A stretch of 64,000 nucleotides of DNA. Origin: Mayamaea pseudoterrestris (Eukaryota). Where the stretch lies: NCBI GenBank assembly GCA_027923505.1, contig BROI01000003.1, positions 1,240,001-1,304,000 on the forward strand. The letters run 5' to 3'. The notes beneath the pieces are model-generated. The model did no database searches. It had not been told where the DNA came from and saw only the letters and a list, made by a program, of their open reading frames with translations. The stretch's first letter is position 1. The number at the start of each line of letters is the position of its first letter. Positions 1 through 64,000 of this stretch are shown piece by piece. The position numbers and the translations under genes were made by a program.

Positions 1-631
1 TCGTCGTCAACACTTTGGTAATATCTTCATTGAGCGTGCGAAAGACACCCTTGGCGTTGCCCTGCTTTTCCTCCTCCTCGGCAATCTCGCGCACCTTCCA
101 GGGATACAAGGTCGTGATTGCAATCTCGCACGCGTGCAGCAGCGCCAAAACGACAAAGAGGCCGAGAAAGAGGGCGCCCAAGCTCAACGCGTCCTTGCGC
201 TCCAGCGCCACGACGGATGCGCGACTGCCGAAACCGCCGCCGCCACCCGCCAATGCCATCTTTGGTGACATGCATGCAGTAGATAATAGTGCAATCATGC
301 TGATTGACGCAAAGTGAAGAATGCGGCGGCGTTTGGAAGTAGATGAAACTGTATTTTGATTTGCTCTTGCTTTCATGGGATTCGACCATGATGATGCTGC
401 TTCTCTCTTCTCGCGGCTCCATCGCTTCCAAAATTTCCATTTTCCTGATTTAATTCTTCTCTCTATAGTTACTTTATGACTCGCTGTAAGCCTTGTCGTT
501 GCTTGTAACCTTTTATGTTTTAAGGAAAATGATTGGACGAACTCGGTCGCGCGAGCGGTTCTAGGAAGCGTCGCAAAGCCCTCGACGAGATCATTACAGC
601 AAATCAACGAGAGAAGTAGATATGAACGCAT
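1..631 (-). CDS. 5' part of a DUF21/CNNM (CBS-domain, CorC/HlyC-like) Mg2+ transport family protein, probably plastid-targeted; runs off the left edge
   Basis: Frame not listed in the ORF track. Manual translation from ATG 631 gives MRSYLLLSLICCNDLVEG-FATLPR (signal peptide + F) ... LFVVLALLHACEIAITTLYPWKVREIAEEEEK..GVFRTLNEDITKVLTT, matching the plastid DUF21 motif E.(S/A)ITTL.PWKVRE.AE. Confidence 0.8.
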   Translation of the reverse strand, partial: MRSYLLLSLICCNDLVEGFATLPRTARATEFVQSFSLKHKRLQATTRLTASHKVTIERRIKSGKWKFWKRWSREKREAASSWSNPMKARANQNTVSSTSKRRRILHFASISMIALLSTACMSPKMALAGGGGGFGSRASVVALERKDALSLGALFLGLFVVLALLHACEIAITTLYPWKVREIAEEEEKQGNAKGVFRTLNEDITKVLTT

Positions 632-814
632 ATTGCAGGCTTGCTTGGAATAGAAAATAGCTTTTCTTGACGAGTGCGAACGAGTATCGAATGTCGTGGG
701 AGTAGGATCGCGAATTTGCGATGATCCAAACGCGGGGTGGTCGGGGTGATGTCACATAGTCCGGCTTTTCATTGCCGCTGGGCAGTAACGCTCCGACGCT
801 TGACATCGTCAAAG

Positions 815-828
815 CACACACACACACA
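815..828 (+). repeat. (CA)7 microsatellite at the left breakpoint of the tandem duplication
   Basis: gCACACACACACACAta read directly. Confidence 0.85.
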
Positions 829-1131
829 TAGCTGCTTACTCCGTTTCCATAGTGGAGCACTTCAGCACCTACGATGACTTTAATGCAAAAACGATCTCGT
901 GGACGATAACTAGTGCAAGTACAAGGACTTGAGTACAAGAAGAACTACGAGTGCGGAACATTTGGCTTGAAAATATTTGTCAGCGCCAGCCCTTTCCCAT
1001 TACTTCGTGAATGCTCGTCCAGTCAAAGATTAAGCCGTTCATCAATACCCAGCGCTTATGTAGCAATAGTCATTCGACATTATTATAAAACGCATAGTGC
1101 CTATTCATTTAGCACAACTTGTTGATACAAA

Positions 1132-2538
1132 CTATGGCGCCTTGACGCGAATATGTGCCCGCGGATGTCCCACGGCGCTGCCCAGCCACTTGCACAGCGC
1201 GGGAATGTAAAAGTAGCGCTCGCGCATGATGGCAACGTACTCGCTCGTGTAGTTGATCCCCAGCACGTACCACTGTCCCTCGCAGCGAATGGACGGCGGG
1301 TCGGGAGCGTTGAATATAAGAGTGCCGTATAGCAACACGACCATGCCCACTAGTTGGATCCAGCTGTATTCATTCCATGATTCGCCGTATTTGCCATTCG
1401 TAAGGACATAGAATATGAACAAGTCTGTGGCCCAGACGGTGACAGGCCGAAAGTTGTCGAGTATAGAATGCCAAACACTGCTCATATCCAGCGTGACTGT
1501 GGAATGTGCAGAGGTCAAAGGCAATAAAAACAGTGGTAAGTTGGCAAAAGTCTCGGGACATTAGAGAGGCCTCATGTACTTACTCAAAACCGCAAACAGG
1601 TTGTAGGCGAAAATTGTTCCAACATAGAAAGCAAACATGATCTGGATCGACGGCGTATCTTTGATCAGTTCCCATGTCGTAGCTGGATTCTCAAACGAGC
1701 CGCGATCACTTCCAGGGACAAGCATTGCAATCGGAGTCAGTACGACGGTGCAAATCAGTGTTCCCCAGAATCCCTCCATACCGAACAAGAGAAGCGGCGG
1801 CACCTTGAATGTTTCCGTCGTCATGACCTTTTCTTCGAATACAAACTGCAGCGACTGAATAAACGTTGCCAGCAGCATGAACAAAATACCCACCATCGTA
1901 TGGTTAGAGTCGTCGGCGATAGCCTTGCTGTTGGCGTTCCAGACCGCCGCAAGTCCAACCAATGTGAGCGCCACAACGTTCCATAGAACTCCAATCCATT
2001 GAAAGGAATACAATCGTTGACCCAGCATGGGTCGCTTCAGCAATGCGACAAATACAATCCCAGAACCTCGCAGCAGCTGATAGACACTGACATCCAGATA
2101 CAGCAGACCAATCATGGAAAATGCAGTCGCCAGCAAATCAAACATGGCAGGGATGCCCAAGTAGATCAACATCCAATTGGGAACGTGGTTTGGATTCGTC
2201 GATGCCGCATCCGCCGCGGCCGCAGCAGTCGCCACCAATGGCGTCGACTCCTCATCCGATGATTGTTGTTTCGTTGATATGTGTTTATAACCAGGAAACG
2301 GAAGCTTCCAATACACAATGATCCAGTGCAGCGGCAGTCCCAGGATCATGCCGACGAACATTCCCCACGTCAATGCCAATGGCCTATCGAACGAGTGTAT
2401 TTTGCCACTGTTTGTCACGCCCTCCAGTTCCATAATGACTTTGCTGAAAATGGAGCAAAGGGTGCCGGCCGTCACGGCAATCAGAAACAGCATGCGCTCG
2501 TACGGGCCTTCCCTCGTGACATGACCGTGTGACGACAT
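1132..2538 (-). CDS. SLC35F-like (DMT superfamily, nucleotide-sugar-transporter-like) membrane protein, copy 1; join(1584..2538,1132..1496)
   Basis: Multiple TM helices; IPAMFDLLAT, SVYQLLRGSGIVF, QFVFEEK, GMEGFWG, HSILDNFRPVTVW. The 87-nt GT-AG intron 1497-1583 joins the two ORFs in frame (AVL-I-TLDM). Confidence 0.85.
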
Positions 2539-2810
2539 AATATGGTTGCCTGCTGTTTGCTTTTTTGTAGACGAACGACAGTGGAGCTGTTCACGCTCTC
2601 GACTTGGTGATTGGACTTTGGTGGAATCTGGTTGACTGTGAGGTTGTCGGAAGATATGGCAAGGATCTCGAGTTTTCGAAAGAATGCTGAGATCCGACGA
2701 GACTTTGGCACGAATGAGAAGACATGAGCTACCGGTATCGGTATCTTACTCGCGCACTGTTACTTCCTTGCCTGGCTGACCGAACATGCCAATTTAAGAG
2801 ACTGTGACGG

Positions 2811-3059
2811 CTATAAATTCTCTAAGGCTTTTAGTTTAGTCTGTGCTACTGGACCCGAGTACCATAGTGTTCCTGGCGTTGTCGTCAGTTTCTCTACGAT
2901 GCGTCGCCGGGATGCATCATCCTTGTAGCGCTGCTCCGGCAAATACACGCCAGCTCCTTCATGCTTCAAACAGTCCATTGCAAACGTAGCACAAGACTGA
3001 CCAACACATGTTCGAAAGGACTGGTGGCCCTGCGTGATGCTGTATCCGCTGTCGTCGCG
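2811..3059 (-). pseudogene. Orphan duplicated 3' fragment of the saccharopine-dehydrogenase-like gene
   Basis: RDDSGYSITQGHQSFRTCVGQSCATFAMDCL...ENL*, paralogous to 5046-5296 and cut at the duplication junction. Confidence 0.8.
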
Positions 3060-3366
3060 CACATAGCTGCTTACTCCGTTTCCATAGTGGAGCACTTCAG
3101 CACCTACGATGACTTTAATGCAAAAACGATCTCGTGGACGATAACTAGTGCAAGTACAAGGACTTGAGTACAAGAAGAACTACGAGTGCGGAACATTTGG
3201 CTTGAAAATATTTGTCAGCGCCAGCCCTTTCCCATTACTTCGTGAATGCTCGTCCAGTCAAAGATTAAGCCGTTCATCAATACCCAGCGCTTATGTAGCA
3301 ATAGTCATTCGACATTATTATAAAACGCATAGTGCCTATTCATTTAGCACAACTTGTTGATACAAA

Positions 3367-4773
3367 CTATGGCGCCTTGACGCGAATATGTGCCCGCGGA
3401 TGTCCCACGGCGCTGCCCAGCCACTTGCACAGCGCGGGAATGTAAAAGTAGCGCTCGCGCATGATGGCAACGTACTCGCTCGTGTAGTTGATCCCCAGCA
3501 CGTACCACTGTCCCTCGCAGCGAATGGACGGCGGGTCGGGAGCGTTGAATATAAGAGTGCCGTATAGCAACACGACCATGCCCACTAGTTGGATCCAGCT
3601 GTATTCATTCCATGATTCGCCGTATTTGCCATTCGTAAGGACATAGAATATGAACAAGTCTGTGGCCCAGACGGTGACAGGCCGAAAGTTGTCGAGTATA
3701 GAATGCCAAACACTGCTCATATCCAGCGTGACTGTGGAATGTGCAGAGGTCAAAGGCAATAAAAACAGTGGTAAGTTGGCAAAAGTCTCGGGACATTAGA
3801 GAGGCCTCATGTACTTACTCAAAACCGCAAACAGGTTGTAGGCGAAAATTGTTCCAACATAGAAAGCAAACATGATCTGGATCGACGGCGTATCTTTGAT
3901 CAGTTCCCATGTCGTAGCTGGATTCTCAAACGAGCCGCGATCACTTCCAGGGACAAGCATTGCAATCGGAGTCAGTACGACGGTGCAAATCAGTGTTCCC
4001 CAGAATCCCTCCATACCGAACAAGAGAAGCGGCGGCACCTTGAATGTTTCCGTCGTCATGACCTTTTCTTCGAATACAAACTGCAGCGACTGAATAAACG
4101 TTGCCAGCAGCATGAACAAAATACCCACCATCGTATGGTTAGAGTCGTCGGCGATAGCCTTGCTGTTGGCGTTCCAGACCGCCGCAAGTCCAACCAATGT
4201 GAGCGCCACAACGTTCCATAGAACTCCAATCCATTGAAAGGAATACAATCGTTGACCCAGCATGGGTCGCTTCAGCAATGCGACAAATACAATCCCAGAA
4301 CCTCGCAGCAGCTGATAGACACTGACATCCAGATACAGCAGACCAATCATGGAAAATGCAGTCGCCAGCAAATCAAACATGGCAGGGATGCCCAAGTAGA
4401 TCAACATCCAATTGGGAACGTGGTTTGGATTCGTCGATGCCGCATCCGCCGCGGCCGCAGCAGTCGCCACCAATGGCGTCGACTCCTCATCCGATGATTG
4501 TTGTTTCGTTGATATGTGTTTATAACCAGGAAACGGAAGCTTCCAATACACAATGATCCAGTGCAGCGGCAGTCCCAGGATCATGCCGACGAACATTCCC
4601 CACGTCAATGCCAATGGCCTATCGAACGAGTGTATTTTGCCACTGTTTGTCACGCCCTCCAGTTCCATAATGACTTTGCTGAAAATGGAGCAAAGGGTGC
4701 CGGCCGTCACGGCAATCAGAAACAGCATGCGCTCGTACGGGCCTTCCCTCGTGACATGACCGTGTGACGACAT
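3367..4773 (-). CDS. SLC35F-like transporter, copy 2; join(3819..4773,3367..3731)
   Basis: Translation identical to copy 1 at offset +2235. Confidence 0.85.
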
Positions 4774-5045
4774 AATATGGTTGCCTGCTGTTTGCTTTTT
4801 TGTAGACGAACGACAGTGGAGCTGTTCACGCTCTCGACTTGGTGATTGGACTTTGGTGGAATCTGGTTGACTGTGAGGTTGTCGGAAGATATGGCAAGGA
4901 TCTCGAGTTTTCGAAAGAATGCTGAGATCCGACGAGACTTTGGCACGAATGAGAAGACATGAGCTACCGGTATCGGTATCTTACTCGCGCACTGTTACTT
5001 CCTTGCCTGGCTGACCGAACATGCCAATTTAAGAGACTGTGACGG

Positions 5046-5296
5046 CTATAAATTCTCTAAGGCTTTTAGTTTAGTCTGTGCTACTGGACCCGAGTACCAT
5101 AGTGTTCCTGGCGTTGTCGTCAGTTTCTCTACGATGCGTCGCCGGGATGCATCATCCTTGTAGCGCTGCTCCGGCAAATACACGCCAGCTCCTTCATGGT
5201 TCAAACAGTCCAACGCAAACGTAGCACAAGACTGACCAACACAGGTTCGAAAGGACTGGTGACCCTGCGTAATGCTGTATCCGCTGTTGTCGCGTC
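5046..5296 (-). pseudogene. 3' part of the saccharopine-dehydrogenase-like gene, separated from its 5' part by the copia insertion
   Basis: Removing the element and one TSD copy restores the frame ...HAMRIDVTRR|DNSGYSITQGHQSFRTCVGQSCATFALDCL..GVYLPEQ...ENL*. Confidence 0.85.
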
Positions 5297-5839
5297 TGCT
5301 GGGATCCCCGTTTTGGCCGACGAACAAAGCAACATTGAAAAGGACATCGACACAGTCCCAGCGGCACCAAGACACGGAACATCCCGTTCACGACCACACT
5401 CCTACGACGGCGAGAGTAGAAAGTCAGCCACTGGCCCAAACCCTACACACTTCACCGTACCCGAAGAATTCACGACTGACAACCGTAGAAAGACTACCAC
5501 AGGTACATCGAATACCGGAACCGGCGTACACAGCGAATGTTGGGACTCTACAGAGCGAAGCCGTGCAAACACTACCAGCAGTGAAGACCATACTGCCAGT
5601 TCTGTAGACGGACGAGAGCCATCTCACCTACGGGATGGCCAGTACAAAATGACACGACCGGTAGACAATATACATACGTATGAATGAGAAGCCACTCTTG
5701 GATGCGAAATCGACCGCTTCACTTTCGTCTCATTCTAGAGGATCTACTAACAATAGATTCAAAGTTTCCCCAGTCTTTTAGCGTTTAAACCGTCTTTTCT
5801 CCCTACTTCCGTACGGACCTTCATCTTGGATCTCAAGCA
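5297..5839 (+). repeat. 5' LTR (543 bp, TGCT...AGCA)
   Basis: Matches 15452-15994. One mismatch seen (A5354 / G15509). Confidence 0.97.
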
Positions 5840-6366
5840 AAGTAATTACTTGCCGATTGAACCAAGATCTTTTTACCAAGTTTCCAAAGCATTGAACAAA
5901 ACCGGACGCGGATTTCTTCAAGCCCTTTCTGTCAACCTCGAATTTCCAACGCTCTGCAGCAACAAGCGGAGTATTGAGTGAGCAAGAGCAAGCCTACAAG
6001 CAACCCTTTTGCCTTTATCTTTCAGTTTACCTCGAGTTGGATCAAGCGTTTGATCAAGGCCAACGTCGTCGAGCAGATTTCAAGTCTCCATCAGTTGAGC
6101 AGAACTACTTTACCTAGTCTGCCGAGCACTCTTCTTTCCAAGTCGCCTCTCACTCCACAAGTCACGCGCCTTCTTTACAGTTTTCTTCGTCGCTTCAACA
6201 CAAGCCGCCAAGTCTTTAATTCTTCACGACGCCTTCTACAAGTCGTCGTCCTCTTCACCAACATTACTTTACACGAGTTCAACCCTTCAAGTCTCCAATC
6301 GGTCGCTCCAGAAGGCCGCCCAGTAATCCGACTTACCGCCGCCGATCAAATTGCAAGCAATCAAGA

Positions 6367-7437
6367 ATGAGAGCGCATTTCAACCGAGTCCAACCCGCGC
6401 GACAGCTTTCGTCGTCTTTCGAAGCAAAAGACCTATCGCATCCAGTAACTCTCTACTTCCTCAAGAAGACTCGTTTCCTGCTTCAAAAGGACGAAGAAAA
6501 CAGACGTCAAGACTTGCAAAGACTTGCTGAAGTACCAGATATAAACACAGAGACGACGTGCGCTTGTTCTGTGTGCATCGCCAATACACAAACACACGTA
6601 CCCTCGCCAAGCAGCGACTCATCGCCAGCCAACGAGCAATTAGAGACATCGCCAACAAGCACGACGCATACTTGCCGATCAATCAATTCAATTCGCCAAC
6701 AAGAAGCAAATCAAGCGTCAGTTAGACAAGCGCATCGCCAAGACACAAGACCATCGCAACAAACTCTTCGCTCACAGAACGTTTCAAGCACTTACCAAGA
6801 AGCATCTCGCATCGCAACAGTTCAAAGCGTCGCAGACCGTCGTCAAGCACTTCTTCAACAACGAAACAGACAGCGACAAGCAAGTCAAGAGCGCGCATCA
6901 ACAACGCAACAAGCTTCGAACAATCTTCAACGCAATCGAATCACTGTTAGTCAAAGACGCAACCAACGACGCAACGAAACGAACAGCAATCGTCCTTACC
7001 AGCAGCGTTTAAGACAGCAACAAGCGAATCGAATCGTCACGCCAACCCGACAGCAAAACCGAACCTCCAATCCAACACTTCGAGTCCAGCCTCGCATCAA
7101 CGACACGCGCAACACTACAACTCATCATACACGCGATATAAACAGTCTTCAAGCTCAAGTAACTCGTTTAAATCATCTTCTTAATCAACAACAACGACAG
7201 CTGCACTTACAAGCTCAACGAAATCGACAAGTGACAAATCAACAACGTGTCCATCGTCGCGATCAACACGCTCAACAGTTCCACGCTCGTTCACGTTTTC
7301 AAACTCCGTCACATCAGCAACTCAATTGGCCACGTCAGCAACGTTTAGCTACCCCAAACCGTCAATCTCCATTCACTGACAACCACGTTAGCTATCAACG
7401 TCCGACCAATAGCCAAAACTTTTACTACTCATTCTAA
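6367..7437 (+). CDS. Extra upstream ORF inside the retrotransposon, 356 aa, Q/R/N/S/T-rich, function unknown
   Basis: Stop-free 1,071 nt between the 5' LTR and gag, ending 8 nt before the gag ATG. CxCxxC near the N-terminus; coiled-coil-like DINSLQAQVTRLNHLLNQQQ. Confidence 0.6.
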   Translation: MRAHFNRVQPARQLSSSFEAKDLSHPVTLYFLKKTRFLLQKDEENRRQDLQRLAEVPDINTETTCACSVCIANTQTHVPSPSSDSSPANEQLETSPTSTTHTCRSINSIRQQEANQASVRQAHRQDTRPSQQTLRSQNVSSTYQEASRIATVQSVADRRQALLQQRNRQRQASQERASTTQQASNNLQRNRITVSQRRNQRRNETNSNRPYQQRLRQQQANRIVTPTRQQNRTSNPTLRVQPRINDTRNTTTHHTRDINSLQAQVTRLNHLLNQQQRQLHLQAQRNRQVTNQQRVHRRDQHAQQFHARSRFQTPSHQQLNWPRQQRLATPNRQSPFTDNHVSYQRPTNSQNFYYSF

Positions 7438-7445
7438 TCGCAACC

Positions 7446-10400
7446 ATGACCGACCAACAAGAAGACATCACTATGAATGCGCTTTACAAAACGCCAAAGA
7501 TAACCAATACCATCGAAGCCTTTCCATCATGGTTCAACCAGTTCAAGAATCATGCAAGAATTGCAGGCTGCCGCCGTCCTATAAGAGGCAGTCGACCCGA
7601 GCACTTACCTGCTACCCAGAATGAAGTCATTACTGATCCCGCAGCTAACGCAACGGCAGACGAAATCCAAATCATTCGAAACAAACAAGCGGAACGCAAG
7701 CAGAATGAAACGCTCATGCAAATGCTTTCCATCGCATTGTCGCCATTCCCCGAGCTGAACGACCATCTTGTCGGAGCAGAATCAACAGAGTATCCAGGAG
7801 GCGAAGCTTGGAAGGTTATCAACGCATTGGAAATCAAGTTTTCTCCAGACAAGTTCATGGCACCAACACTTTACCGACGAAGCATTCAAAATCTCAAGCT
7901 CGAACGACCAACAGCAAACCCTCAAGACCTCATCGACCTCATGCAATCGCAAGCCATCAAGTTCAACCAAACACTTCTTGCAGAAGACCTGATGGCTACG
8001 CTCATGAACAAGCTGCCGCCTCAATACTGCCTCGCTCTAGCGCAAGAGCAAAAGACCAAGCAACGCGCTCTGACCAAGACCGAAATGGAGGGCGTCGTGT
8101 CGACTATCTACCAAACGATTTACGCAGCAGAAGATGAAGAAGCTTTAATACAAGGAGTCAACGAGATTGTTCTATATGCAGCACAACCAGAACCGCCGCA
8201 ACAAGAAACTTCACGCCAACAAAACACTCGTCAGCATCAAGCGCCGCCAACTCGCAATGAACGCCCGCAAACCAACTATAACAACACGCGAAATCCGCCA
8301 TCATTCAAATGCTACCTTTGCCATCAACCGTATCATCGAAGTGCCGACTGCTTTGAAAGAGTCGAAAACGCCCATCGTCGTCCTCGCGGATGGAATACTC
8401 GCCTGTCAATCGAAGCTCGTCGTCAATTGGAAGATGAAGAAGCACGAGAGCAACAAGAGCGGGGTTTAGAACGCCCAAGAGAGCGTCCTCGCAATTCAAA
8501 TCGACAGCAAGACCGTCGTCTTCCTCAAGATGATCAGCAAGAAGACCGTCGTTATCGCCAGAATCGCAACAACGAGCGCACAAGAGACCAACCAAGAGAC
8601 AACGATTATCGTCGCCGAGATCATCAAGAGCAACCACGTCAACTTGAGCATCAAAACCATCGTCAAGAGCCTCACCCGCGAACCATCATGCGTGAGCAAG
8701 TGCCTCGTCAAGCGCCATTACTACTCGAACAAGGACTTGCAGCAGTACACGAAGCTCTTCAGTTGACTCAGCGATCACATCGCTCCTCTTCGCAACGTTC
8801 CTCTTCAAGCCGCCGTTATCCTTCTACAAACTCAAGGAGCGAATTTGCCTTCATACATGCCGACTTAGTTGATGAAACTTATCCAGCACTCCCTACTCGC
8901 ACTCCTGCAGCTCCAACACCGTCGCCTTTATATCCACAAACCAATTGGCGTGGTCTACAGCCACATCAGATTAAAGACTATTCATCGGAAGACGATTCAT
9001 CAATCGAGCAGCCTCCAGCTCCACCAACAACTCGAACGAAACGCACAAGACCAACGTCAAGCACCACCAACAAGAAGCAAGCCGTCGAATTAGTGTCTTT
9101 AACAAAGTCGTCCGCAACGAGTGAGTCACCAAAGCCAAAGCCAAATCTTCCATCGTCAAATCTCAATGGACGCAGTTGGGCATCCATATGCGGCGACCCA
9201 AGCACAAGTGATGAAGAAGAAAGTGACTTTGAAGACGAATTTGTCAACAGCAAGACTCCAACCGAGCAAGAACGGAGACACTTCAGCACTTTAATTCAAA
9301 ACATTGAAACACTTGAGCAAACGAAGCAAGAAGATGGGAAGGGTCTGCTATTTCACAAACAAGACGAGCCAAGTAAATCAGAGCAACAAGTCCACACATC
9401 AATTGAAGAGCAAGCAAGCAACCTCAACGATTCCTACCATGGCTACAACGCTACGCAAAGCACCAATAACGTCACAACGAGCAGCGACACAACTGAAGCC
9501 ACTAATCTTGAGCCAACAACCACAAACGCCAACGAATGCGACACACATGAGCGCACCGACAACGTCACAACTTGCAGCGCCGACAAGGATTCAACTCCAA
9601 CAACAAGTCCTCCAATTGAATTGAAAGAAGAAGAAAGTGTAGAAGAACTCGTAGCGACAAGCTTTGCGCAATGGCGAGGAGACTGGCTACCCAAAGACTT
9701 CCTTACAGCAGACGAGCTAAAAGAAGTCGAGCACTTGTATCCAACCTTTGCTCCAAGAATTCCAAACAACATTCCGCCACAAGCCAACTCGAATGATCTA
9801 CCGCCATTCCACGTCTTGCAAAGCGTCCTGTTCATCAATCCCCCACTATACGAGCTGTCAGACGCCATAAAAGTGATGTTTGCCGATCTACAAGAGTTCT
9901 TTCTCGAGCACATAGCCATGCCACACGCCTTTACGCATCAAGAAGCAATCGACTCAACGCGAGACCGCTACTACCAATACACTGGTCTCCGAGTCTGGGA
10001 TACAGAGCGAGTCGAAATCATCATGAGCAATCCTGGCGACGAAGAAACCAACTCAGATGACGCAACTTACGATTCAGATGCGTACCCGAGCAGTCAAAGC
10101 TACAGATCAGACTCCTTCACCTATGAAGGCTATCAAGCTTTTCTTCAATCCTGGGAGCACCGCAATCAAGCGCCTGAGCATGTCGTTTCTCGAGCGCGCT
10201 ACGAAACCACCATCCAACAAATAAAGAAGGATGAGCAAGACATCGAGACAAACCCTGCAAGCGCCGCACGACTGTGCATGCTTGAACGTTTCAGCCAAAG
10301 GCGTTTCCTCAAGGATCTCATCTTCTGGTTCGAAGAAATCAATGAGGAAGACGAAGAAGCACTGTTTGACGAACGTTTAAAAGTTGTCATTGATCATGCA

Positions 10401-13400
10401 ATTGCCAAGGAAGTCAAAAGACGAGCACTCGAAGGAACATTGCGAACGCGCAGCACATTAGAAGAAGACCTCCGCAACGTCGGCTTGGAATTCAGCAAAG
10501 ACTTAACGACTTTCAACTACCTCGATCAATTTCCAGAAAGCGAGAGAGAAGCAGAACGACAGGAACTACTAGACCTCCTTGCAGAACGCGAGGCAAGAGA
10601 CGCACGCGAAGCAGCAGAGCAACACGCACGCAGATACCAGCCTCCAGCTCGCAATTCAAATCAACTGCAACACGAAAGCCCAAATCCATTCAATGCATTG
10701 AGATACAACGTAAGCGCCAATGCCTACGCGGTTCGAAGAAACAACAACAACAACAACGAATTCGCCCTCGCAACTATCCACGAATCCATTACGTGTCCAA
10801 CCAACTTGGATATCCTGAAGCATCCTGAAATCTTCATTGGCGATACCGCAGCAACCGTCGACTGTACACCTCATCCAGAAGGCCTGTTCGATGCCCGTCA
10901 GATACGAAATGAAGGCATCACAATGGGAAATCAAACAGTCGCCGACATTCAAACCATGGCGAAGCTTCGCGTCGACGCCTGCGATCGATTTGGCAATCCT
11001 CTCTACCAAGGAGTCCTCAACAACGTTGCTTATGCGCCCGAATGCGCCTTCAATCTATTCAGCATCACTCAACGTTTAGCGACAGGATGGAACCTCCGCA
11101 GCGGCAACAAGAAGATCTGGCTAGAAAAAGAAAACCAACACTCCATCGTCTTCGACTTGCTGATTCCTACCAAGCGAGGTCATCTTTACTGCATGTACTT
11201 GAGACGAGTCATTCCAATGCCATTAGTTCAAGCGCCTCGCAACGAGTTTGCCATGATTGCAGCCAACTTGCTTCCGACACGCCGTCTCGCCTACAAACAA
11301 ATGCACGAATTGTGCGGACACCAAAGCCCCCAAATGACACTCGCAATTGCCAAGCACTTTAGATGGGAAATACACGGATCGTCCAAGAACAAGTGTGTTG
11401 CCTGCGCAATAGGCAAGGCCAAGAAGCAACCGGTCCCTCAAATATCGCCGCGCATCCGAGCCACAGAGCCAGGCGAGCGACTTTACATGGACCTCTCTTC
11501 ATTTAGAGTCATGAAGAGCAAATCAGAACTTGGATTCTCCTCCATACAACCGCAATGGCAACTCATTGTCGACGAAGCGACAGGCTACAAGCACAGCGCC
11601 ATGTACCGCACCAAAGGGGAAATCGTTGAGCCGACATGCCAGATGCTCTACTATCTCATCCAACGCGGCATTACAGTCAAATACCTTCGAATGGACAACG
11701 CCGGAGAGAACCAAGCATTAGCCAAGTCAATGAAGAGCTCCGCTTGGAAATTGCCGATCGAGATCGAATGGACTGCGAGAGACACCCCGCAACAAAACAG
11801 TCTTGTCGAAATTGGATTCCCGACGCTTACCAATCGCACGCGAGCCATATTCACAGCTCAAAACATTCCACCTTCAATCCGCTTTCATTTGGCACCGTCT
11901 GCTTTCGAATATTCAACCGACATGGACAATCTTGCTATCGTCGAGCACAAGGGCACTCTAGCAACTCGATTCAAACACTTCTACGGCACCGAGTCGCCCA
12001 TCATCAAGAATCTACACCCATACGGCGAAGCAGTCACTGTTGTGATATCCGGATTAAAGTCTCATCTAGCACCAAAAGGATTCCAAGGCATCTTTGTCGG
12101 CTACAGCAAAAATCACCCGAGCAGATGCTATCGCGTCTTCAATCCCGAGACCAATCGCGTACATGACGTCAAGGACGTCACATTTCTTCACCGACCGTAC
12201 TTTCAACCTAAGCCCCCGCGTCACGAAATCGTCACTACACCACTCATTGACGTCATTTCCTGCAACAGCAACTACAGCAGTCTTTTCTCACCGCATCACC
12301 ATGGGAATCTGCCGCCGCCACCCGCAAAATTTCCAGACGACAAGAACAAGAAGAAACCAACGTTCCACACAAAGCGCCTCCTAACACGATCTACCTCGCT
12401 GATTGATCTGACCGACCATGACACCCCAGAAGCATCGGAAGCCTCACCAACAAACTCAATCCAATCAGCCCCCGACACTTTCAACCCAACTGCACTTACA
12501 ATATTCCAACCAAATGCACATGCACCAGCAAGCGCGCAAGAAGAAGTGACGGATGCACCCAATACGCCTCAATCTCCAAGAGCGCATCCTACAATTACCG
12601 ATCGACAAGCCAACGCAATACAAAGACACATTGCTCGATTCTCATCAAACCACTCACGAGGATCACAAAGCTCAAGGTCATCTACACGCTCCACCCGATC
12701 CAATCCTGGTGGCTTGCGTCGCACCACACGAGAGACAAGAACACCAACTCGATTCGATCCGACCAATCCTGCAACATTCGCCGCCATACTTGCCGCACTC
12801 GACGAACGATTTGGCAATCGCACAACACTATACAACGCATGCGACAACGGCTATGACAGTGACCGATCAGCTGAATCAGAATATGACAAGTACTGCGAGT
12901 CTGACGAGCAAGAATTCCACCACCAACCATATGACGACCAGCAAGACGAAGAATCAGTCTCATCGAACGGGTCCATACCTCCTCTGGTACCTCGAAATGA
13001 CGACTACAGCAGCGCAGGTGACAGCGAAGCTCCTGAACTATGGGGCAACGAAGACAGTTTCTGTTTGCCTACACAAGATCAACGTTACGAAGCTGCCTAC
13101 GAGCCATCACACGAGCGCGACGACGACTCCGTATCATTAAATGATTCCATACCCGACTTAGTCCCAAGAGCCGACGACCATAGCAGTGCAGGAGACAGTC
13201 AAGCAATCGAGCTGTGGGACATTAATGCAGACGACGATGAATATGAAGAAGAGCTCACCCGAGCAAATGGACGTCCCGCACCTCAACCAGCCGCACCTCA
13301 AGCGTCTATCGAAACAGTGATCACGACTCGAGTCTCCAACGTTTGCAGCCCGACTCTTCAACTCGGGAAGGGTTTTAACCCAGATGACCATGAAGATAAA

Positions 13401-15842
13401 ACATCTATACCAGTCACCGAGACACAAGACGAAAGCGACGAGTCGACAAACCAGCAAATCGATCTACCGCCAGAACAACTTGCCATCATGGCCGATCTCC
13501 TACACGTTCCCTCTTCAACGATTCTCGACGACACACATACATCCGTCCATGATTCGCCATACCAACAAGAAAACGACCATGAAGACCAACAAAGCTTCCA
13601 TAGCGCCGACTTGATCCCTGCAGAAATCCATTTAAACCTCGACGAGACAAGCGAACCACCGAACGAGCCCACGAATTCCACCTTTGAATACTTCTTCCGC
13701 GACATGCCCAGCGCGCCGTCTAGTGCAAGCATCTTTTACGACGCGTCTCCCATTCCCACACTCGGAGAGTTTGCGTGCGTTGGAGCAGGCATTGGAGGCG
13801 GATTCATCAACACAGAAGAGTTGCATACGATCAAGTTCAAGCAAGCCATGGGCAGTCCAGAGCGTCCTGAATGGATCAAGGCAATACACAAGGAGAAGGA
13901 CAACCTCATCAAGCACGGCACATTCCAAGTTGTTTCACGCAGCATGATACCACCTCGAACAAAGTGCATGACAAGCAAGTGGGTGCTCAAGAAGAAGTCA
14001 AACGGCACGTACAAGGCACGAATCACAGCAAGAGGCTACGAGCAAGAGGACGGTATCCATTATGACAGCAACAAGATCTCATCTCCAGTAGCATCGCCAA
14101 CGTCCATCAAGATTGTCACAACTCTTGCCATCATGATGGGATACGAGCCACACATCTTCGATATAAGCGGAGCATTCCTCTACGGCACGTTTGACGAAGG
14201 CCACGAATGTTACATGCACATACCTGAAGGTTTCCAAGACGACTATCCACCCAATCACGTTTGGCTACTCAAGCGCACGCTATACGGAACTAAACAAGCT
14301 GCGCGAGCGTTCTGGGACCAACTGGTTAAAGCACTTCGACAGATAGGATTTGAACGAAGTGTTGCCGACCCTTGCCTGTTTTACAAACAAGATGGCGACC
14401 GCCACATGCACATCGTCTCGCACATCGACGATCTCCTGTTAAGCGGCCCTCCGGACATGATTGAAGACACCAAGAAACAACTTCTACAGCACTTTGACGG
14501 CGAAGACGGTGGACCAATGGACGAGTACATTGGTTGCAAGATTGAACGAGGCGAAAACTACATGCGATGGACGCAACCAGTCCTCCTGCAAAGCTTACAA
14601 GACGAGTTTACAATCCCTCCGCCGAGGCGCCAAGAAGCATGCGTCCCTGCTCAACCCAAGTGCGCCCGTCGCGTCAAAGAAGGCGATCCTTCCGCTCTAA
14701 GCAACAACAAGCAGACGACCCTTCGACAAGGCCTAGGCAAACTACTTTACCTCGCCCGATGGTCTCGACCAGAGACACTCTACGCCATAAATGACTTATG
14801 CCGAGCCATGAAGACGGGAGAAGAAGCCCACGAGAAAGCCATGTACCGAGCCATCCGCTACATGTGTGCAACACCAAAGAGAGGCAGACTCTTCCTCCCA
14901 AATCGCGAGTATACTGGCCCAAACCACGTCTTTATCATCAGCGCCAGAAGCGATTCAGATTACGCCAAGGATCCCGACAAGCACAAGAGTCATTCCGGTG
15001 GCATCACCTTCCTTGAAGGCGTTCCCGTCGCTGAAGTTTGCCGCTTACAGAAACACGTCTCCCTTTCAGTAACTGAGTCCGAAATGTCCGCAGGTACCGA
15101 CGTCATACAAGACATGCTCCACACACATGCCATTCTTCAGTCAATAGGCCTCAAAGTCCAACTACCAATGGTCCTGGAAATGGACAACAGCGGCGCAATC
15201 GACATCATCAACAGCTGGAAGACAGGAGGGCGCACACGCCATGTTGACGTACGCCATAACTTCGCTCGAGAGCTCAAAGAACACGGCATCCTCCTTGTCA
15301 AGTACATTGAAACCAAGAAGAACACGGCCGACATCTTCACCAAGAACTTGGACCTTTCTACCTTCAATCGCCATGCACGGATCCTAGTTGGAGAGGATGA
15401 GTACTACAAGATGGACTCAATGCCTGAAACTATCGCTCTCCAAGGGAAGGGTGCTGGGATCCCCGTTTTGGCCGACGAACAAAGCAACATTGAAAAGGAC
15501 ATCGACACGGTCCCAGCGGCACCAAGACACGGAACATCCCGTTCACGACCACACTCCTACGACGGCGAGAGTAGAAAGTCAGCCACTGGCCCAAACCCTA
15601 CACACTTCACCGTACCCGAAGAATTCACGACTGACAACCGTAGAAAGACTACCACAGGTACATCGAATACCGGAACCGGCGTACACAGCGAATGTTGGGA
15701 CTCTACAGAGCGAAGCCGTGCAAACACTACCAGCAGTGAAGACCATACTGCCAGTTCTGTAGACGGACGAGAGCCATCTCACCTACGGGATGGCCAGTAC
15801 AAAATGACACGACCGGTAGACAATATACATACGTATGAATGA
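7446..15842 (+). CDS. Gag-Pol polyprotein, 2,798 aa (Gag zinc knuckle, aspartic protease, integrase, RT, RNase H)
   Basis: CYLCHQPYHRSADC (~8310); FIGDTAAT protease (~10842); HELCGH..CVAC, LYMDL, RMDNAGE, QQNSLVE, GIFVGY integrase; YKARITARGYEQ, FDISGAFLYG, LYGTKQA, SHIDDL RT (~14421); SDSDYA, EMDNSGA, RHVDVR, ADIFTK RNase H. Confidence 0.97.
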   Translation: MTDQQEDITMNALYKTPKITNTIEAFPSWFNQFKNHARIAGCRRPIRGSRPEHLPATQNEVITDPAANATADEIQIIRNKQAERKQNETLMQMLSIALSPFPELNDHLVGAESTEYPGGEAWKVINALEIKFSPDKFMAPTLYRRSIQNLKLERPTANPQDLIDLMQSQAIKFNQTLLAEDLMATLMNKLPPQYCLALAQEQKTKQRALTKTEMEGVVSTIYQTIYAAEDEEALIQGVNEIVLYAAQPEPPQQETSRQQNTRQHQAPPTRNERPQTNYNNTRNPPSFKCYLCHQPYHRSADCFERVENAHRRPRGWNTRLSIEARRQLEDEEAREQQERGLERPRERPRNSNRQQDRRLPQDDQQEDRRYRQNRNNERTRDQPRDNDYRRRDHQEQPRQLEHQNHRQEPHPRTIMREQVPRQAPLLLEQGLAAVHEALQLTQRSHRSSSQRSSSSRRYPSTNSRSEFAFIHADLVDETYPALPTRTPAAPTPSPLYPQTNWRGLQPHQIKDYSSEDDSSIEQPPAPPTTRTKRTRPTSSTTNKKQAVELVSLTKSSATSESPKPKPNLPSSNLNGRSWASICGDPSTSDEEESDFEDEFVNSKTPTEQERRHFSTLIQNIETLEQTKQEDGKGLLFHKQDEPSKSEQQVHTSIEEQASNLNDSYHGYNATQSTNNVTTSSDTTEATNLEPTTTNANECDTHERTDNVTTCSADKDSTPTTSPPIELKEEESVEELVATSFAQWRGDWLPKDFLTADELKEVEHLYPTFAPRIPNNIPPQANSNDLPPFHVLQSVLFINPPLYELSDAIKVMFADLQEFFLEHIAMPHAFTHQEAIDSTRDRYYQYTGLRVWDTERVEIIMSNPGDEETNSDDATYDSDAYPSSQSYRSDSFTYEGYQAFLQSWEHRNQAPEHVVSRARYETTIQQIKKDEQDIETNPASAARLCMLERFSQRRFLKDLIFWFEEINEEDEEALFDERLKVVIDHAIAKEVKRRALEGTLRTRSTLEEDLRNVGLEFSKDLTTFNYLDQFPESEREAERQELLDLLAEREARDAREAAEQHARRYQPPARNSNQLQHESPNPFNALRYNVSANAYAVRRNNNNNNEFALATIHESITCPTNLDILKHPEIFIGDTAATVDCTPHPEGLFDARQIRNEGITMGNQTVADIQTMAKLRVDACDRFGNPLYQGVLNNVAYAPECAFNLFSITQRLATGWNLRSGNKKIWLEKENQHSIVFDLLIPTKRGHLYCMYLRRVIPMPLVQAPRNEFAMIAANLLPTRRLAYKQMHELCGHQSPQMTLAIAKHFRWEIHGSSKNKCVACAIGKAKKQPVPQISPRIRATEPGERLYMDLSSFRVMKSKSELGFSSIQPQWQLIVDEATGYKHSAMYRTKGEIVEPTCQMLYYLIQRGITVKYLRMDNAGENQALAKSMKSSAWKLPIEIEWTARDTPQQNSLVEIGFPTLTNRTRAIFTAQNIPPSIRFHLAPSAFEYSTDMDNLAIVEHKGTLATRFKHFYGTESPIIKNLHPYGEAVTVVISGLKSHLAPKGFQGIFVGYSKNHPSRCYRVFNPETNRVHDVKDVTFLHRPYFQPKPPRHEIVTTPLIDVISCNSNYSSLFSPHHHGNLPPPPAKFPDDKNKKKPTFHTKRLLTRSTSLIDLTDHDTPEASEASPTNSIQSAPDTFNPTALTIFQPNAHAPASAQEEVTDAPNTPQSPRAHPTITDRQANAIQRHIARFSSNHSRGSQSSRSSTRSTRSNPGGLRRTTRETRTPTRFDPTNPATFAAILAALDERFGNRTTLYNACDNGYDSDRSAESEYDKYCESDEQEFHHQPYDDQQDEESVSSNGSIPPLVPRNDDYSSAGDSEAPELWGNEDSFCLPTQDQRYEAAYEPSHERDDDSVSLNDSIPDLVPRADDHSSAGDSQAIELWDINADDDEYEEELTRANGRPAPQPAAPQASIETVITTRVSNVCSPTLQLGKGFNPDDHEDKTSIPVTETQDESDESTNQQIDLPPEQLAIMADLLHVPSSTILDDTHTSVHDSPYQQENDHEDQQSFHSADLIPAEIHLNLDETSEPPNEPTNSTFEYFFRDMPSAPSSASIFYDASPIPTLGEFACVGAGIGGGFINTEELHTIKFKQAMGSPERPEWIKAIHKEKDNLIKHGTFQVVSRSMIPPRTKCMTSKWVLKKKSNGTYKARITARGYEQEDGIHYDSNKISSPVASPTSIKIVTTLAIMMGYEPHIFDISGAFLYGTFDEGHECYMHIPEGFQDDYPPNHVWLLKRTLYGTKQAARAFWDQLVKALRQIGFERSVADPCLFYKQDGDRHMHIVSHIDDLLLSGPPDMIEDTKKQLLQHFDGEDGGPMDEYIGCKIERGENYMRWTQPVLLQSLQDEFTIPPPRRQEACVPAQPKCARRVKEGDPSALSNNKQTTLRQGLGKLLYLARWSRPETLYAINDLCRAMKTGEEAHEKAMYRAIRYMCATPKRGRLFLPNREYTGPNHVFIISARSDSDYAKDPDKHKSHSGGITFLEGVPVAEVCRLQKHVSLSVTESEMSAGTDVIQDMLHTHAILQSIGLKVQLPMVLEMDNSGAIDIINSWKTGGRTRHVDVRHNFARELKEHGILLVKYIETKKNTADIFTKNLDLSTFNRHARILVGEDEYYKMDSMPETIALQGKGAGIPVLADEQSNIEKDIDTVPAAPRHGTSRSRPHSYDGESRKSATGPNPTHFTVPEEFTTDNRRKTTTGTSNTGTGVHSECWDSTERSRANTTSSEDHTASSVDGREPSHLRDGQYKMTRPVDNIHTYE
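15442..15451 (+). other. Polypurine tract of the LTR retrotransposon
   Basis: AAGGGAAGGG immediately 5' of the 3' LTR. Confidence 0.85.
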
Positions 15843-15994
15843 GAAGCCACTCTTGGATGCGAAATCGACCGCTTCACTTTCGTCTCATTCTAGAGGATCT
15901 ACTAACAATAGATTCAAAGTTTCCCCAGTCTTTTAGCGTTTAAACCGTCTTTTCTCCCTACTTCCGTACGGACCTTCATCTTGGATCTCAAGCA
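15452..15994 (+). repeat. 3' LTR (543 bp)
   Basis: Direct repeat of 5297-5839, followed by TSD GCGTC. Confidence 0.97.
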
Positions 15995-17109
15995 GCGTCG
16001 AGTCACATCAATACGCATCGCGTGCGTTTCGCCCGTCTTGTGCTCCGCGTCCTGCGCGCGCAAGTAGGCGTCCGTCAGAAACACCAGCGGCTGCGAAAAA
16101 TCCGCCATGAACTGCGAGAATGTTCGCGATCGCCACCATGCGCGAGGGACAATCGCGACGAGCATGCCAAGCATGCTGTTCCATACATCAGGCGCCGTTC
16201 CCATGGCCGCCACCGAGTTGCCCGTCGCGTTCAGCGCCTGCGGAACAGTCGCTGCCTCTGGAAATGGCCAGGCAAACACTTGTTGGGTGCCAACGAGCGA
16301 GTTGTTAAAGTTGACGCGGCCGAGCAACCGGCCACTCAGTGACTCGTAGGCACGCAGCTGACCTTCGTAATGTACAAATTGATTGTGCCACTGCCGCCAA
16401 GACCAGATGTAAAGTACTGAAAGTACACGTTATGCACGCCATCATGTTCCGATGGAACTTTCAAGTCACTCGACACTTCTTGCAGCAACGCACTCGCCGC
16501 TTCCATGGCGAGCACATTCGACATACCCGGAAACGCGCCAGCCGCAACGATGCAAGTCTTGTTTCTCATGACGGCCTTTTCATGATGCGATAGACTTGCC
16601 TGCAGATACTCTAGTGGGTCGGAAACGTCCACGTAAACCTTGCATTGCTTCGACTCCAAGACACGTCGCAGAATCGCTGGCGGTTGATCAACATAGTATG
16701 GACCAGCCGTATGAATGACGCAGTCGCAAGAATCAATCAAATCTTGCAACTGATCGTCTTGACTATTTACTGCTGGTGGCCACTTCCATATATTGACGTT
16801 TTGCTGCAGCGAAACAACGGAAACGCGAGGATCATTCATGACTTGCTGCAAAATCGAGTCTCGTTTCCGTCGCTGGGATGAATCATGACGAGCCACCAAC
16901 GTGACACGACACTCTGGCTCCTTCAACAATAAATGTTCCGCAACGGATGTTCCGATTTTGCCCAAACCTCCAATCAAGACAAAGTGGGGCGATGAGATTG
17001 ATGCTAACGGCGGTTGATGATGCAGATGTGAAGGCGTTGCCTGCAGAGCCTCGACCGCTCGCAGAGACCAAAAGAGGCAGACACAGACACAAAAGGCTTT
17101 TAATCGCAT
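15995..17109 (-). pseudogene. 5' part of a saccharopine-dehydrogenase-like oxidoreductase (resembles plant At1g50450 type); frameshifted near 16364 and interrupted by copia
   Basis: Signal-like N-terminus; Rossmann VLIGGLGKIG; VIHTAGPY, YVDVSD, AGAFPGMSNVLA, GLGGSG. Continues only in another frame as GQLRAYESLSGRLLGRVNF...PEA...GTAPDVWN...MRIDV. Confidence 0.85.
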
Positions 17110-17192
17110 TCTATAGTTTCATTTGTCAGATGGCAGGCAGCATAATGGGAACGATTCAGTCGGCAACTCGCTTATTGCGAATGGATGAGTAA

Positions 17193-18480
17193 GGGGCGAA
17201 ATTAGCGGGCGTCGTTTCGTCGTTTCGTCGTTTCAAACACGCTCGAAACAACAAGTCACCCGGAAAGTCGTCGTTTGAAACGACGAAACGACGGGGGCGC
17301 CGTCGTTTCATCGTTTCGACGTTGTTTCATCAAATACACCACAATGGAGATTGATCCCGCAGCCCAAACGCTACAGAAACAACTTATAACAATATAGAAG
17401 ATATACCTGGAGTTTATTGCACATTTGGGTGCTTTATAAAGCCCTAAAAGGCAAAGGATCCGCCTTGACACTTTTGTCGCGATGCATCGCGTACTGACAA
17501 GGCCTCCAAGGCAAGCCATGTTTCTGCAGCGTGGTACCTTCCGGTGAACATTCAACTGCTTCATAAGCCTCCATAAAGTAAGTGCGAAGACATCCTCCAA
17601 TGAGGTCTGCATCAGCAATCAGCATGGTCAGTCGCATGGCGTACACCCAACGCATTCAACCATCCATTGTATTCTCCTATCAAGAAGCACGTCACACTTT
17701 CAGATGGAGACTTCTCGCTGCAATGCACTGACTTTGACCACGGCCGAGCAGTCCGACGCAGTCGCCGCTACCAAGAATTCCATCTACTGTTGCTCTGTTG
17801 CTCCGTCATGCGTTCCTTTGCTTCGACACCAAATCTCTGCATAAAAAGCATGGCTTTGTGAAATGTGTGGCATTCCCAGCTACATGTTTCTTGCGCTGCT
17901 GGATCATACATAGCGATTGGGGGATATGTGTAAAGAACCTCAAGTTTTAGCGGCAAGTGCTACTCGTGTCGACGTTGAGCTTTTTATAGTCCCTTTGAAT
18001 AGGTGTACTAATGCAACAAGCTACTTCTGTAGATATTAGTTAATGTATGTATTGTAATTACACCTGTTGATATAAACCAATGCCATGATGGCAAGTGTCG
18101 ACAACCGACGAGAAGAGCGCATCAAAATGCGTCAACTTGTATGGCGTACGCCACGGGAACAAGAAAGAATCAAGCCGTCGGTCTTTCAATATGCAATCCC
18201 GGGCACTAAAGAGAAGCCATCTGGCGAAAAAAATGATAATAGCTCTATTAAGAAGGAAGATATGCACTGGTTTGTGCGGGACCACAACAATGGCGATTCT
18301 TTGATCGTGGGTTTTCAGTCCCAGAAGTCAGAGGGTTAAGTATTGCTGACGTCTAGTGACGTTTTGGCTTGAACCAATGAAACGACGAAACGACCGCTAA
18401 ACTCACGTGCGCGCGTCGTTTCAAACGATGAAACGATGAAACACCCAAAACGACGAAACAACGCCCGCTAATTTCGCGCC
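17193..18480. mobile_element. Non-autonomous PIF/Harbinger-like DNA transposon (1,288 bp)
   Basis: ~33-bp TIRs GG(G/C)GCGAAATTAGCGGGCGT(C/T)GTTTCGTCGTTT with 2 mismatches. TAA TSD at 17190-17192 and 18481-18483. Subterminal AAACGACG/CGTCGTTT repeats at both ends. No intact transposase ORF. Confidence 0.85.
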
Positions 18481-18776
18481 TAAGATCGCGATGAGATCCA
18501 AAAGGTCGTAGCGGTACTAGGGGTTAACGATGCGATGCAGCTTTGCATTTTTTCACGTCGCGCGGCAGCTTAGCTATCACACTACCTAGCTTTCACAGCA
18601 AAGCTATGCATTGCCTAGCAGACGATTTAAAGAGCTTCAAAAGCCTTTCTTATAAATCAAGCTAAAAAGTGCAACTCTTGCAGCTGCGCTGGGTGGTGGC
18701 GGGTGACAGACACTGCTAAAGCATTCCTTCATTCTCCAAGCGGAGATTAGTCATTGCGAGTCAAGTGACGGCTACC

Positions 18777-21035
18777 TCACCAGTCATCCGAAGGAACAGG
18801 TGCACGAGAAACGATCCGGATGCACTCGTGCCGGACGGCAAACGCCTTGAGTCGGTGATAATCCATCTGCACTCTCCAGATGCAACTTTGAATCGATGTT
18901 TTACCGTCCAGACAACCTGCATCACATAGCTCTTGGAACATTGTTTTATCGGTTCGCTCTTCATTTCCAGCCACCGAATCTGTCTTCTTTTCGCCCGCGC
19001 CACTGGGACTTGCCACCGATGCTTGATTGTCCCTGTCGACCTTAACTAGGAACTCTAGCAAGTGGAGCACGACTCGTCGCGATCGCAACCATACAGCCAT
19101 ACTATAAAGGTTTTCCTCCAAGGCTTCCCTCCATTCAACGTCATCAGCTTCCGCGGAGTGGTGGCTATGATGTAACACTTGCTGGAGCTTTGTATGTGGT
19201 GACAGGCTCTCCATTTGATGGCGCAAATAGGCAAATTGGCTGTCGGTAGAGCTTACCATCAGGTTCATGCACTCGCCTAACGATTTACCCGAAGTCAAAA
19301 TGCTCACCAAAAGAAACGAGTTAACCTGCGGACCAAACGTTTGCACAAACTCCAGCGCATACTCATGGACGTTGTCAATGGAAGAACAGCAAAACACACT
19401 AGTCCTCGCCAACGCGGGCGACGCAAAGCACACTCCCTGACCAATCAAGTATGTAGCAAGTTCCATGGCGATCTGTAGAGGCAAGTTTGCTTCAATGGCA
19501 ATCTCCTTGAGTGACTTTTGCGGACTGATCGTAGTTAGTAATTGATGCAACCGCGGAGCAGCAGAAGTCAAACTGGCCAACAGTTTTGACGGAGACACTT
19601 TAGGAAACAAAAGGGTATGATACGGTCGAAGTCCAGACACTGACGATTCGCTATAGTTCGGTCGCCCAGCGATAGCATCAATGGCCACTTCAACATGTTG
19701 GTTGACGTAAATGATTCCATTGCCGCCTAGCAAGTCCAAGGGCGATTGGTGATCGCTTCGTCGCGCCAACGCGTGGTAGAATGCCACCAATTCTTGCGCC
19801 AAGTTTCCGCAATGGCCTCTGTCTAGCAAATGTGATAGCTCATCATCCGCCGCAGTGGTGGGAGTGCGAGCACTGCTAGCAGCCGAATCGTCGCCGTCCA
19901 AGGAATCCGCATCATCATCCGCAGGAGGAAGTTCAGGAGGTGCGTCTAACGATAACGCGAGAATCGCTTCCATTGCTTCTCGCTCCTCATCCAACGTTTC
20001 AATCACGCTGACACTTGGCTCATTCAACTGAGACCGTTCAGTATCCTGCGCTGGACGCTCGTTCACTTCTCGCTCCAAGTTCCAGGAAGCGTTGCGACGA
20101 TGCGAACGTTTTTGCGGTCCTTCGGACGTTGTCGTTTGCTGGTGGTGGGACTGCGACGTGACAACACTCTTGGACCCCATGGAGGCTGGACTAGTCGTCA
20201 CGTTGGTTTGCGCATTCATTTGCTGCTGCTGCATCTTTTTGTTTCCCGCTGCTTGCTGTCGACTCTTGGAAACATTGGATCGTATCTGCTTGAACAGTTG
20301 ACATTGCAAGGAAATGTATTGACACCGTCGTTCCTCGCGCAGCAATATGCGACTGATGCGGGCCAGCGAAACATGAACACGTCGAATACATTGAAAGGAT
20401 GGCGAAACTTCGCTCTCGTGCGACTTTGGGATGCTGAGTCTGCCTTGAACGTCGGACAGGGAGCGATGGTTGCTGCGCTGAGGTGCACCTCCTCCACCAT
20501 CCGCCCCACTCTGTTGCTCCGGCAAAGCATTCGTATTCTCCGATACCCATCCATTGATTGGAACTGTTGAGGATTGCCCACGAGGAGCAAGCGCGACAAC
20601 GACGCTAAAGAGCGAAAGGTGACTGTCGTCGTTGCCATTTTCTGGATCAGCCGTCAGGGCGTACTGAAAGTTTTTCGTCGAATCATTCTCATTCGACAGG
20701 AGCGTCGCACAGCAGCAAAATAGTGTTTCTCCCACGGATAGTGTCATGGCTTGTCCACATAGTGGCGGTTTGGGACGAAACAGCTTTGCCATTTGTCGTG
20801 GTGTGAGGCGAAAAAAGTCGTCGTTCGTTTTGTCGTCGTCCACTTGAGGCTCGATTGGATAGCGCAGCGCCATGTGAGCCCCATGGCCAATCTGGTCTAC
20901 AATCAGTGCTACTCCAAGGACTATGAATGGACAGCTCTCGTTAGTTTTATCACTGTATACGCGTTGATTCGTCATGGTGGTGCTCTTTTGAAATGTGAGA
21001 TGCGCCGCGCTCGCGCGGTCGAAGGTTTGTCGCAT
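18777..21035 (-). CDS. NPRL3: GATOR1 subunit NPRL3/NPR3-like protein
   Basis: Longin-like N-terminus (ALRYP, MAKLFRPKPPLCGQ, LSLFSVVVAL), LLREERRCQYIS, LRPYHTLLFP, winged-helix-like PQKSLKEIA, MAVWL. Confidence 0.8.
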   Translation of the reverse strand: MRQTFDRASAAHLTFQKSTTMTNQRVYSDKTNESCPFIVLGVALIVDQIGHGAHMALRYPIEPQVDDDKTNDDFFRLTPRQMAKLFRPKPPLCGQAMTLSVGETLFCCCATLLSNENDSTKNFQYALTADPENGNDDSHLSLFSVVVALAPRGQSSTVPINGWVSENTNALPEQQSGADGGGGAPQRSNHRSLSDVQGRLSIPKSHESEVSPSFQCIRRVHVSLARISRILLREERRCQYISLQCQLFKQIRSNVSKSRQQAAGNKKMQQQQMNAQTNVTTSPASMGSKSVVTSQSHHQQTTTSEGPQKRSHRRNASWNLEREVNERPAQDTERSQLNEPSVSVIETLDEEREAMEAILALSLDAPPELPPADDDADSLDGDDSAASSARTPTTAADDELSHLLDRGHCGNLAQELVAFYHALARRSDHQSPLDLLGGNGIIYVNQHVEVAIDAIAGRPNYSESSVSGLRPYHTLLFPKVSPSKLLASLTSAAPRLHQLLTTISPQKSLKEIAIEANLPLQIAMELATYLIGQGVCFASPALARTSVFCCSSIDNVHEYALEFVQTFGPQVNSFLLVSILTSGKSLGECMNLMVSSTDSQFAYLRHQMESLSPHTKLQQVLHHSHHSAEADDVEWREALEENLYSMAVWLRSRRVVLHLLEFLVKVDRDNQASVASPSGAGEKKTDSVAGNEERTDKTMFQELCDAGCLDGKTSIQSCIWRVQMDYHRLKAFAVRHECIRIVSRAPVPSDDW

Positions 21036-21221
21036 CGTTATTTCCTAGCTAGCCGTCAATTCCAACAGCAATTTTGAAGCTGCAAGAGTGCCGAGGACAA
21101 CCTGTTATAAACTTTTTGAGTATTATTGATCAACTGACATCTATTTATTTAGAAGAGAAAATCATCTTATCTTTCACTACGACATGCATCACGAATTCAC
21201 ATTTCGACCACATTGAACAAA

Positions 21222-22082
21222 TTAAACAACCTTCTGCGGACGCTTCTTTGCATTTGGCTCAACGCCATCAACCAAGGCCTGCACATTGTTGACAAACGCC
21301 TTTTTGAACAAGCGGTGCTTCCAGTAAAAGTCAATGTACCAAACGAAAAACGGAATGCCTTCGTTCGGCATGAAGGTCTTGCGCGCAAACTCGGTTCCAC
21401 ATGCCTCAACAATGCTTCCAATCTCAAACTTGCTGGCATGCTTGACAATCTTGGCAATCTGCGGCTTGACCTCCTTGGGCGTAAAGTAGGCGCGCAAAAG
21501 TGGAAGACCAATCTCCTCCTCCTCGGCCAAGTGCGGCAACAGGTCCTTCTCGTAGTCGGTAATGGTTTTGAGCAGGGCGTCAACGTTGTCGTTGACTTTG
21601 ATGGCCATGACCAAGGTTTCGACCTGCTTGAGCTGCGAGACAATGCCATCATGGTCTTCAGTGAGCTGTGTGTAAGAGGGCGAGACAATAAATTGGAAAG
21701 ATGTTAAGTGTCAGATTATGTTTCGTCGAGTCACACTTCTACAGGCTCGTTCCAGCAATTGACGACTCACCCTATCCGGATACTTGGCGCGCTTCGTGAT
21801 GAACGGCGTCATGATGTCATCCTCACTGGAATGATGCCCATGAATGTGATCCAAGTGCGCCGCCGCCGCCGTCTGCAAGGCCTTGATTTCCCATTCCTCC
21901 TTGACTCCTCCGCGCGCCTGCAAGGCCGCCACGGCCGCCTTGAGTTTCGCCGCTTCGTTGCGAAGCGCATTGTGCGACAGGACCCAACCATCCTCCTTCA
22001 TGGGATAGGTCCATGTCGAGGTCTTGTCAGGCTGAAAGTCCTTGGAGACTTGGTACTGAGGGTCGCAAGGGTCAATGGTCAT
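21222..22082 (-). CDS. Hemerythrin-like (HHE cation-binding) domain protein; join(21771..22082,21222..21665)
   Basis: SHNALRNE, HIHGHHSSEDD, EDHDGI, PHLAEEE ligand pattern. GT-AG intron 21666-21770 restores the frame. Confidence 0.8.
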
Positions 22083-22488
22083 GCTGCTCGCTGGTGTTGT
22101 ATACGCGTTGACTTGAGAGAGTGAATCGAGAATGCAATCTTTTGAACTTGTGAAGGCTTGAAGCGCGTCACCATGCAGGTTCTGCCCCTGCCAGATGGCA
22201 TGCAAGTTGTTCTTCCGCCATGTTTCGAATCACAAGATGACCTTCGTTGAACACCAAGGGGCAGCGGTAATGTTGAAGATCGCAGCAGTCATCAGTCCCA
22301 CTTGCAATGCAGCTGTTTCATAGTTAACCCCATACTCTCTTATTCATCAACATCACTCATACTTAGGGTTGTCACGTTCTTCCTCGACAACCCGGAGGCG
22401 CGTCGGCGCGGGCCTCACAATTTCGTCGATCGGCGACTGGCGCATTGCTACTTTCTCGACCGACTTCCATCATCCTCATACATACACC

Positions 22489-23741
22489 ATGACCAAGTTT
22501 GCAGGTAGGTGCAACAATGGGGCAATGGAGGAAATATCTATGTAATGGAACGAGATAGACGAAGAGAAGTGATATCGTCGCATTGGCTCTGGATGGGATG
22601 AGACGCCGCGATGGGCGATGCATTTCTTCTTTCTCCTTGACCATCGCACGATTCTTTGATCCGTCTCGTCGCACTCTTGCTGATTCTCAACATCTCCTTT
22701 CACAACTATTTCACAGGAATCCTCATGGGAATGGGAAACCCCTTGCTCGACATTAGCGCCAATGTCGACCAAGCCTTGCTGGACAAGTACGAGCTCAAGC
22801 TCGACACTGCCATTCTCGCCGAAGACAAGCACCAGCCACTGTACCAGGAACTAGTCACAAAGTATTCCGACACGGTCCAATACATTGCCGGCGGCGCCAC
22901 GCAAAACAGCATGCGCGTTGCTCAATGGATGCTCCAGACAAACCAAATGTCCAACATGGTGGCGTTTTTGGGATGCGTCGGCAAGGACGACTACGGCAAC
23001 AAGCTGGAGCAGTGCGCCACCAAGGATGGCGTCACGGTGCACTACATGAAGGACGAGTCCGCGCCCACGGGAACGTGCGCCGCATTGATTGTGGGAGGTG
23101 AGCGTGCGCTCGTGGCCAACTTGGCGGCGGCCAATAACTTTCAACAGAGTCACTTGGAGACACCCAAAGCAAAGGAGATTGTGCAGTCGGCGCAGTTTTA
23201 CTACTGTGCTGGATTCTTTCTGACGGTGAGTGTCGAGTCGCTGGTGCTAGTGGCGGAACATGCCGTGGCCAACAAGAAAACGTTTTGCTTGAACCTGAGC
23301 GCTCCGTTCATTGTCGACTTCTTTGGAGATCAATTGGCGACTGCCTTGGAGTATGCCGACTACTTGTTTGGCAATGAGAGCGAGGCGGCCGCCTACGGCA
23401 AGAAGAATGGTCTCGGCGAAGATTTGAAGGAGATTGCCTTGGCCATTTGCAAACTACCCAAGAAGGACGACACTCGTCCTCGCACCGTCGTGTTTACGCA
23501 GGGTAGCAAGTCCACCTTGGTTGCCTGCGACGGCAAGGTGAACGAGTATGCCGTCGAACCATTGGCGGAGGACAAGCTTGTTGATACGAATGGAGCTGGT
23601 GACGCCTTTGTTGGAGGTTTCCTGAGCCAATTGGTGCAAGGCAAGGATATTGAAGCTGCTGTCAATGCTGGCCACTGGGCGGCTCGCTACATTATTCAAA
23701 CTTCGGGAACGACCTTGAGTGACGAATGCACCTTTCAGTGA
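22489..23741 (+). CDS. ADK: Adenosine kinase (PfkB family); join(22489..22504,22717..23741)
   Basis: MTKFA|GILMGMGNPLLDIS, IAGGATQNS, NLSAPF, GNESEA, VDTNGAGDAFVGGFL. Confidence 0.93.
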
Positions 23742-24446
23742 GGTGCTTGGAGAGCGTACATGTAATAGTTGGGTTAAGGTTACGACGTTACAGTAAACAT
23801 TAATTACTAGACATTTGGGAAGATGAGCTTTTTGTGGCTCGTCCTCGTCATTGACAATTTTGCTGTCAGACGATTATAAATTAGCCGCAAGAACCGGACT
23901 TACGGCTTAATAAACCACATAGTAGATCAATCACCATTGATTACAGTTCATTCCATGTAGCATAAAGATGAAACTATCATAGACCTTGTTCCTGGGTGAT
24001 TTCTCGAGGCAGCACAGGCAACAGACATGGACAAGGCATATGAGAATGTTAAGGCGGTCAGAGAAGCTTAAATTTTTACAAAGGGATCAATATGATAGCA
24101 GACAGTAAAGTTCTTCGTGAGCATTCCGATTTGCTGGATCGGTGGCAGATATCATTGGCTGTCCCGCCAGCGAATCGACAAAAGTTGATGTTACTTTGTG
24201 TTTCGTCTAACACCTATTCTGTATTCTGTCTCTCGGTGCAAGCTCGACCTCTGCCATGCATCTGCACGAGAAGAGGTACGTATTAGCAACAGAAATTGAA
24301 GGATTTTTGTCACTCGGAAACATCGATGCACCTCTCTTGGCGAATTAGCGAAGGAATTTGTCACACGATCGAAAGACGAATCACGACTCGGCAATTGTCC
24401 AAATCTCTCGTTCATTTGGTTGACAACTCACGACAGACTAGCAAGC

Positions 24447-25670
24447 ATGCAAATTGTTCCTCGCATTCCAATTGACAAGGTTGCGCTCGACGAGGCGACT
24501 GCCATGATGATGCATCCGCGAATGCGCTTGGGATACAGTGGGACGGCAGCGCTGCTACTGCTCGCCTTTTACGTGACGATTACGACGCTTCCAAATGAAG
24601 GCCGATTCTTGCGCGCAACGTTAGTTGATACCTCGTTCCAGGGTGCCATGGCTTTTTTGGAGTCTGATGACCTGCAGCGTCAAAATGGACCGATAGTCAT
24701 CGCCAAGGAAGTAGTTCTACCATTCAACAAGTCCTTTGTCAAGCAGGCGACTGAAGCGGCACACGATGCGCTCAAGATTGCCTTACTCTTATCCTTCCCC
24801 AACAGCGGAACGTCCTATACACTTTCCTTGATAAGGCACTTGACCATGACTAGCACTGCTACGAATTATGGAAACGAGCTTGCCGACGGTCGCGAGCCCG
24901 TCCCCGTCTTTGACGACCAGCCGGATGGCCCATTTTGGTACGAGCCGTTGACGCAGCCTGCTAATTACACGCACCCAACCAGCTACGTTATGACCAAGAC
25001 TCACTGTGGTTTGCGCTGCGAAGATTGTCCGCCGCAAAATTACGTCGAAACAACCTTTTCATTTCGGCGCAACTGCCTGAGCGGGGGGAGGATCTCTGCT
25101 CTTGGTAAAAAGGAGTTTGTCAACTACCCGGCAACCAAGGTTACAAAGGCAATTCATCTCATTCGCAATCCTATCGACAATGTTGTTGCACGGTTTAATA
25201 TGGAGCGTCGCAAGACAACCGCCTCGCAGCAGTTGTATCCAAAGTCGAGAGAAGGCTTCTTGGAGTTTTGCCAGCACATGAATGATAGGTACAGTGCCGA
25301 AGAAAACCGGGCTCATTTCATTCATCAGTCCATTTTGGCCACAATGCAAAATGTCCCCTGTCGTGCTGACTTTATTCGCTACGTTGAATGGCACAACTTG
25401 GCATTTGCAACTACCAGCGACATGCAACTTGAAACATACAATCTCCATTACGATTGGTACGGCAGTCGCTTCAACGAGACTGTTGACGAGCTTGTCACCT
25501 TTCTTGATGCCAATATTCGCGGGCAGCCGGAACCATTTCTGTCCGATAAGGTTTACACGGATTATTTCACCTATGAGCAGCGTGCCAGAGTCAAGCTCGC
25601 CGTGAAAACCATGGCATCGACCGAAACTTGGCGTCACATTCGCCAATACTTTGATGAAGCAGACGAGTAG
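24447..25670 (+). CDS. Type II membrane sulfotransferase-like (P-loop) protein
   Basis: N-terminal TM anchor; LLSFPNSGTSYT (5'-PSB-like), TKTH, IHLIRNPIDNVVARF (3'-PB-like), LHYD. Confidence 0.7.
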   Translation: MQIVPRIPIDKVALDEATAMMMHPRMRLGYSGTAALLLLAFYVTITTLPNEGRFLRATLVDTSFQGAMAFLESDDLQRQNGPIVIAKEVVLPFNKSFVKQATEAAHDALKIALLLSFPNSGTSYTLSLIRHLTMTSTATNYGNELADGREPVPVFDDQPDGPFWYEPLTQPANYTHPTSYVMTKTHCGLRCEDCPPQNYVETTFSFRRNCLSGGRISALGKKEFVNYPATKVTKAIHLIRNPIDNVVARFNMERRKTTASQQLYPKSREGFLEFCQHMNDRYSAEENRAHFIHQSILATMQNVPCRADFIRYVEWHNLAFATTSDMQLETYNLHYDWYGSRFNETVDELVTFLDANIRGQPEPFLSDKVYTDYFTYEQRARVKLAVKTMASTETWRHIRQYFDEADE

Positions 25671-25737
25671 ATTGCGGAGCAGACGAATTCAATAAAGATG
25701 CGAACATTATAGTCAAAGTTGTGTTTCGCCACAACAT

Positions 25738-27633
25738 TTACTTATTCATGAGCGCCGACAGCCGACCTGTTAAATTGTGTCTCGTTGCAAACCATAGCGT
25801 TGACGTTGCTAGAACTCCAGCGCTGCACTGCATTGCTCCACTCAATCCCGTGTAGTCAGCCAACGTGCCAATCGAAGACGCTCCAACGAGAAATCCAACA
25901 TCGCCGCACGTCCTCAGCAACGCCAAGGCCTGCGCTCGCTCGGCGTTGCTCACCTTGTCCGTCACGTAGGCCACTGGCGCAGTGCTAAGCATGGACGATC
26001 CAATCGCCCACGTCCCCAGTGCAAACGACAGTCCAGTGTATGTTTCACAAAAGGAAAGACCGGCCATGGACGCACTAATCAGACTGCATCCCGCTAGAAT
26101 GGCTGGAGCCTTGCCGACGCGATCGGTAATCTTGGCAAAGACTGGATTTCCAAATATTTGCACCATGCTCATGGCCGCATACACTTGACCAATCTGCATG
26201 GCCGACATGGCCAAGCCATTGGTATCTGTCAATATTAGCGGAAGCAGCGTCATTTGTGCACCGGCAAGTGCCACCCAGTACATGCCGTTCATAATGAGTA
26301 CACTTTGAATGCCTGGCTGCTTCCACAGCGGCGCCCATTGCGCCAAGGCCTTTTTCGTCGAGCTTGCAACGCTTTCATTGCTACCCTTTTTGTGATGCAG
26401 CTCATGTTTCTGCCACGGAAACACGGTTGGTGTTGGTTTCGTCTCGGTCATAATGACTCGATTCAACGCCGCCACTCCCATGAAGCACGCACCCGTCAGG
26501 TAAAAGGTGGCATGCAATCCCACAACATCCACCAACACACCTCCGAGCGCCGTGCCGGCACTGAACGCACTCATGATAGGCGCAATCGTCGTGGCCCGGT
26601 TCAGCGGCGTGGAAACGTCCGTCATCATCATGGTGCCGCCCGTGCTCAAGGCGGCGACACCCACACCCGTGAGCAATCGACAAACATACAATTGTTCGAA
26701 ACTCGACGACAAGCCAATGCCAGCGACACCAACGGCAATCAAGCCGAGACTGTACGTCATGTACGGTTTGCGTCCATGTCGCTCCACGGCAATGGCGGAG
26801 GGAACGTTGGCCAGCATTTTGGCCAAGCCAAAGGCCGACACGACGAGTCCAAACTGACTCGACGAAAGCTCCAGTTCTTGAACAATAAAGGGCATGGCGG
26901 GACTTAAAATGCCGACGGATAGGCCCACGAGCAGCATGCTGGAAATGATGGGAGCGGTGCGTTGGTAGTCGACTTGCAGTGCGTGGTTGTGGAGAATATT
27001 GCAAAAGTCGGATTGGGAAATTGATAGAGTGCTGCTGCTGTCTACGGCGTTGAATGCGCTATTGCTCCTCTTCTCCTTGTCGTCGTCACTGTCAAGAACA
27101 GATATTCTGGTCGCTGCATTGCTACTATCTTTAAAAAGCAGTTGGAGAAGCTGCTCGGCTTCCATGGTCGCATAAATGTTCCGTCTCGCATCGAGGTTGG
27201 TCACGTGATTGTCTTGCTTCATCGTCATATGCGGCAAGCTATTCTCTTGTTCCATCTCTTTTATCCGTTGCAGTAAATATGGTTGTAGATTGTCGATAGT
27301 AAGGGACTCGTCTCCTTTGGTAATTTCCTGAAAGCGTCGCTCCAGCTCTAAGGGTCGGAAGGTTTCCAGTCGCAAGTACTTGTAGTAGCGAACGAGATGT
27401 TTGCGTTTCTCCAGCGAGTTCCGAAACGGCAATACAGTAGTTATTCGAGAAAATAAACTTTTCGGCGAGTCATTGCTGGAAGAAGAAAATGCTTTAGAGA
27501 AACGGTGTATTGATGGCGACCGATGAGGTGATGGGGGATCAATAGCGAGGAACAACGATGCTGCCGCTCGTTTCCGAATCACTCCACTGCTTCGACTTGA
27601 CAGTCGCATTGCAAAGCAGAGACTAGAAGACAT
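25738..27633 (-). CDS. MFS transporter (DHA1/MFS_1-like) with a long soluble N-terminal extension
   Basis: About 12 TM helices; AVERHGRKP and ITDRVGKAP motif A; CRLLTGVG motif B. R/S-rich presequence-like N-terminus. Confidence 0.85.
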   Translation of the reverse strand: MSSSLCFAMRLSSRSSGVIRKRAAASLFLAIDPPSPHRSPSIHRFSKAFSSSSNDSPKSLFSRITTVLPFRNSLEKRKHLVRYYKYLRLETFRPLELERRFQEITKGDESLTIDNLQPYLLQRIKEMEQENSLPHMTMKQDNHVTNLDARRNIYATMEAEQLLQLLFKDSSNAATRISVLDSDDDKEKRSNSAFNAVDSSSTLSISQSDFCNILHNHALQVDYQRTAPIISSMLLVGLSVGILSPAMPFIVQELELSSSQFGLVVSAFGLAKMLANVPSAIAVERHGRKPYMTYSLGLIAVGVAGIGLSSSFEQLYVCRLLTGVGVAALSTGGTMMMTDVSTPLNRATTIAPIMSAFSAGTALGGVLVDVVGLHATFYLTGACFMGVAALNRVIMTETKPTPTVFPWQKHELHHKKGSNESVASSTKKALAQWAPLWKQPGIQSVLIMNGMYWVALAGAQMTLLPLILTDTNGLAMSAMQIGQVYAAMSMVQIFGNPVFAKITDRVGKAPAILAGCSLISASMAGLSFCETYTGLSFALGTWAIGSSMLSTAPVAYVTDKVSNAERAQALALLRTCGDVGFLVGASSIGTLADYTGLSGAMQCSAGVLATSTLWFATRHNLTGRLSALMNK

Positions 27634-27918
27634 GGTTCTCTATTGTATCAACAGGTATGTACACAAAATAAGACTAATTCCTGCTGACTCGATCGGCATT
27701 GTGATAGCTCATGGTGGTCGAGGCGCGGAACAAGGGCGAAGGCGATCGGAACGAAAACTGTGACGTCACGTCATAACCGCTACGACATCAAAAATGAGCG
27801 ACGGACGGAGCAGCATCGACCGCGACCATGACGCTGCCAACATCGCTGCCACTCTCGCTCGTATAAGTACTTTCCCTAATCGACTTCATACACTATCGGC
27901 TGCCCTTGATTACAGTGT

Positions 27919-28395
27919 ATGATGAATAAAAGAGGAAACATTGGATCTTCAACGCCTGCATTACTTGTTGCTTCGACGACAATTTGCCTCGCGCTGACTT
28001 TTTTGCTGTGGTGGCCTATCAACTACAAAAGTAGCAACGACAAGACGACAAGCAAGTCGTCTCCAATATTCACGTTGCTCGTGACGTTAACCTTTGACAG
28101 TATCGAGAGCAAGAACGATTTCATGACTGCCTTGCGTCCGCTCGCTGCATACGTGCAAGCCAGCGAACCAAACACGCTCGCCTACCAGTTGCTCGAGTCG
28201 GACTCCAATCCACTTCAGGTGACAATGCTAGAACGTTATGTAAACAAGCAAGCCGACTACTTGGAGAAACACAAGTCGTCGAGAGAGTTTCAGGAGTTTC
28301 GAGCCAAGCTGACGGCAATGCAAGCAAACAAGCTAGTTACAGTCACGGGGCAATCTTATCTAGACAGTAGCATTGGATATATCAAAAGCACATGA
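27919..28395 (+). CDS. ABM/Dabb-like (antibiotic biosynthesis monooxygenase fold) protein with N-terminal TM
   Basis: YVQASEPNTLAYQL...LERY...HKSS.EF pattern. Confidence 0.7.
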   Translation: MMNKRGNIGSSTPALLVASTTICLALTFLLWWPINYKSSNDKTTSKSSPIFTLLVTLTFDSIESKNDFMTALRPLAAYVQASEPNTLAYQLLESDSNPLQVTMLERYVNKQADYLEKHKSSREFQEFRAKLTAMQANKLVTVTGQSYLDSSIGYIKST

Positions 28396-28819
28396 GAGAG
28401 TTTGGTGGAAGAATGAATGCATGCTGTGTGAACAATGTCAAGCGGCGAAAGAAGCGTTCGTTGGCGCGCGCTCGCTGAATCGCTGCCAGGCAAAGAGCCA
28501 ATTTGATGCGAGTCGCTACGCATGAGACGCCGCATAGTTAGCCGGAAACTTTTGCGAAACAGTTGATTTGAAATACCGGTACTGTATTCTACTTTAAGTA
28601 GATGCAACGGAGTTTGCACGTTTTGTTATCCGTCTGGTGTTACGGGTCGCATCGGTTCACCGAGTGACTGATCGTCGCATCGGTTTACCAAGTGACTGCC
28701 ATTACCAAGACGGATGTCTCGCCGCCATGATCATTACTCATGTACCAGTAGCCATCAACTTGCATTAGACTACCCATTCTACTACTTCCCAGTCTTTCAC
28801 AGCAGTGCCGCCAATAGTC

Positions 28820-30811
28820 ATGCCGGCACTGTCTGCCTTGCTGTCTCCAACGGCGCCTCCGTCCCTGTCGCGTCGCAAATCTTCGCATGGACATCATCAT
28901 CACAATCATCATGCAGCGTCATCATCTACCAGTCGCCGACTGTTACAAGCTGCCATGATATTTTGCCTTGGATCAATGAGTCTCCTTCCTATATTAGTAT
29001 TGGAGACGCAATATCCTTCCTTTTGGAGCGCTTCCTGGAAGTCCATGCAAAAGAACCATCCAACCATGGTTTCCGTGGATCGTCTCTTTACCAACATGGC
29101 CAAGCATTTGCAGGAAGGACACTTGCAGCCGTTGCTGCGGACAAGAGATGAAGTAGCAGCAGTTAAAGTCAACAATCCATTGGAGCAAGCGTTGCACGAG
29201 CAGCAGGAAGCAAACGCCGCGGCTGCTCCGGAACGACTTCCTCCTGCTGCGCAAAAGGAAAGCACCATGCATCACTACGCCAAAAAGATTCCAATTTCAC
29301 TCTCGCAACTATCACCCGATCCAGCCGATTGGACGAGCCGCCAACCACTGGCGCGCGGCGTCGCCGGTCGGCCCATGGACCAAACGCCGGCTCTTTTGGG
29401 AGCCAAACGAGCGTCGGTGCAGTGCTCGGAAATAAATGTGGACTCGCTCGCCTACTGGAACCATCCGCAGGGAACGCGCGATGCAGCATTCATTAGTCCA
29501 TTCTCGGTGCAGCGAGAGAATGATGCAACTACGCAACAACAACAATACTACTTGACGTTTACACCAGACCCGGGCGGCTGGAACAATATTCGCATGAGCA
29601 TGGAAATCATTTTCGTCTTGGCCGCCGCCACTGGGCGCACGCTTGTCTTGCCGCCCCGTGAACCCCTGTACTTGTTGCATCACGACAAGGAGGAAAAGCA
29701 TCGTGGCTTTGCCGACTTTTATCCACTGGATGCGCCGGAATTTATAAAGCGCGTCAAGGTAATTAGCATGGAGCAGTTTCTGCAAATAGAAGGTGGTGCT
29801 GACGGACTCGTTCCCATACCCAACGAGCAACGGACGGCCATTATGAACGCGGCGGATCATTGCGATCATCGAAAAGCATCGGAATCATACTGCGGACCCA
29901 TTTGGGAGTTTTTGGAGAGTGGAACGTTGGCGCATGTGCATTCGCCCAATATTTCGAGCGAGGAGTCGTGCATGGTGTTTGACGAAGCAACCTATGCTGG
30001 TGAACGTCCAACGCCAGACATTCAAACGTATGTTGACACGGTTTGTGGAGAGAAGCGACAGCAAGTTTTCATGACAAAAGAGTTTCAGCAACATAGAGTA
30101 TTGCACTTTCGAGCCGGAGGCAAAACGACTCGTCTCTTGACACATTTCTACGCCATGATTCACTTTACCAACCCCAAGATTGATCACTACTACAAGCGAT
30201 TCGTGCGCGACTTTTTGCACTATCACGACGTTATATTTTGCGCGGCTGGCAAGATTGTCAAGGCGCTGCAAGCGGAAGCGGCCGAGCGAAACTTTACGCC
30301 GGATGAAAATGGCGCTGGCGGATACTCGGCCATGCACATTCGACGAGGCGATTTGCAATACAAAAAGGTCAAGATTCCAGCCAAGGAGTGGTACGAAAAT
30401 ACCAAGGAAGTGTGGTTGCCGAACGAAATATTGTACATTGCGACTGATGAAAAACAAAAGGAATTCTTTAACGACTTGGCCGCGCATCATGATTTGCGGT
30501 TCCTTGACGACTACTGGGAGCTGGCAGGTTTGGGAGATTTGGATGGAAACTACATGGGCATGATCGATACCATTGTTGCGAGTCGAGGACGAGCGTTCGC
30601 AGGCACCTTTTTCAGTACCTTTACGGGGTTTATAAATCGAATGCGGGGCTACCACGGCCTGAGCATGCACGACACTTGGTATAGCTTTTTGCCAAGGAAA
30701 AACGTGACGCATAGCTGGGACATTATGGACTCGCCGAGGTATGCCTTTGAATGGCCCGATGGTTTTGTGGGCATTGACGCGGACGAGTGGCCGAGTCGAG
30801 ATGTATTTTAA
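28820..30811 (+). CDS. GDP-fucose protein O-fucosyltransferase family protein
   Basis: Type II TM; DPGGWNNIRMSME, GRTLVLPP, YSAMHIRRGDLQY, LYIATDE, FAGTFFSTFTGFINRMRGY. Confidence 0.85.
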   Translation: MPALSALLSPTAPPSLSRRKSSHGHHHHNHHAASSSTSRRLLQAAMIFCLGSMSLLPILVLETQYPSFWSASWKSMQKNHPTMVSVDRLFTNMAKHLQEGHLQPLLRTRDEVAAVKVNNPLEQALHEQQEANAAAAPERLPPAAQKESTMHHYAKKIPISLSQLSPDPADWTSRQPLARGVAGRPMDQTPALLGAKRASVQCSEINVDSLAYWNHPQGTRDAAFISPFSVQRENDATTQQQQYYLTFTPDPGGWNNIRMSMEIIFVLAAATGRTLVLPPREPLYLLHHDKEEKHRGFADFYPLDAPEFIKRVKVISMEQFLQIEGGADGLVPIPNEQRTAIMNAADHCDHRKASESYCGPIWEFLESGTLAHVHSPNISSEESCMVFDEATYAGERPTPDIQTYVDTVCGEKRQQVFMTKEFQQHRVLHFRAGGKTTRLLTHFYAMIHFTNPKIDHYYKRFVRDFLHYHDVIFCAAGKIVKALQAEAAERNFTPDENGAGGYSAMHIRRGDLQYKKVKIPAKEWYENTKEVWLPNEILYIATDEKQKEFFNDLAAHHDLRFLDDYWELAGLGDLDGNYMGMIDTIVASRGRAFAGTFFSTFTGFINRMRGYHGLSMHDTWYSFLPRKNVTHSWDIMDSPRYAFEWPDGFVGIDADEWPSRDVF

Positions 30812-30933
30812 GTTAGATATGGACTTGGATAGACAAAAAAGGTTAAAAGTTAATGCAGACTAGATCTTGCAAACGACGTCGTACACTCCATCTCTTGTAT
30901 AGACGGTATGTACTAACAGTATAGTTTGACTTT

Positions 30934-31635
30934 CTACGCCTTCTTTTGAGCATTAGCTTTAGCTTCTCGCTCCAACCTAGCCAGTTCTTCCCGCTCAGCT
31001 CGGGCGCTTGCCCCGTCTCGTTCAGCCTCCTGCTGCATCATGAAAAGCTTCTTCTTTTGGTTGATACTGGGAGCCTGATAGATTCTCAGTTTCCAATCAA
31101 TTTCGCGCAAAACGACTCGCATGTGCGAGTGCTTGTGATGCATGATACCGTGTCGACCGCGTCCCATGATTTTGATGCGTCTGATGTGACTTCCTTTGGT
31201 GGCAAAACACTCTGCGACTTCCAACTGCGAAGGCTGCAAGCCATGTCGAATGTCAGCTAGGTTTGCAGTCCGCGTCAAAACCTTTTGAACGAGTGGAGCC
31301 TTTTCCTTTTTGCAAAATTCAAGCTGCGTCAGTGCCTCCTGTAATGGCAAGCCCGCTGCGAATTGGCAAACCAAGTTCAATCGCCATGGACTATGGCGAA
31401 TATTCTTTTCACTTCCTTCATACGTCTTCATCTTCTTCAGTCGGCGACTGACTATGGATGGCTTGAGCTTTGGGTTCTTTTGAAAAGCGGCAAATTGCCT
31501 GCCATCGTCCGACGCAATAACTTGCGGTGACTTGTAGCTTGGACGAGTTGAGAAGCTGCAGGCGGACAGACAGGATGGTCGCAACCATGATCCTAGCGAT
31601 GAGGTTATTCGATTCATTGGCAAAGTAAGCAGCAT
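30934..31635 (-). CDS. MRPL22: Mitochondrial ribosomal protein uL22m (an upstream in-frame ATG also exists at 31689)
   Basis: IRHSPWRLNLVC..AAGL..EAL.QL.F, KIMGRGR.G..H.KHSHMRVVL; presequence-like N-terminus. Confidence 0.85.
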   Translation of the reverse strand: MLLTLPMNRITSSLGSWLRPSCLSACSFSTRPSYKSPQVIASDDGRQFAAFQKNPKLKPSIVSRRLKKMKTYEGSEKNIRHSPWRLNLVCQFAAGLPLQEALTQLEFCKKEKAPLVQKVLTRTANLADIRHGLQPSQLEVAECFATKGSHIRRIKIMGRGRHGIMHHKHSHMRVVLREIDWKLRIYQAPSINQKKKLFMMQQEAERDGASARAEREELARLEREAKANAQKKA

Positions 31636-31740
31636 GGTTATAATATATTGCACCGAGATAAGATGTTGGCGCTGGCGCAAACTTGTCATGGTGGATCGAA
31701 CGGTGCGGACGACATCATCAAGTCACGGTACGACTTAGTG

Positions 31741-32046
31741 ATGCCGCATGCTGGAAGTTCAGACGAAGTCGTTACAACCTCATACTCCAGTGCGCAGAAG
31801 CGGAAGAAGAAGGAAGAAGATGCTGATTTCATTGCTGTCATGTTGGCAACCAAGCTTGACGGCTTGACAAAGGCAAACCTGCGCGACGCAATCAATGGCA
31901 CCGTGGCAATGATTGCCCAGCGTTCTCTTGAAAAGATTCGCGCCAAGGATGACAGCGAGAAGGCGCAAATTGAACTATTGATTCAACCTTTGCGCGACGA
32001 GCTGGCGGAAACGAAGCGAATGTATGATGAGTCATTCGATTCGTAG
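31741..32046 (+). CDS. Small hypothetical helical protein
   Basis: 101-aa ORF with KRKKK and amphipathic helices; no recognised motif. Confidence 0.3.
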   Translation: MPHAGSSDEVVTTSYSSAQKRKKKEEDADFIAVMLATKLDGLTKANLRDAINGTVAMIAQRSLEKIRAKDDSEKAQIELLIQPLRDELAETKRMYDESFDS

Positions 32047-32270
32047 CTGCAAGGCAAAGGCGGTGGCCTTTCTTTTGTTGACGCACAGTAATTTGTAGCT
32101 ATTTGTCGCATCCAATCTAAAACATACTATTTATAATGTATATATGACTAGTTAGCTATCTCTGAAAAAACGCCAACTGGGAGCTGGTGGGTGGCGCAAC
32201 TGTTTTTCTGCAATGATCGCGTGTAGTGAATATTTATTTGAAAAAGCAACCGAGTAACTGAAGAACCGAT

Positions 32271-34339
32271 CTACTCCTCTCGCGGTATTGTTATTTCAGA
32301 TGGCAGCTCGGCTGTCCGTCGTTGCTGCTGCACTTCCAATGAATCTTCGCCGGTCAAGAGTCCTCGGTATCCCCTGATGGACAGAGCAACAGTCAAAAAT
32401 GCACTTGCCAATACAGAGCAACCCATCCAAAGAATGGCATTATGGTAATCGAACTTCAGGAATAGGATTGAGTAGAAAACTGCAAAAGTGCTCCCACCGG
32501 CGGCAACGAAACCGGAAATCGAACCAGTTACAGAGAAGTCAACATACGGCACGATGGCAAAGGTGGAGCCTGCCGAGGCTGACACAAAAATGGACAGCAA
32601 AATTAAAACAAAAATGGCCCCCACCAACGTTCGTGCATGTGAGAATGCTATCACACATATACCTTCAATCAGTATGAGAACGACTTGCACCCACATCCGC
32701 CCTCGCATGCCAAACTTGACGTTGGCTACATCATTAACAAACCCTCCGGCGGCGCGAGCAAAAAGATTTACCCACCCCACAGCACTGGCAATGGCGGCTG
32801 CACTCTCGGTTGTCTGGCCAAATTCGTCCTGAAAGTAGAGACTGGCAACTTGTGTGATTGCGACTTCAACACCAAAGCAGCAACCATATTGAATTGCCAA
32901 AAGCCATGTATTTCTGGTCGAAGCTGCGCGTCGTAGCGAGTCCATCGCAGAAACGGGCACCAGTGAGCCTTCTTTGCGAAGCTTTGCCACGTTTCCCTGA
33001 GGTGTATCGTCGGAATAGCGGATCACCACATACGCCATAATCAAGCATAGCAGTGCCGGAAACACCAGAATTGTCCTCCACGCGAGCTCTGCTGCACGAT
33101 CATTCGATGTAAAATCGTCGTGTGCCGTCGTTTTGTTCAACGAAGCTTTATTGTAGCCGTCGCCGCCATAAATGATCTTGAAAAGGGGGAACAGAAGCGA
33201 CCCCATGACAACCTGCGACAAGCCACCGCCTATATTTGCCCAACCAGCAGCAAGCGCCTGCGCAGTTCCAGCAATCTCGACTGTGAACATTGCGCTGATC
33301 CACGACTGGCAACTAACAAAAGCAGAACCCGCAATGCCTATCATGAATCGGGTCCAGTATAAACTTGATGCGCTTTGAATGAGTAAGCCGCTCAAGCCCA
33401 ACGGAATAGCCTTCATAACAAGCGTCGCTGACATGATCCATCGAGATCCGTACTTGTCAATCAATGGCCCTACAGCGACTCGAGTTATAGCTGATGCAAC
33501 AATGGCCAAGATGGATGACGTCCATATTTCTTTGCGCGACAAGCTGAGCGAGTATTGGATTTCGCTGAGCAATGGAACTGGCATTATGGGAGTTGCAGGT
33601 ACATGAGAGGCGTATTTATCTATCAAGAGCTATCATCTGGCACATTCACTCGGCCTTACCGATAGAAAACCAAGCAAAGAATGCGACACCAAATGAGACC
33701 CAAGCCAACTGTTACCAACGTATTAATGAAGATCATAGTGAGACCTTGCTTGTGACAAAATATCTACCGGAAGACCCTTTTTGTAATACTTACATGAAAC
33801 GCCCTCATATGTGGTCTGGCAGTCGAGAAGAGAGGTATTTCCGAGGCGCGATCGTTCTGATCATGATCAATTTGGACGGCAAACAGCTTGTCGCCTGGAT
33901 TGTCATGGCAAGATTTACCATCCGCCGAGCCAAGCTCCAACCGAGAGCTCGTCTCCTCGTCCACCGCAGCATCTGCGAGACTTTCAGCTTGCGTAGCAGT
34001 CTTGGCCGAAACGATTTGGCTTGCGTGTTGAGGCGGATCATCAACGTCGGCGAAATGCAGGGGTGAAAGGTCATCGACCGATGTATCGTGCAATGCTTCG
34101 TGAGCATTATTCAAACGACTACCTCCACCGCGATAGTGAAGGTCCCCAGCTTGCCCTCTTACGTCAACTGGGGTTTGGCTACCAATAAAGTCGTCATCCG
34201 GAGTAACTTCCATTGAATGAAGGGCAAGGTTCCGTAACCGTGATCGTTCCTGAAAGTTTTGCCTTCGACCACCCCTTCGCGCTTGCAGCCGACTCGCATG
34301 ATCATCATTCTTATCAAGTCTTACAGTAAACGATCGCAT
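32271..34339 (-). CDS. NRT2: High-affinity nitrate transporter (NRT2/NNP family); join(33794..34339,33660..33708,32271..33577)
   Basis: ARPHMRAFH|LAWVSFGVAFFAWFSI|VPLL; FVSCQSW.S.MF; GTAQALAAGWANIGGG nitrate signature; YGCCFGVE; NLFARAAGG. Two GT-AG introns restore the frame. Confidence 0.92.
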
Positions 34340-34880
34340 TACTTTATGTCAAGCCAACTATCACTTCAACAATACAGTACTGTAGCAGATGGCTGATGAT
34401 CGATTGGAGCTTTGATGAAACTCACCAATCCACGAATGGATGGAGAATCGACTACTAGAAGTCAAAATAGCCTATTTTGTTCAACTGCGTTGTTCACTTG
34501 TACTCAGAGTTGCTCCACTACCACCTCTCGTACATTACGATGCTGTATAGCAGGCTGTAGCAGGATGATTGTCAAGTCGCCGCTGCTTGAAGAATGATGT
34601 TGTCATGCGAACGGATCGGTGGCGTCGAAACTAACGTCGGACCGGTACTGACTTCTCTCGTGGAGCACAGCCAACACATCATGTTTGGTTCAAATCAAAT
34701 CTATTCGCCAAAATTGTGTTGCATCCATACCCAACTTGCTTCCAAGGAAAATGCGCCTCTTCTGCCATCGTCGCTCAAATCTCCAACTTGAGAGGGAAGC
34801 AAGAAATTCATTGATCGCTGAAGGCAAACTGATTGCCTCCTTTCTTACTCGTGATCGCAACATCTTATTACACACCAACA

Positions 34881-35897
34881 ATGAGCCGCCTTTCTGCCGT
34901 CCTTTCTTTCGCGACATGTGCAGCCGCCACTGCCTTTGTCACTCCATCCAACCTTCAGTCCAACAGAATATCATCTGCATGGACCACTCCGCAGACATCA
35001 AGTACTCTGCAGTATAGGACGCTCGGCAACACGGCGCTAGTGAATGAGTATCTCTACATTCACCAGACGGATGACAATATGATTGCCATTCAGTCGGATC
35101 CATCCACAACCAGCTTGTCAGCACCACGTAACGACATGCTCGATCATTTCTCATCTTCCCAAGAATATGCCTACGAAGGTTATTCATACAATAACAACGA
35201 GCGCATTCAGCAGCTGCAGAAAGTCATTGAATCAATGCAAGCGCGAATGGAGAAGCAACATGACAAGCTTGCCGAGCAACAGGCCAAGACAAAGCAGATC
35301 TTGCTCGAGAAGGCAGAGTTGCAAGTATCACTCAAAGCCAAGGAAGCGGAATATGCCGAGTCAATGGCAACGTTGCTCGGCAGATTTGAATCACTCGAGC
35401 TTCAGTTTGAAACCGAAAAGCAAAAGGTAATATTTCCACATGCTCCGGTATACCACCAACACGAAGCTGTCGCATCAACTCCACCGAAACCATCTACCGT
35501 TGCAACCGCTTCCGTGGCAACCGTGGGTCAAATCAAAAAGTGGGCTGCCCAGGGCGATCAAGGTCGCGCTCTCGCCTTGCAAGCCCTCGAGGAAGGTCGG
35601 GTGCAGTCGCATCGCATCACCATGTCCTTCAACCAGCGACTGCACTTGAAGGATCAGGAGATTGCTTTTTTGAAGGAGCAGTTGACACAGGAGCGCATGC
35701 GTAGCGAAATGAGTGTTGTGGAGCCGAGTCGTCCATCGCGATCAGCGTCATCGCAGACTGACGACATGATCGCCTGGATCAACCAAATGGCTCACATCAT
35801 GTCCAACTACGCCAAGCTGTACCACGTTCCATCAAAGCGATTGGCATCAAAAAAGAGAAAGCCAGGTCTCTTTAGCCGCACGCCGAGCTACAACTAG
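34881..35897 (+). CDS. Hypothetical plastid-targeted coiled-coil protein
   Basis: MSRLSAVLSFATCAAATA-FVTPS fits the ASAFAP-type cleavage motif; heptad-rich central region. Confidence 0.7.
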   Translation: MSRLSAVLSFATCAAATAFVTPSNLQSNRISSAWTTPQTSSTLQYRTLGNTALVNEYLYIHQTDDNMIAIQSDPSTTSLSAPRNDMLDHFSSSQEYAYEGYSYNNNERIQQLQKVIESMQARMEKQHDKLAEQQAKTKQILLEKAELQVSLKAKEAEYAESMATLLGRFESLELQFETEKQKVIFPHAPVYHQHEAVASTPPKPSTVATASVATVGQIKKWAAQGDQGRALALQALEEGRVQSHRITMSFNQRLHLKDQEIAFLKEQLTQERMRSEMSVVEPSRPSRSASSQTDDMIAWINQMAHIMSNYAKLYHVPSKRLASKKRKPGLFSRTPSYN

Positions 35898-36246
35898 ACT
35901 GTTTGGCATCGTTTGTGACTGACGAAAATCTGTAGTGGAACACTTGAGGGTAGTAAGCGCTGTGACAACAAATTAGCCTAGCGAATGACTACCTTACATA
36001 GCTGTATCTTGCATTAACATTATGCCTATTATGTATATCGTTGCTTTGTAGGTTTGAATCGTTGGAAACGAAGCTAAAACGAGAGATGTTGCAGGTCGTA
36101 GCAATCATTACCGGAACGACAGCACAGATCCCTCGGCTTGAAGCGGCTCTTTCGAACACAATCGATGCGACGCTCGTCACACCTCCACAGCCCCTTGTCG
36201 TAACCAACCGCTAATTTCTCACATTCCGTCACTACAATCTTTCAGA

Positions 36247-36819
36247 ATGGCGTCCTTTCTCATCAAGACATCTGGCGCAACGCTGCTGGGCATGTATGCC
36301 GAGTCAAGAGCAGGACTCTCGGAAAAGACGAGTCTTTCTCTCTTTGGCATTACACCCCTCATTCTGTCCGGCGTCAGCTTTTACTCCCTCATGTATGGCT
36401 TCTTTGCCGTCGGCGGCGCCCGCCAAAAGTACAGAGAGCAAGCCATCAAAGATGGAGAACCAGACGCGGAGGACCGCTACTCGCTGCCAAACCTCTACGT
36501 GGACGGAAACAGCAAGAATGCTCGCGCCTTTAACGCGGTCCAGCGTTCGCACCAACACATTTTCGAAACGCTGCCTGGCGTCATGCTCACGTCCATCATC
36601 AACGCCTTTCAGTATCCGTGCTTGACGGCCGTTTACACGGCCACGTATGCGTTGGGCCGAGTGTTACTGACGTCGAGCTACGGCAAGAGTGAAGGTGAGG
36701 TGGCCAAGCGGTACGAGAATCCGCTCGCGCGAAGCATGTGGTACGGTATTCTGGGCAACTTTTTGTTGGCGTTTGTTTCCTGCGCCAATATGATTACGGG
36801 AAAGAAGGTCTTGTGGTAG
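36247..36819 (+). CDS. MAPEG family protein (microsomal glutathione S-transferase 3-like)
   Basis: VGGARQKY, PNLY, AFNAVQRSHQHIFE, GRVL...Y, KR motifs; 4 TMs. Confidence 0.85.
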   Translation: MASFLIKTSGATLLGMYAESRAGLSEKTSLSLFGITPLILSGVSFYSLMYGFFAVGGARQKYREQAIKDGEPDAEDRYSLPNLYVDGNSKNARAFNAVQRSHQHIFETLPGVMLTSIINAFQYPCLTAVYTATYALGRVLLTSSYGKSEGEVAKRYENPLARSMWYGILGNFLLAFVSCANMITGKKVLW

Positions 36820-36980
36820 ATGTACAATTGAACTGTTGGTACGGGTCTTTGGGTGTAGTAGACGGAGTATCGGACGATTCTACTCACTAAAGCAGACTAA
36901 TTTGATGGCACGAAGTTTAATATACCTTGTTGATAGCTAGACATAATCGAGTGTAAAATACTGCAAGTAAAAGCTTGTAT

Positions 36981-38500
36981 TTACGTTGCAGGTTTCCAAA
37001 AGTAGAGCCAGCTATATGACGAAGCACCAGCGTTTCTCTCTACCTGCGGCCGCGACGAGAGTCGTCGGGTCGGTCGCCGCTTATTGGCACATTTGCGATA
37101 CTTGTTATAGTTCTCCATCTTTGCCCCCTCCACCAATCGATCGTAGCGATCGAGCGTCGGAGGATGCGTGTCATAGACTTGGGAAACCCGCCAGGAGCTT
37201 GACACGTTTGGTTGCGCCGCGACACGAGACTCGTGCATTTTGCGAATCACCTCGACTCCTCGCGTCGTGTCAAAGCAGGCACGCGCGGCAATCTCCAAGC
37301 CAACCTTGTCGGCTTCGTACTCATTGTCGCGGGAGTATGCCGTCGACATGGCGTGACGAAACGAGGCAAGCATGGCCATGACGGCAACGGAAAAGGCGCC
37401 AGCCGTTGGATCAAGGGTGAGCAGCAGCACTTCCACTGTTCGTAATATCATTTCCACCGAGTTGGTCGAAGATACATGGCCGAGCAATAGATGCGATACT
37501 TTAGTGAAGAATTTCGCAACATCATGTGAGCGTGAGCAAGTACAGCCAGCAGCAACATAAGCACAACGCAATCACACCAACATGTATGCCAATGCGTACC
37601 TTCATGTCCAAGTACAACTGCCAACTCGTCGGACGTTTCCGCAATCTGCAGCATGCTGGACGTAATGAAGAATCGCTGCGGCAAGATTTCCGTCACGAAC
37701 GCGTTTGGATTCGGAGTGTGAATGAAAATGTATTGCCACTGCTTGTCGCCGTATTCACCTTCCAGTCGCAAGCGCGCCGTTTGCCACTCCTGGACGAGCT
37801 CGTCGCGCTGCAAGGCAATCATCAAGTCTTGTTGCGAAATGTCTGGTGGAAGCTTGGTTTTGCAATCGTCCATGGCAGTTTGTAGTTGCTCCTTGGCGTA
37901 GTCGCGAGCGGCTTGGATAATGGCGTCTGTTTGTAAATGAAAGGAGAAGCGTTGGAGCATATTCTCATTGACATTACTCTATTTCTGTTTCATTCATATA
38001 TACTCACGACCGACGGCCGCCACTTGATGATGCTTCTTGTTGGATCCGTAGGCAATCTTGCCATCCTGCACCACGGTAATGTCTTTTTCGGTGACACCGA
38101 GCGAAACCAACATGCTCTGCAGCAAGTTTTTTTGCAGCGCCTCGGGGTTGCGCGTGCACTCCAAAATGCCCTGCTGGTATCCGAGTCCGTAGACGGATGC
38201 CACCAGAAAGGGAATGCGCGTGTATTTCAGTACAGTGGCCAGGCGCCGCCAAAATTTGCTGGTGAAGCGAGCGCGAACGCGATCCAAAAGTGACAAGTGT
38301 TGCGTTTGCGGCGCGGATGCTAGCTGCGTGGCACATCGTCTCGTCACTAGATGGAGCGAACGCAGGCGCGTACAAGGTTTGAAAGTCACATCAAGGATGC
38401 GGATGCGAGAATGGATGCGGTGGCGGTGACTCCGAGCTAGCAGCCGCGCCGACGTGACGGATGAATGAGCAGCTGCTGCGGTGACGCATACAGCGAGCAT
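36981..38500 (-). CDS. Peptidase M48 (Oma1-like) metalloprotease; join(38008..38500,37600..37926,36981..37498)
   Basis: PNAFV, DELAVVLGHE|VSH (HEXXH rebuilt across intron 37499-37599), YSRDNEYEADKVG, THPP. Confidence 0.85.
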
Positions 38501-38823
38501 TGTAGGTGAGAATTTAGAATCAGGCAACGCCGTTAATATTGCCGCCTAACGAGTCTCCTCGATTGTTTCCTGCTGCTACAAGGAGAGTCTTTTCAAAAAC
38601 AAGTACCGGTAGTTGCAGAAGGCTGTCAAAGTCTCCGGCCATCGTCCGATTTTGTCTCGACGATGGGCTTTTGCATCGGAAGATTGAAAACCGGTCGGAC
38701 GTGATCCGGAGTCGCAACGTTTCTCCGTTTCCCTGCGCTGCGATGATCCTTCCTCCTTCCACTCCACTATGACTTTCAATGCCACTAAAACTGTAAACAG
38801 CCAAACAAACAGCAATATTAAAC

Positions 38824-40265
38824 ATGGAATCATCATCTCCTTCTCGTCGTACTAGCCGAGCCATCGTTTGGCGCTCGCAGATTGGGCTTGACACCTCCGC
38901 AAAGGAAGTCGCCACACGACGAGAAGCCTTTGAGGAATTCACGCAATTATATCCGTATCCGGAGGATCCAGCGTTGACTTTGAATGACAACAATGCCATG
39001 GATGAAGGAATGATTCAAAATGACAACTCTGCATCTCCAGCAGCAGCTGCATTGTCCGGTAGCAGCGACTTGGATCCCCTTACAGCCATGCTACTCCAAG
39101 ACCAGGCACTGGCGCAGCAACAACAAAACATGGACTTGGAGTACCGCAAGGAAATGGCGCGTCGCAGGCGCAGCAAGGATTTTCTGCAAGACAAAATAGT
39201 CGAGGAGGAATCCTACGACCGCAACCTTGTTGCCTTGCAGATTATTGACAAGGATTTGCATCGACTGGCGCATCCCCGTGGTGACGAATCATCCAACGCC
39301 AACACTGCGCGAAAGGAGATTTTGCGACGCGTCTTGTACGTGTACAACTGTCGACATGAGCACATTGGCTACCGACAAGGCATGCACGAGATTGCTAGCT
39401 GGTTACTGTGGGCGCTCGAACAGTCGGATGATGATGACACTATCGAACAAATGGATGCATCAACCATGGCATCGGAATGCTACTTTTTGACGGAACGCAT
39501 ACTCACCGACATTCAACCCGCCTACGACGTGGGCGGGCACAAGCCCATGGAGGGAATTTCGAAGCGCGTCATGGATCTCGTGGCCAAGGCTGACCAACGG
39601 GTGCGACTGCGGCTCGACCATCTGGGCATTCCGCCCACCATTTACTTGACCAAGTGGCTGCGCCTACTGTTTAGTCGCGAAGTTGTAAACGTGATGACGC
39701 TCTGGGATGTCTTGTTCAACGTCAAGGAGGATGGCTTTGGCTGGATGATGATTTTGGAGGCAACGGCAGCAGCGCGATTGCTGCAACATCGAAGCGACAT
39801 TATACGTTCGAGTGATGATGGTTTGCTGCATTTGCTCATGAACATGGCACCCGAACAAGATCTACAGTCAATGCTGCAGTATCTACAACCTTTGTTGAGG
39901 GGCGAGCCATTGGATCTTCCAGTCATTGAGGTGCCGCCGATTACTGCTGTAACGCAGGATGGTCCTTCTCCAACGAATGGCGGCAAGCGCAACGGCACTG
40001 GTAGTCAGACATCGCCACTATTTTCGACGCAAACGGTCGGCTCTCTCGCGGCTCACTTGACGGGTGTCAAGGAAACGATTGCAGCGCAGACGCAATCCAT
40101 TTCCAAGCGCTTGATGCAGGAATGGGAGGCCATTCAGGCGGAGAACCAACAGGCGCAACGATCTTATGACGATGGGATTTGGAACCATTCATTGGCCAAT
40201 GTCAATACAAACTCGTTTGATAGTCCGATTGGCAGTGCAATTTCCACTCCGCATCATGATCGCTT

Positions 40266-40310
<45 letters not shown>

Positions 40311-40530
40311 CAATACACCAAGTACGATGCATTCTCCAACGCGACGAAGCAACACATTTCCTCCTCATACGTGGGCATTCGAAATGGAGCATCGACTGGG
40401 CGTACTACAAAACTTTGTCATGCTGACGGAGCAACGCAACCGCGGATCCGTGGCACCGGCAGTGTGGGAAGCACTAGCTGACTTGGAAGAAATGCGACAG
40501 TCGATTGTGCAAACGCAGAATACGTTGTGA
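38824..40530 (+). CDS. Rab-GAP TBC domain protein
   Basis: IIDKDLHRL (IxxDxxR), GYRQGMHEI (YxQ), KWLRLLFSRE, LWD. Confidence 0.9.
40267..40308 (+). repeat. (CAG)13CAA polyglutamine tract in the TBC gene
   Basis: Read directly; encodes Q14. Confidence 0.9.
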
Positions 40531-41015
40531 CCAAGTCTTTGATATACATATTGGTAAACTAGGTTAGCTGACTCGCTAGCTACTTTGATACTGCTTCTTC
40601 GGTAGTAGTCGTCTATTTCTCAAGCCCAACTACTGGAGTTATGCACGAATGTCTTGTGACAGCTCGACTCGTTCCTTTTTAGTGGATCATGAACACATCA
40701 TGAAAAGTGTTCGCGACAAGAGGGGCAATACTAAATGTCTTTCGATGACTTATGGGGCAATAGTCAGAAAATCTCCAAATTTTCAGTCGGACGTCACACC
40801 ATGGTGGCGCGCGCTCACACCATCATCGATTCGTCAACTTCTCGCATGCAACAAGGCAACTGCAGAGACGCAATAACAACACTCAACGAGAGCTTCTTGT
40901 GTGCAATCTTTGACGCTGCTTCCACAGATATCAATATTTATAACCTCGGCGTGCTATTTGATTTAAAAGCGGCAGGCTTTACAGAGATTCTAGTCTGACG
41001 AAGAATTTCGATGCA

Positions 41016-42398
41016 ATGAAATTCTCCGTTTTTCAAATATCGACTCTCGCCTCTACAATTTTCTTCCAAAAAGCTACTGCCCAGACTCCTTCGGCTCTGC
41101 CATCCATGGCTCCAGCCACTGCCAGTAGCCCAGCAGCAGAAATTACTCCATCCAGTGAAGTTTCCGCAGCACCCTCACAAGCACCCTCACAATCAACGTC
41201 ATCGGAAGCACCGTCGCCCTCACCACTTTCAACTCCAACAACTGGAATGTCAGCAAATCCATCCGCTGCTCCCGTATCTCTTGCTAGTCCGTCGCTGGTG
41301 CCTAGTGTCTCGCCAGCGAGCAATGCACCATCGGCGTCTCCAGTGACCAAGGTTTCGGCTGCACCTTCCTCAACGCAAGTGTCAAAGCAATCAAACTCTC
41401 CCTCCGCTGTACCAAGTAATGCTCCAGTTGTGAGCAAGGGAACGCCATCTGCTGTTCCAAGTAATGCCCCAGTTGTGAGCAAGGGAACGAGCAATGCGCC
41501 GTCCACCGCGCCAGGAAACAAAACAACCAACACTCCCTCTTCAGTACCAAGTAAAGGAGCAACGAGTCAATTGCCTTCCAATGCACCCAGCAAACTATCG
41601 AGTCCAACTGTCGCTCCAGTGAGTAAGGGGACAAGTCGAGCGCCATCCATTGCTCCAGCGAGTCAAGAAACCAGTCGTGCGCCGTCGGATGCCCCGGTGA
41701 GCAAAGTAACTAGCAGAGCACCATCGGATGCACCAAATGCAGGAACGAGTCAATCGCCTTCGGCCTCCCCAGTTGGTAAAGCAACTAGCCGAGCGCCATC
41801 GGACACACCAAATGAAGGGACGAGCCAACTGCCATCGGTCTCCCCGGTCAGTAAAGAAACCAGTCGAGCGCCATCAAATGCACCAGATGAAGGATCCATC
41901 CTCGCACCATCCTCTGCGCCAGCTGCATTGATACCATCAATCAACCCATCCTTGCGGCCAGGCACATCGAATCCGCCATCCCTTGCACCAGTGCCTAGCG
42001 CGCTTACGTCCAAAGCTCCTTCGACTGCACCAGCAACCGAAACGCCAACCACGAATATTCCGACGACCCTCGTCCCCACCAAGGCACCAAGGACGAAACG
42101 ACCAACACGCCCTCCAACCACCCGCAGACCCCGAACGCGCAAACCAACGCCAAAGCCCGTGCGCGTACGTGTACCGCTCCGGAGACCGACGCGACGCAAG
42201 GCTGCCATCACTGTGCGAACATGCTTCCAAAAAGTGCAGACAACGTGCAACTGCTCACTCTTTTTCAAGGGCAGCCTCTGCTGGAAAGATGTCGCTGTGA
42301 ACAAGTGTCAGTCGCCGAGTCAAGCATACAATGACAATGTTTATAATCAGTATGAAAGGTTTTGTAGAAAACGAGGTACCTGGAATGGGTTCTTTTAA
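41016..42398 (+). CDS. Secreted mucin-like S/T/P-rich repeat protein with basic PT(R/K) segment and 6-Cys C-terminal domain
   Basis: Signal peptide (…ATA-Q); many PSxxP / TSRAPSxAP repeats; PRTKRPTRPPTTRRPRTRKPTPKP; six Cys in the last ~60 aa. Confidence 0.8.
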   Translation: MKFSVFQISTLASTIFFQKATAQTPSALPSMAPATASSPAAEITPSSEVSAAPSQAPSQSTSSEAPSPSPLSTPTTGMSANPSAAPVSLASPSLVPSVSPASNAPSASPVTKVSAAPSSTQVSKQSNSPSAVPSNAPVVSKGTPSAVPSNAPVVSKGTSNAPSTAPGNKTTNTPSSVPSKGATSQLPSNAPSKLSSPTVAPVSKGTSRAPSIAPASQETSRAPSDAPVSKVTSRAPSDAPNAGTSQSPSASPVGKATSRAPSDTPNEGTSQLPSVSPVSKETSRAPSNAPDEGSILAPSSAPAALIPSINPSLRPGTSNPPSLAPVPSALTSKAPSTAPATETPTTNIPTTLVPTKAPRTKRPTRPPTTRRPRTRKPTPKPVRVRVPLRRPTRRKAAITVRTCFQKVQTTCNCSLFFKGSLCWKDVAVNKCQSPSQAYNDNVYNQYERFCRKRGTWNGFF

Positions 42399-42765
42399 AC
42401 AAATGACTGGCGAGTTGGTGTGAGAACGGGATAATGAAAATGCGCAATAACAGTAAACGACGGTTCGAGCAAAGCATATAAGATGTATCATTAAAAGTAT
42501 TACTATAGATGTATCTGCGTGTCACAAAATAGATTACAGTATGGCTTACTGGATATATGCTTTCGTTACTCGCCATTGCAACAGTTCAGACAAAGTGCAT
42601 GCAGACTATCCTGCACAAGAATAATAATGGATGCTATTCAATGCAAACAATTAGTCAGGCCCAGGTCAGGTTGCATTCAAACAAAGAAGGGCTGCAACAC
42701 TCACTTCCTCACACTTACCAGTCGTTTGCTGATAAACGTTTCGGAAATACAAACGATCAAGAAAT

Positions 42766-44469
42766 TCAGACTTTTAGACGATGGCCGATACTGGTTCCAT
42801 CTTCACTTGCTCCGCCATTTGAGTCACCATTGGTAGCGCCATTTTCATTGCCGCCCCCGCTGGTTCCTTCACTACCGGCACGTTTGCCAGTTCCGCCATC
42901 GCTCTTTCCACCACCTCCGGCGCGACTACCAGTTTTACCTGAACCACCGACACCTCCTTCACCATTGTCCTGTCCTTCGCTTCCTCCATCACCAGCACGT
43001 TCGCCAGTTCCGCCGCCGCCGCCGCTTGCTCCAGAGTCTCCTTCAACGCCTCCCGCGCGACTGCCGGTTTCTCCATCCCCACCGGTACCTCCTTCACCAG
43101 TGTCGCTGCCTTCTTCTACACCGCTACTGCCCGTTTCGCCAGCTTCCCCATTTCCTCCTTCACCATTGTCTGTTTCTGTATCTTCTTCACCACCACCGGC
43201 GCGACTGCCAGCTTTGCCACCCGACGCCCCTCCGCCAACGGATTCGATGGGGTCATGCTGGCCCACCTTTAACGATCGACCGAATGTTTGAGCGCGACGA
43301 CGACCGACTCCCTTAATGGTCTTCGGACCTTCGCGCGTTTCGGGTTCCTTTGGCTCCTTCTCCTCGGGAAACTCCGGTTCCTTCGGCAGCTTGGGTTCCG
43401 GCATGTCTCCAGGCGATTCCTTCGTCACCTCGTCGTCATTGCGGATAGAGGCGAGGCGACGACGCTCTCCCTTGCTGGCCCTCGGTCCTTCGCGCGTTTC
43501 AGGCTCCTTTGGCGCTTCCTTGTCCATTGGCGGCTCCTTTGGCTCTTTGGGATTTTTCGATTCCTTCTCGACAGGCTGGAGTTGGCGACGACGCTCTCCC
43601 TTGATAGCCCTTGGTCCTTCGCGCGTTTCAGGTTCCTTGGGCACTTCCTTGTCCATCGGCGGCTCGGGAGCTAGCGGTTCCTTTGGCTCCGGTTCCTTAA
43701 ACTTGGGTTCCTTGTCGACGGGCGGTTCTTCGAAGTGAAGCTGGCGAAAACGACGCTCTCCCTTGATTGCTCGAGGGCCTTCAGGTGGCTCTGGTTCCTT
43801 TGGCGCTTCCTTGTCCATCGGCGGCTCGGGAGCTAGCGGTTCCTTTGGCTCCTTGAAAGCTTCCTTGGGCTCCTTCTCGACGGATCCTTCGGGATGAAGC
43901 TGGCGAAAGCGACGTTCACCCTTGATTGCTCGAGGACCTTCAGGCGACTCTGGTTCCTTTGGCCCCTCCTTGTCGGCTGGTCCTTCCGGCGCTTCCTTGC
44001 CAATGGGTCCCTCGGGTTGCAGCTGGCGACGACGCTCGCCCTTGACGGTCCGTGATGGACCTTCCGGGGATTCCTTCTCCGCTTCTTCCTTGGGCGACTC
44101 CTTGTCGACGGGCGCTTGCGCATGAAGCTGACGCCGCTCGCCCTTGACAGTCCGTGATGGATCTTCCGGCGATTCCTTCTCCGTTGGTGGTTCCTTGGGC
44201 GGCGACTCCTTGTCGACGGGCGCTTGCGCATGAAGCTGACGACGGCGCTCACCTTTCGGCGCCTTTGGCTGACTCACCATCAAGTGACGACGACGACCCT
44301 TGGTTGTCTTGGAGCTTTGCGGTGGCTCGGGCTGCTGCACCATCAAAAAGCGGTGCGCGGAGGATCGACGCAAGGTGGTGAAGAGTGACTTGCTTGGAGC
44401 TGCACCATCCTGCGACGCGGCTTGCGATGAAGCAAGCAGCAAGCAAAGAAAAGGAGCGAAAGGTTTCAT
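42766..44469 (-). CDS. Secreted repetitive polyprotein (567 aa) with ten RXL sites; candidate biosilica/cell-wall peptide precursor
   Basis: Signal peptide MKPFAPFLCLLLASSQA. K/E/P-rich units each ending in KG(E)RR..RxL. G/E/S/T-rich C-terminal domain. Confidence 0.8.
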   Translation of the reverse strand: MKPFAPFLCLLLASSQAASQDGAAPSKSLFTTLRRSSAHRFLMVQQPEPPQSSKTTKGRRRHLMVSQPKAPKGERRRQLHAQAPVDKESPPKEPPTEKESPEDPSRTVKGERRQLHAQAPVDKESPKEEAEKESPEGPSRTVKGERRRQLQPEGPIGKEAPEGPADKEGPKEPESPEGPRAIKGERRFRQLHPEGSVEKEPKEAFKEPKEPLAPEPPMDKEAPKEPEPPEGPRAIKGERRFRQLHFEEPPVDKEPKFKEPEPKEPLAPEPPMDKEVPKEPETREGPRAIKGERRRQLQPVEKESKNPKEPKEPPMDKEAPKEPETREGPRASKGERRRLASIRNDDEVTKESPGDMPEPKLPKEPEFPEEKEPKEPETREGPKTIKGVGRRRAQTFGRSLKVGQHDPIESVGGGASGGKAGSRAGGGEEDTETDNGEGGNGEAGETGSSGVEEGSDTGEGGTGGDGETGSRAGGVEGDSGASGGGGGTGERAGDGGSEGQDNGEGGVGGSGKTGSRAGGGGKSDGGTGKRAGSEGTSGGGNENGATNGDSNGGASEDGTSIGHRLKV

Positions 44470-45196
44470 GTTGGTTGCAGTGTTCTGGCTGGTTGATGAT
44501 TGCGTTTCTTGGACCACGGATCGGTCGAATAATGAGGAGGAGGCGTCTCGTCAAGGCTGCACGACTTACAAAATTTGGTAAAGCTTTCAAGTAAAGATCC
44601 TTGGAGTATCGTATAATTGGGAGCGCTTGCATCATGGTCGCATACATGTGAGCAGTGCGTGGGGGTAGCCGTTGCTTGAAAGTAACGTCCTCATTTTTTG
44701 AGTCGAAGCTTTGCAGTAAACGCAAACGTAATTCACAACGTAGCTAGCGAGACGGAATCGTTCGTGAGCTACAGCTAAAATTTGGCCAATCTTTCAAAGT
44801 CTTTGCATGAAAATCTACATCAAAAGAGGCATGGCAAGACATGATGAAACTGTGAGGTTCATCTCGTCTCGTCACATCGCTCCATCGCCGATAAAAAGTC
44901 GCACAGGTTTTATCCATAACCGGTCAGACATTTGTCACATCCGTTTTTCCGCGTCGACGCGCCATTCGCTTCCACCATGATGCTCCCTCGTTCGACGCCC
45001 ACGGTCACGCTGGCGAAGCATTTATGCACGCAGCGAACAGTTGAGGTACCTCCGCGGTCCATCCTTGTCGATTTGAGTCGTACTACCAAGAAATGGACAT
45101 GTTCACTCGTTCGACCACAAATGTGGCGAGTTGCAAGCTGCTAGTTGAGCGATTGCATGCTGCTGGCAGCCAAAAGCTTGTCATCGCCATTGAAGC

Positions 45197-46518
45197 ATGC
45201 CTCCCGTCCAAGGAACCAAGCGACTCTCCGATAAGGATGTGAGAGAAATCTTTTCGTGCTTGTTTGAGTATGGCAAGCGTCCTCCGAGTCATTTATGCTT
45301 TCAAATTGTGCCAGTGGTGAGTTTCATTCTTGGATGCAAGAGAGAGTCGCAAGTCAGACGAGCAATGTTATTGAAGACTCTGACTTCTTCCTTCTCTCAT
45401 ATAATAGGGTCCAAATGGATTGAAACTCTCACCTCCATCGCACGAATTTGAAGGTAAGTATTCATACGTATTTCTTTGTTGTCGCCATCAGGCTAGTCGC
45501 CATCGCTCACCTTTACCATTCTTCTTTATGCTTGTATGCAGATGGTCTCTACGTCTTGCTACGTCCCCAATCAAAAAAGAAGTCTGCTCCCATTCCCCAG
45601 CCACCGGTGCATTTGCATGATCTTGTTGTCCGCAATGCCCTTGCGGAGAATTGCGCTTGGAGCTTGTCGGGGCCGCAGTTTCCAGTCACCAACAAGCCAG
45701 GAGCCTTGCAGCAGCGTTACTGCTACCCAAAGGGCCGTCCCGAATATAGCAGTTACAAGGGTGGCGCGCTCTGGACGATGCGCGGCGTCGATGGAAAGGA
45801 GGACTGCGAGTTTCGCTTGCTGCACGTTTATCAGAGTCAAAAGCGCGCGGCCAACAAGGGAGTGACGTTGACACCAAGCACGACGCCATTGAGTTGCGAG
45901 TATACGCAGTATCAGCCCGTTGCGAAAAAGCCGCGCTACATTTCGCCAGCACGTGAGCGAGTTGTTCCAGCCGTCAGGTGCAGCAAAATCATGTTTCCAG
46001 ACAGCAACATTCACCGCATCAATAGCTGCGCCACTTTGGAGACAACGCTTAGCTTTCCGACGTTGGAGCATGGCTTTTCGCATTCCTTTGAAAGCATTCA
46101 AGCTAATGCACCGGCTTCTTCCCCTCGATTATGTCCGGATACGCTGAGCAGTCAAGACCCATCTTTCGTCGCTGGTCATTACTGTCCAAACAATCATCAT
46201 CCGCCGCACCCGACTTGCAGTCACGAACAACTTGATTTCAACTTTCAGGACTTGCACAATGATCCAATGCTGCAGGAGATGGAGCAGCAGCGCAATGTGA
46301 CACACGAAACAAAGTTTTTGCAGCGCTTGGGTGTCGTGCATGAAAAGATTTGCAAGTATATTTTTGACCAGCCCGAACACTTGCAGCCCACCTTGGTGAG
46401 TACACTGGCTGGCTGGGCGAGAGCCATGGCCATGGATCCGCTGTCGACTCGATCGTTGCAGAATGATGACTATCGCGAAACGTATGGACGTGCGCAGGAT
46501 CATCACGCATGTTGTTGA
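45197..46518 (+). CDS. Hypothetical protein, possible DNA-binding regulator; join(45197..45316,45408..45453,45542..46518)
   Basis: Two GT-AG introns join three ORF pieces in frame (MPPVQGTKRLSDKDVREIF...VPV|GPNG...FE|DGLYVLL). Globular N-terminal half, low-complexity C-terminal half. Confidence 0.65.
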
Positions 46519-46670
46519 AGAGAAAAAGTGACTGCTATTGGTCGTTTTAGACGGAGAGATTTGGTGATAGATGAAGATTTTATGAATCCTCGATGGGTTT
46601 GTTATTATTATACACTAAGTATAAATCAGTGCACATGGTTCTATAAAAGACTTGTTATAGCGTGCTCTTA

Positions 46671-47735
46671 CTACTCAAAGATGCTGTCCGATCGAAAGTT
46701 TTGATCCTCAACGCCTTCCATTCCCTTGCGCGAGTACAAAAAGTAGCAGACTGGCCGCGTCACGTCGCTTGCATTCGGCGTCCCCCGATGAATGGTTCTG
46801 TAGTCATACAGCAGACAATCTCCCTTTGTCAATATCCCATCCGTTCCTCCTGGCAGTGCTTGCTCGCCTTTCTTGTCAAGCAGCTTGCTGTACTTGTGCG
46901 AGCCGGCCCAAAACTCCGTGTAGCCAACGCTGCGATTCAAGTCAATCAAGGGTACAAAGACGCACAAGGCGTGCGTCGGCGCAGCTTCCTCTAAATCAAA
47001 ACTTGCCGATGCACCAACATGTACTCCGTCCGAGTGATAGTACTGCATGCCAGCGCCTGGCAAGGACAAGACGCATCCACACTTGACCAATGAACAGTTT
47101 TCGCCCAATAGTTCCTTCACCAATGGCTTCCATTTGCCAGCAGCTTCGAATTTCTTCCACTGATCATCACCACTTGCCAAATCCATGCGAAAGTCGAATC
47201 GATTATTGTCTCGTCGCATAATCTCCTTGTAATGCTGCTTGGGTTTCGTTTGTAGCAAGGCGTAGAGTTTCTCAAAGGTCGACACTGCCAACTCGTACAA
47301 TTCATCAACGTGACTGATGTTGATTGCGTCTTTTATGCCAACGAGTCCATATTGACGAAACGTTTCAGCGTTGGCATTCATGGGAAGCTCCGTTGGCAGT
47401 AATGGAATGGGAGTGTCCTGCAGGACCAGCAACAGCTCCGCCTTGCCAATCACCGCTGCTTGCGTCTCCAGTAATTGGACAATGCGGTCACAAACCTGCT
47501 CGATGGTTTGGACATTTTCCTTGTCAATGATGTCAAGCTTGCCAGAAATTTCCAAAAAGCCAAGTGGATCAGAAAGTGCGGGATGCACCAGGGAAGCGTT
47601 GCGATGATGCGTCCATTTCAGAACAAAGTCGCCGTGGTCCTTGGCAACACACTGGCAAGCGTCTCGTAGTTGATTCGTCGAGATGGTTGGCTGAACGGGT
47701 AAGACTGCGAAAAAGACTCCGTATGTGGCTGCCAT
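46671..47735 (-). CDS. Phytanoyl-CoA dioxygenase-like (PhyH) Fe(II)/2-oxoglutarate dioxygenase
   Basis: SLPGA.MQYYHSDG (HxD), VFVPLIDL, TEFWAGSH, GDCLLYDYRTIHRG..N, RP. Confidence 0.85.
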   Translation of the reverse strand: MAATYGVFFAVLPVQPTISTNQLRDACQCVAKDHGDFVLKWTHHRNASLVHPALSDPLGFLEISGKLDIIDKENVQTIEQVCDRIVQLLETQAAVIGKAELLLVLQDTPIPLLPTELPMNANAETFRQYGLVGIKDAINISHVDELYELAVSTFEKLYALLQTKPKQHYKEIMRRDNNRFDFRMDLASGDDQWKKFEAAGKWKPLVKELLGENCSLVKCGCVLSLPGAGMQYYHSDGVHVGASASFDLEEAAPTHALCVFVPLIDLNRSVGYTEFWAGSHKYSKLLDKKGEQALPGGTDGILTKGDCLLYDYRTIHRGTPNASDVTRPVCYFLYSRKGMEGVEDQNFRSDSIFE

Positions 47736-48194
47736 GTTGCGTGGGAAGTGGTGCAGCAAGTGGAACGATGATGGAACGGATTCATGGTCGTCGCGAGGCT
47801 GTCACGCTTTCGCAATCGTGTGTCACACGATTGCCGCCAGCACAAGCCAGCTATCGTAGTTGTACAAATGATTTTTTGCCAATACCTGTTGTACAAGTAA
47901 GCTTTTGCTAATACGCAAAGACAGTACGTATTCATGGGCTCTTTGTTACTTTTAGGTGTGACACTGTCGCTAAATTATCACGATTTGAAAAGCCAGAAAA
48001 TTAACAAAAATGAGATTCCATATCGCATGCGGAACGATGTGGCCGATTTGGTACTACACAAACTTGCATCTTTTGCATGTCGAAAGGTGTGGATACACTT
48101 GCTGAAATGCCAAGTACCCACTGGCCCCTTACAGTAAATACTCGGATACGATTTCGGCAAGCTTATAGACCGCCAACCAAATGACTCGCACCTC

Positions 48195-49795
48195 TCACGA
48201 CATTGGCGGATACGAGTACTGAAAGATCCTCATCAAGTTTTCGTCCAAGTGTTCCTTGGCGTAGATCAAATCCTCGGTTGACATTCTCGCCACGCGCAAC
48301 GCAGCATCACCCGTCTTTTCCACCACTTTTAAAAAAGTCGTGCCACTTCCATGGCTCTTGCTTGATCCAGATTGGAACGTGAATGCATCTGGAACGGTCG
48401 TGCCGGCACAGTCGGCAATAATCTTCATAATCGTCGGTGCGTGTAATATCATGTCCTCGAACCGAAAGATGAGTCGAGGATATGTGGCTTTCAAGTAGTA
48501 ATTGTACCAATCGCTCCACAAGTGTGCCAAGGAGTCCCAGTGAAATTTTTGATGTTCGTCAAAAATAACCTTGACGGGAAAGGTGTCATTTATTTCATTT
48601 CCAAACCGCTTCCGATCATCCTCGTCGGGTACCAGGTTGGGACAGTGCGCGGGTCGCGACTTCCAGTGAGCCGCGTAGGATGATTTGCACATGGAGTGCA
48701 TCCAGGAGTATGGATCGCGAATTAACACAATGGGTAGAGCCTCGAGCTGATTGTACTTTTCGAGACCGGATGCCGTATGATTGAGTCGAACGAACTGTGT
48801 CAATGAATGCATCGTAGTAGTGGATCAAAAGACTGAGTTAGCTTTCATTCGAAAAAGTCAGCCTGCCTCTTCATATCGACTACTGGTAGCTTACCTCCAT
48901 GCGATGCTTTCCCCAAGGTACTGCAACAAGGAAAGATACGAAATCACACATTTCGTAAGAGAGAGTGATCGACAAAAAGCAGGAAGAGTGGTTTGCGGGC
49001 GAATCACTAACAGGTCACACTGCACACAACTCGGCGACGACGTTAAACCCAGTAAAATCTCGCCCACTCACCTTGCCAGGCACTATTCAAAACAATATTC
49101 TTGCGCAAATGATGTTCCATCGCATTCGTTCCCGTGTTGAATAGACCCGCCACGGCGGCGTATCGCTTGGGCGGCGGCACCATGTTGCGATAGGAAGCGC
49201 ACGTTTCCAAACCAACAATGAGCGGCTCGTCCAAGTTTCCATACAAACGTTGCAGCGCCTTCCAATCCGGCAAATGTTTCTTGTCTTTTTCGGTCAAGTC
49301 GTTGATGCCAGCGTTGCGTAGTAGCTGTATAATGGGATGCTCGTCGTTGGCAATGTCGGCTTTTGGAAAGGCGTCGGCTGTCAAGTTCATGTCCTTGATA
49401 TCCTTCCTGACGACATCTTGTATAGTTGATTTGGATTCAGAGATAGCATCGATCGATTGTATTCTTTGTTTCGTTACTAATTCTACACCCATAATGTTGC
49501 GATTCAAGGTTGAATTGTCCAATGTCCATGCAGAGTTATCGAAAAATTGCAATCGTTGCTGCTCGTTCAACAAGTCTGGCTGCCGAAACAAGAACATTTG
49601 CAGAAAGCATGCCGCAAACGCAAGCACTAACAAAAGTGTTCCAAGAGTATGGGTGCTGCTACTACTTCGACTTGATGAGCGTCCCTGCAATGCTTTGCGA
49701 TCGGTACGTGACGAAGGGGGCGGCGACAATTGCGTATCTGGCGCGCCATTTTTGGATTGCGGGGAAGCCTTGAGCTTTCCGCCCTTCTCTGACAT
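48195..49795 (-). CDS. Type II membrane sulfotransferase-like protein; join(49072..49795,48895..48920,48195..48794)
   Basis: TM anchor; VAGLFNTGTN; WQ|VPWGKH on a 26-nt micro-exon; VLIRDPYSWMHSMC; FRFED. Confidence 0.75.
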
Positions 49796-50396
49796 GTACT
49801 GATTATCTTTCGGGTCTCAATAAAGATATAAAACTGTTAGCGCCTGTGCTATTGCTTGTAGTCAGCTTGAGCGATGAATCTATCCAAGTCATGCGGTCAT
49901 CGCGCGCCGCGCCGTCGCGGCGGAAGTGCAGTGCTGCTACGACACGTACCCGACATCACGATTTGCTATCACACCGAAGCTGGCATGTTTGTACAACAAC
50001 AGTCGCTAGAGTATGATATATTAGAAGCTTCGAAGCTATCATACGTACGAAAGAAGCTTGCCAGGTTCAAAAATGCTAGGGTATCATGGAGGAACTATGA
50101 GATATCTAATCAATCTGCATGCTTCCCTCCCATAAGACCGGCTTTGAAAAGGCGTTCGCGTGAGCAACAGCTCTTCAGCATAAGGATAACGAGAAGGTAT
50201 ACTAGTATAGTATCAGACTAGATAAAGAGTATGTGCAAGATGTCTCTAAGTGTTTGTTAGCAAGTAGCAAGTGTACTAGTATTTACAGGGGAAGCTTGAT
50301 GGCAAGCCAATGCATGACATCTTCACTCCTCACGCAGAGTGCGCCACGCAGCACCGCATCAGCAGAGTGTATTGTGACGACGAAAGGGGTAGAGTA

Positions 50397-51041
50397 TTAA
50401 AGACTTGTGCGTCTTGCTTGGCGTCCACTTGCTGTTGTCCTGGAATGGATAGCTTGTTGAGGCGGGTGCTGGCCGTGACGCCTCGGTGTGGCATTTGTCG
50501 GATCATGCGGATGGAACCGTCCACTAGTAGTCCATGATTGTTGGGGGATTGTGGTTGAGGAGCAGAAGGTACTGGCGCATCGTCGACGGAGCGGACGGGG
50601 TATCGTGGTGGAGAGTCTCGTCGTCGGAGCGGATGCTGGGGCAATTTGTCCTGCGCAGAGGATGGCTGGCTGTGAATGGCGTTCATGACGAGCATGGGAG
50701 ACATGGTTCAGGCTGTTGTGGTTGATTAAAAAGGCGATAATAGAATGAATCGGCGGGTTGCGAGGGATTGTGAGACGAGGCACGAAGGCTCTGCTTTGCC
50801 CCGCTGAGTTGGTCGAAGAGTTGGCCATCGAAACGGATCGAAGTGACACTGTCGTACGTATCACAGGCGAATCCTTGCGCACTTTCCTAGCCAGGGCTGT
50901 GCTTTTGACTGACCTGGACCTTCCGTCCCTGACGAGTTGCGGAGAAACTGATACGCGGGCGCAAATTAGACGAGGCTGACTCACTTTGCCCCAAACGTTT
51001 GTCGGGCTGGCATGAGTCATGACTGACGCATGGAGAGTCAT
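50397..51041 (-). CDS. Possible low-complexity hypothetical protein
   Basis: Overlapping ORFs (50397-51041, 50330-50704) with S/P/R-rich content. Exon structure unresolved. Confidence 0.25.
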   Translation of the reverse strand: MTLHASVMTHASPTNVWGKVSQPRLICARVSVSPQLVRDGRSRSVKSTALARKVRKDSPVIRTTVSLRSVSMANSSTNSAGQSRAFVPRLTIPRNPPIHSIIAFLINHNSLNHVSHARHERHSQPAILCAGQIAPASAPTTRLSTTIPRPLRRRCASTFCSSTTIPQQSWTTSGRFHPHDPTNATPRRHGQHPPQQAIHSRTTASGRQARRTSL

Positions 51042-51783
51042 TTCGATCGTGTTTGCGCATTGACAACGCCAGAATGACCAATAAATAAATTGGCCGACAA
51101 TGTCTACTGCAGGTCCACGATCACATTAGTGCTAGTCCTCTACCGGTACAGTACCTATGCATCCATTAGGCTCGTCGAGTTTGCTAAATCTGATGTGGAT
51201 GGAAGGTGCCTTTAATCGAACCTTGGTGTGAGGTGTGAGGTGTAGCACCTTTCGCTTGAAGCAATTGCTCACCCTCGACTACTCCTTCTACTGATGCTAG
51301 CTTAACTTTAAAGTTAGGAGTAGCGATGCTTGGCGGCTTATATAGTGTCTTACCTCCATTTATCATGCCTCTATTGAGCGAGCATTCGTAACGTTCCTCC
51401 TTTCTTGTGAACCGACTGCATAACGTTTGAATGAGGCTGTACCGAGGCCCTTTCTGTTCCCCCATGGTTGCTTCTTATTGGCATGACCGTGCCGAATTAT
51501 GCTTCCTTCGTCGAAGGCGGCAGTTTCCACCGTTGCTTTGCTCTAGCGTTCGCTCAGATGTACTGTCGTTTAGCAAAAGTCGCTTTGACGATCTCTGAAG
51601 AGCAGACTGAGACTCGCTTGCGCTTCGAAACCGGACAAAGGAATAGTCGCGCGCATCTTCACAACCTCTGGATGAATCTCCATCCATTCAAACCCTTCCA
51701 TTGATCCTTTTTGGTCGTTGTTGCTTTCATTGCATCAGTTCTCTATATATTGCCGCCTACACTGACATTCACCATTTACCATC

Positions 51784-54700
51784 ATGCCATCGTCAAAGAA
51801 CAAGTCGACCAACGCTGACGACGAGGCCGCTGCCGCCAAGAAAACAACCATTCCATGGCACGCCCTTTCCGTGGATGCCTGCATTACGGAACTGCAACTA
51901 CCTCCCGACATACTAAAGTCTGGTTTGACGACCGAGCAAGCTGCTGCGCGCCTCGCGCAGTACGGCCCCAACAAGTTGAGCGAAAAGGAGCACGTCACGT
52001 TGCTGCAGCGCATTTGGAAGCAAGTGGCCAACGTATTGGTGCTCATTTTGGTGGTGGTGGCGGTGGTGTCGGTCGTGCGGGCCGTCACGTCCACGACGGT
52101 GCAAAACATTGTCAGCAACTGGTTGCAGGTGGCGCTCATTGTCTTTGTCATTACGTAAGTCTGATGCATGCAGCCAGGGCGACGAGTCTCATAACTGCGC
52201 ACGATCCTCACTCACCTACTAATCTTCTTTGATGTTACTTCGTCTTTCATGTTATTTCGCAAACTCCAGAATCAATACCATTATTGGCATCGTGCAGGAA
52301 GGCTCCGCCGAAAAGGCGGCCGACGCATTAAAAGCCATGCTGTCCAGTGAAGCCATTGTACTCCGCGACGGCAAGGAAGTCAAGGTGCCGGGCGAGTCGC
52401 TCGTTCCGGGAGACGTGGTCAAGCTTGGTTTGGGAGACCGCGTTCCGGCGGACGTTCGCATGTGCGTGGTGGGAAACTTGGCGTGTGGAGAGGCGGCGCT
52501 CACGGGCGAGTCGGTGCCGATTGACAAGACGGTGGACGCCATTGATGTTAGCGGCGGAAGTGATCCAATGAGTATTCCACTGGGTGATCGACACAACATG
52601 TGCTTTAGTGCGACTCTTGTGGCGCAGGGAGCTGGCACGGGCATTGTCACGTCGACGGGTGACTACACGGAGATTGGAACGATCAACGCGCTTGTCAACA
52701 AGGTGGAAAAGAAGAAGACGAACGTTTTGGAGCAGATTGATACCATTTCCACCTACTTGGCTATATTTATTGTGATTACGGCGGCTGCTACTTGGTGTGT
52801 TGCCTACTTTATTACGGGTGAGGATTGGCTTGATGCACTTTCAACGTCCTTGGTTTGCGCTGTGGCCATGATCCCGGAGGGGTTGGAAGCTATTGTCACA
52901 ATGGTTTACGCCTGGGCCGTGAGTAACATGGCGAAACAGAATGCCATTATTCGTGCTCTTCCTGCTGTGGAGTGCCTTGGGAGTGTTACTGTGATTTGCT
53001 CCGACAAGACTGGTACGTGCGACGAAACTTTACAAAGGTGGTAACGAGTCGCAGACTCATCTGTCTCACGGATTGATCTTTCTTATTAATCAATATCCAG
53101 GTACACTGACCAAAAACGAAATGACCTTGACAGCGTTTGTTACGACAGGCAAGCGCTACAAGTTCAATACTGACGCATCAAGCCGCACGCCCACTAACTT
53201 TGAGGTTGACAACAGCTATCTTTGCACTCGCGCCGACAATTCCAAGTACTTGAAGGCAAGTGAGATTATTAAGAAAGGACCCAGTGCGTCACGCAAATCA
53301 AAGCGCGGAGGCGGGATCTTGGGATTTGGCAAGACGGCGCATGGCGGAGTGGAGTCTGAGGAACCGACGGCAGTGATTCCCACGGAAGGTACGGTGTACG
53401 ATGAGGAAGCGACGGCCGGCAAGGGTAGCGGCGAGCACCCTGACTCGAAATACCTTCGCCAAGCTTTGTCGGGCGGAATCTTGTGCTCCAAGTGCAACCT
53501 CGGTACCGACGGTGGTCGTGAGGGTGAAATTGGCAATCCAACGGAGCTCGCCATTCTCCGCGCTGCCTACTTTGGTGATGTCAACGTTTCTGAAGTCAAG
53601 GATAGTGCCCCATTCATTGCCGAAGTACCATTCAGTAGCGAGTACAAGTTCATGGCGACTGTCCATGAGCCAGTATCGGAAAATGACACGGACGACTATG
53701 GCGACAGCTTGGTTGTACATGTCAAGGGAGCTCCAGACCGCATGGTCCCATTGGTACGTTACACGCTGTGAGGTTGCTTTGTCAAATTTGTTTTCCTTTG
53801 TTTCTAACTTCGACTTGTTTCTTGTCGTTAGTGCAAGTACCAAGCCAAGGACGGGAAGTTTGGCAAGGATGACGTTGAACCTATTGATGCCAAGTGGTGG
53901 ATCGAGCAGATTGCAATTCTTTCTTCTCATGGTCTTCGGGTGTTGGCATTGACTCGCGGTGTTCTCCCCAAGGGATCGGTTCAGCAAGGAGAGCAGCTGG
54001 GCGCTGATTTTGTGCAGGAACGTGGCGAACCATGGTTGACCCTTGTCGGACTTTGCGCAATCATGGATCCACCGCGCCCGGAATGTGTTGCTGCCATCAG
54101 TGAAGCCCACGGCGCAGGTGTGCGAGTTGCAATGATCACGGTAAGCATATCTGTTGTTATTTCGTGGTGTACTTTTTGGTTACTTACCTTGTGATGCGTA
54201 CCACTTCTTACTTCAGGGTGACCATAAGGACACTGCCTTGGCCATTGGTGGAATGTTGGGACTTGTAGACAAACAACATTCAGAAGCAATTACCGGTCCC
54301 GAAATGGATGCCATGACGGACGAAGAGTTAACGATAGCCGTCCAAAAGTACAATGTCTTTGCCCGCGCGTCGCCGCAGAACAAGATTCGCATTGTCAAGG
54401 CGCTTCAAAGCGAAGGCGAGATCTGCGGCATGACCGGAGATGGTGTCAATGATGCTCCTGCTCTCAAGGCTGCCGACATGGGTGTAGCCATGGGTAAGGA
54501 AGGGACGGATGTTGCTCGGGAAGCGGCCGAAATGATTTTGGCCGACGACAATTTTGCCACCATCATTTCTGCCGTCCGCGAAGGCCGAGCTGTCTGGTCT
54601 AATCTAAGAGCGATTTTGCTTGTCAATACACCAATCAATAACGCGCAGGCAAGTTATTGTTGAATGTGTGATATTGCATGAGCGAGTTTTTTGTTCTTCT

Positions 54701-55513
54701 GACGCTTACGCAAACGCTGTCTTTCTTTGCGCAGGGCATGTCCGTCCTCTTTGGCCTACTTTTTGGCTTGGATCAAAGTCCATTGTCGTCTATTCAAGTT
54801 TTGTATTGCAACTTGATTTGTGCTTGTACGCTTGGTTTTGTTTGCGCAGTGGAGCCGGCCGAGGATGGGATGTACGTAACTTTTTGTTGATTGCCTTGCC
54901 TTTCCCCGACATGCCTGACGTAATCCGCTTTCACTCTTTTATCTTTAGCATGTTGCAACCTCCTCGACGTGTCGGCAAGCGTTTGATTGGTAGATACCTT
55001 TTTCTTCGCATCTTACTTGGAACGGTGGCGTTGATTACGGCAACTGTTGGCACAACGTTTTGGGTGAGGGGTTTGGGCTATGAGGAACCCCAGCAACGCT
55101 CCCAGGCACTGAACACTCTTTCCTTCAGTGCCATTTCAGTGACTGCAAGTGCTCGTTTCTCTAGAAAGTCGGCCATTCACAGTCGCTCCCTGCATGGAAA
55201 TCCCTTGGCCTTTTGGTCGTACTTTATCATGGCTACCCTGCAAGTTTTCATCACCTACGTTCCGGGGTTGAACAGCGTCATTTTCTCAATGGGTCCAATG
55301 GATGGCTTTCAATGGGGTCTTGTTATATTGATGATGGTGGCCGTGTTTGTCGTCATGGAGCTTGAAAAGTGCTTTCGCAACTATCTTTCCTCACTCAAGT
55401 ATGATGTCGACGATCTTGAGCATGACGAGTTTTGGGATGCCGATGAAGAAGGCGACAAGACTCCTTTACCGGAGGAGGTGTCGCGGTTTGGTCGCGATGA
55501 AATGACAAAGTAG
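51784..55513 (+). CDS. Type II P-type cation ATPase (ENA/ATP4-like Na+ pump candidate), 7 exons
   Basis: [67 protein letters not shown]. Introns 52155-52269, 53013-53100, 53754-53831, 54141-54216, 54649-54734 (GC-AG), 54872-54948. Confidence 0.92.
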
Positions 55514-56042
55514 AATGGGGGGCATTTCTGCACATGGGTCAATAATAATATTAGGCGAACTTTTGAATTGGACTTAACGACGAATATATGATTAGCTAGA
55601 ACATTGGTAGTACTGCCAACATTGCCTATGGTCTCGAGTTTGACCGTAGCCTCTCCATCCGGTCAATTCGCATCTATCCCAGTCATCCGCAAGTCGTGCC
55701 ATTTATCTCATTAGAGGATTCAATGAGCTTGGCCGACACTACCGGTATGCAACCTTTGCTCCTCGTGTCATTGCGAAAGCATATCGCAAAACTCGATTCG
55801 CCGATCGGTCGGTCTTGTCAAACCTATCTTTTCAGTAACGCTCTCGATCACGACGTCAAAAGACGCTAAGTTAGCCCCATTTGAGAATGACTCGCGCGCA
55901 ATCCAGTTTCTTGCAAGACGCTCTCCATGCAGTTTTGCCGAACCTCTTCAACGCAAGGCGTCCACAGAAGCAAGAGTCCTCCTCTCTTGTCATCCTGAAA
56001 GATTATATTTTGATATTAAGTGAACTCGAGTCTGCAAGCAGC

Positions 56043-57119
56043 ATGACGGACGTAACTCCCAGCGCGAGCATTTCTAAATCCGACGGAGAGGATCGCCTTC
56101 CAAATCATCCGCGAGTCAGCAGCGCCACCAACCTCAATCTCAGCAGCACCAATCTCTTGAACGATGATGAATCAGTCGAAGGCAAGGATGCGCATACCGA
56201 CTTGCTGGAGTTTCCTTCCTCTATTCGCGGCGTCATGCGCTCGCAGTCGCTCCAAGCGATGCGACGACCGACCGACAGCAACAACACCACCAGTACTACT
56301 GGTGCGTCACTCCTGTCGCCACTCCACCGGGCGGCAACCAACGCGGGCAACAACGTTCGCATGGCTCCTCCGGCCCGCACGCGCAGCAGCGGCGGTCGCT
56401 TGCGCCGCGCGCCCGGCCGCAGTCTGTCGAGCGACGACGGCCCCATGTTTCGTCGCGTGGGTCGCACCAAGAGCAGCAACGACGCCTTTGGATTGGTGGG
56501 CTTTCGACGCGCCAGCAGTACCTTAATGGAACCACACTTGTCGGTCGGATCGGGTATATTGCTGGAGAAGGACCGCAGTCGCGGCTTGAATCGTCAAGCG
56601 TCGTTTGAATCAACATGGTCATGCGATTCGGAAATGGATAGTCAGTTGACCACTGCTGATTCCATCAATTTGCGCAAGAACCAGTTGATTGCGGATCCAC
56701 TGGACGGCGGCTACAGTGAAGGCTGCTCCGTCGCGGACCATGAAAGCATGTACGATAACATGTCTCAGTGGTCACGCGAGTACTACGACGAGATTTTGGA
56801 ATTCTTGCCCGAGGATCAGCCAATCTTTGACAAGGACTACATGGTCATGGTTGGCGGAGGCAATCCTATGGAGGAAGGCGCCGTCGCCTACTTGACGCTG
56901 GATGCGCTCAAGCTTCGTCGACCAACCTTGCAGGTTGTGACGGATCAGCAGTGCGAAGTGGCGGCCTTGACGGCGCGGGGTGGTGTTAGTCGCGACTTTT
57001 CGGCATCGTCCTCGTCGCTGGCGTCGGCTTCGGAAACAACGGAACATTTGGATGATTTGGACGATACTAATGAATATGACGAGACGAATGGAGAGGATAA
57101 CACTGACACGACGGACTAG
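56043..57119 (+). CDS. Hypothetical intrinsically disordered S/R-rich protein with acidic C-terminus
   Basis: Long ORF with repeated RxxS sites (RSQS, RTRSS, RSLSS, RTKSS, RRASS, RQAS); no recognised domain. Confidence 0.6.
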   Translation: MTDVTPSASISKSDGEDRLPNHPRVSSATNLNLSSTNLLNDDESVEGKDAHTDLLEFPSSIRGVMRSQSLQAMRRPTDSNNTTSTTGASLLSPLHRAATNAGNNVRMAPPARTRSSGGRLRRAPGRSLSSDDGPMFRRVGRTKSSNDAFGLVGFRRASSTLMEPHLSVGSGILLEKDRSRGLNRQASFESTWSCDSEMDSQLTTADSINLRKNQLIADPLDGGYSEGCSVADHESMYDNMSQWSREYYDEILEFLPEDQPIFDKDYMVMVGGGNPMEEGAVAYLTLDALKLRRPTLQVVTDQQCEVAALTARGGVSRDFSASSSSLASASETTEHLDDLDDTNEYDETNGEDNTDTTD

Positions 57120-57526
57120 CTGCGAATGTTGTGATTGATTAGAAAATTGTCTCGTTTTGAACGTGCGATGCTACTGCATCCGCACTGCATGTTGTCGTCT
57201 TTCTTACCAAGGTATACAGTAACTGATTTAATCTTGCAAATATTTTACTCAAAAAATGAACGTCCTCATATATGGACGATAGAGATTTCATTATTGCCAT
57301 CATCGTGTTGCGATACGTAGCCCTCATTCACGTTCTGCCTACGCAACGCATATGAATCAAATTGTTAACGTACGTAAAGAAGGTCTTTATCTATATAATA
57401 CCGTACTGTGCATATAAAGATCACTTCGAGATGGGCGGAGCATAGTGCTGCTGTCAATGCGCTTTGCATCACGATACACCAAAGCGTTGCCACAACACCT
57501 AATTGTGCAAGTTACTAAAGAGTGCA

Positions 57527-58905
57527 TTAGGGAACATCTGGTGCATCGGCGCCTGTTTCAGTTACCCGGGCTTTCTTGGCAGCAGGCTCATCAGACTCCG
57601 CAGCTCTATCGTCTGCAACTGCAGCCGAAGCTTCAGAGACGGGCTCCGCCGACGGGGCAGAAGCATTGGCGTTATTCACGAAGAAGGCTTCTTCTGCTTC
57701 CTCGACTTGCCCTACAACGCGCCGACCCAGATAGACTTCCACTGTGTGTAGAGATAATGTCAGTTCATGATGAAAGATGAGATGAATTTGCTTCACAAAC
57801 ATCGATTGCCAAACTTACTCTCTGCCTTGTATCGAACCATATCTTCATCCGCCTTGGCCTTGTAGTACTTGACTTGGTCAGGTGCCAGCTCCTGCCAGCG
57901 CCTTCCGATCACCTTGGCAAGGCTTTCAAATCCAATCTTGCCATGCGGGCGCTTCTTGCGAGCCGCTCGATCCATTTCTCCAATGTCGTCCTCCTTTTCC
58001 AAAGCGCTCTCCTTTGCATCTGCAACACTATCAATGTCCGCATCGGCTTTGGCAACGTTGGTGCTGATGTTGGCCTTGGAATCACCCGAAATGTCCTTTG
58101 CTTCTACTTTTTCGTCCTGTCGCACCGTACCAGTAGCCTCGTCGTCCTTTGTAATGGCGTTAATATCACTGCCACTATCGGCTTGATCCTTGTTTGGAGT
58201 CTCTAATAGAATTCGCTGTCGTTCCTCTCGAAAGAAAATGTTGTATGCCGATAAAGGCCGTTTGGGACGATCCTTTGGCCGCTTGCGAACGCGTTTGTTG
58301 TTCTTGGTCGTAACGACATCGTAGGGAGCAACGCTGCTGGCACCCATGCGCCCCAGCAAGCCCGCCGAGTTGGCCGACCATGGTCCCAGATAGCCTTGAT
58401 CGGCGTATGGATCTGTCACTCCTGCCGATGCAGCCATGGTGCTATTGCTCGCGTCTCCTCCAACGGTAGCCGCGGCCTGTTGTCCCCAGTTCATAAAGAC
58501 AGGCATTCCAGCCATTCCTGCATGCTGATGCTGCTGCTGCATGAGAAATCCACCAGCGGCGATCATTTGCTGCTGCGCCTGCTGCATCAAGTACTGCTGC
58601 ATGAGTAACGGAAAGCCTTGCATAGTTGCGGCTAAATTGTTCGGATCATGACTTGCGGGAAGGGCTAGTGGAGGTTCGTTAGCTGTGCCACCATGGTTCG
58701 AGCTTCTGACGGCGTTGGAGGACGTGAGAGGCGATGTCATGTGAAGCTGGCCCTGTCCCATGGCTCCTGCATGCATTTGCGGATACAAGTTGGATGGCTG
58801 CTGCTCCGGCGTTTCTTGCGAAGCGTCGTGTCCTAGAGGCTGTTGCTGCTGCTGGTGCTCCGGCATGCTGTGATACATGCTTGGTGGAAGATTCGAGCCG
58901 TCCAT
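57527..58905 (-). CDS. HMG-box protein; join(57819..58905,57527..57741)
   Basis: RPKRPLSAYNIFFREER...PHGKIGFESLAKVIGRRWQEL...YKAKADEDMVRYKAE|MEVY; Q-rich N-terminus. Confidence 0.88.
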
Positions 58906-59519
58906 GGTCCAATTCGAGACGAAATTAGAGCACGACGCGTCGGATATCAATTCTGAAGTTGCCCGTCAGTGAAAGGTCCAGCTCTTAAGTGAGCAATGGC
59001 TGTGTTGTTCGCTCCCCTAAGTGGCTGACTTATGGCATCCGTTCCGCAACGCATGGAGATTGTGATGATAGCACGACCATCCAAAGGAGCGCCGGCCAGG
59101 ACACAAAATGACTGTGTGTGTCTTTTCATACGCGCGACATTTGTCATGACTTCGTGGTCGAGGGACGTGGGAGCTGCGACAAAAGGACGGGAGCAACCGC
59201 TATCATCGTCGTACAAGCATCCATATGGCATAGTTGTACAGCATCACTAATATGATACCGATAGCAATCAACCATCAAGTTATTTAAAACATGCAGTTGC
59301 GAAAATGATACCGTGTTGAAGTAGGCACGGTAGTCACAACAACGAAAAGGGTCTGAACACGAATGAATTGAAAGCTTCGCATACTACGGTACGCAAAACG
59401 AGCCGCACAGCCACGCCCGCGAACCACGATAATCCTTCGCACCGGGCTGACGGCCACTCATTTATTTATTTGCGACTACTCCTACTCCGTGGTTTTAACG
59501 ACTAAAGTCGTGTCAGCAG

Positions 59520-59572
59520 TTCAAATTTGAAGTGTGATTGGTTTCAAGCTCACTGGTAACTTCTCGACCAAT
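59520..59572. promoter_or_regulatory. Candidate bidirectional promoter core: palindromic TTCAAATTTGAA plus inverted CCAAT boxes
   Basis: TTCAAATTTGAA 59520-59531, ATTGG 59537-59541 and CCAAT 59568-59572, near the midpoint between the two divergent HMG genes. Confidence 0.35.
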
Positions 59573-60126
59573 CGCAATGCACTTGTCACTACTTGAAGTT
59601 CGAGGGGTATGATAAACCTCGCACAATGAGTCATATACGGAAGAACTACACAAAGGCTATAATAAGGACTACGCGACAATACCCCGAGTCGCGTCTAATC
59701 GTGTCGCTGGAAGGTCACTTCTGGCTGGAGGTGCAAGTGGCGCACTATTCCTCATTGTCAAGGCTGCATTCAGGGAATGAGGAGGCTCCGGAAGCGAGGA
59801 CGAAGAGCTGCAAATGTTGTGAGGAGTCCTGTTCAGTCCCTCTTATCTTGTTGCTCTGAAAACAACAATTCATCAGCAACCTGAAGTCTAGCTGAACTAA
59901 TCGTGCGTGCTATATCGAAGTTGACCTTGTCACTGAACGACAAGGCTTTCGAATAGATAGCAACGAGCATTGATCGACCAGCGAGCAGCTCCTCTCGTTT
60001 TTGAATCGCAGCGAGCAGCGGAAAACCCCATATTCTTGTGTGCCATTCTGTAATAGGTAAGTAGCTTTCCGCTCCCTCGCTTCGTAACAATAATGATGAC
60101 TAACTCACTCATTCGTTCCAGTCTGA

Positions 60127-61326
60127 ATGCAAAGCATCGTCTTACCGGAACAAAGGATTTTAACTGCAGCCATCCACAAAATTCCTCCAAACTTCCATTT
60201 ACAAGGCGGCAGCTCGCACTCGCTTCAATCGCGCAAACGAGGCATGGATCCTGGCAAGTCTGAGAAAGATATTGACACTGACAGCAGCCAATCGACTGAT
60301 TCGGATACAGAAAGCACCGCCAAGCCTGCCATGATGGCAAATTCCGCTGCGTTTCAAGGACTTCCATTACCTATGCAGATTCAACAGCCCAATCCGAACT
60401 TGACGAACGGCGCTGGAATGCCCTTCTATGCATCTATGCCAACCGCCCCGCAAGGTTTGACATCCTATCTTCCAACTCAGATGCAAGCGCCAATGTATCT
60501 TCCGTTTCAGCAGCAACAGCAGCTCGCCAACAACTTGCGGTTCAACCTGATGCAATCAAGCAGCATGCCAGCGTTCAACATGTTGCCAGGAGGCATGCTT
60601 TCGTACGGTAACGTCCATGACTTTAGTCAGCAGCAGTCCTATCTTCAGGGACTCTCGTTGAACTCTCAAGCGGCATTGCTACATCAGCAACTGCTCCAAC
60701 AGAGCCAAGGCCAACTACTTCATCGAAGCGTCTCCGATCCAACCACTCACCATGTAGCGCAAACGAGCAGTGATGCTCCGACCAAGGTTTCGGAGGAAAC
60801 GGAGACAAGCGGGAGCAGCCAAAAGGCGTCAGTCGCGCCGACGAACAACGTTGGTTCTTCAGTCATTGAAGTCCGACCCAAGGTCGAGGATAAACCCAAG
60901 CGACCCCTTTCTGCTTACAACCTCTTCTTCAAAGAGGAACGGGCCAAGATGATTGTCGAATTGTCGGGCGGAGCAGCAGATGCATTGTCAGACTCCTCCT
61001 CGGGTGGCGGGGAGCGATCGAGGCGAAAGAAGCAAAAGCCCCACCGCAAAGTCGGCTTTGAGGAATTGGCAAAATCCATTGGACCAAAGTGGCAGTCGTT
61101 GGATCCCCTCATCAAGGCTCAGTATCAAGCGTTGGCTGACGAAGAGAAGAAAAGGTACCAGGCAGACATGGCGATTTTCGTCAGCAAGCAGCGAGAGGAT
61201 ATGGAAAAGTGCCGCGAACAGCTTGAAGCTACCGTCAGCGAGGAGACCATGCAACAGTACCTCGCCTCTAGTGGAGCTAGAACGGCGAGTCGCAAGCGAA
61301 AAGACGTGGGAGGAGGTAGTTTGTAG
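60127..61326 (+). CDS. HMG-box protein (start may be the ATG at 60244)
   Basis: KPKRPLSAYNLFFKEER...PHRKVGFEELAKSIGPKWQSL...YQALADEEKKRYQADM; Q-rich N-terminus. Confidence 0.88.
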   Translation: MQSIVLPEQRILTAAIHKIPPNFHLQGGSSHSLQSRKRGMDPGKSEKDIDTDSSQSTDSDTESTAKPAMMANSAAFQGLPLPMQIQQPNPNLTNGAGMPFYASMPTAPQGLTSYLPTQMQAPMYLPFQQQQQLANNLRFNLMQSSSMPAFNMLPGGMLSYGNVHDFSQQQSYLQGLSLNSQAALLHQQLLQQSQGQLLHRSVSDPTTHHVAQTSSDAPTKVSEETETSGSSQKASVAPTNNVGSSVIEVRPKVEDKPKRPLSAYNLFFKEERAKMIVELSGGAADALSDSSSGGGERSRRKKQKPHRKVGFEELAKSIGPKWQSLDPLIKAQYQALADEEKKRYQADMAIFVSKQREDMEKCREQLEATVSEETMQQYLASSGARTASRKRKDVGGGSL

Positions 61327-62084
61327 TAGGCCAAAGGTCCGAGCCCGTGAAGGTTGAATTGCCTAATTTTGACTCCTGATGCATGTTATAACCTTATCCA
61401 ATTTTCTCATCAAAGCAAAGTACGAGACGTTCAATACAATCCTGGTTTCATATCGCGGATATTGCTTGTAGGCTCCGTATGTGTACGAGTCGTGTAGGTG
61501 TAGGTAGTTGCTGATCATGCATCGTTGAAGCCAACCCTGAGAGCCACTCCTCAAGCTCAAGCACTTTCACAAACGATTCGCTCAAGTCTCTGGCTCCACC
61601 ACCATCTTCGTGCAAATGAAGGATGCCAGTGCTTCGTTTGGATGCTCGTCGAGGCGTGATCATGAAGCATGACATCTCTTCAGGTTTACTAGAGAACGTG
61701 TGCTTTCCAAGCCGAGCTATCAGGGTTGATGGTTTTCAGTGTGGTTCAAAGAGTATCGCAGCACACACAAAATTTTGGAAACTATGCAATGCATAGAGCC
61801 CTGCCCATGTCCTGACAGTACCACGAAGATATTGCCGCAATTGACTGCTTGTTAGGCCTAGAATGTATACGAGTAACTTTCGGATTACACAAAGGCACAG
61901 AATTTCTACACCTCTGACCCGATAGCAGCTTAATTCCATACGCATGCAGCGAATATAAATAGAAATTAACAGCAGCTGCCTAGAAATTGTCCATCAGCTT
62001 CAAAGGTTAAACAAGAAAGCTAAAAAGCTGTTTAATTGACTTGTTGTGTGTGAGCGGCGCAAAATTTGCCACAGTAGAGCATCG

Positions 62085-63391
62085 TCATCGATTCCGATCC
62101 TTGGTGCTCCACTTGAAACCCAGGAGCTCCAACCGTTGCACTCGTTCCCACGTCATGCCCTTGGCCTTGGTGGGGCCATGATCCTGCAGCAGCTTTTTAC
62201 GGGCTCGCTGATTCTGCATCCATTTGTTCAACGCCTTGTCGTTGCAACAATTAGGAATGCAGCCATGATCGGTGCGATACTGCATAAGCTTGTCATAGTT
62301 GGCTTGCCACTGGTCATGTTTCACGTGCGGACGCTTGCCGACACCAACGATCCATTCAAAGCCAATGCTGTTGAGTGCATTGACTTGGTCGTCGCTCAAA
62401 CCCTTTTCGCCATGCGTTCTATCGCGAAGTTGCTTATTGGTACGTTGCTTGCGAACCCAGGCGTGCAGCGGGCCGTCGTCGGCCTTGCTCGGACTAGCGT
62501 GCCCGTGCTGCAGCTTGTAACGAATCAATTGCTGGAATCGAGCCTAATGCAGAGATACGTCAAAGTGTTACCAATCGAGTGTTACTTCATGCAATTCACA
62601 AGCCTTGTTAAACGTATACCTCTTACCTTCCATCGTTCCTGCAAATTCTTGACATCGTTTGGATTGACGGGTTTCTCCGACGACGACGCAAATGCCAAGA
62701 CGGCATCACCCACCAAGGTTGCCGTACTATTCGTCACCGCGAAGGGCTGTTGCCCCGCATGTGTCGCCGTCGTCTTGACGAGTTGCTGCCGGAGCGACTG
62801 AATCTCTCGTTCACGCTGCGCGAGTTGTTTCTTCAGCAAATGATTCTCCTCCGCCGGTGTCATTGGTGTTGAAACAGCCTTTTTTCGTGGTTGCTTTGGT
62901 GTGTTGCTCCGCTTCGTCTTGGTTGCAGCAGCGTTAAAGTTGTTGGAGTTTGGTTCCAGCGAGCTGGCGGCCACCAATGTGGCAAGCGGATTATTGACTA
63001 CACCGAAATTCTCATTTACAAACTCTTGACTAGTTCTCACCGCGGCGGCGAGTGGGTCGGGTGGAGGCAAGGAAGGGGAAGGAGATGTATTTTGCTGCTG
63101 CTGCTGCTGCTGCTGCGGCGTTATGAACGAAGCAGTCAATGAATCTGCATCTAGATTTGGCCGATCTTCCGCCTCTAAATTTTGTTTTTCATGATAAATT
63201 TGTTGAACAGCAAGAGGCGTCGCAAATGTATGTTCAAAATCCTGCAACTGAAGTGCGGCTGCTTCGATGGAAAAGTGATGTTGCTGCTGCTGTTCGCCGC
63301 CTCTTCCTGGGAACGGCGGCGGCATGAAGAAGAGCGAGTCATCTTTACTGGAATCTTGGTGGTGTTGCTGATCATTTGCGTATTCACTCAT
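62085..63391 (-). CDS. Helicase-associated (HA) domain protein with two HA repeats; join(62627..63391,62085..62543)
   Basis: RWK|ARFQQLIRYKLQHGH..P..LHAWVRKQR...LNSIGFEW and WQANYDKLMQYRTDHG..LNKWMQNQR...LELLGFKW; polyQ and coiled coil upstream. Confidence 0.85.
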
Positions 63392-63662
63392 TGACGACGA
63401 AAGAATTAGTGGCGAAAGGTAGCAGCAGCAAGTATGTGGAACAGTGTCATGGTGAAGCTCTTTCGCAAGGAATTTGCAGACAGTGATGCATGATGTCACA
63501 CCACTTCTGAGTACGTCATCATCGGATGTTTGAAACGCAACGTTGTTAACCAACGCGCCAGCCGGTACTGCCCTCTATGTATTCAAATCTCACGCCAGCC
63601 AGCTTCGACATGCCGATGAACGAAGCAAACATGCACAAATCAAAATCAAAACGACAGCAGCC

Positions 63663-64000
63663 ATGACGATTATGAGACGGTTTTGTCTCATCGTCGCGCT
63701 GCTATCAGCAGCCGCATCTGCAGAGAAGAACTCGTTTTGGATTGGAGACAAGGTGAAGGACCATGAGGTGAGCAAGCAGAATGAGTGCAAGTGCAAAGCC
63801 GTTGTAGAAGAAGGACTAAATGTTTGAGTGAATTGTCATGATTTCGATTTGATTTTCCATCTTTGACGGGAGATGTAACTCATATCATTCAAGGTGAAGG
63901 ACTACCTTCGGCTCCTTTTGTTTTCTCATACATACTTTTTCTGTCGCATGCAGAACAATGTCGCTCATCGCCTCCTCGAGCGCCTCCAAGCTGATCCTCG
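63663..64000 (+). CDS. 5' exons of a secreted protein running off the right edge
   Basis: MTIMRRFCLIVALLSAAASA signal peptide followed by a GTGAG donor at ~63768. Downstream exons unresolved. Confidence 0.45.

Follow-up and report, generated by a model that had tools for sequence, protein, structure and literature searches.

A perfect palindrome in place of a tRNA primer-binding site in a protist Ty1/copia retrotransposon, and its possible role in priming between two RNAs

The window, by which is meant the whole 64-kb stretch of DNA that was analysed, contains a single complete Ty1/copia LTR retrotransposon in which the first base after the terminal CA of the 5′ LTR is also the first base of a perfect 12-nt palindrome, AAGTAATTACTT. 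Since the palindrome adjoins the last LTR base, where minus-strand synthesis has to begin, this is the position of the primer-binding site (PBS), and the features that would mark a tRNA-type or a Tf1-type PBS are missing from it. Palindromes are also conserved at the corresponding junctions of environmental relatives, where they differ in sequence through compensatory changes, and in these elements the adjoining U5 and leader sequences pair with one another. We suggest that the palindrome is a functional replacement for the PBS, and that it most likely pairs with a second RNA of the element, the cut partner RNA then acting as primer; the probability of this reading is placed slightly below even odds, at about 0.45. 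The start of reverse transcription is a defining step of every LTR retroelement, and to our knowledge only two solutions for its priming are established, namely a host tRNA and the Tf1-type fold-back of the transcript's own 5′ end. If the proposal is correct, it would represent a third priming mode of LTR retroelements, after tRNA priming and the cis self-priming of Tf1.

The element is 10,698 bp in length (5297-15994; Table 1), and its assignment to Ty1/copia follows from the domain set of ORF2, in which Pfam matches to Pol_BBD, SH3_retrovirus (the integrase SH3-like domain) and RVT_2 (E = 4e-42) are accompanied by a zinc knuckle. The stop codon of ORF2 lies 390 nt inside the 3′ LTR, and a Pfam search with ORF1 returned no family. 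At 2798 aa, the ORF2 polyprotein is about twice as long as is usual for copia (about 1450–1500 aa in relatives); roughly 1100 aa of low-complexity sequence precede the protease, and integrase and RT are separated by a long insert. An earlier note on this DNA had described the element as intact and recently inserted, and this description stands: the two LTRs differ by one mismatch, the 2798-aa gag-pol frame with its RVT_2 domain is open, and the family is multicopy in public sequencing runs. Eight coded public runs, none of them listed as RNA, contain part of the stretch, and contigs of four of these were compared. All four contain multiple copies of the family, with an LTR depth in one of them (X1) of about 10 times the flank depth. 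Over 5627-5949, which spans the LTR border, the border-bridging contigs of three coded runs show zero listed differences; because all are near-identical family copies, these contigs are uninformative on variation at the junction. Apparently intact and recently active, the window element would therefore provide a practical test case for priming.

Table 1. Features of the retrotransposon and its borders (positions are those of the window)
Feature	Position	Strand	Basis or remark
Target-site duplication (TSD) GCGTC, 5′ copy	5292..5296	+	Identical 5 bases at 15995-15999
5′ LTR, 543 bp, TG...CA	5297..5839	+	99.8% identity to 15452-15994
U5 arm of U5–leader hairpin (final 17 nt of LTR)	5823..5839	+	MFE pairing with 5852-5868
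Perfect 12-nt palindrome AAGTAATTACTT at the PBS position	5840..5851	+	Sequence reading and palindrome scan
Leader arm of U5–leader hairpin	5852..5868	+	MFE fold and duplex energies
Second short palindrome AAGATCTT inside leader arm	5863..5870	+	Read from sequence
ORF1, 356 aa, Q/R/N-rich	6367..7437	+	Open frame
ORF2, 2798-aa gag-PR-INT-RT-RNase H polyprotein	7446..15842	+	Pfam and translation
Polypurine tract AAGGGAAGGG, adjoins 3′ LTR	15442..15451	+	
3′ LTR, 543 bp	15452..15994	+	One mismatch vs 5′ LTR
Target-site duplication GCGTC, 3′ copy	15995..15999	+	Directly after 3′ LTR

The earlier note had reported the palindrome from the sequence, and the scan bears it out at the coordinates in Table 1. 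Because the 3′ LTR is followed by the TSD instead, the palindrome is internal sequence at the PBS position. Its central pair is AT, its self-duplex has a predicted energy of −10.8 kcal/mol, and the 12-mer forms no stable hairpin. Palindromes of 12 bases are common in the window (20 observed vs 15.5 expected), so the argument rests on position, and a palindrome would start precisely at the LTR border with a probability of about 1 in 4096. Within the element no second copy of the palindrome was found, its 8-mer core, GTAATTAC, occurring only at 5842.

The sequence features of known primers were sought around this border. Neither TGG nor GGTTATG is present in 5840-5900, as the earlier note had also seen. 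A canonical tRNA-primed Ty1/copia PBS for the 3′ end of tRNAiMet, that is, TGG together with about 8–15 nt of complement to a tRNA 3′ end, located 0–5 nt from the LTR, was not found, TGG being absent from 5840-5868. The absence of a Tf1-type complement from the LTR was likewise upheld: the LTR at 5297-5839 has no complement to the leader at 5840-5900 of at least 8 nt in Watson-Crick pairs, or of at least 10 nt when G-U pairs are admitted. An Rfam scan of 5200-6500 detected nothing tRNA-like and no other family at the site, and its one sub-threshold miRNA match lies elsewhere than the palindrome. A scan for tRNA genes found none in the 64-kb window and none in the 33 of 79 related loci (see below) that were scanned.

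Relatives of the element were found through its RT–RNase H part, which in a protein search returned 274 proteins at E ≤ 1e-10, mostly metagenomic. Database proteins are 40–48% identical to the window RT–RNase H, the best being 47–48%. Profile A1, made from 24 of the related proteins plus the query, was used to retrieve 79 metagenomic loci (L001-L079) with RT–RNase H identities of 37–47% and E values of 1e-80 to 1e-169; no related loci were found in viral contigs. In five of these loci two LTR copies fix the LTR end, and in all five the terminal CA leads directly into a perfect 12-nt palindrome: AACTTTAAAGTT in L049, TACTTCGAAGTA in L013 and L042, AACTTCGAAGTT in L056 and TTCTTGCAAGAA in L016. 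With the window element, this amounts to perfect palindromes in 6 of 6 cases and in five different sequences.

Over the 79 loci as a whole, 51 LTR-to-internal junctions were available, and 42 of them have a perfect 12-nt palindrome. Five of the six pairs are kept in a further six junctions, four of six in two (L032 and L034, each with four pairs and a G-T), and a 10-nt palindrome is found in one (L059). Four of the six junctions with one broken pair have the central CpG changed to TpG or CpA, a change that the decay of copies would be expected to produce. The loci supply 10 distinct perfect 12-mers, the one in the window being the eleventh, and about two in five junctions have a palindrome that is lengthened to 14 nt by the last A of the LTR. 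In a quick RT tree of the metagenomic relatives and the window, from which the palindrome-bearing loci L049, L055, L056, L064 and L071 were dropped for short or interrupted RT matches, palindrome variants occur in separate lineages and CACTTCGAAGTG occurs in two distant ones. The window RT forms a long branch (1.85) that the tree does not place firmly.

Three further palindromes were considered as variants and rejected: that at L038:182 lies in coding sequence, while those at L032:350 and L040:592 lie downstream of the junctions at L032:179 and L040:133 in the same loci. In L064, where the LTR ends in GA rather than CA, a unit of about 104 nt is present twice in tandem; it comprises the end of U5, the leader and, between them, the palindrome TAATTCGAATTA, at 11861-11872 and again at 11965-11976. 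Several loci (L005, L008, L023, L030, L046 and others) are contigs of about 4.6–5.2 kb with identical ends or with an LTR that runs straight into the next PBS. Such contigs are not evidence of circular DNA, because assembler collapse of two LTRs would be expected to give them.

Many of the junctions had been picked by their palindrome before a control by gag and U5 motif was made. Since many sites had been found in this way, the control scanned the remaining loci with a weight matrix derived from the 16 bases that precede the border. It yielded 11 good U5-end matches without a palindrome, all of them after the RT frame and none (0/11) with a gag-like frame downstream, six of the 11 having at least 450 nt of downstream sequence. 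By comparison, gag follows 33 of the 39 palindromic sites, and most of the other six have too little sequence. From their surroundings, the 11 palindrome-free ends may be read as 3′ LTR-to-flank junctions, which would tie the palindrome to the LTR-to-internal junction and not to the LTR end itself. It is hard to see how a functionless chance palindrome, with ordinary priming simply overlooked, could account for these data. The count of 20 such palindromes in the window and the lack of significance, taken alone, of the hairpin described below would suit that explanation, but the position-specific probability of about 1 in 4096, and the presence of palindromes with compensatory changes at 42 of 51 relatives' junctions against 0 of 11 LTR ends without gag, make it scarcely credible.

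The pattern of substitution within the palindrome was assessed in a gap-free alignment (A3) of 38 distinct sequences, from which the window was excluded because the MAFFT alignment (A2) had misplaced it. Watson-Crick pairing occurs in 98.2% of the 228 palindrome cells of A3. Two-sided changes are seen in four of the six pairs (18 cells) and one-sided changes in none of the six; the covariation score was matched by 0 of 500 shuffles, and slid registers pair in only 35–49%. The innermost pair varies among CG, TA and GC across these relatives, and the central tetranucleotides (TCGA, TTAA, TGCA, TATA and AATT) are self-complementary in every variant. Conservation with compensatory changes in relatives was the check that the earlier note had put forward, and it came out positive; it therefore supports a non-tRNA function at the PBS position that is based on self-complementarity, and strongly opposes a tRNA primer. 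At the level of sequence, the fact that compensatory evolution reaches even the central bases suggests that two molecules pair here. R1, a covariance model derived from the junction sites of the relatives, did not match the window site (5816-5881) at E values up to 10; three weak matches elsewhere (E 3.6–6.9), one of them in a coding frame, were dismissed as chance. Because R1 misses it, the window palindrome is best regarded as an analogue at a homologous position, not as a demonstrable sequence homologue.

Could a host RNA nevertheless be the primer? One could conceive of the palindrome as a dimerisation or packaging signal only, with a tRNA half, a tRNA fragment or a small RNA pairing with part of it and with the adjoining leader. 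Internal tRNA regions do serve as primers in Drosophila copia and Ty5. FunCo1, according to the passage on it in PMC5445492, reportedly uses an internal region of tRNA-Lys. Against such a primer, all eleven of the different 12-mers are perfect palindromes, which a tRNA-complementary site need not be (about 1 in 4096 for each), and as many palindromic host RNAs would be needed as there are variants. Moreover, A3 has no conserved non-palindromic extension after the 12-mer, and TGG is absent. For these elements a tRNA primer is very unlikely, and the broader class of host-RNA primers, disfavoured by the same palindromic variants, is improbable.

A second alternative would keep the reaction on one molecule. 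The RNA would be cut right after the palindrome, and the 3′ end of the resulting mini-hairpin would snap back to prime the copying of U5 in cis. The geometry is suitable, as base 12 pairs with base 1, which adjoins the last base of U5; yet a hairpin leaves the central three to four bases unpaired, and these are self-complementary in every variant. Predicted energies also speak for two molecules: 12-mer self-duplexes range from −10 to −21 kcal/mol, whereas the isolated hairpins amount to 0.0 kcal/mol in four of the five 12-mers tested, the fifth, CGCUUCGAAGCG, folding weakly at −2.5 kcal/mol. Snap-back priming is thus quite unlikely. The earlier note had proposed non-canonical priming, by either a cleaved fold-back or a second genomic RNA; the second of these routes fits the data better, while the fold-back is disfavoured by the self-complementary central four bases and by the lack of hairpins in the isolated 12-mers.

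It is also conceivable that selection acts on DNA, where the palindrome could be bound symmetrically by a dimeric protein of the element or the host, or could serve as a cruciform or processing site of a DNA intermediate, with priming achieved by other means. Palindromes are typical of protein sites, and the exclusive use of Watson-Crick pairs, without a single G-U in the 228 cells of A3, would be in keeping with a constraint of this kind. A protein site, however, should keep its sequence, and here four of six pair positions change while the symmetry is kept. The site is furthermore internal, away from the ends that are used by integrase, and the absence of any PBS would be left unexplained. 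A constraint on DNA therefore seems distinctly improbable.

The preferred reading, pairing between two RNAs of the element, also draws on the sequences that flank the palindrome. The earlier note had described a hairpin centred on the LTR boundary, and an imperfect one is present at 5823-5868, where a 7-bp stem (ATCTTGG/CCAAGAT) and additional inner pairs give −12.4 kcal/mol; on its own it is weak (z = −1.81), with 9 of 200 shuffles folding as well. In the MFE fold of the window, the downstream strand of the stem pairs with U5 and not with the palindrome. The second palindrome inside the leader arm, AAGATCTT, may be a chance feature. For 38 sites, the final 22 bases of U5 were paired in silico with the 30-base stretch that follows the palindrome, in all combinations, and the most stable duplex of each combination was taken. 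Duplexes of U5 with its own leader average −14.4 kcal/mol vs −9.8 kcal/mol with foreign leaders, and 0 of 10,000 permutations reach the mean of the own pairs. The group therefore has a stem between U5 and the leader that co-evolves and places the palindrome in its loop. The window duplex, at −11.8 kcal/mol, ranks 11 of 38, with 10 of 37 foreign leaders equal or better, and the window hairpin is supported by analogy with the relatives rather than by its own values. With RNAalifold, the gap-free A3 gave the outer four palindrome pairs only and no U5–leader stem, because the spacing varies, and for this reason duplex energies of the individual sequences were used.

The RNA-level steps that we infer, namely dimer formation, cleavage and priming in trans, would proceed as follows. 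The palindrome would be displayed in the loop of the stem formed by the U5 end and the leader, and two element RNAs would pair through their identical palindromes, either in a loop–loop contact or as an extended dimer. Pairing with a second RNA copy is considered most likely because self-complementarity is kept to the very centre, where a hairpin has no need of it, and the partner would be the same sequence on another molecule because the LTR has no leader complement of at least 8 nt. One strand of the RNA duplex would subsequently be cleaved where the palindrome ends on its 3′ side, probably by the RNase H of the element. In Tf1, RNase H cuts an RNA duplex, and in copia and Ty5 the initiator tRNA is cut; the proposed cleavage would be analogous to both. 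The new 3′-OH would face the base that immediately follows U5 in the partner RNA and would prime minus-strand strong-stop DNA, so that a primer RNA ending in ...AAGUAAUUACUU-3′ would continue into DNA whose first base is complementary to the final base of the LTR. Dimerisation and priming would be one and the same contact. Of course, one sacrificed and one intact RNA would be needed, because a cut after the PBS detaches the PBS from the body of that RNA.

The earlier note treated the feature as unprecedented, and in this it was mistaken, as a published analogue exists in the GalEa copia elements of fungi. The sections of Donnart et al. 2017 (PMC5445492) devoted to these elements describe a "Conserved Hairpin Site" in place of a PBS, with a 10-nt palindrome, ACTGATCAGT or ACTAATTAGT, at the 5′ LTR border that includes the last A of the LTR. 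A second near-copy, CHSeq2 (an inverse-complementary 9-mer), is described there 2–41 bp downstream, with a fixed A/A mismatch. In the same sections the authors report no Tf1-type complement and no fitting model, and leave the mechanism open; they also place GalEa, the diatom CoDi groups and Ty on one copia branch ("branch 1" for fungal GalEa). The term "Conserved Hairpin Site" is otherwise used in the corresponding part of a bivalve TRIM study (PMC6934838). Full-text literature searches returned no account of a palindromic PBS in copia elements of diatoms or other protists, and no paper that explains how such a site works, and primer sites are not discussed in the main-text portion of the diatom CoDi paper (Maumus et al. 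2009).

The window element and fungal GalEa are thus alike in being copia elements without a tRNA-type PBS, in having a palindrome at the 5′ LTR border and in their predicted potential for a hairpin around the junction. They differ in that the window palindrome has 12 nt and begins after the CA, whereas the fungal one has 10 nt and includes the last A of the LTR; in that the window has no second copy, its stem being formed by U5 and the leader in contrast to the CHSeq2 of fungal GalEa; and in that 11 variants with compensatory changes occur here, against two main sequences reported in fungi. The host also differs, being a fungus there and a protist here (a diatom according to the earlier note, from which the CoDi label also comes; the tree compares the window with metagenomic relatives only). 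The metazoan GalEa PBS motif, as given in the relevant passage of PMC5445492, has no exact match in the 79 loci, while matches with one or two mismatches, taken regardless of their placement relative to LTR ends, are scattered through them.

Other known systems share single features with the proposed one. Drosophila copia and Ty5 employ half-tRNA priming, in which a non-palindromic PBS matches the anticodon arm of the initiator tRNA. Like the window element, they belong to the copia superfamily, lack TGG at the PBS and obtain a primer by RNA cutting after annealing (proposed in the present case); unlike them, the window element has a palindrome at the PBS position and no GGTTATG. Tf1 and sushi resemble the proposed system in that they need no tRNA and draw the primer from the RNA of the element itself, by cleavage of an RNA duplex beside the PBS, with a U5 stem close by. 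The Tf1 PBS, however, is non-palindromic, and its partner in cis is formed by the first 11 bases of the transcript to which it belongs, whereas no LTR complement of this kind, down to 8 nt, is found here, and Tf1 belongs to Ty3/gypsy rather than Ty1/copia. In HIV-1, a stem-presented palindrome, the DIS, pairs two genomic RNAs. Palindrome-mediated pairing of two genomic RNAs is likewise described for the PAL sequences of Ty1 in the pertinent part of PMC6844567, and the Tf1/sushi self-priming of Ty3/gypsy elements is summarised in sections of PMC5445492 and PMC6934838. The retroviral DIS and Ty1 PAL are separate from the PBS, and a tRNA primer is used, whereas the palindrome described here occupies the PBS position itself and no other PBS is visible.

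The window case is a variant of a published but unexplained arrangement, and the observation is real and more than chance. Judged by the sequences of the relatives, the palindromic arrangement is no fungal oddity but is widespread in environmental copia elements. A wider and more tentative proposal is that an entire lineage, comprising the window element, the environmental relatives and possibly fungal GalEa, has dropped host tRNA primers, and that of two co-packaged genomic RNAs paired through the palindrome, one is cut and then primes the copying of its partner. If so, diverging palindromes could serve as family-specific codes against cross-priming. For annotation, the consequence is that elements of this kind, although intact, will be rated as defective by tools that demand a tRNA PBS.

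Two other 12-nt palindromes in the window resemble the relatives' variants, namely AGCTTCGAAGCT at 50026-50037 and, at 51304-51315, a palindrome identical to that of L049 (AACTTTAAAGTT). Each is flanked by an inverted repeat of 7–8 bp (GTATGAT/ATCATAC and CTACTCCT/AGGAGTAG, respectively), and both are located upstream of a P-type ATPase gene, in non-coding DNA whose surroundings contain neither an LTR-like repeat nor pol. They may be relics of non-autonomous elements or may have arisen by chance.

In the 5′ flank of the retrotransposon, self-comparison revealed a perfect tandem of a 2235-bp unit (825-3059 and 3060-5294, 99.7% identical), and the insertion point is the very end of the second copy. 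Contigs of two of the public runs (X1 and X2) diverge from the window at 5294/5295 and continue into sequence that resembles the flank beyond the 3′ LTR without matching it exactly. This may represent an empty-site allele, the insertion then being polymorphic, or a paralogous copy. Short, diverged tandem repeats with 82–89% identity were also found by self-comparison at 43588-44241.

Follow-up and report, generated by a model that had tools for sequence, protein, structure and literature searches.

A transcribed orphan gene of the diatom Mayamaea pseudoterrestris encodes a predicted secreted RXL polyprotein that may supply cell-wall peptides

One open reading frame in a 64,000-nucleotide stretch of the Mayamaea pseudoterrestris genome (assembly GCA_027923505.1, contig BROI01000003.1, positions 1,240,001 to 1,304,000; hereafter the window, whose own numbering we use) raises the question of whether this diatom makes RXL-cut peptides of a chemistry other than that of silaffins and silacidins, and whether such peptides belong to silica. 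The frame (P0001, 42766..44469, minus strand) is a single exon of 567 aa without introns. A preliminary description, made from the letters alone, read it as a secreted polyprotein that releases a new family of biosilica or cell-wall peptides. Statements attributed below to published work refer to excerpts of each source.

The translation bears out most of the layout that had been described. Ten RxL sites lie at the repeat ends, at residues 40 (RFL), 61 (RHL), 77, 113, 148, 189, 242 and 295 (RQL), 337 (RRL) and 398 (RSL), eight of them directly after KG(E)R (KGER at seven, KGR at one), and they bound units of 21, 16, 36, 35, 41, 53, 53, 42 and 61 aa, cut motif included, among which both units quoted in the preliminary description are present. 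All features lie on the minus strand. The start is signal-peptide-like by a hydrophobicity heuristic, as had been claimed (predicted signal peptide, about aa 1-19, 44413..44469), and leads into a pro-segment that ends in RFL (aa 20-42, 44344..44412). Units 1-2 (aa 43-79, 44233..44343) are short and weakly basic, with one KxxK each, including PKAPK; units 3-4 (aa 80-150, 44020..44232) form a pair of 102-bp period that starts HAQAP, with a pI of about 4.9 and zero KxxK; units 5-8 (aa 151-339, 43453..44019), rich in PKEP and KE, have a period of up to 162 bp and a pI of 4.6-5.5, end in (A/S/I)KGE-R(R/F)nQL or RRL, and carry paired KxxK in units 6 and 8. Unit 9 (aa 340-400, 43270..43452) is a diverged repeat with a KG..RRR site of its own that lacks the Leu (aa 386-394), overlooked in the first reading; its RSL stands six residues beyond that Arg run. 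The C-terminal Gly/acidic domain (42769..43269) measures 167 aa where about 165 had been given, with 39% G, a net charge of -17, a pI of 4.3, 30 Ser/Thr and five RAG; the (G/E/K)RAG repeats ascribed to it are there as ERAG and KRAG, GRAG is absent, and SRAG occurs three times instead.

The chemistry of the repeats needs more correction. The repeat region holds 18.6% P, 12.7% K and 20.1% E, with Ser at 4%. KEPK and KxxK, which had been given emphasis, do occur (four and eleven times), but KE is the dominant motif (29 of 44 Lys), PKEP is found ten times, and three of the nine units are without KxxK. The units are likewise Pro/Lys/Glu-rich as stated, but the seven long ones carry a net negative charge at pH 7 (-1 to -5) and are not balanced zwitterions.

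Is the gene real? Its synonymous-codon score falls at the 53rd percentile among the long ORFs of the genome and shifted frames score negative; one antisense frame of the locus scores above the coding frame. When the seven long units are compared, pS is 0.65 against a pN of 0.25 over all 21 pairs, which are not independent and whose protein-guided alignment biases towards low pN. The gene region was also found in four runs (X1-X4) of a single study, which carry no record of run type and were compared over window positions 40400-50400. Coverage in X1 is even, with zero joints, and X2-X4 are taken to be RNA because they skip the GT..AG introns of neighbouring genes. One X2 contig starts at 43537, crosses the stop codon and joins 42633 to 42719, skipping an 85-nt GT..AG intron of the 3' UTR (42634..42718, minus strand) that begins 47 nt beyond the stop codon and has the minus-strand ends GTAAG..TAG; the joint is absent from X1. 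This contig is a spliced minus-strand transcript of the precursor gene, and speaks against the refuting case, named in the preliminary description, that the gene is not expressed. A second contig, from X4, has a joint from about the same donor to an acceptor further down. One X2 contig skips 162 nt, possibly through repeat collapse, which was excluded as evidence for variation in unit number, and gaps in contig cover were given no weight.

Over the same interval the runs also show another allele, which differs from the window by about 2-4% and has in-frame indels in the precursor gene. The indels within the ORF are three, all small and each of 3 nt, and the UTR indel is of 2 nt; among 40 of the 270 variants, six of nine ORF substitutions are silent. 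One allelic indel, at 44243, removes a single Arg from a run and retains RRQL. The exact protein is absent from a 15-billion protein collection in which four of eight neighbouring ORFs looked up are present, so the gene has probably gone unannotated so far. The precursor is the product of a real, transcribed orphan gene under protein-level constraint.

The word family, by contrast with the gene, is unsupported: this is a single gene with no relatives in the genome or in the collections searched. In a 5.8-billion collection, searches with aa 55-402 at near lengths, with a repeat profile at longer lengths and with aa 20-567 at shorter lengths each returned no homolog among the best 8000 candidates scored. 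A phmmer search with aa 44-400 against 1.84 billion representatives gave 0 matches, Pfam had 0 matches for the precursor, and ESM Atlas gave no usable match. Metagenomes yielded 327 pattern stretches, 0 of them confirmed; the string KGERRRQL, proposed for a search of other diatoms, occurs there as at least 118 single matches, none of these 118 in a P/K/E context and with tblastn scores due to low complexity only. All these blank homolog searches are weakened by low complexity and by the scarcity of diatom genomes in the collections. Within the own genome, the repeats, the tail and the N-terminus each match this locus alone; KGERR (56 matches, control 70) and ERRRQL (25 matches, control 44) cluster only at the precursor locus, and 45 other motif loci contained no similar protein (26 KGERR matches without a locus were left out). 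In the literature covered, which leaves most subscription journals outside, we found no report of this protein or of diatom P/K/E RXL peptides. Silica-extracted proteins are typically species-specific, disordered and of low complexity (bioRxiv 2021.09.18.460806), and species-specific disorder is equally usual for other secreted proteins.

None of 10000 composition shuffles of the precursor has ten RxL sites (mean 1.6, maximum 7), a test that overstates their significance because the units arose by duplication (periods 102 and 162 bp). The density of 1.76 per 100 aa is exceeded by two of 188 control ORFs, drawn from 600 kb of this genome (60 stretches of 10 kb each, evenly chosen), so density alone is not unique. 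The placement of leucine sets the precursor apart: of the 14 leucines that follow aa 33, ten belong to an RxL, against a mean of 6% and a maximum of 29% in the same controls. R and L are constant across the sites, with five different residues between them and with varying codons; the unit bodies differ in length, and the junction does not. By analogy with known diatom precursors, cutting after each RxL is quite probable. In the Sil1p and silacidin precursors RXL ends each repeat and is missing from the mature peptides (PMC4557024).

Products were computed with a cut after Leu and with the Arg-x-Leu spacer trimmed, as in mature silaffins (PMC4557024). They comprise two short predicted peptides of 16 and 11 aa with a pI of 8.4, seven long ones of 30-58 aa and 3.2-6.5 kDa with a pI of 4.6-5.5 and a net charge of -1.8 to +1.4 at pH 5, and a tail of 14.9 kDa. 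Units carry 4-7 Lys, up to 12 Pro and 1-6 Ser/Thr; the mature precursor has a pI of 5.65, 1.4% His and no Trp, Tyr or Cys. All products fall on the disordered side of the charge-hydropathy line, and no membrane segment follows the signal peptide (beyond aa 25 no 19-aa stretch exceeds a hydropathy of -0.02). AlphaFold run without an alignment gave no structure (pLDDT 40.6), which agrees with disorder and adds nothing to it.

RXL sites have been stated to be found only in silica proteins (PMC5647440), and the protease that cuts them is still called unknown (bioRxiv 10.1101/518332, PMC5525289). We examined 11 subtilase genes of the genome, in ten of which the propeptide junction is readable: RxL lies at that junction in three, 77-107 residues upstream of it, directly after the signal peptide, in seven, and at one or the other place in nine. 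RXL alone therefore does not point to silica, because secreted subtilases of the genome carry it too. RXL marks secretory processing without proving a silica role. A lone RxL within aa 15-80 is also common by chance, being present in 55 of 164 non-signal ORFs, and is no more frequent in signal-peptide ORFs (8 of 24); a restricted RxL pattern, chosen post hoc, reached p 0.035 in just one window out of three and is not relied on.

Three clustered secreted subtilisins (G000:C2:2079448-2083596; L036, L037 and L043) have propeptides that end in RRL or RKL, and when L036 is aligned to mature subtilisin Carlsberg and BPN', its residue 134 falls opposite their residue 2, which puts RRL at P3-P1. Because subtilisins cut their own propeptide, here one ending in RxL, the three may prefer RxL, and they are candidates, a lead read from sequence, for the RXL protease; alternatively, they may be clients activated by another RXL protease. 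A diatom subtilisin is a more likely cutting enzyme for the precursor than a site-1 or kexin-type protease. S1P (MBTPS1) domains and motif gave 0 matches in the genome, with controls that were prokaryotic and below the cut-off, and the kexin/furin P-domain gave no candidate, with weak controls. Peptide amidation was considered and is unsupported: the sole Cu-monooxygenase match (G000:C5:339637-343035, L265) is of the DOMON type, with a hydrophobic C-terminus, and is not an amidating enzyme.

The 30.6-Mb genome has 10 silicon-transporter matches (best E 2e-197) and belongs to a silicifier; the Atlas cluster closest to one neighbouring protein consists mostly of Bacillariophyta. One open frame of 1445 aa (G000:C1:2970661-2974680; L263, L264) contains three tandem silicon-transporter domains; triplicated SITs are known in some diatoms. 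The genes that flank the precursor gene are of RabGAP-TBC, MAPEG and PhyH type, and no known silica gene is among them. Directly downstream and convergent (window 41016-42398, plus strand) lies a gene for a secreted, mucin-like P/S/T-repeat protein with 31 P[ST]xxP, a basic stretch of Arg, Pro and Thr, and a C-terminus rich in Cys; it is covered by the RNA-like runs and has no RxL and no Pfam match. Elsewhere in the window, two identical 325-aa membrane-transporter-like ORFs (1561-2538 and 3796-4773, minus strand), 2235 bp apart, adjoin a copia element (7446-15842) and reflect recent duplication or an assembly artefact, and two head-to-head ORFs (57793-58905, minus; 60127-61326, plus) share a KRPLSAYN motif, which we take to be HMG-box-like.

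The reading we favour, at a probability of roughly 0.45, is that the precursor is an RXL-cut source of cell-wall peptides that act in the formation of wall silica. The precursor would enter the secretory pathway by ER import, an endoprotease would cut behind the Leu of each RxL, and trimming of the Arg-x-Leu spacer would then yield, in fixed ratio, two short basic peptides, seven Pro/Lys/Glu peptides of 3.2-6.5 kDa and a Gly-rich polyanion of 15 kDa. More tentatively, the released peptides would act in cell-wall silica formation: in an acidic silica vesicle the long ones could condense because they would be near their isoelectric point there, methyl or polyamine additions to lysine would provide the cation, encoded glutamate in place of phosphoserine would provide the anion, and the tail might serve as a silacidin-like polyanion partner of long-chain polyamines. 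Such peptides would be expected to shape or tune silica within one lineage and not to form part of the core machinery.

This silica reading draws support from the layout shared with the Sil1p and silacidin precursors, from RxL being kept across diverged units, from a P and K content near that of the silica-precipitating Siliplant1, from the silicon transporters of the genome, and from lysine patterns that are uncommon in control ORFs: paired KxxK within 10 residues (3 of 9 units against 9 of 195 control ORFs), a K..K..K..K run (one, against 2 of 195) and PKA.K (one, against 0 of 195). Paired KxxK is reported to give some silica targeting (bioRxiv 2021.09.18.460806). It is weakened by the absence from the precursor of the pentalysine cluster K..K..K.{1,2}K..K (0 matches; at most 4 Lys in 14 aa), of K(S/G)2-4K (0 matches), the mark of silaffin-1 and cingulins, and of 12 of the 13 silica-enriched motifs tested, by KxxK being a minor motif, by the lack of a homolog to carry function, and by a neighbour that is mucin-like and not a known silica gene. 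Activity on silica would need modified peptides, because the long units are acidic where Siliplant1 is basic and because silaffin R5, if left unmodified, shows no activity below pH 6 (PMC4557024); unmodified and acidic, the peptides here would not be expected to precipitate silica like that of Siliplant1. The preliminary interpretation stands as to a secreted, transcribed RXL polyprotein of silaffin- and silacidin-like layout with no homolog found, and its silica link is weaker than proposed. A bolder version, in which the precursor is a phosphate-independent counterpart of silaffins (Glu beside nearly every Lys, convergent with Siliplant1, its own polyanion co-released) and, in addition, the RXL protease is among the three clustered subtilisins, we consider unlikely as a whole.

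The same processing could instead feed a non-silica matrix, such as an organic coat, mucilage or an adhesive trail, with hydrated Pro-rich polyampholytes, possibly hydroxyproline-glycosylated, and a Gly-rich acidic chain that binds cations; we hold this to be rather unlikely, yet it is favoured by RXL on secreted non-silaffin proteins of the genome, by the weak silica-targeting patterns and by the secreted P/S/T-repeat protein next door. In a different diatom the adhesive trail has much Ser, Gly, Thr and dihydroxyproline (bioRxiv 2023.03.06.531300), which recalls the G/E/S/T-rich tail, and a flatworm adhesive protein has a repeated peptide containing PKEPK (PMC6410801). The excerpts of that trail preprint, however, contain no RXL or RRL, and the proteins in them are PTS-repeat or Cys-rich, with the units here holding so few Ser/Thr; pieces of 3-6 kDa would also seem ill-suited to a cohesive polymer, and the repeated-RXL polyproteins with tested products are silica-bound (PMC4557024). 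If the Arg run were the true signal, a dibasic (kexin/furin-like) or site-1-type cut in another register would release soluble signalling or defence peptides. At least two Arg at eight of the ten RxL sites, RRFR at two, the further, ninth KG..RRR site without Leu and a fit to the site-1 motif as defined in PMC13082318 (RxLx at 10 of 10 sites, RxxL at 6 of 10) speak for it; the Leu persists at sites 1 and 10, where just one Arg stands, the RxLx register puts Pro at P1' in three sites, candidate enzymes for such cuts and for amidation were not found (controls for the former being weak), and units of 11 to 58 aa without a constant core would be unlike ligand precursors, so that we regard this as improbable.

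About equally improbable is that only the first one or two sites are cut and the remainder stays a long disordered polyampholyte, with the internal RQL as passengers of tandem duplication. The sites do derive from duplications, that of unit 9 has decayed, and N-terminal-only RXL is common among diatom wall proteins (PMC5525289, PMC5647440); against this, KGE-Rn-QL is kept although silent sites between units are near saturation, a new RSL stands beside the decayed site, and the junction holds constant while unit bodies vary in length. Least credible by far is a chance frame within repetitive DNA, for which one could cite the protein's absence from a collection that holds half of the neighbours looked up, the lack of a homolog and a 244-aa antisense ORF that overlaps the tail: the excess of pS over pN, frame-keeping indels in the ORF against a 2-nt indel in the UTR, the spliced minus-strand transcript and ordinary codon use argue together for a coding gene.

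RXL polyproteins with tested products are few, all of them Ser-rich and phosphorylation-dependent. If the peptides sit in silica, they would represent a third diatom chemistry and convergence with a grass silica protein; if they do not, RXL would have to be read as a cut site of secretion in general, not as a marker of silica. The ten sites of graded sequence also make the precursor well suited as a substrate in the identification of the RXL protease.

Set against known silica proteins, the precursor shares most of its plan with Sil1p, the silaffin-1 precursor of Cylindrotheca fusiformis: a signal peptide followed by RXL, tandem repeats each ended by a spacer of the Arg-Arg-x-Leu type (PMC4557024), and one acidic non-repeat domain, which here is C-terminal and Gly-rich, unlike that of Sil1p. 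In Sil1p the repeats are strongly basic, abound in Ser and Lys and have phosphoserine for their anion; the precursor lacks basic Ser/Lys-rich repeats and has 4% Ser, 20% Glu and 19% Pro with long units that are acidic (pI 4.6-5.5) and two to three times longer than Sil1p repeats, and no sequence homology was found. The silacidin precursor of Thalassiosira pseudonana is likewise repetitive and RXL-cut into acidic peptides, and the tail here is a comparable polyanion; silacidins, however, measure about 25 aa, are rich in Ser, Asp and Glu and are phosphorylated to about 60% (PMC4557024, PMC11733937), whereas the Lys/Pro-rich units here are neither short nor heavily phosphorylatable, with 1-6 Ser/Thr each. 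By sequence, then, the earlier verdict of neither silaffin nor silacidin holds. Cingulins are also secreted, repetitive, RXL-bearing and of predicted coil (PMC9650480, PMC4557024); their defining features, K(S/G)nK and blocks rich in Trp and Tyr (PMC9650480), are missing from the precursor (0 W, 0 Y, 0 K[SG]nK). Its pro-segment ending in RFL resembles the "RXL domain" after the signal peptide in silicanin-1 and SAPs (PMC5525289, PMC5647440). The motif cluster 5 soluble silicome proteins TpSil3 and CcSSP19 have acidic KxxK, disorder and species specificity in common with it, as well as the one PKA.K (bioRxiv 2021.09.18.460806); their markers DAKA.K, KAEK and the pentalysine cluster are absent from it, in a comparison confined to the preprint's text, so that a closer match is possible.

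The nearest counterpart in composition comes from a plant. Siliplant1 (Slp1) of Sorghum bicolor is a secreted, disordered protein of 524 aa with seven P/K/E-rich repeats and RXL at their ends, all of which the precursor also displays, and its 20% P and 13% K lie close to the 18.6% and 12.7% of the repeat region here (bioRxiv 10.1101/518332). Its repeats are termed a zwitterionic centre, and a P/K/E peptide precipitates silica via Lys (bioRxiv 10.1101/518332; PMC11733937). Siliplant1 differs in its basic pI of 9.28, in its sub-domains, which are His/Asp-rich and Pro/Thr/Tyr-rich, and in having only three RXL, of putative cleavage; the precursor is acidic, poor in His, free of Tyr and of both sub-domains, and has ten RXL. 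We treat Siliplant1 as an analogue by composition; database searches with the precursor gave no match of any kind. The proposal of an undescribed class narrows in consequence: no diatom counterpart was found in the literature covered, but P/K/E with RXL has been described in Siliplant1 and acidic KxxK in diatom silica proteins, so that the peptide class, judged on its residues, would be new for diatoms at most. The precursor combines the known plan of RXL polyproteins with a new diatom peptide chemistry that has its analogue in a plant.
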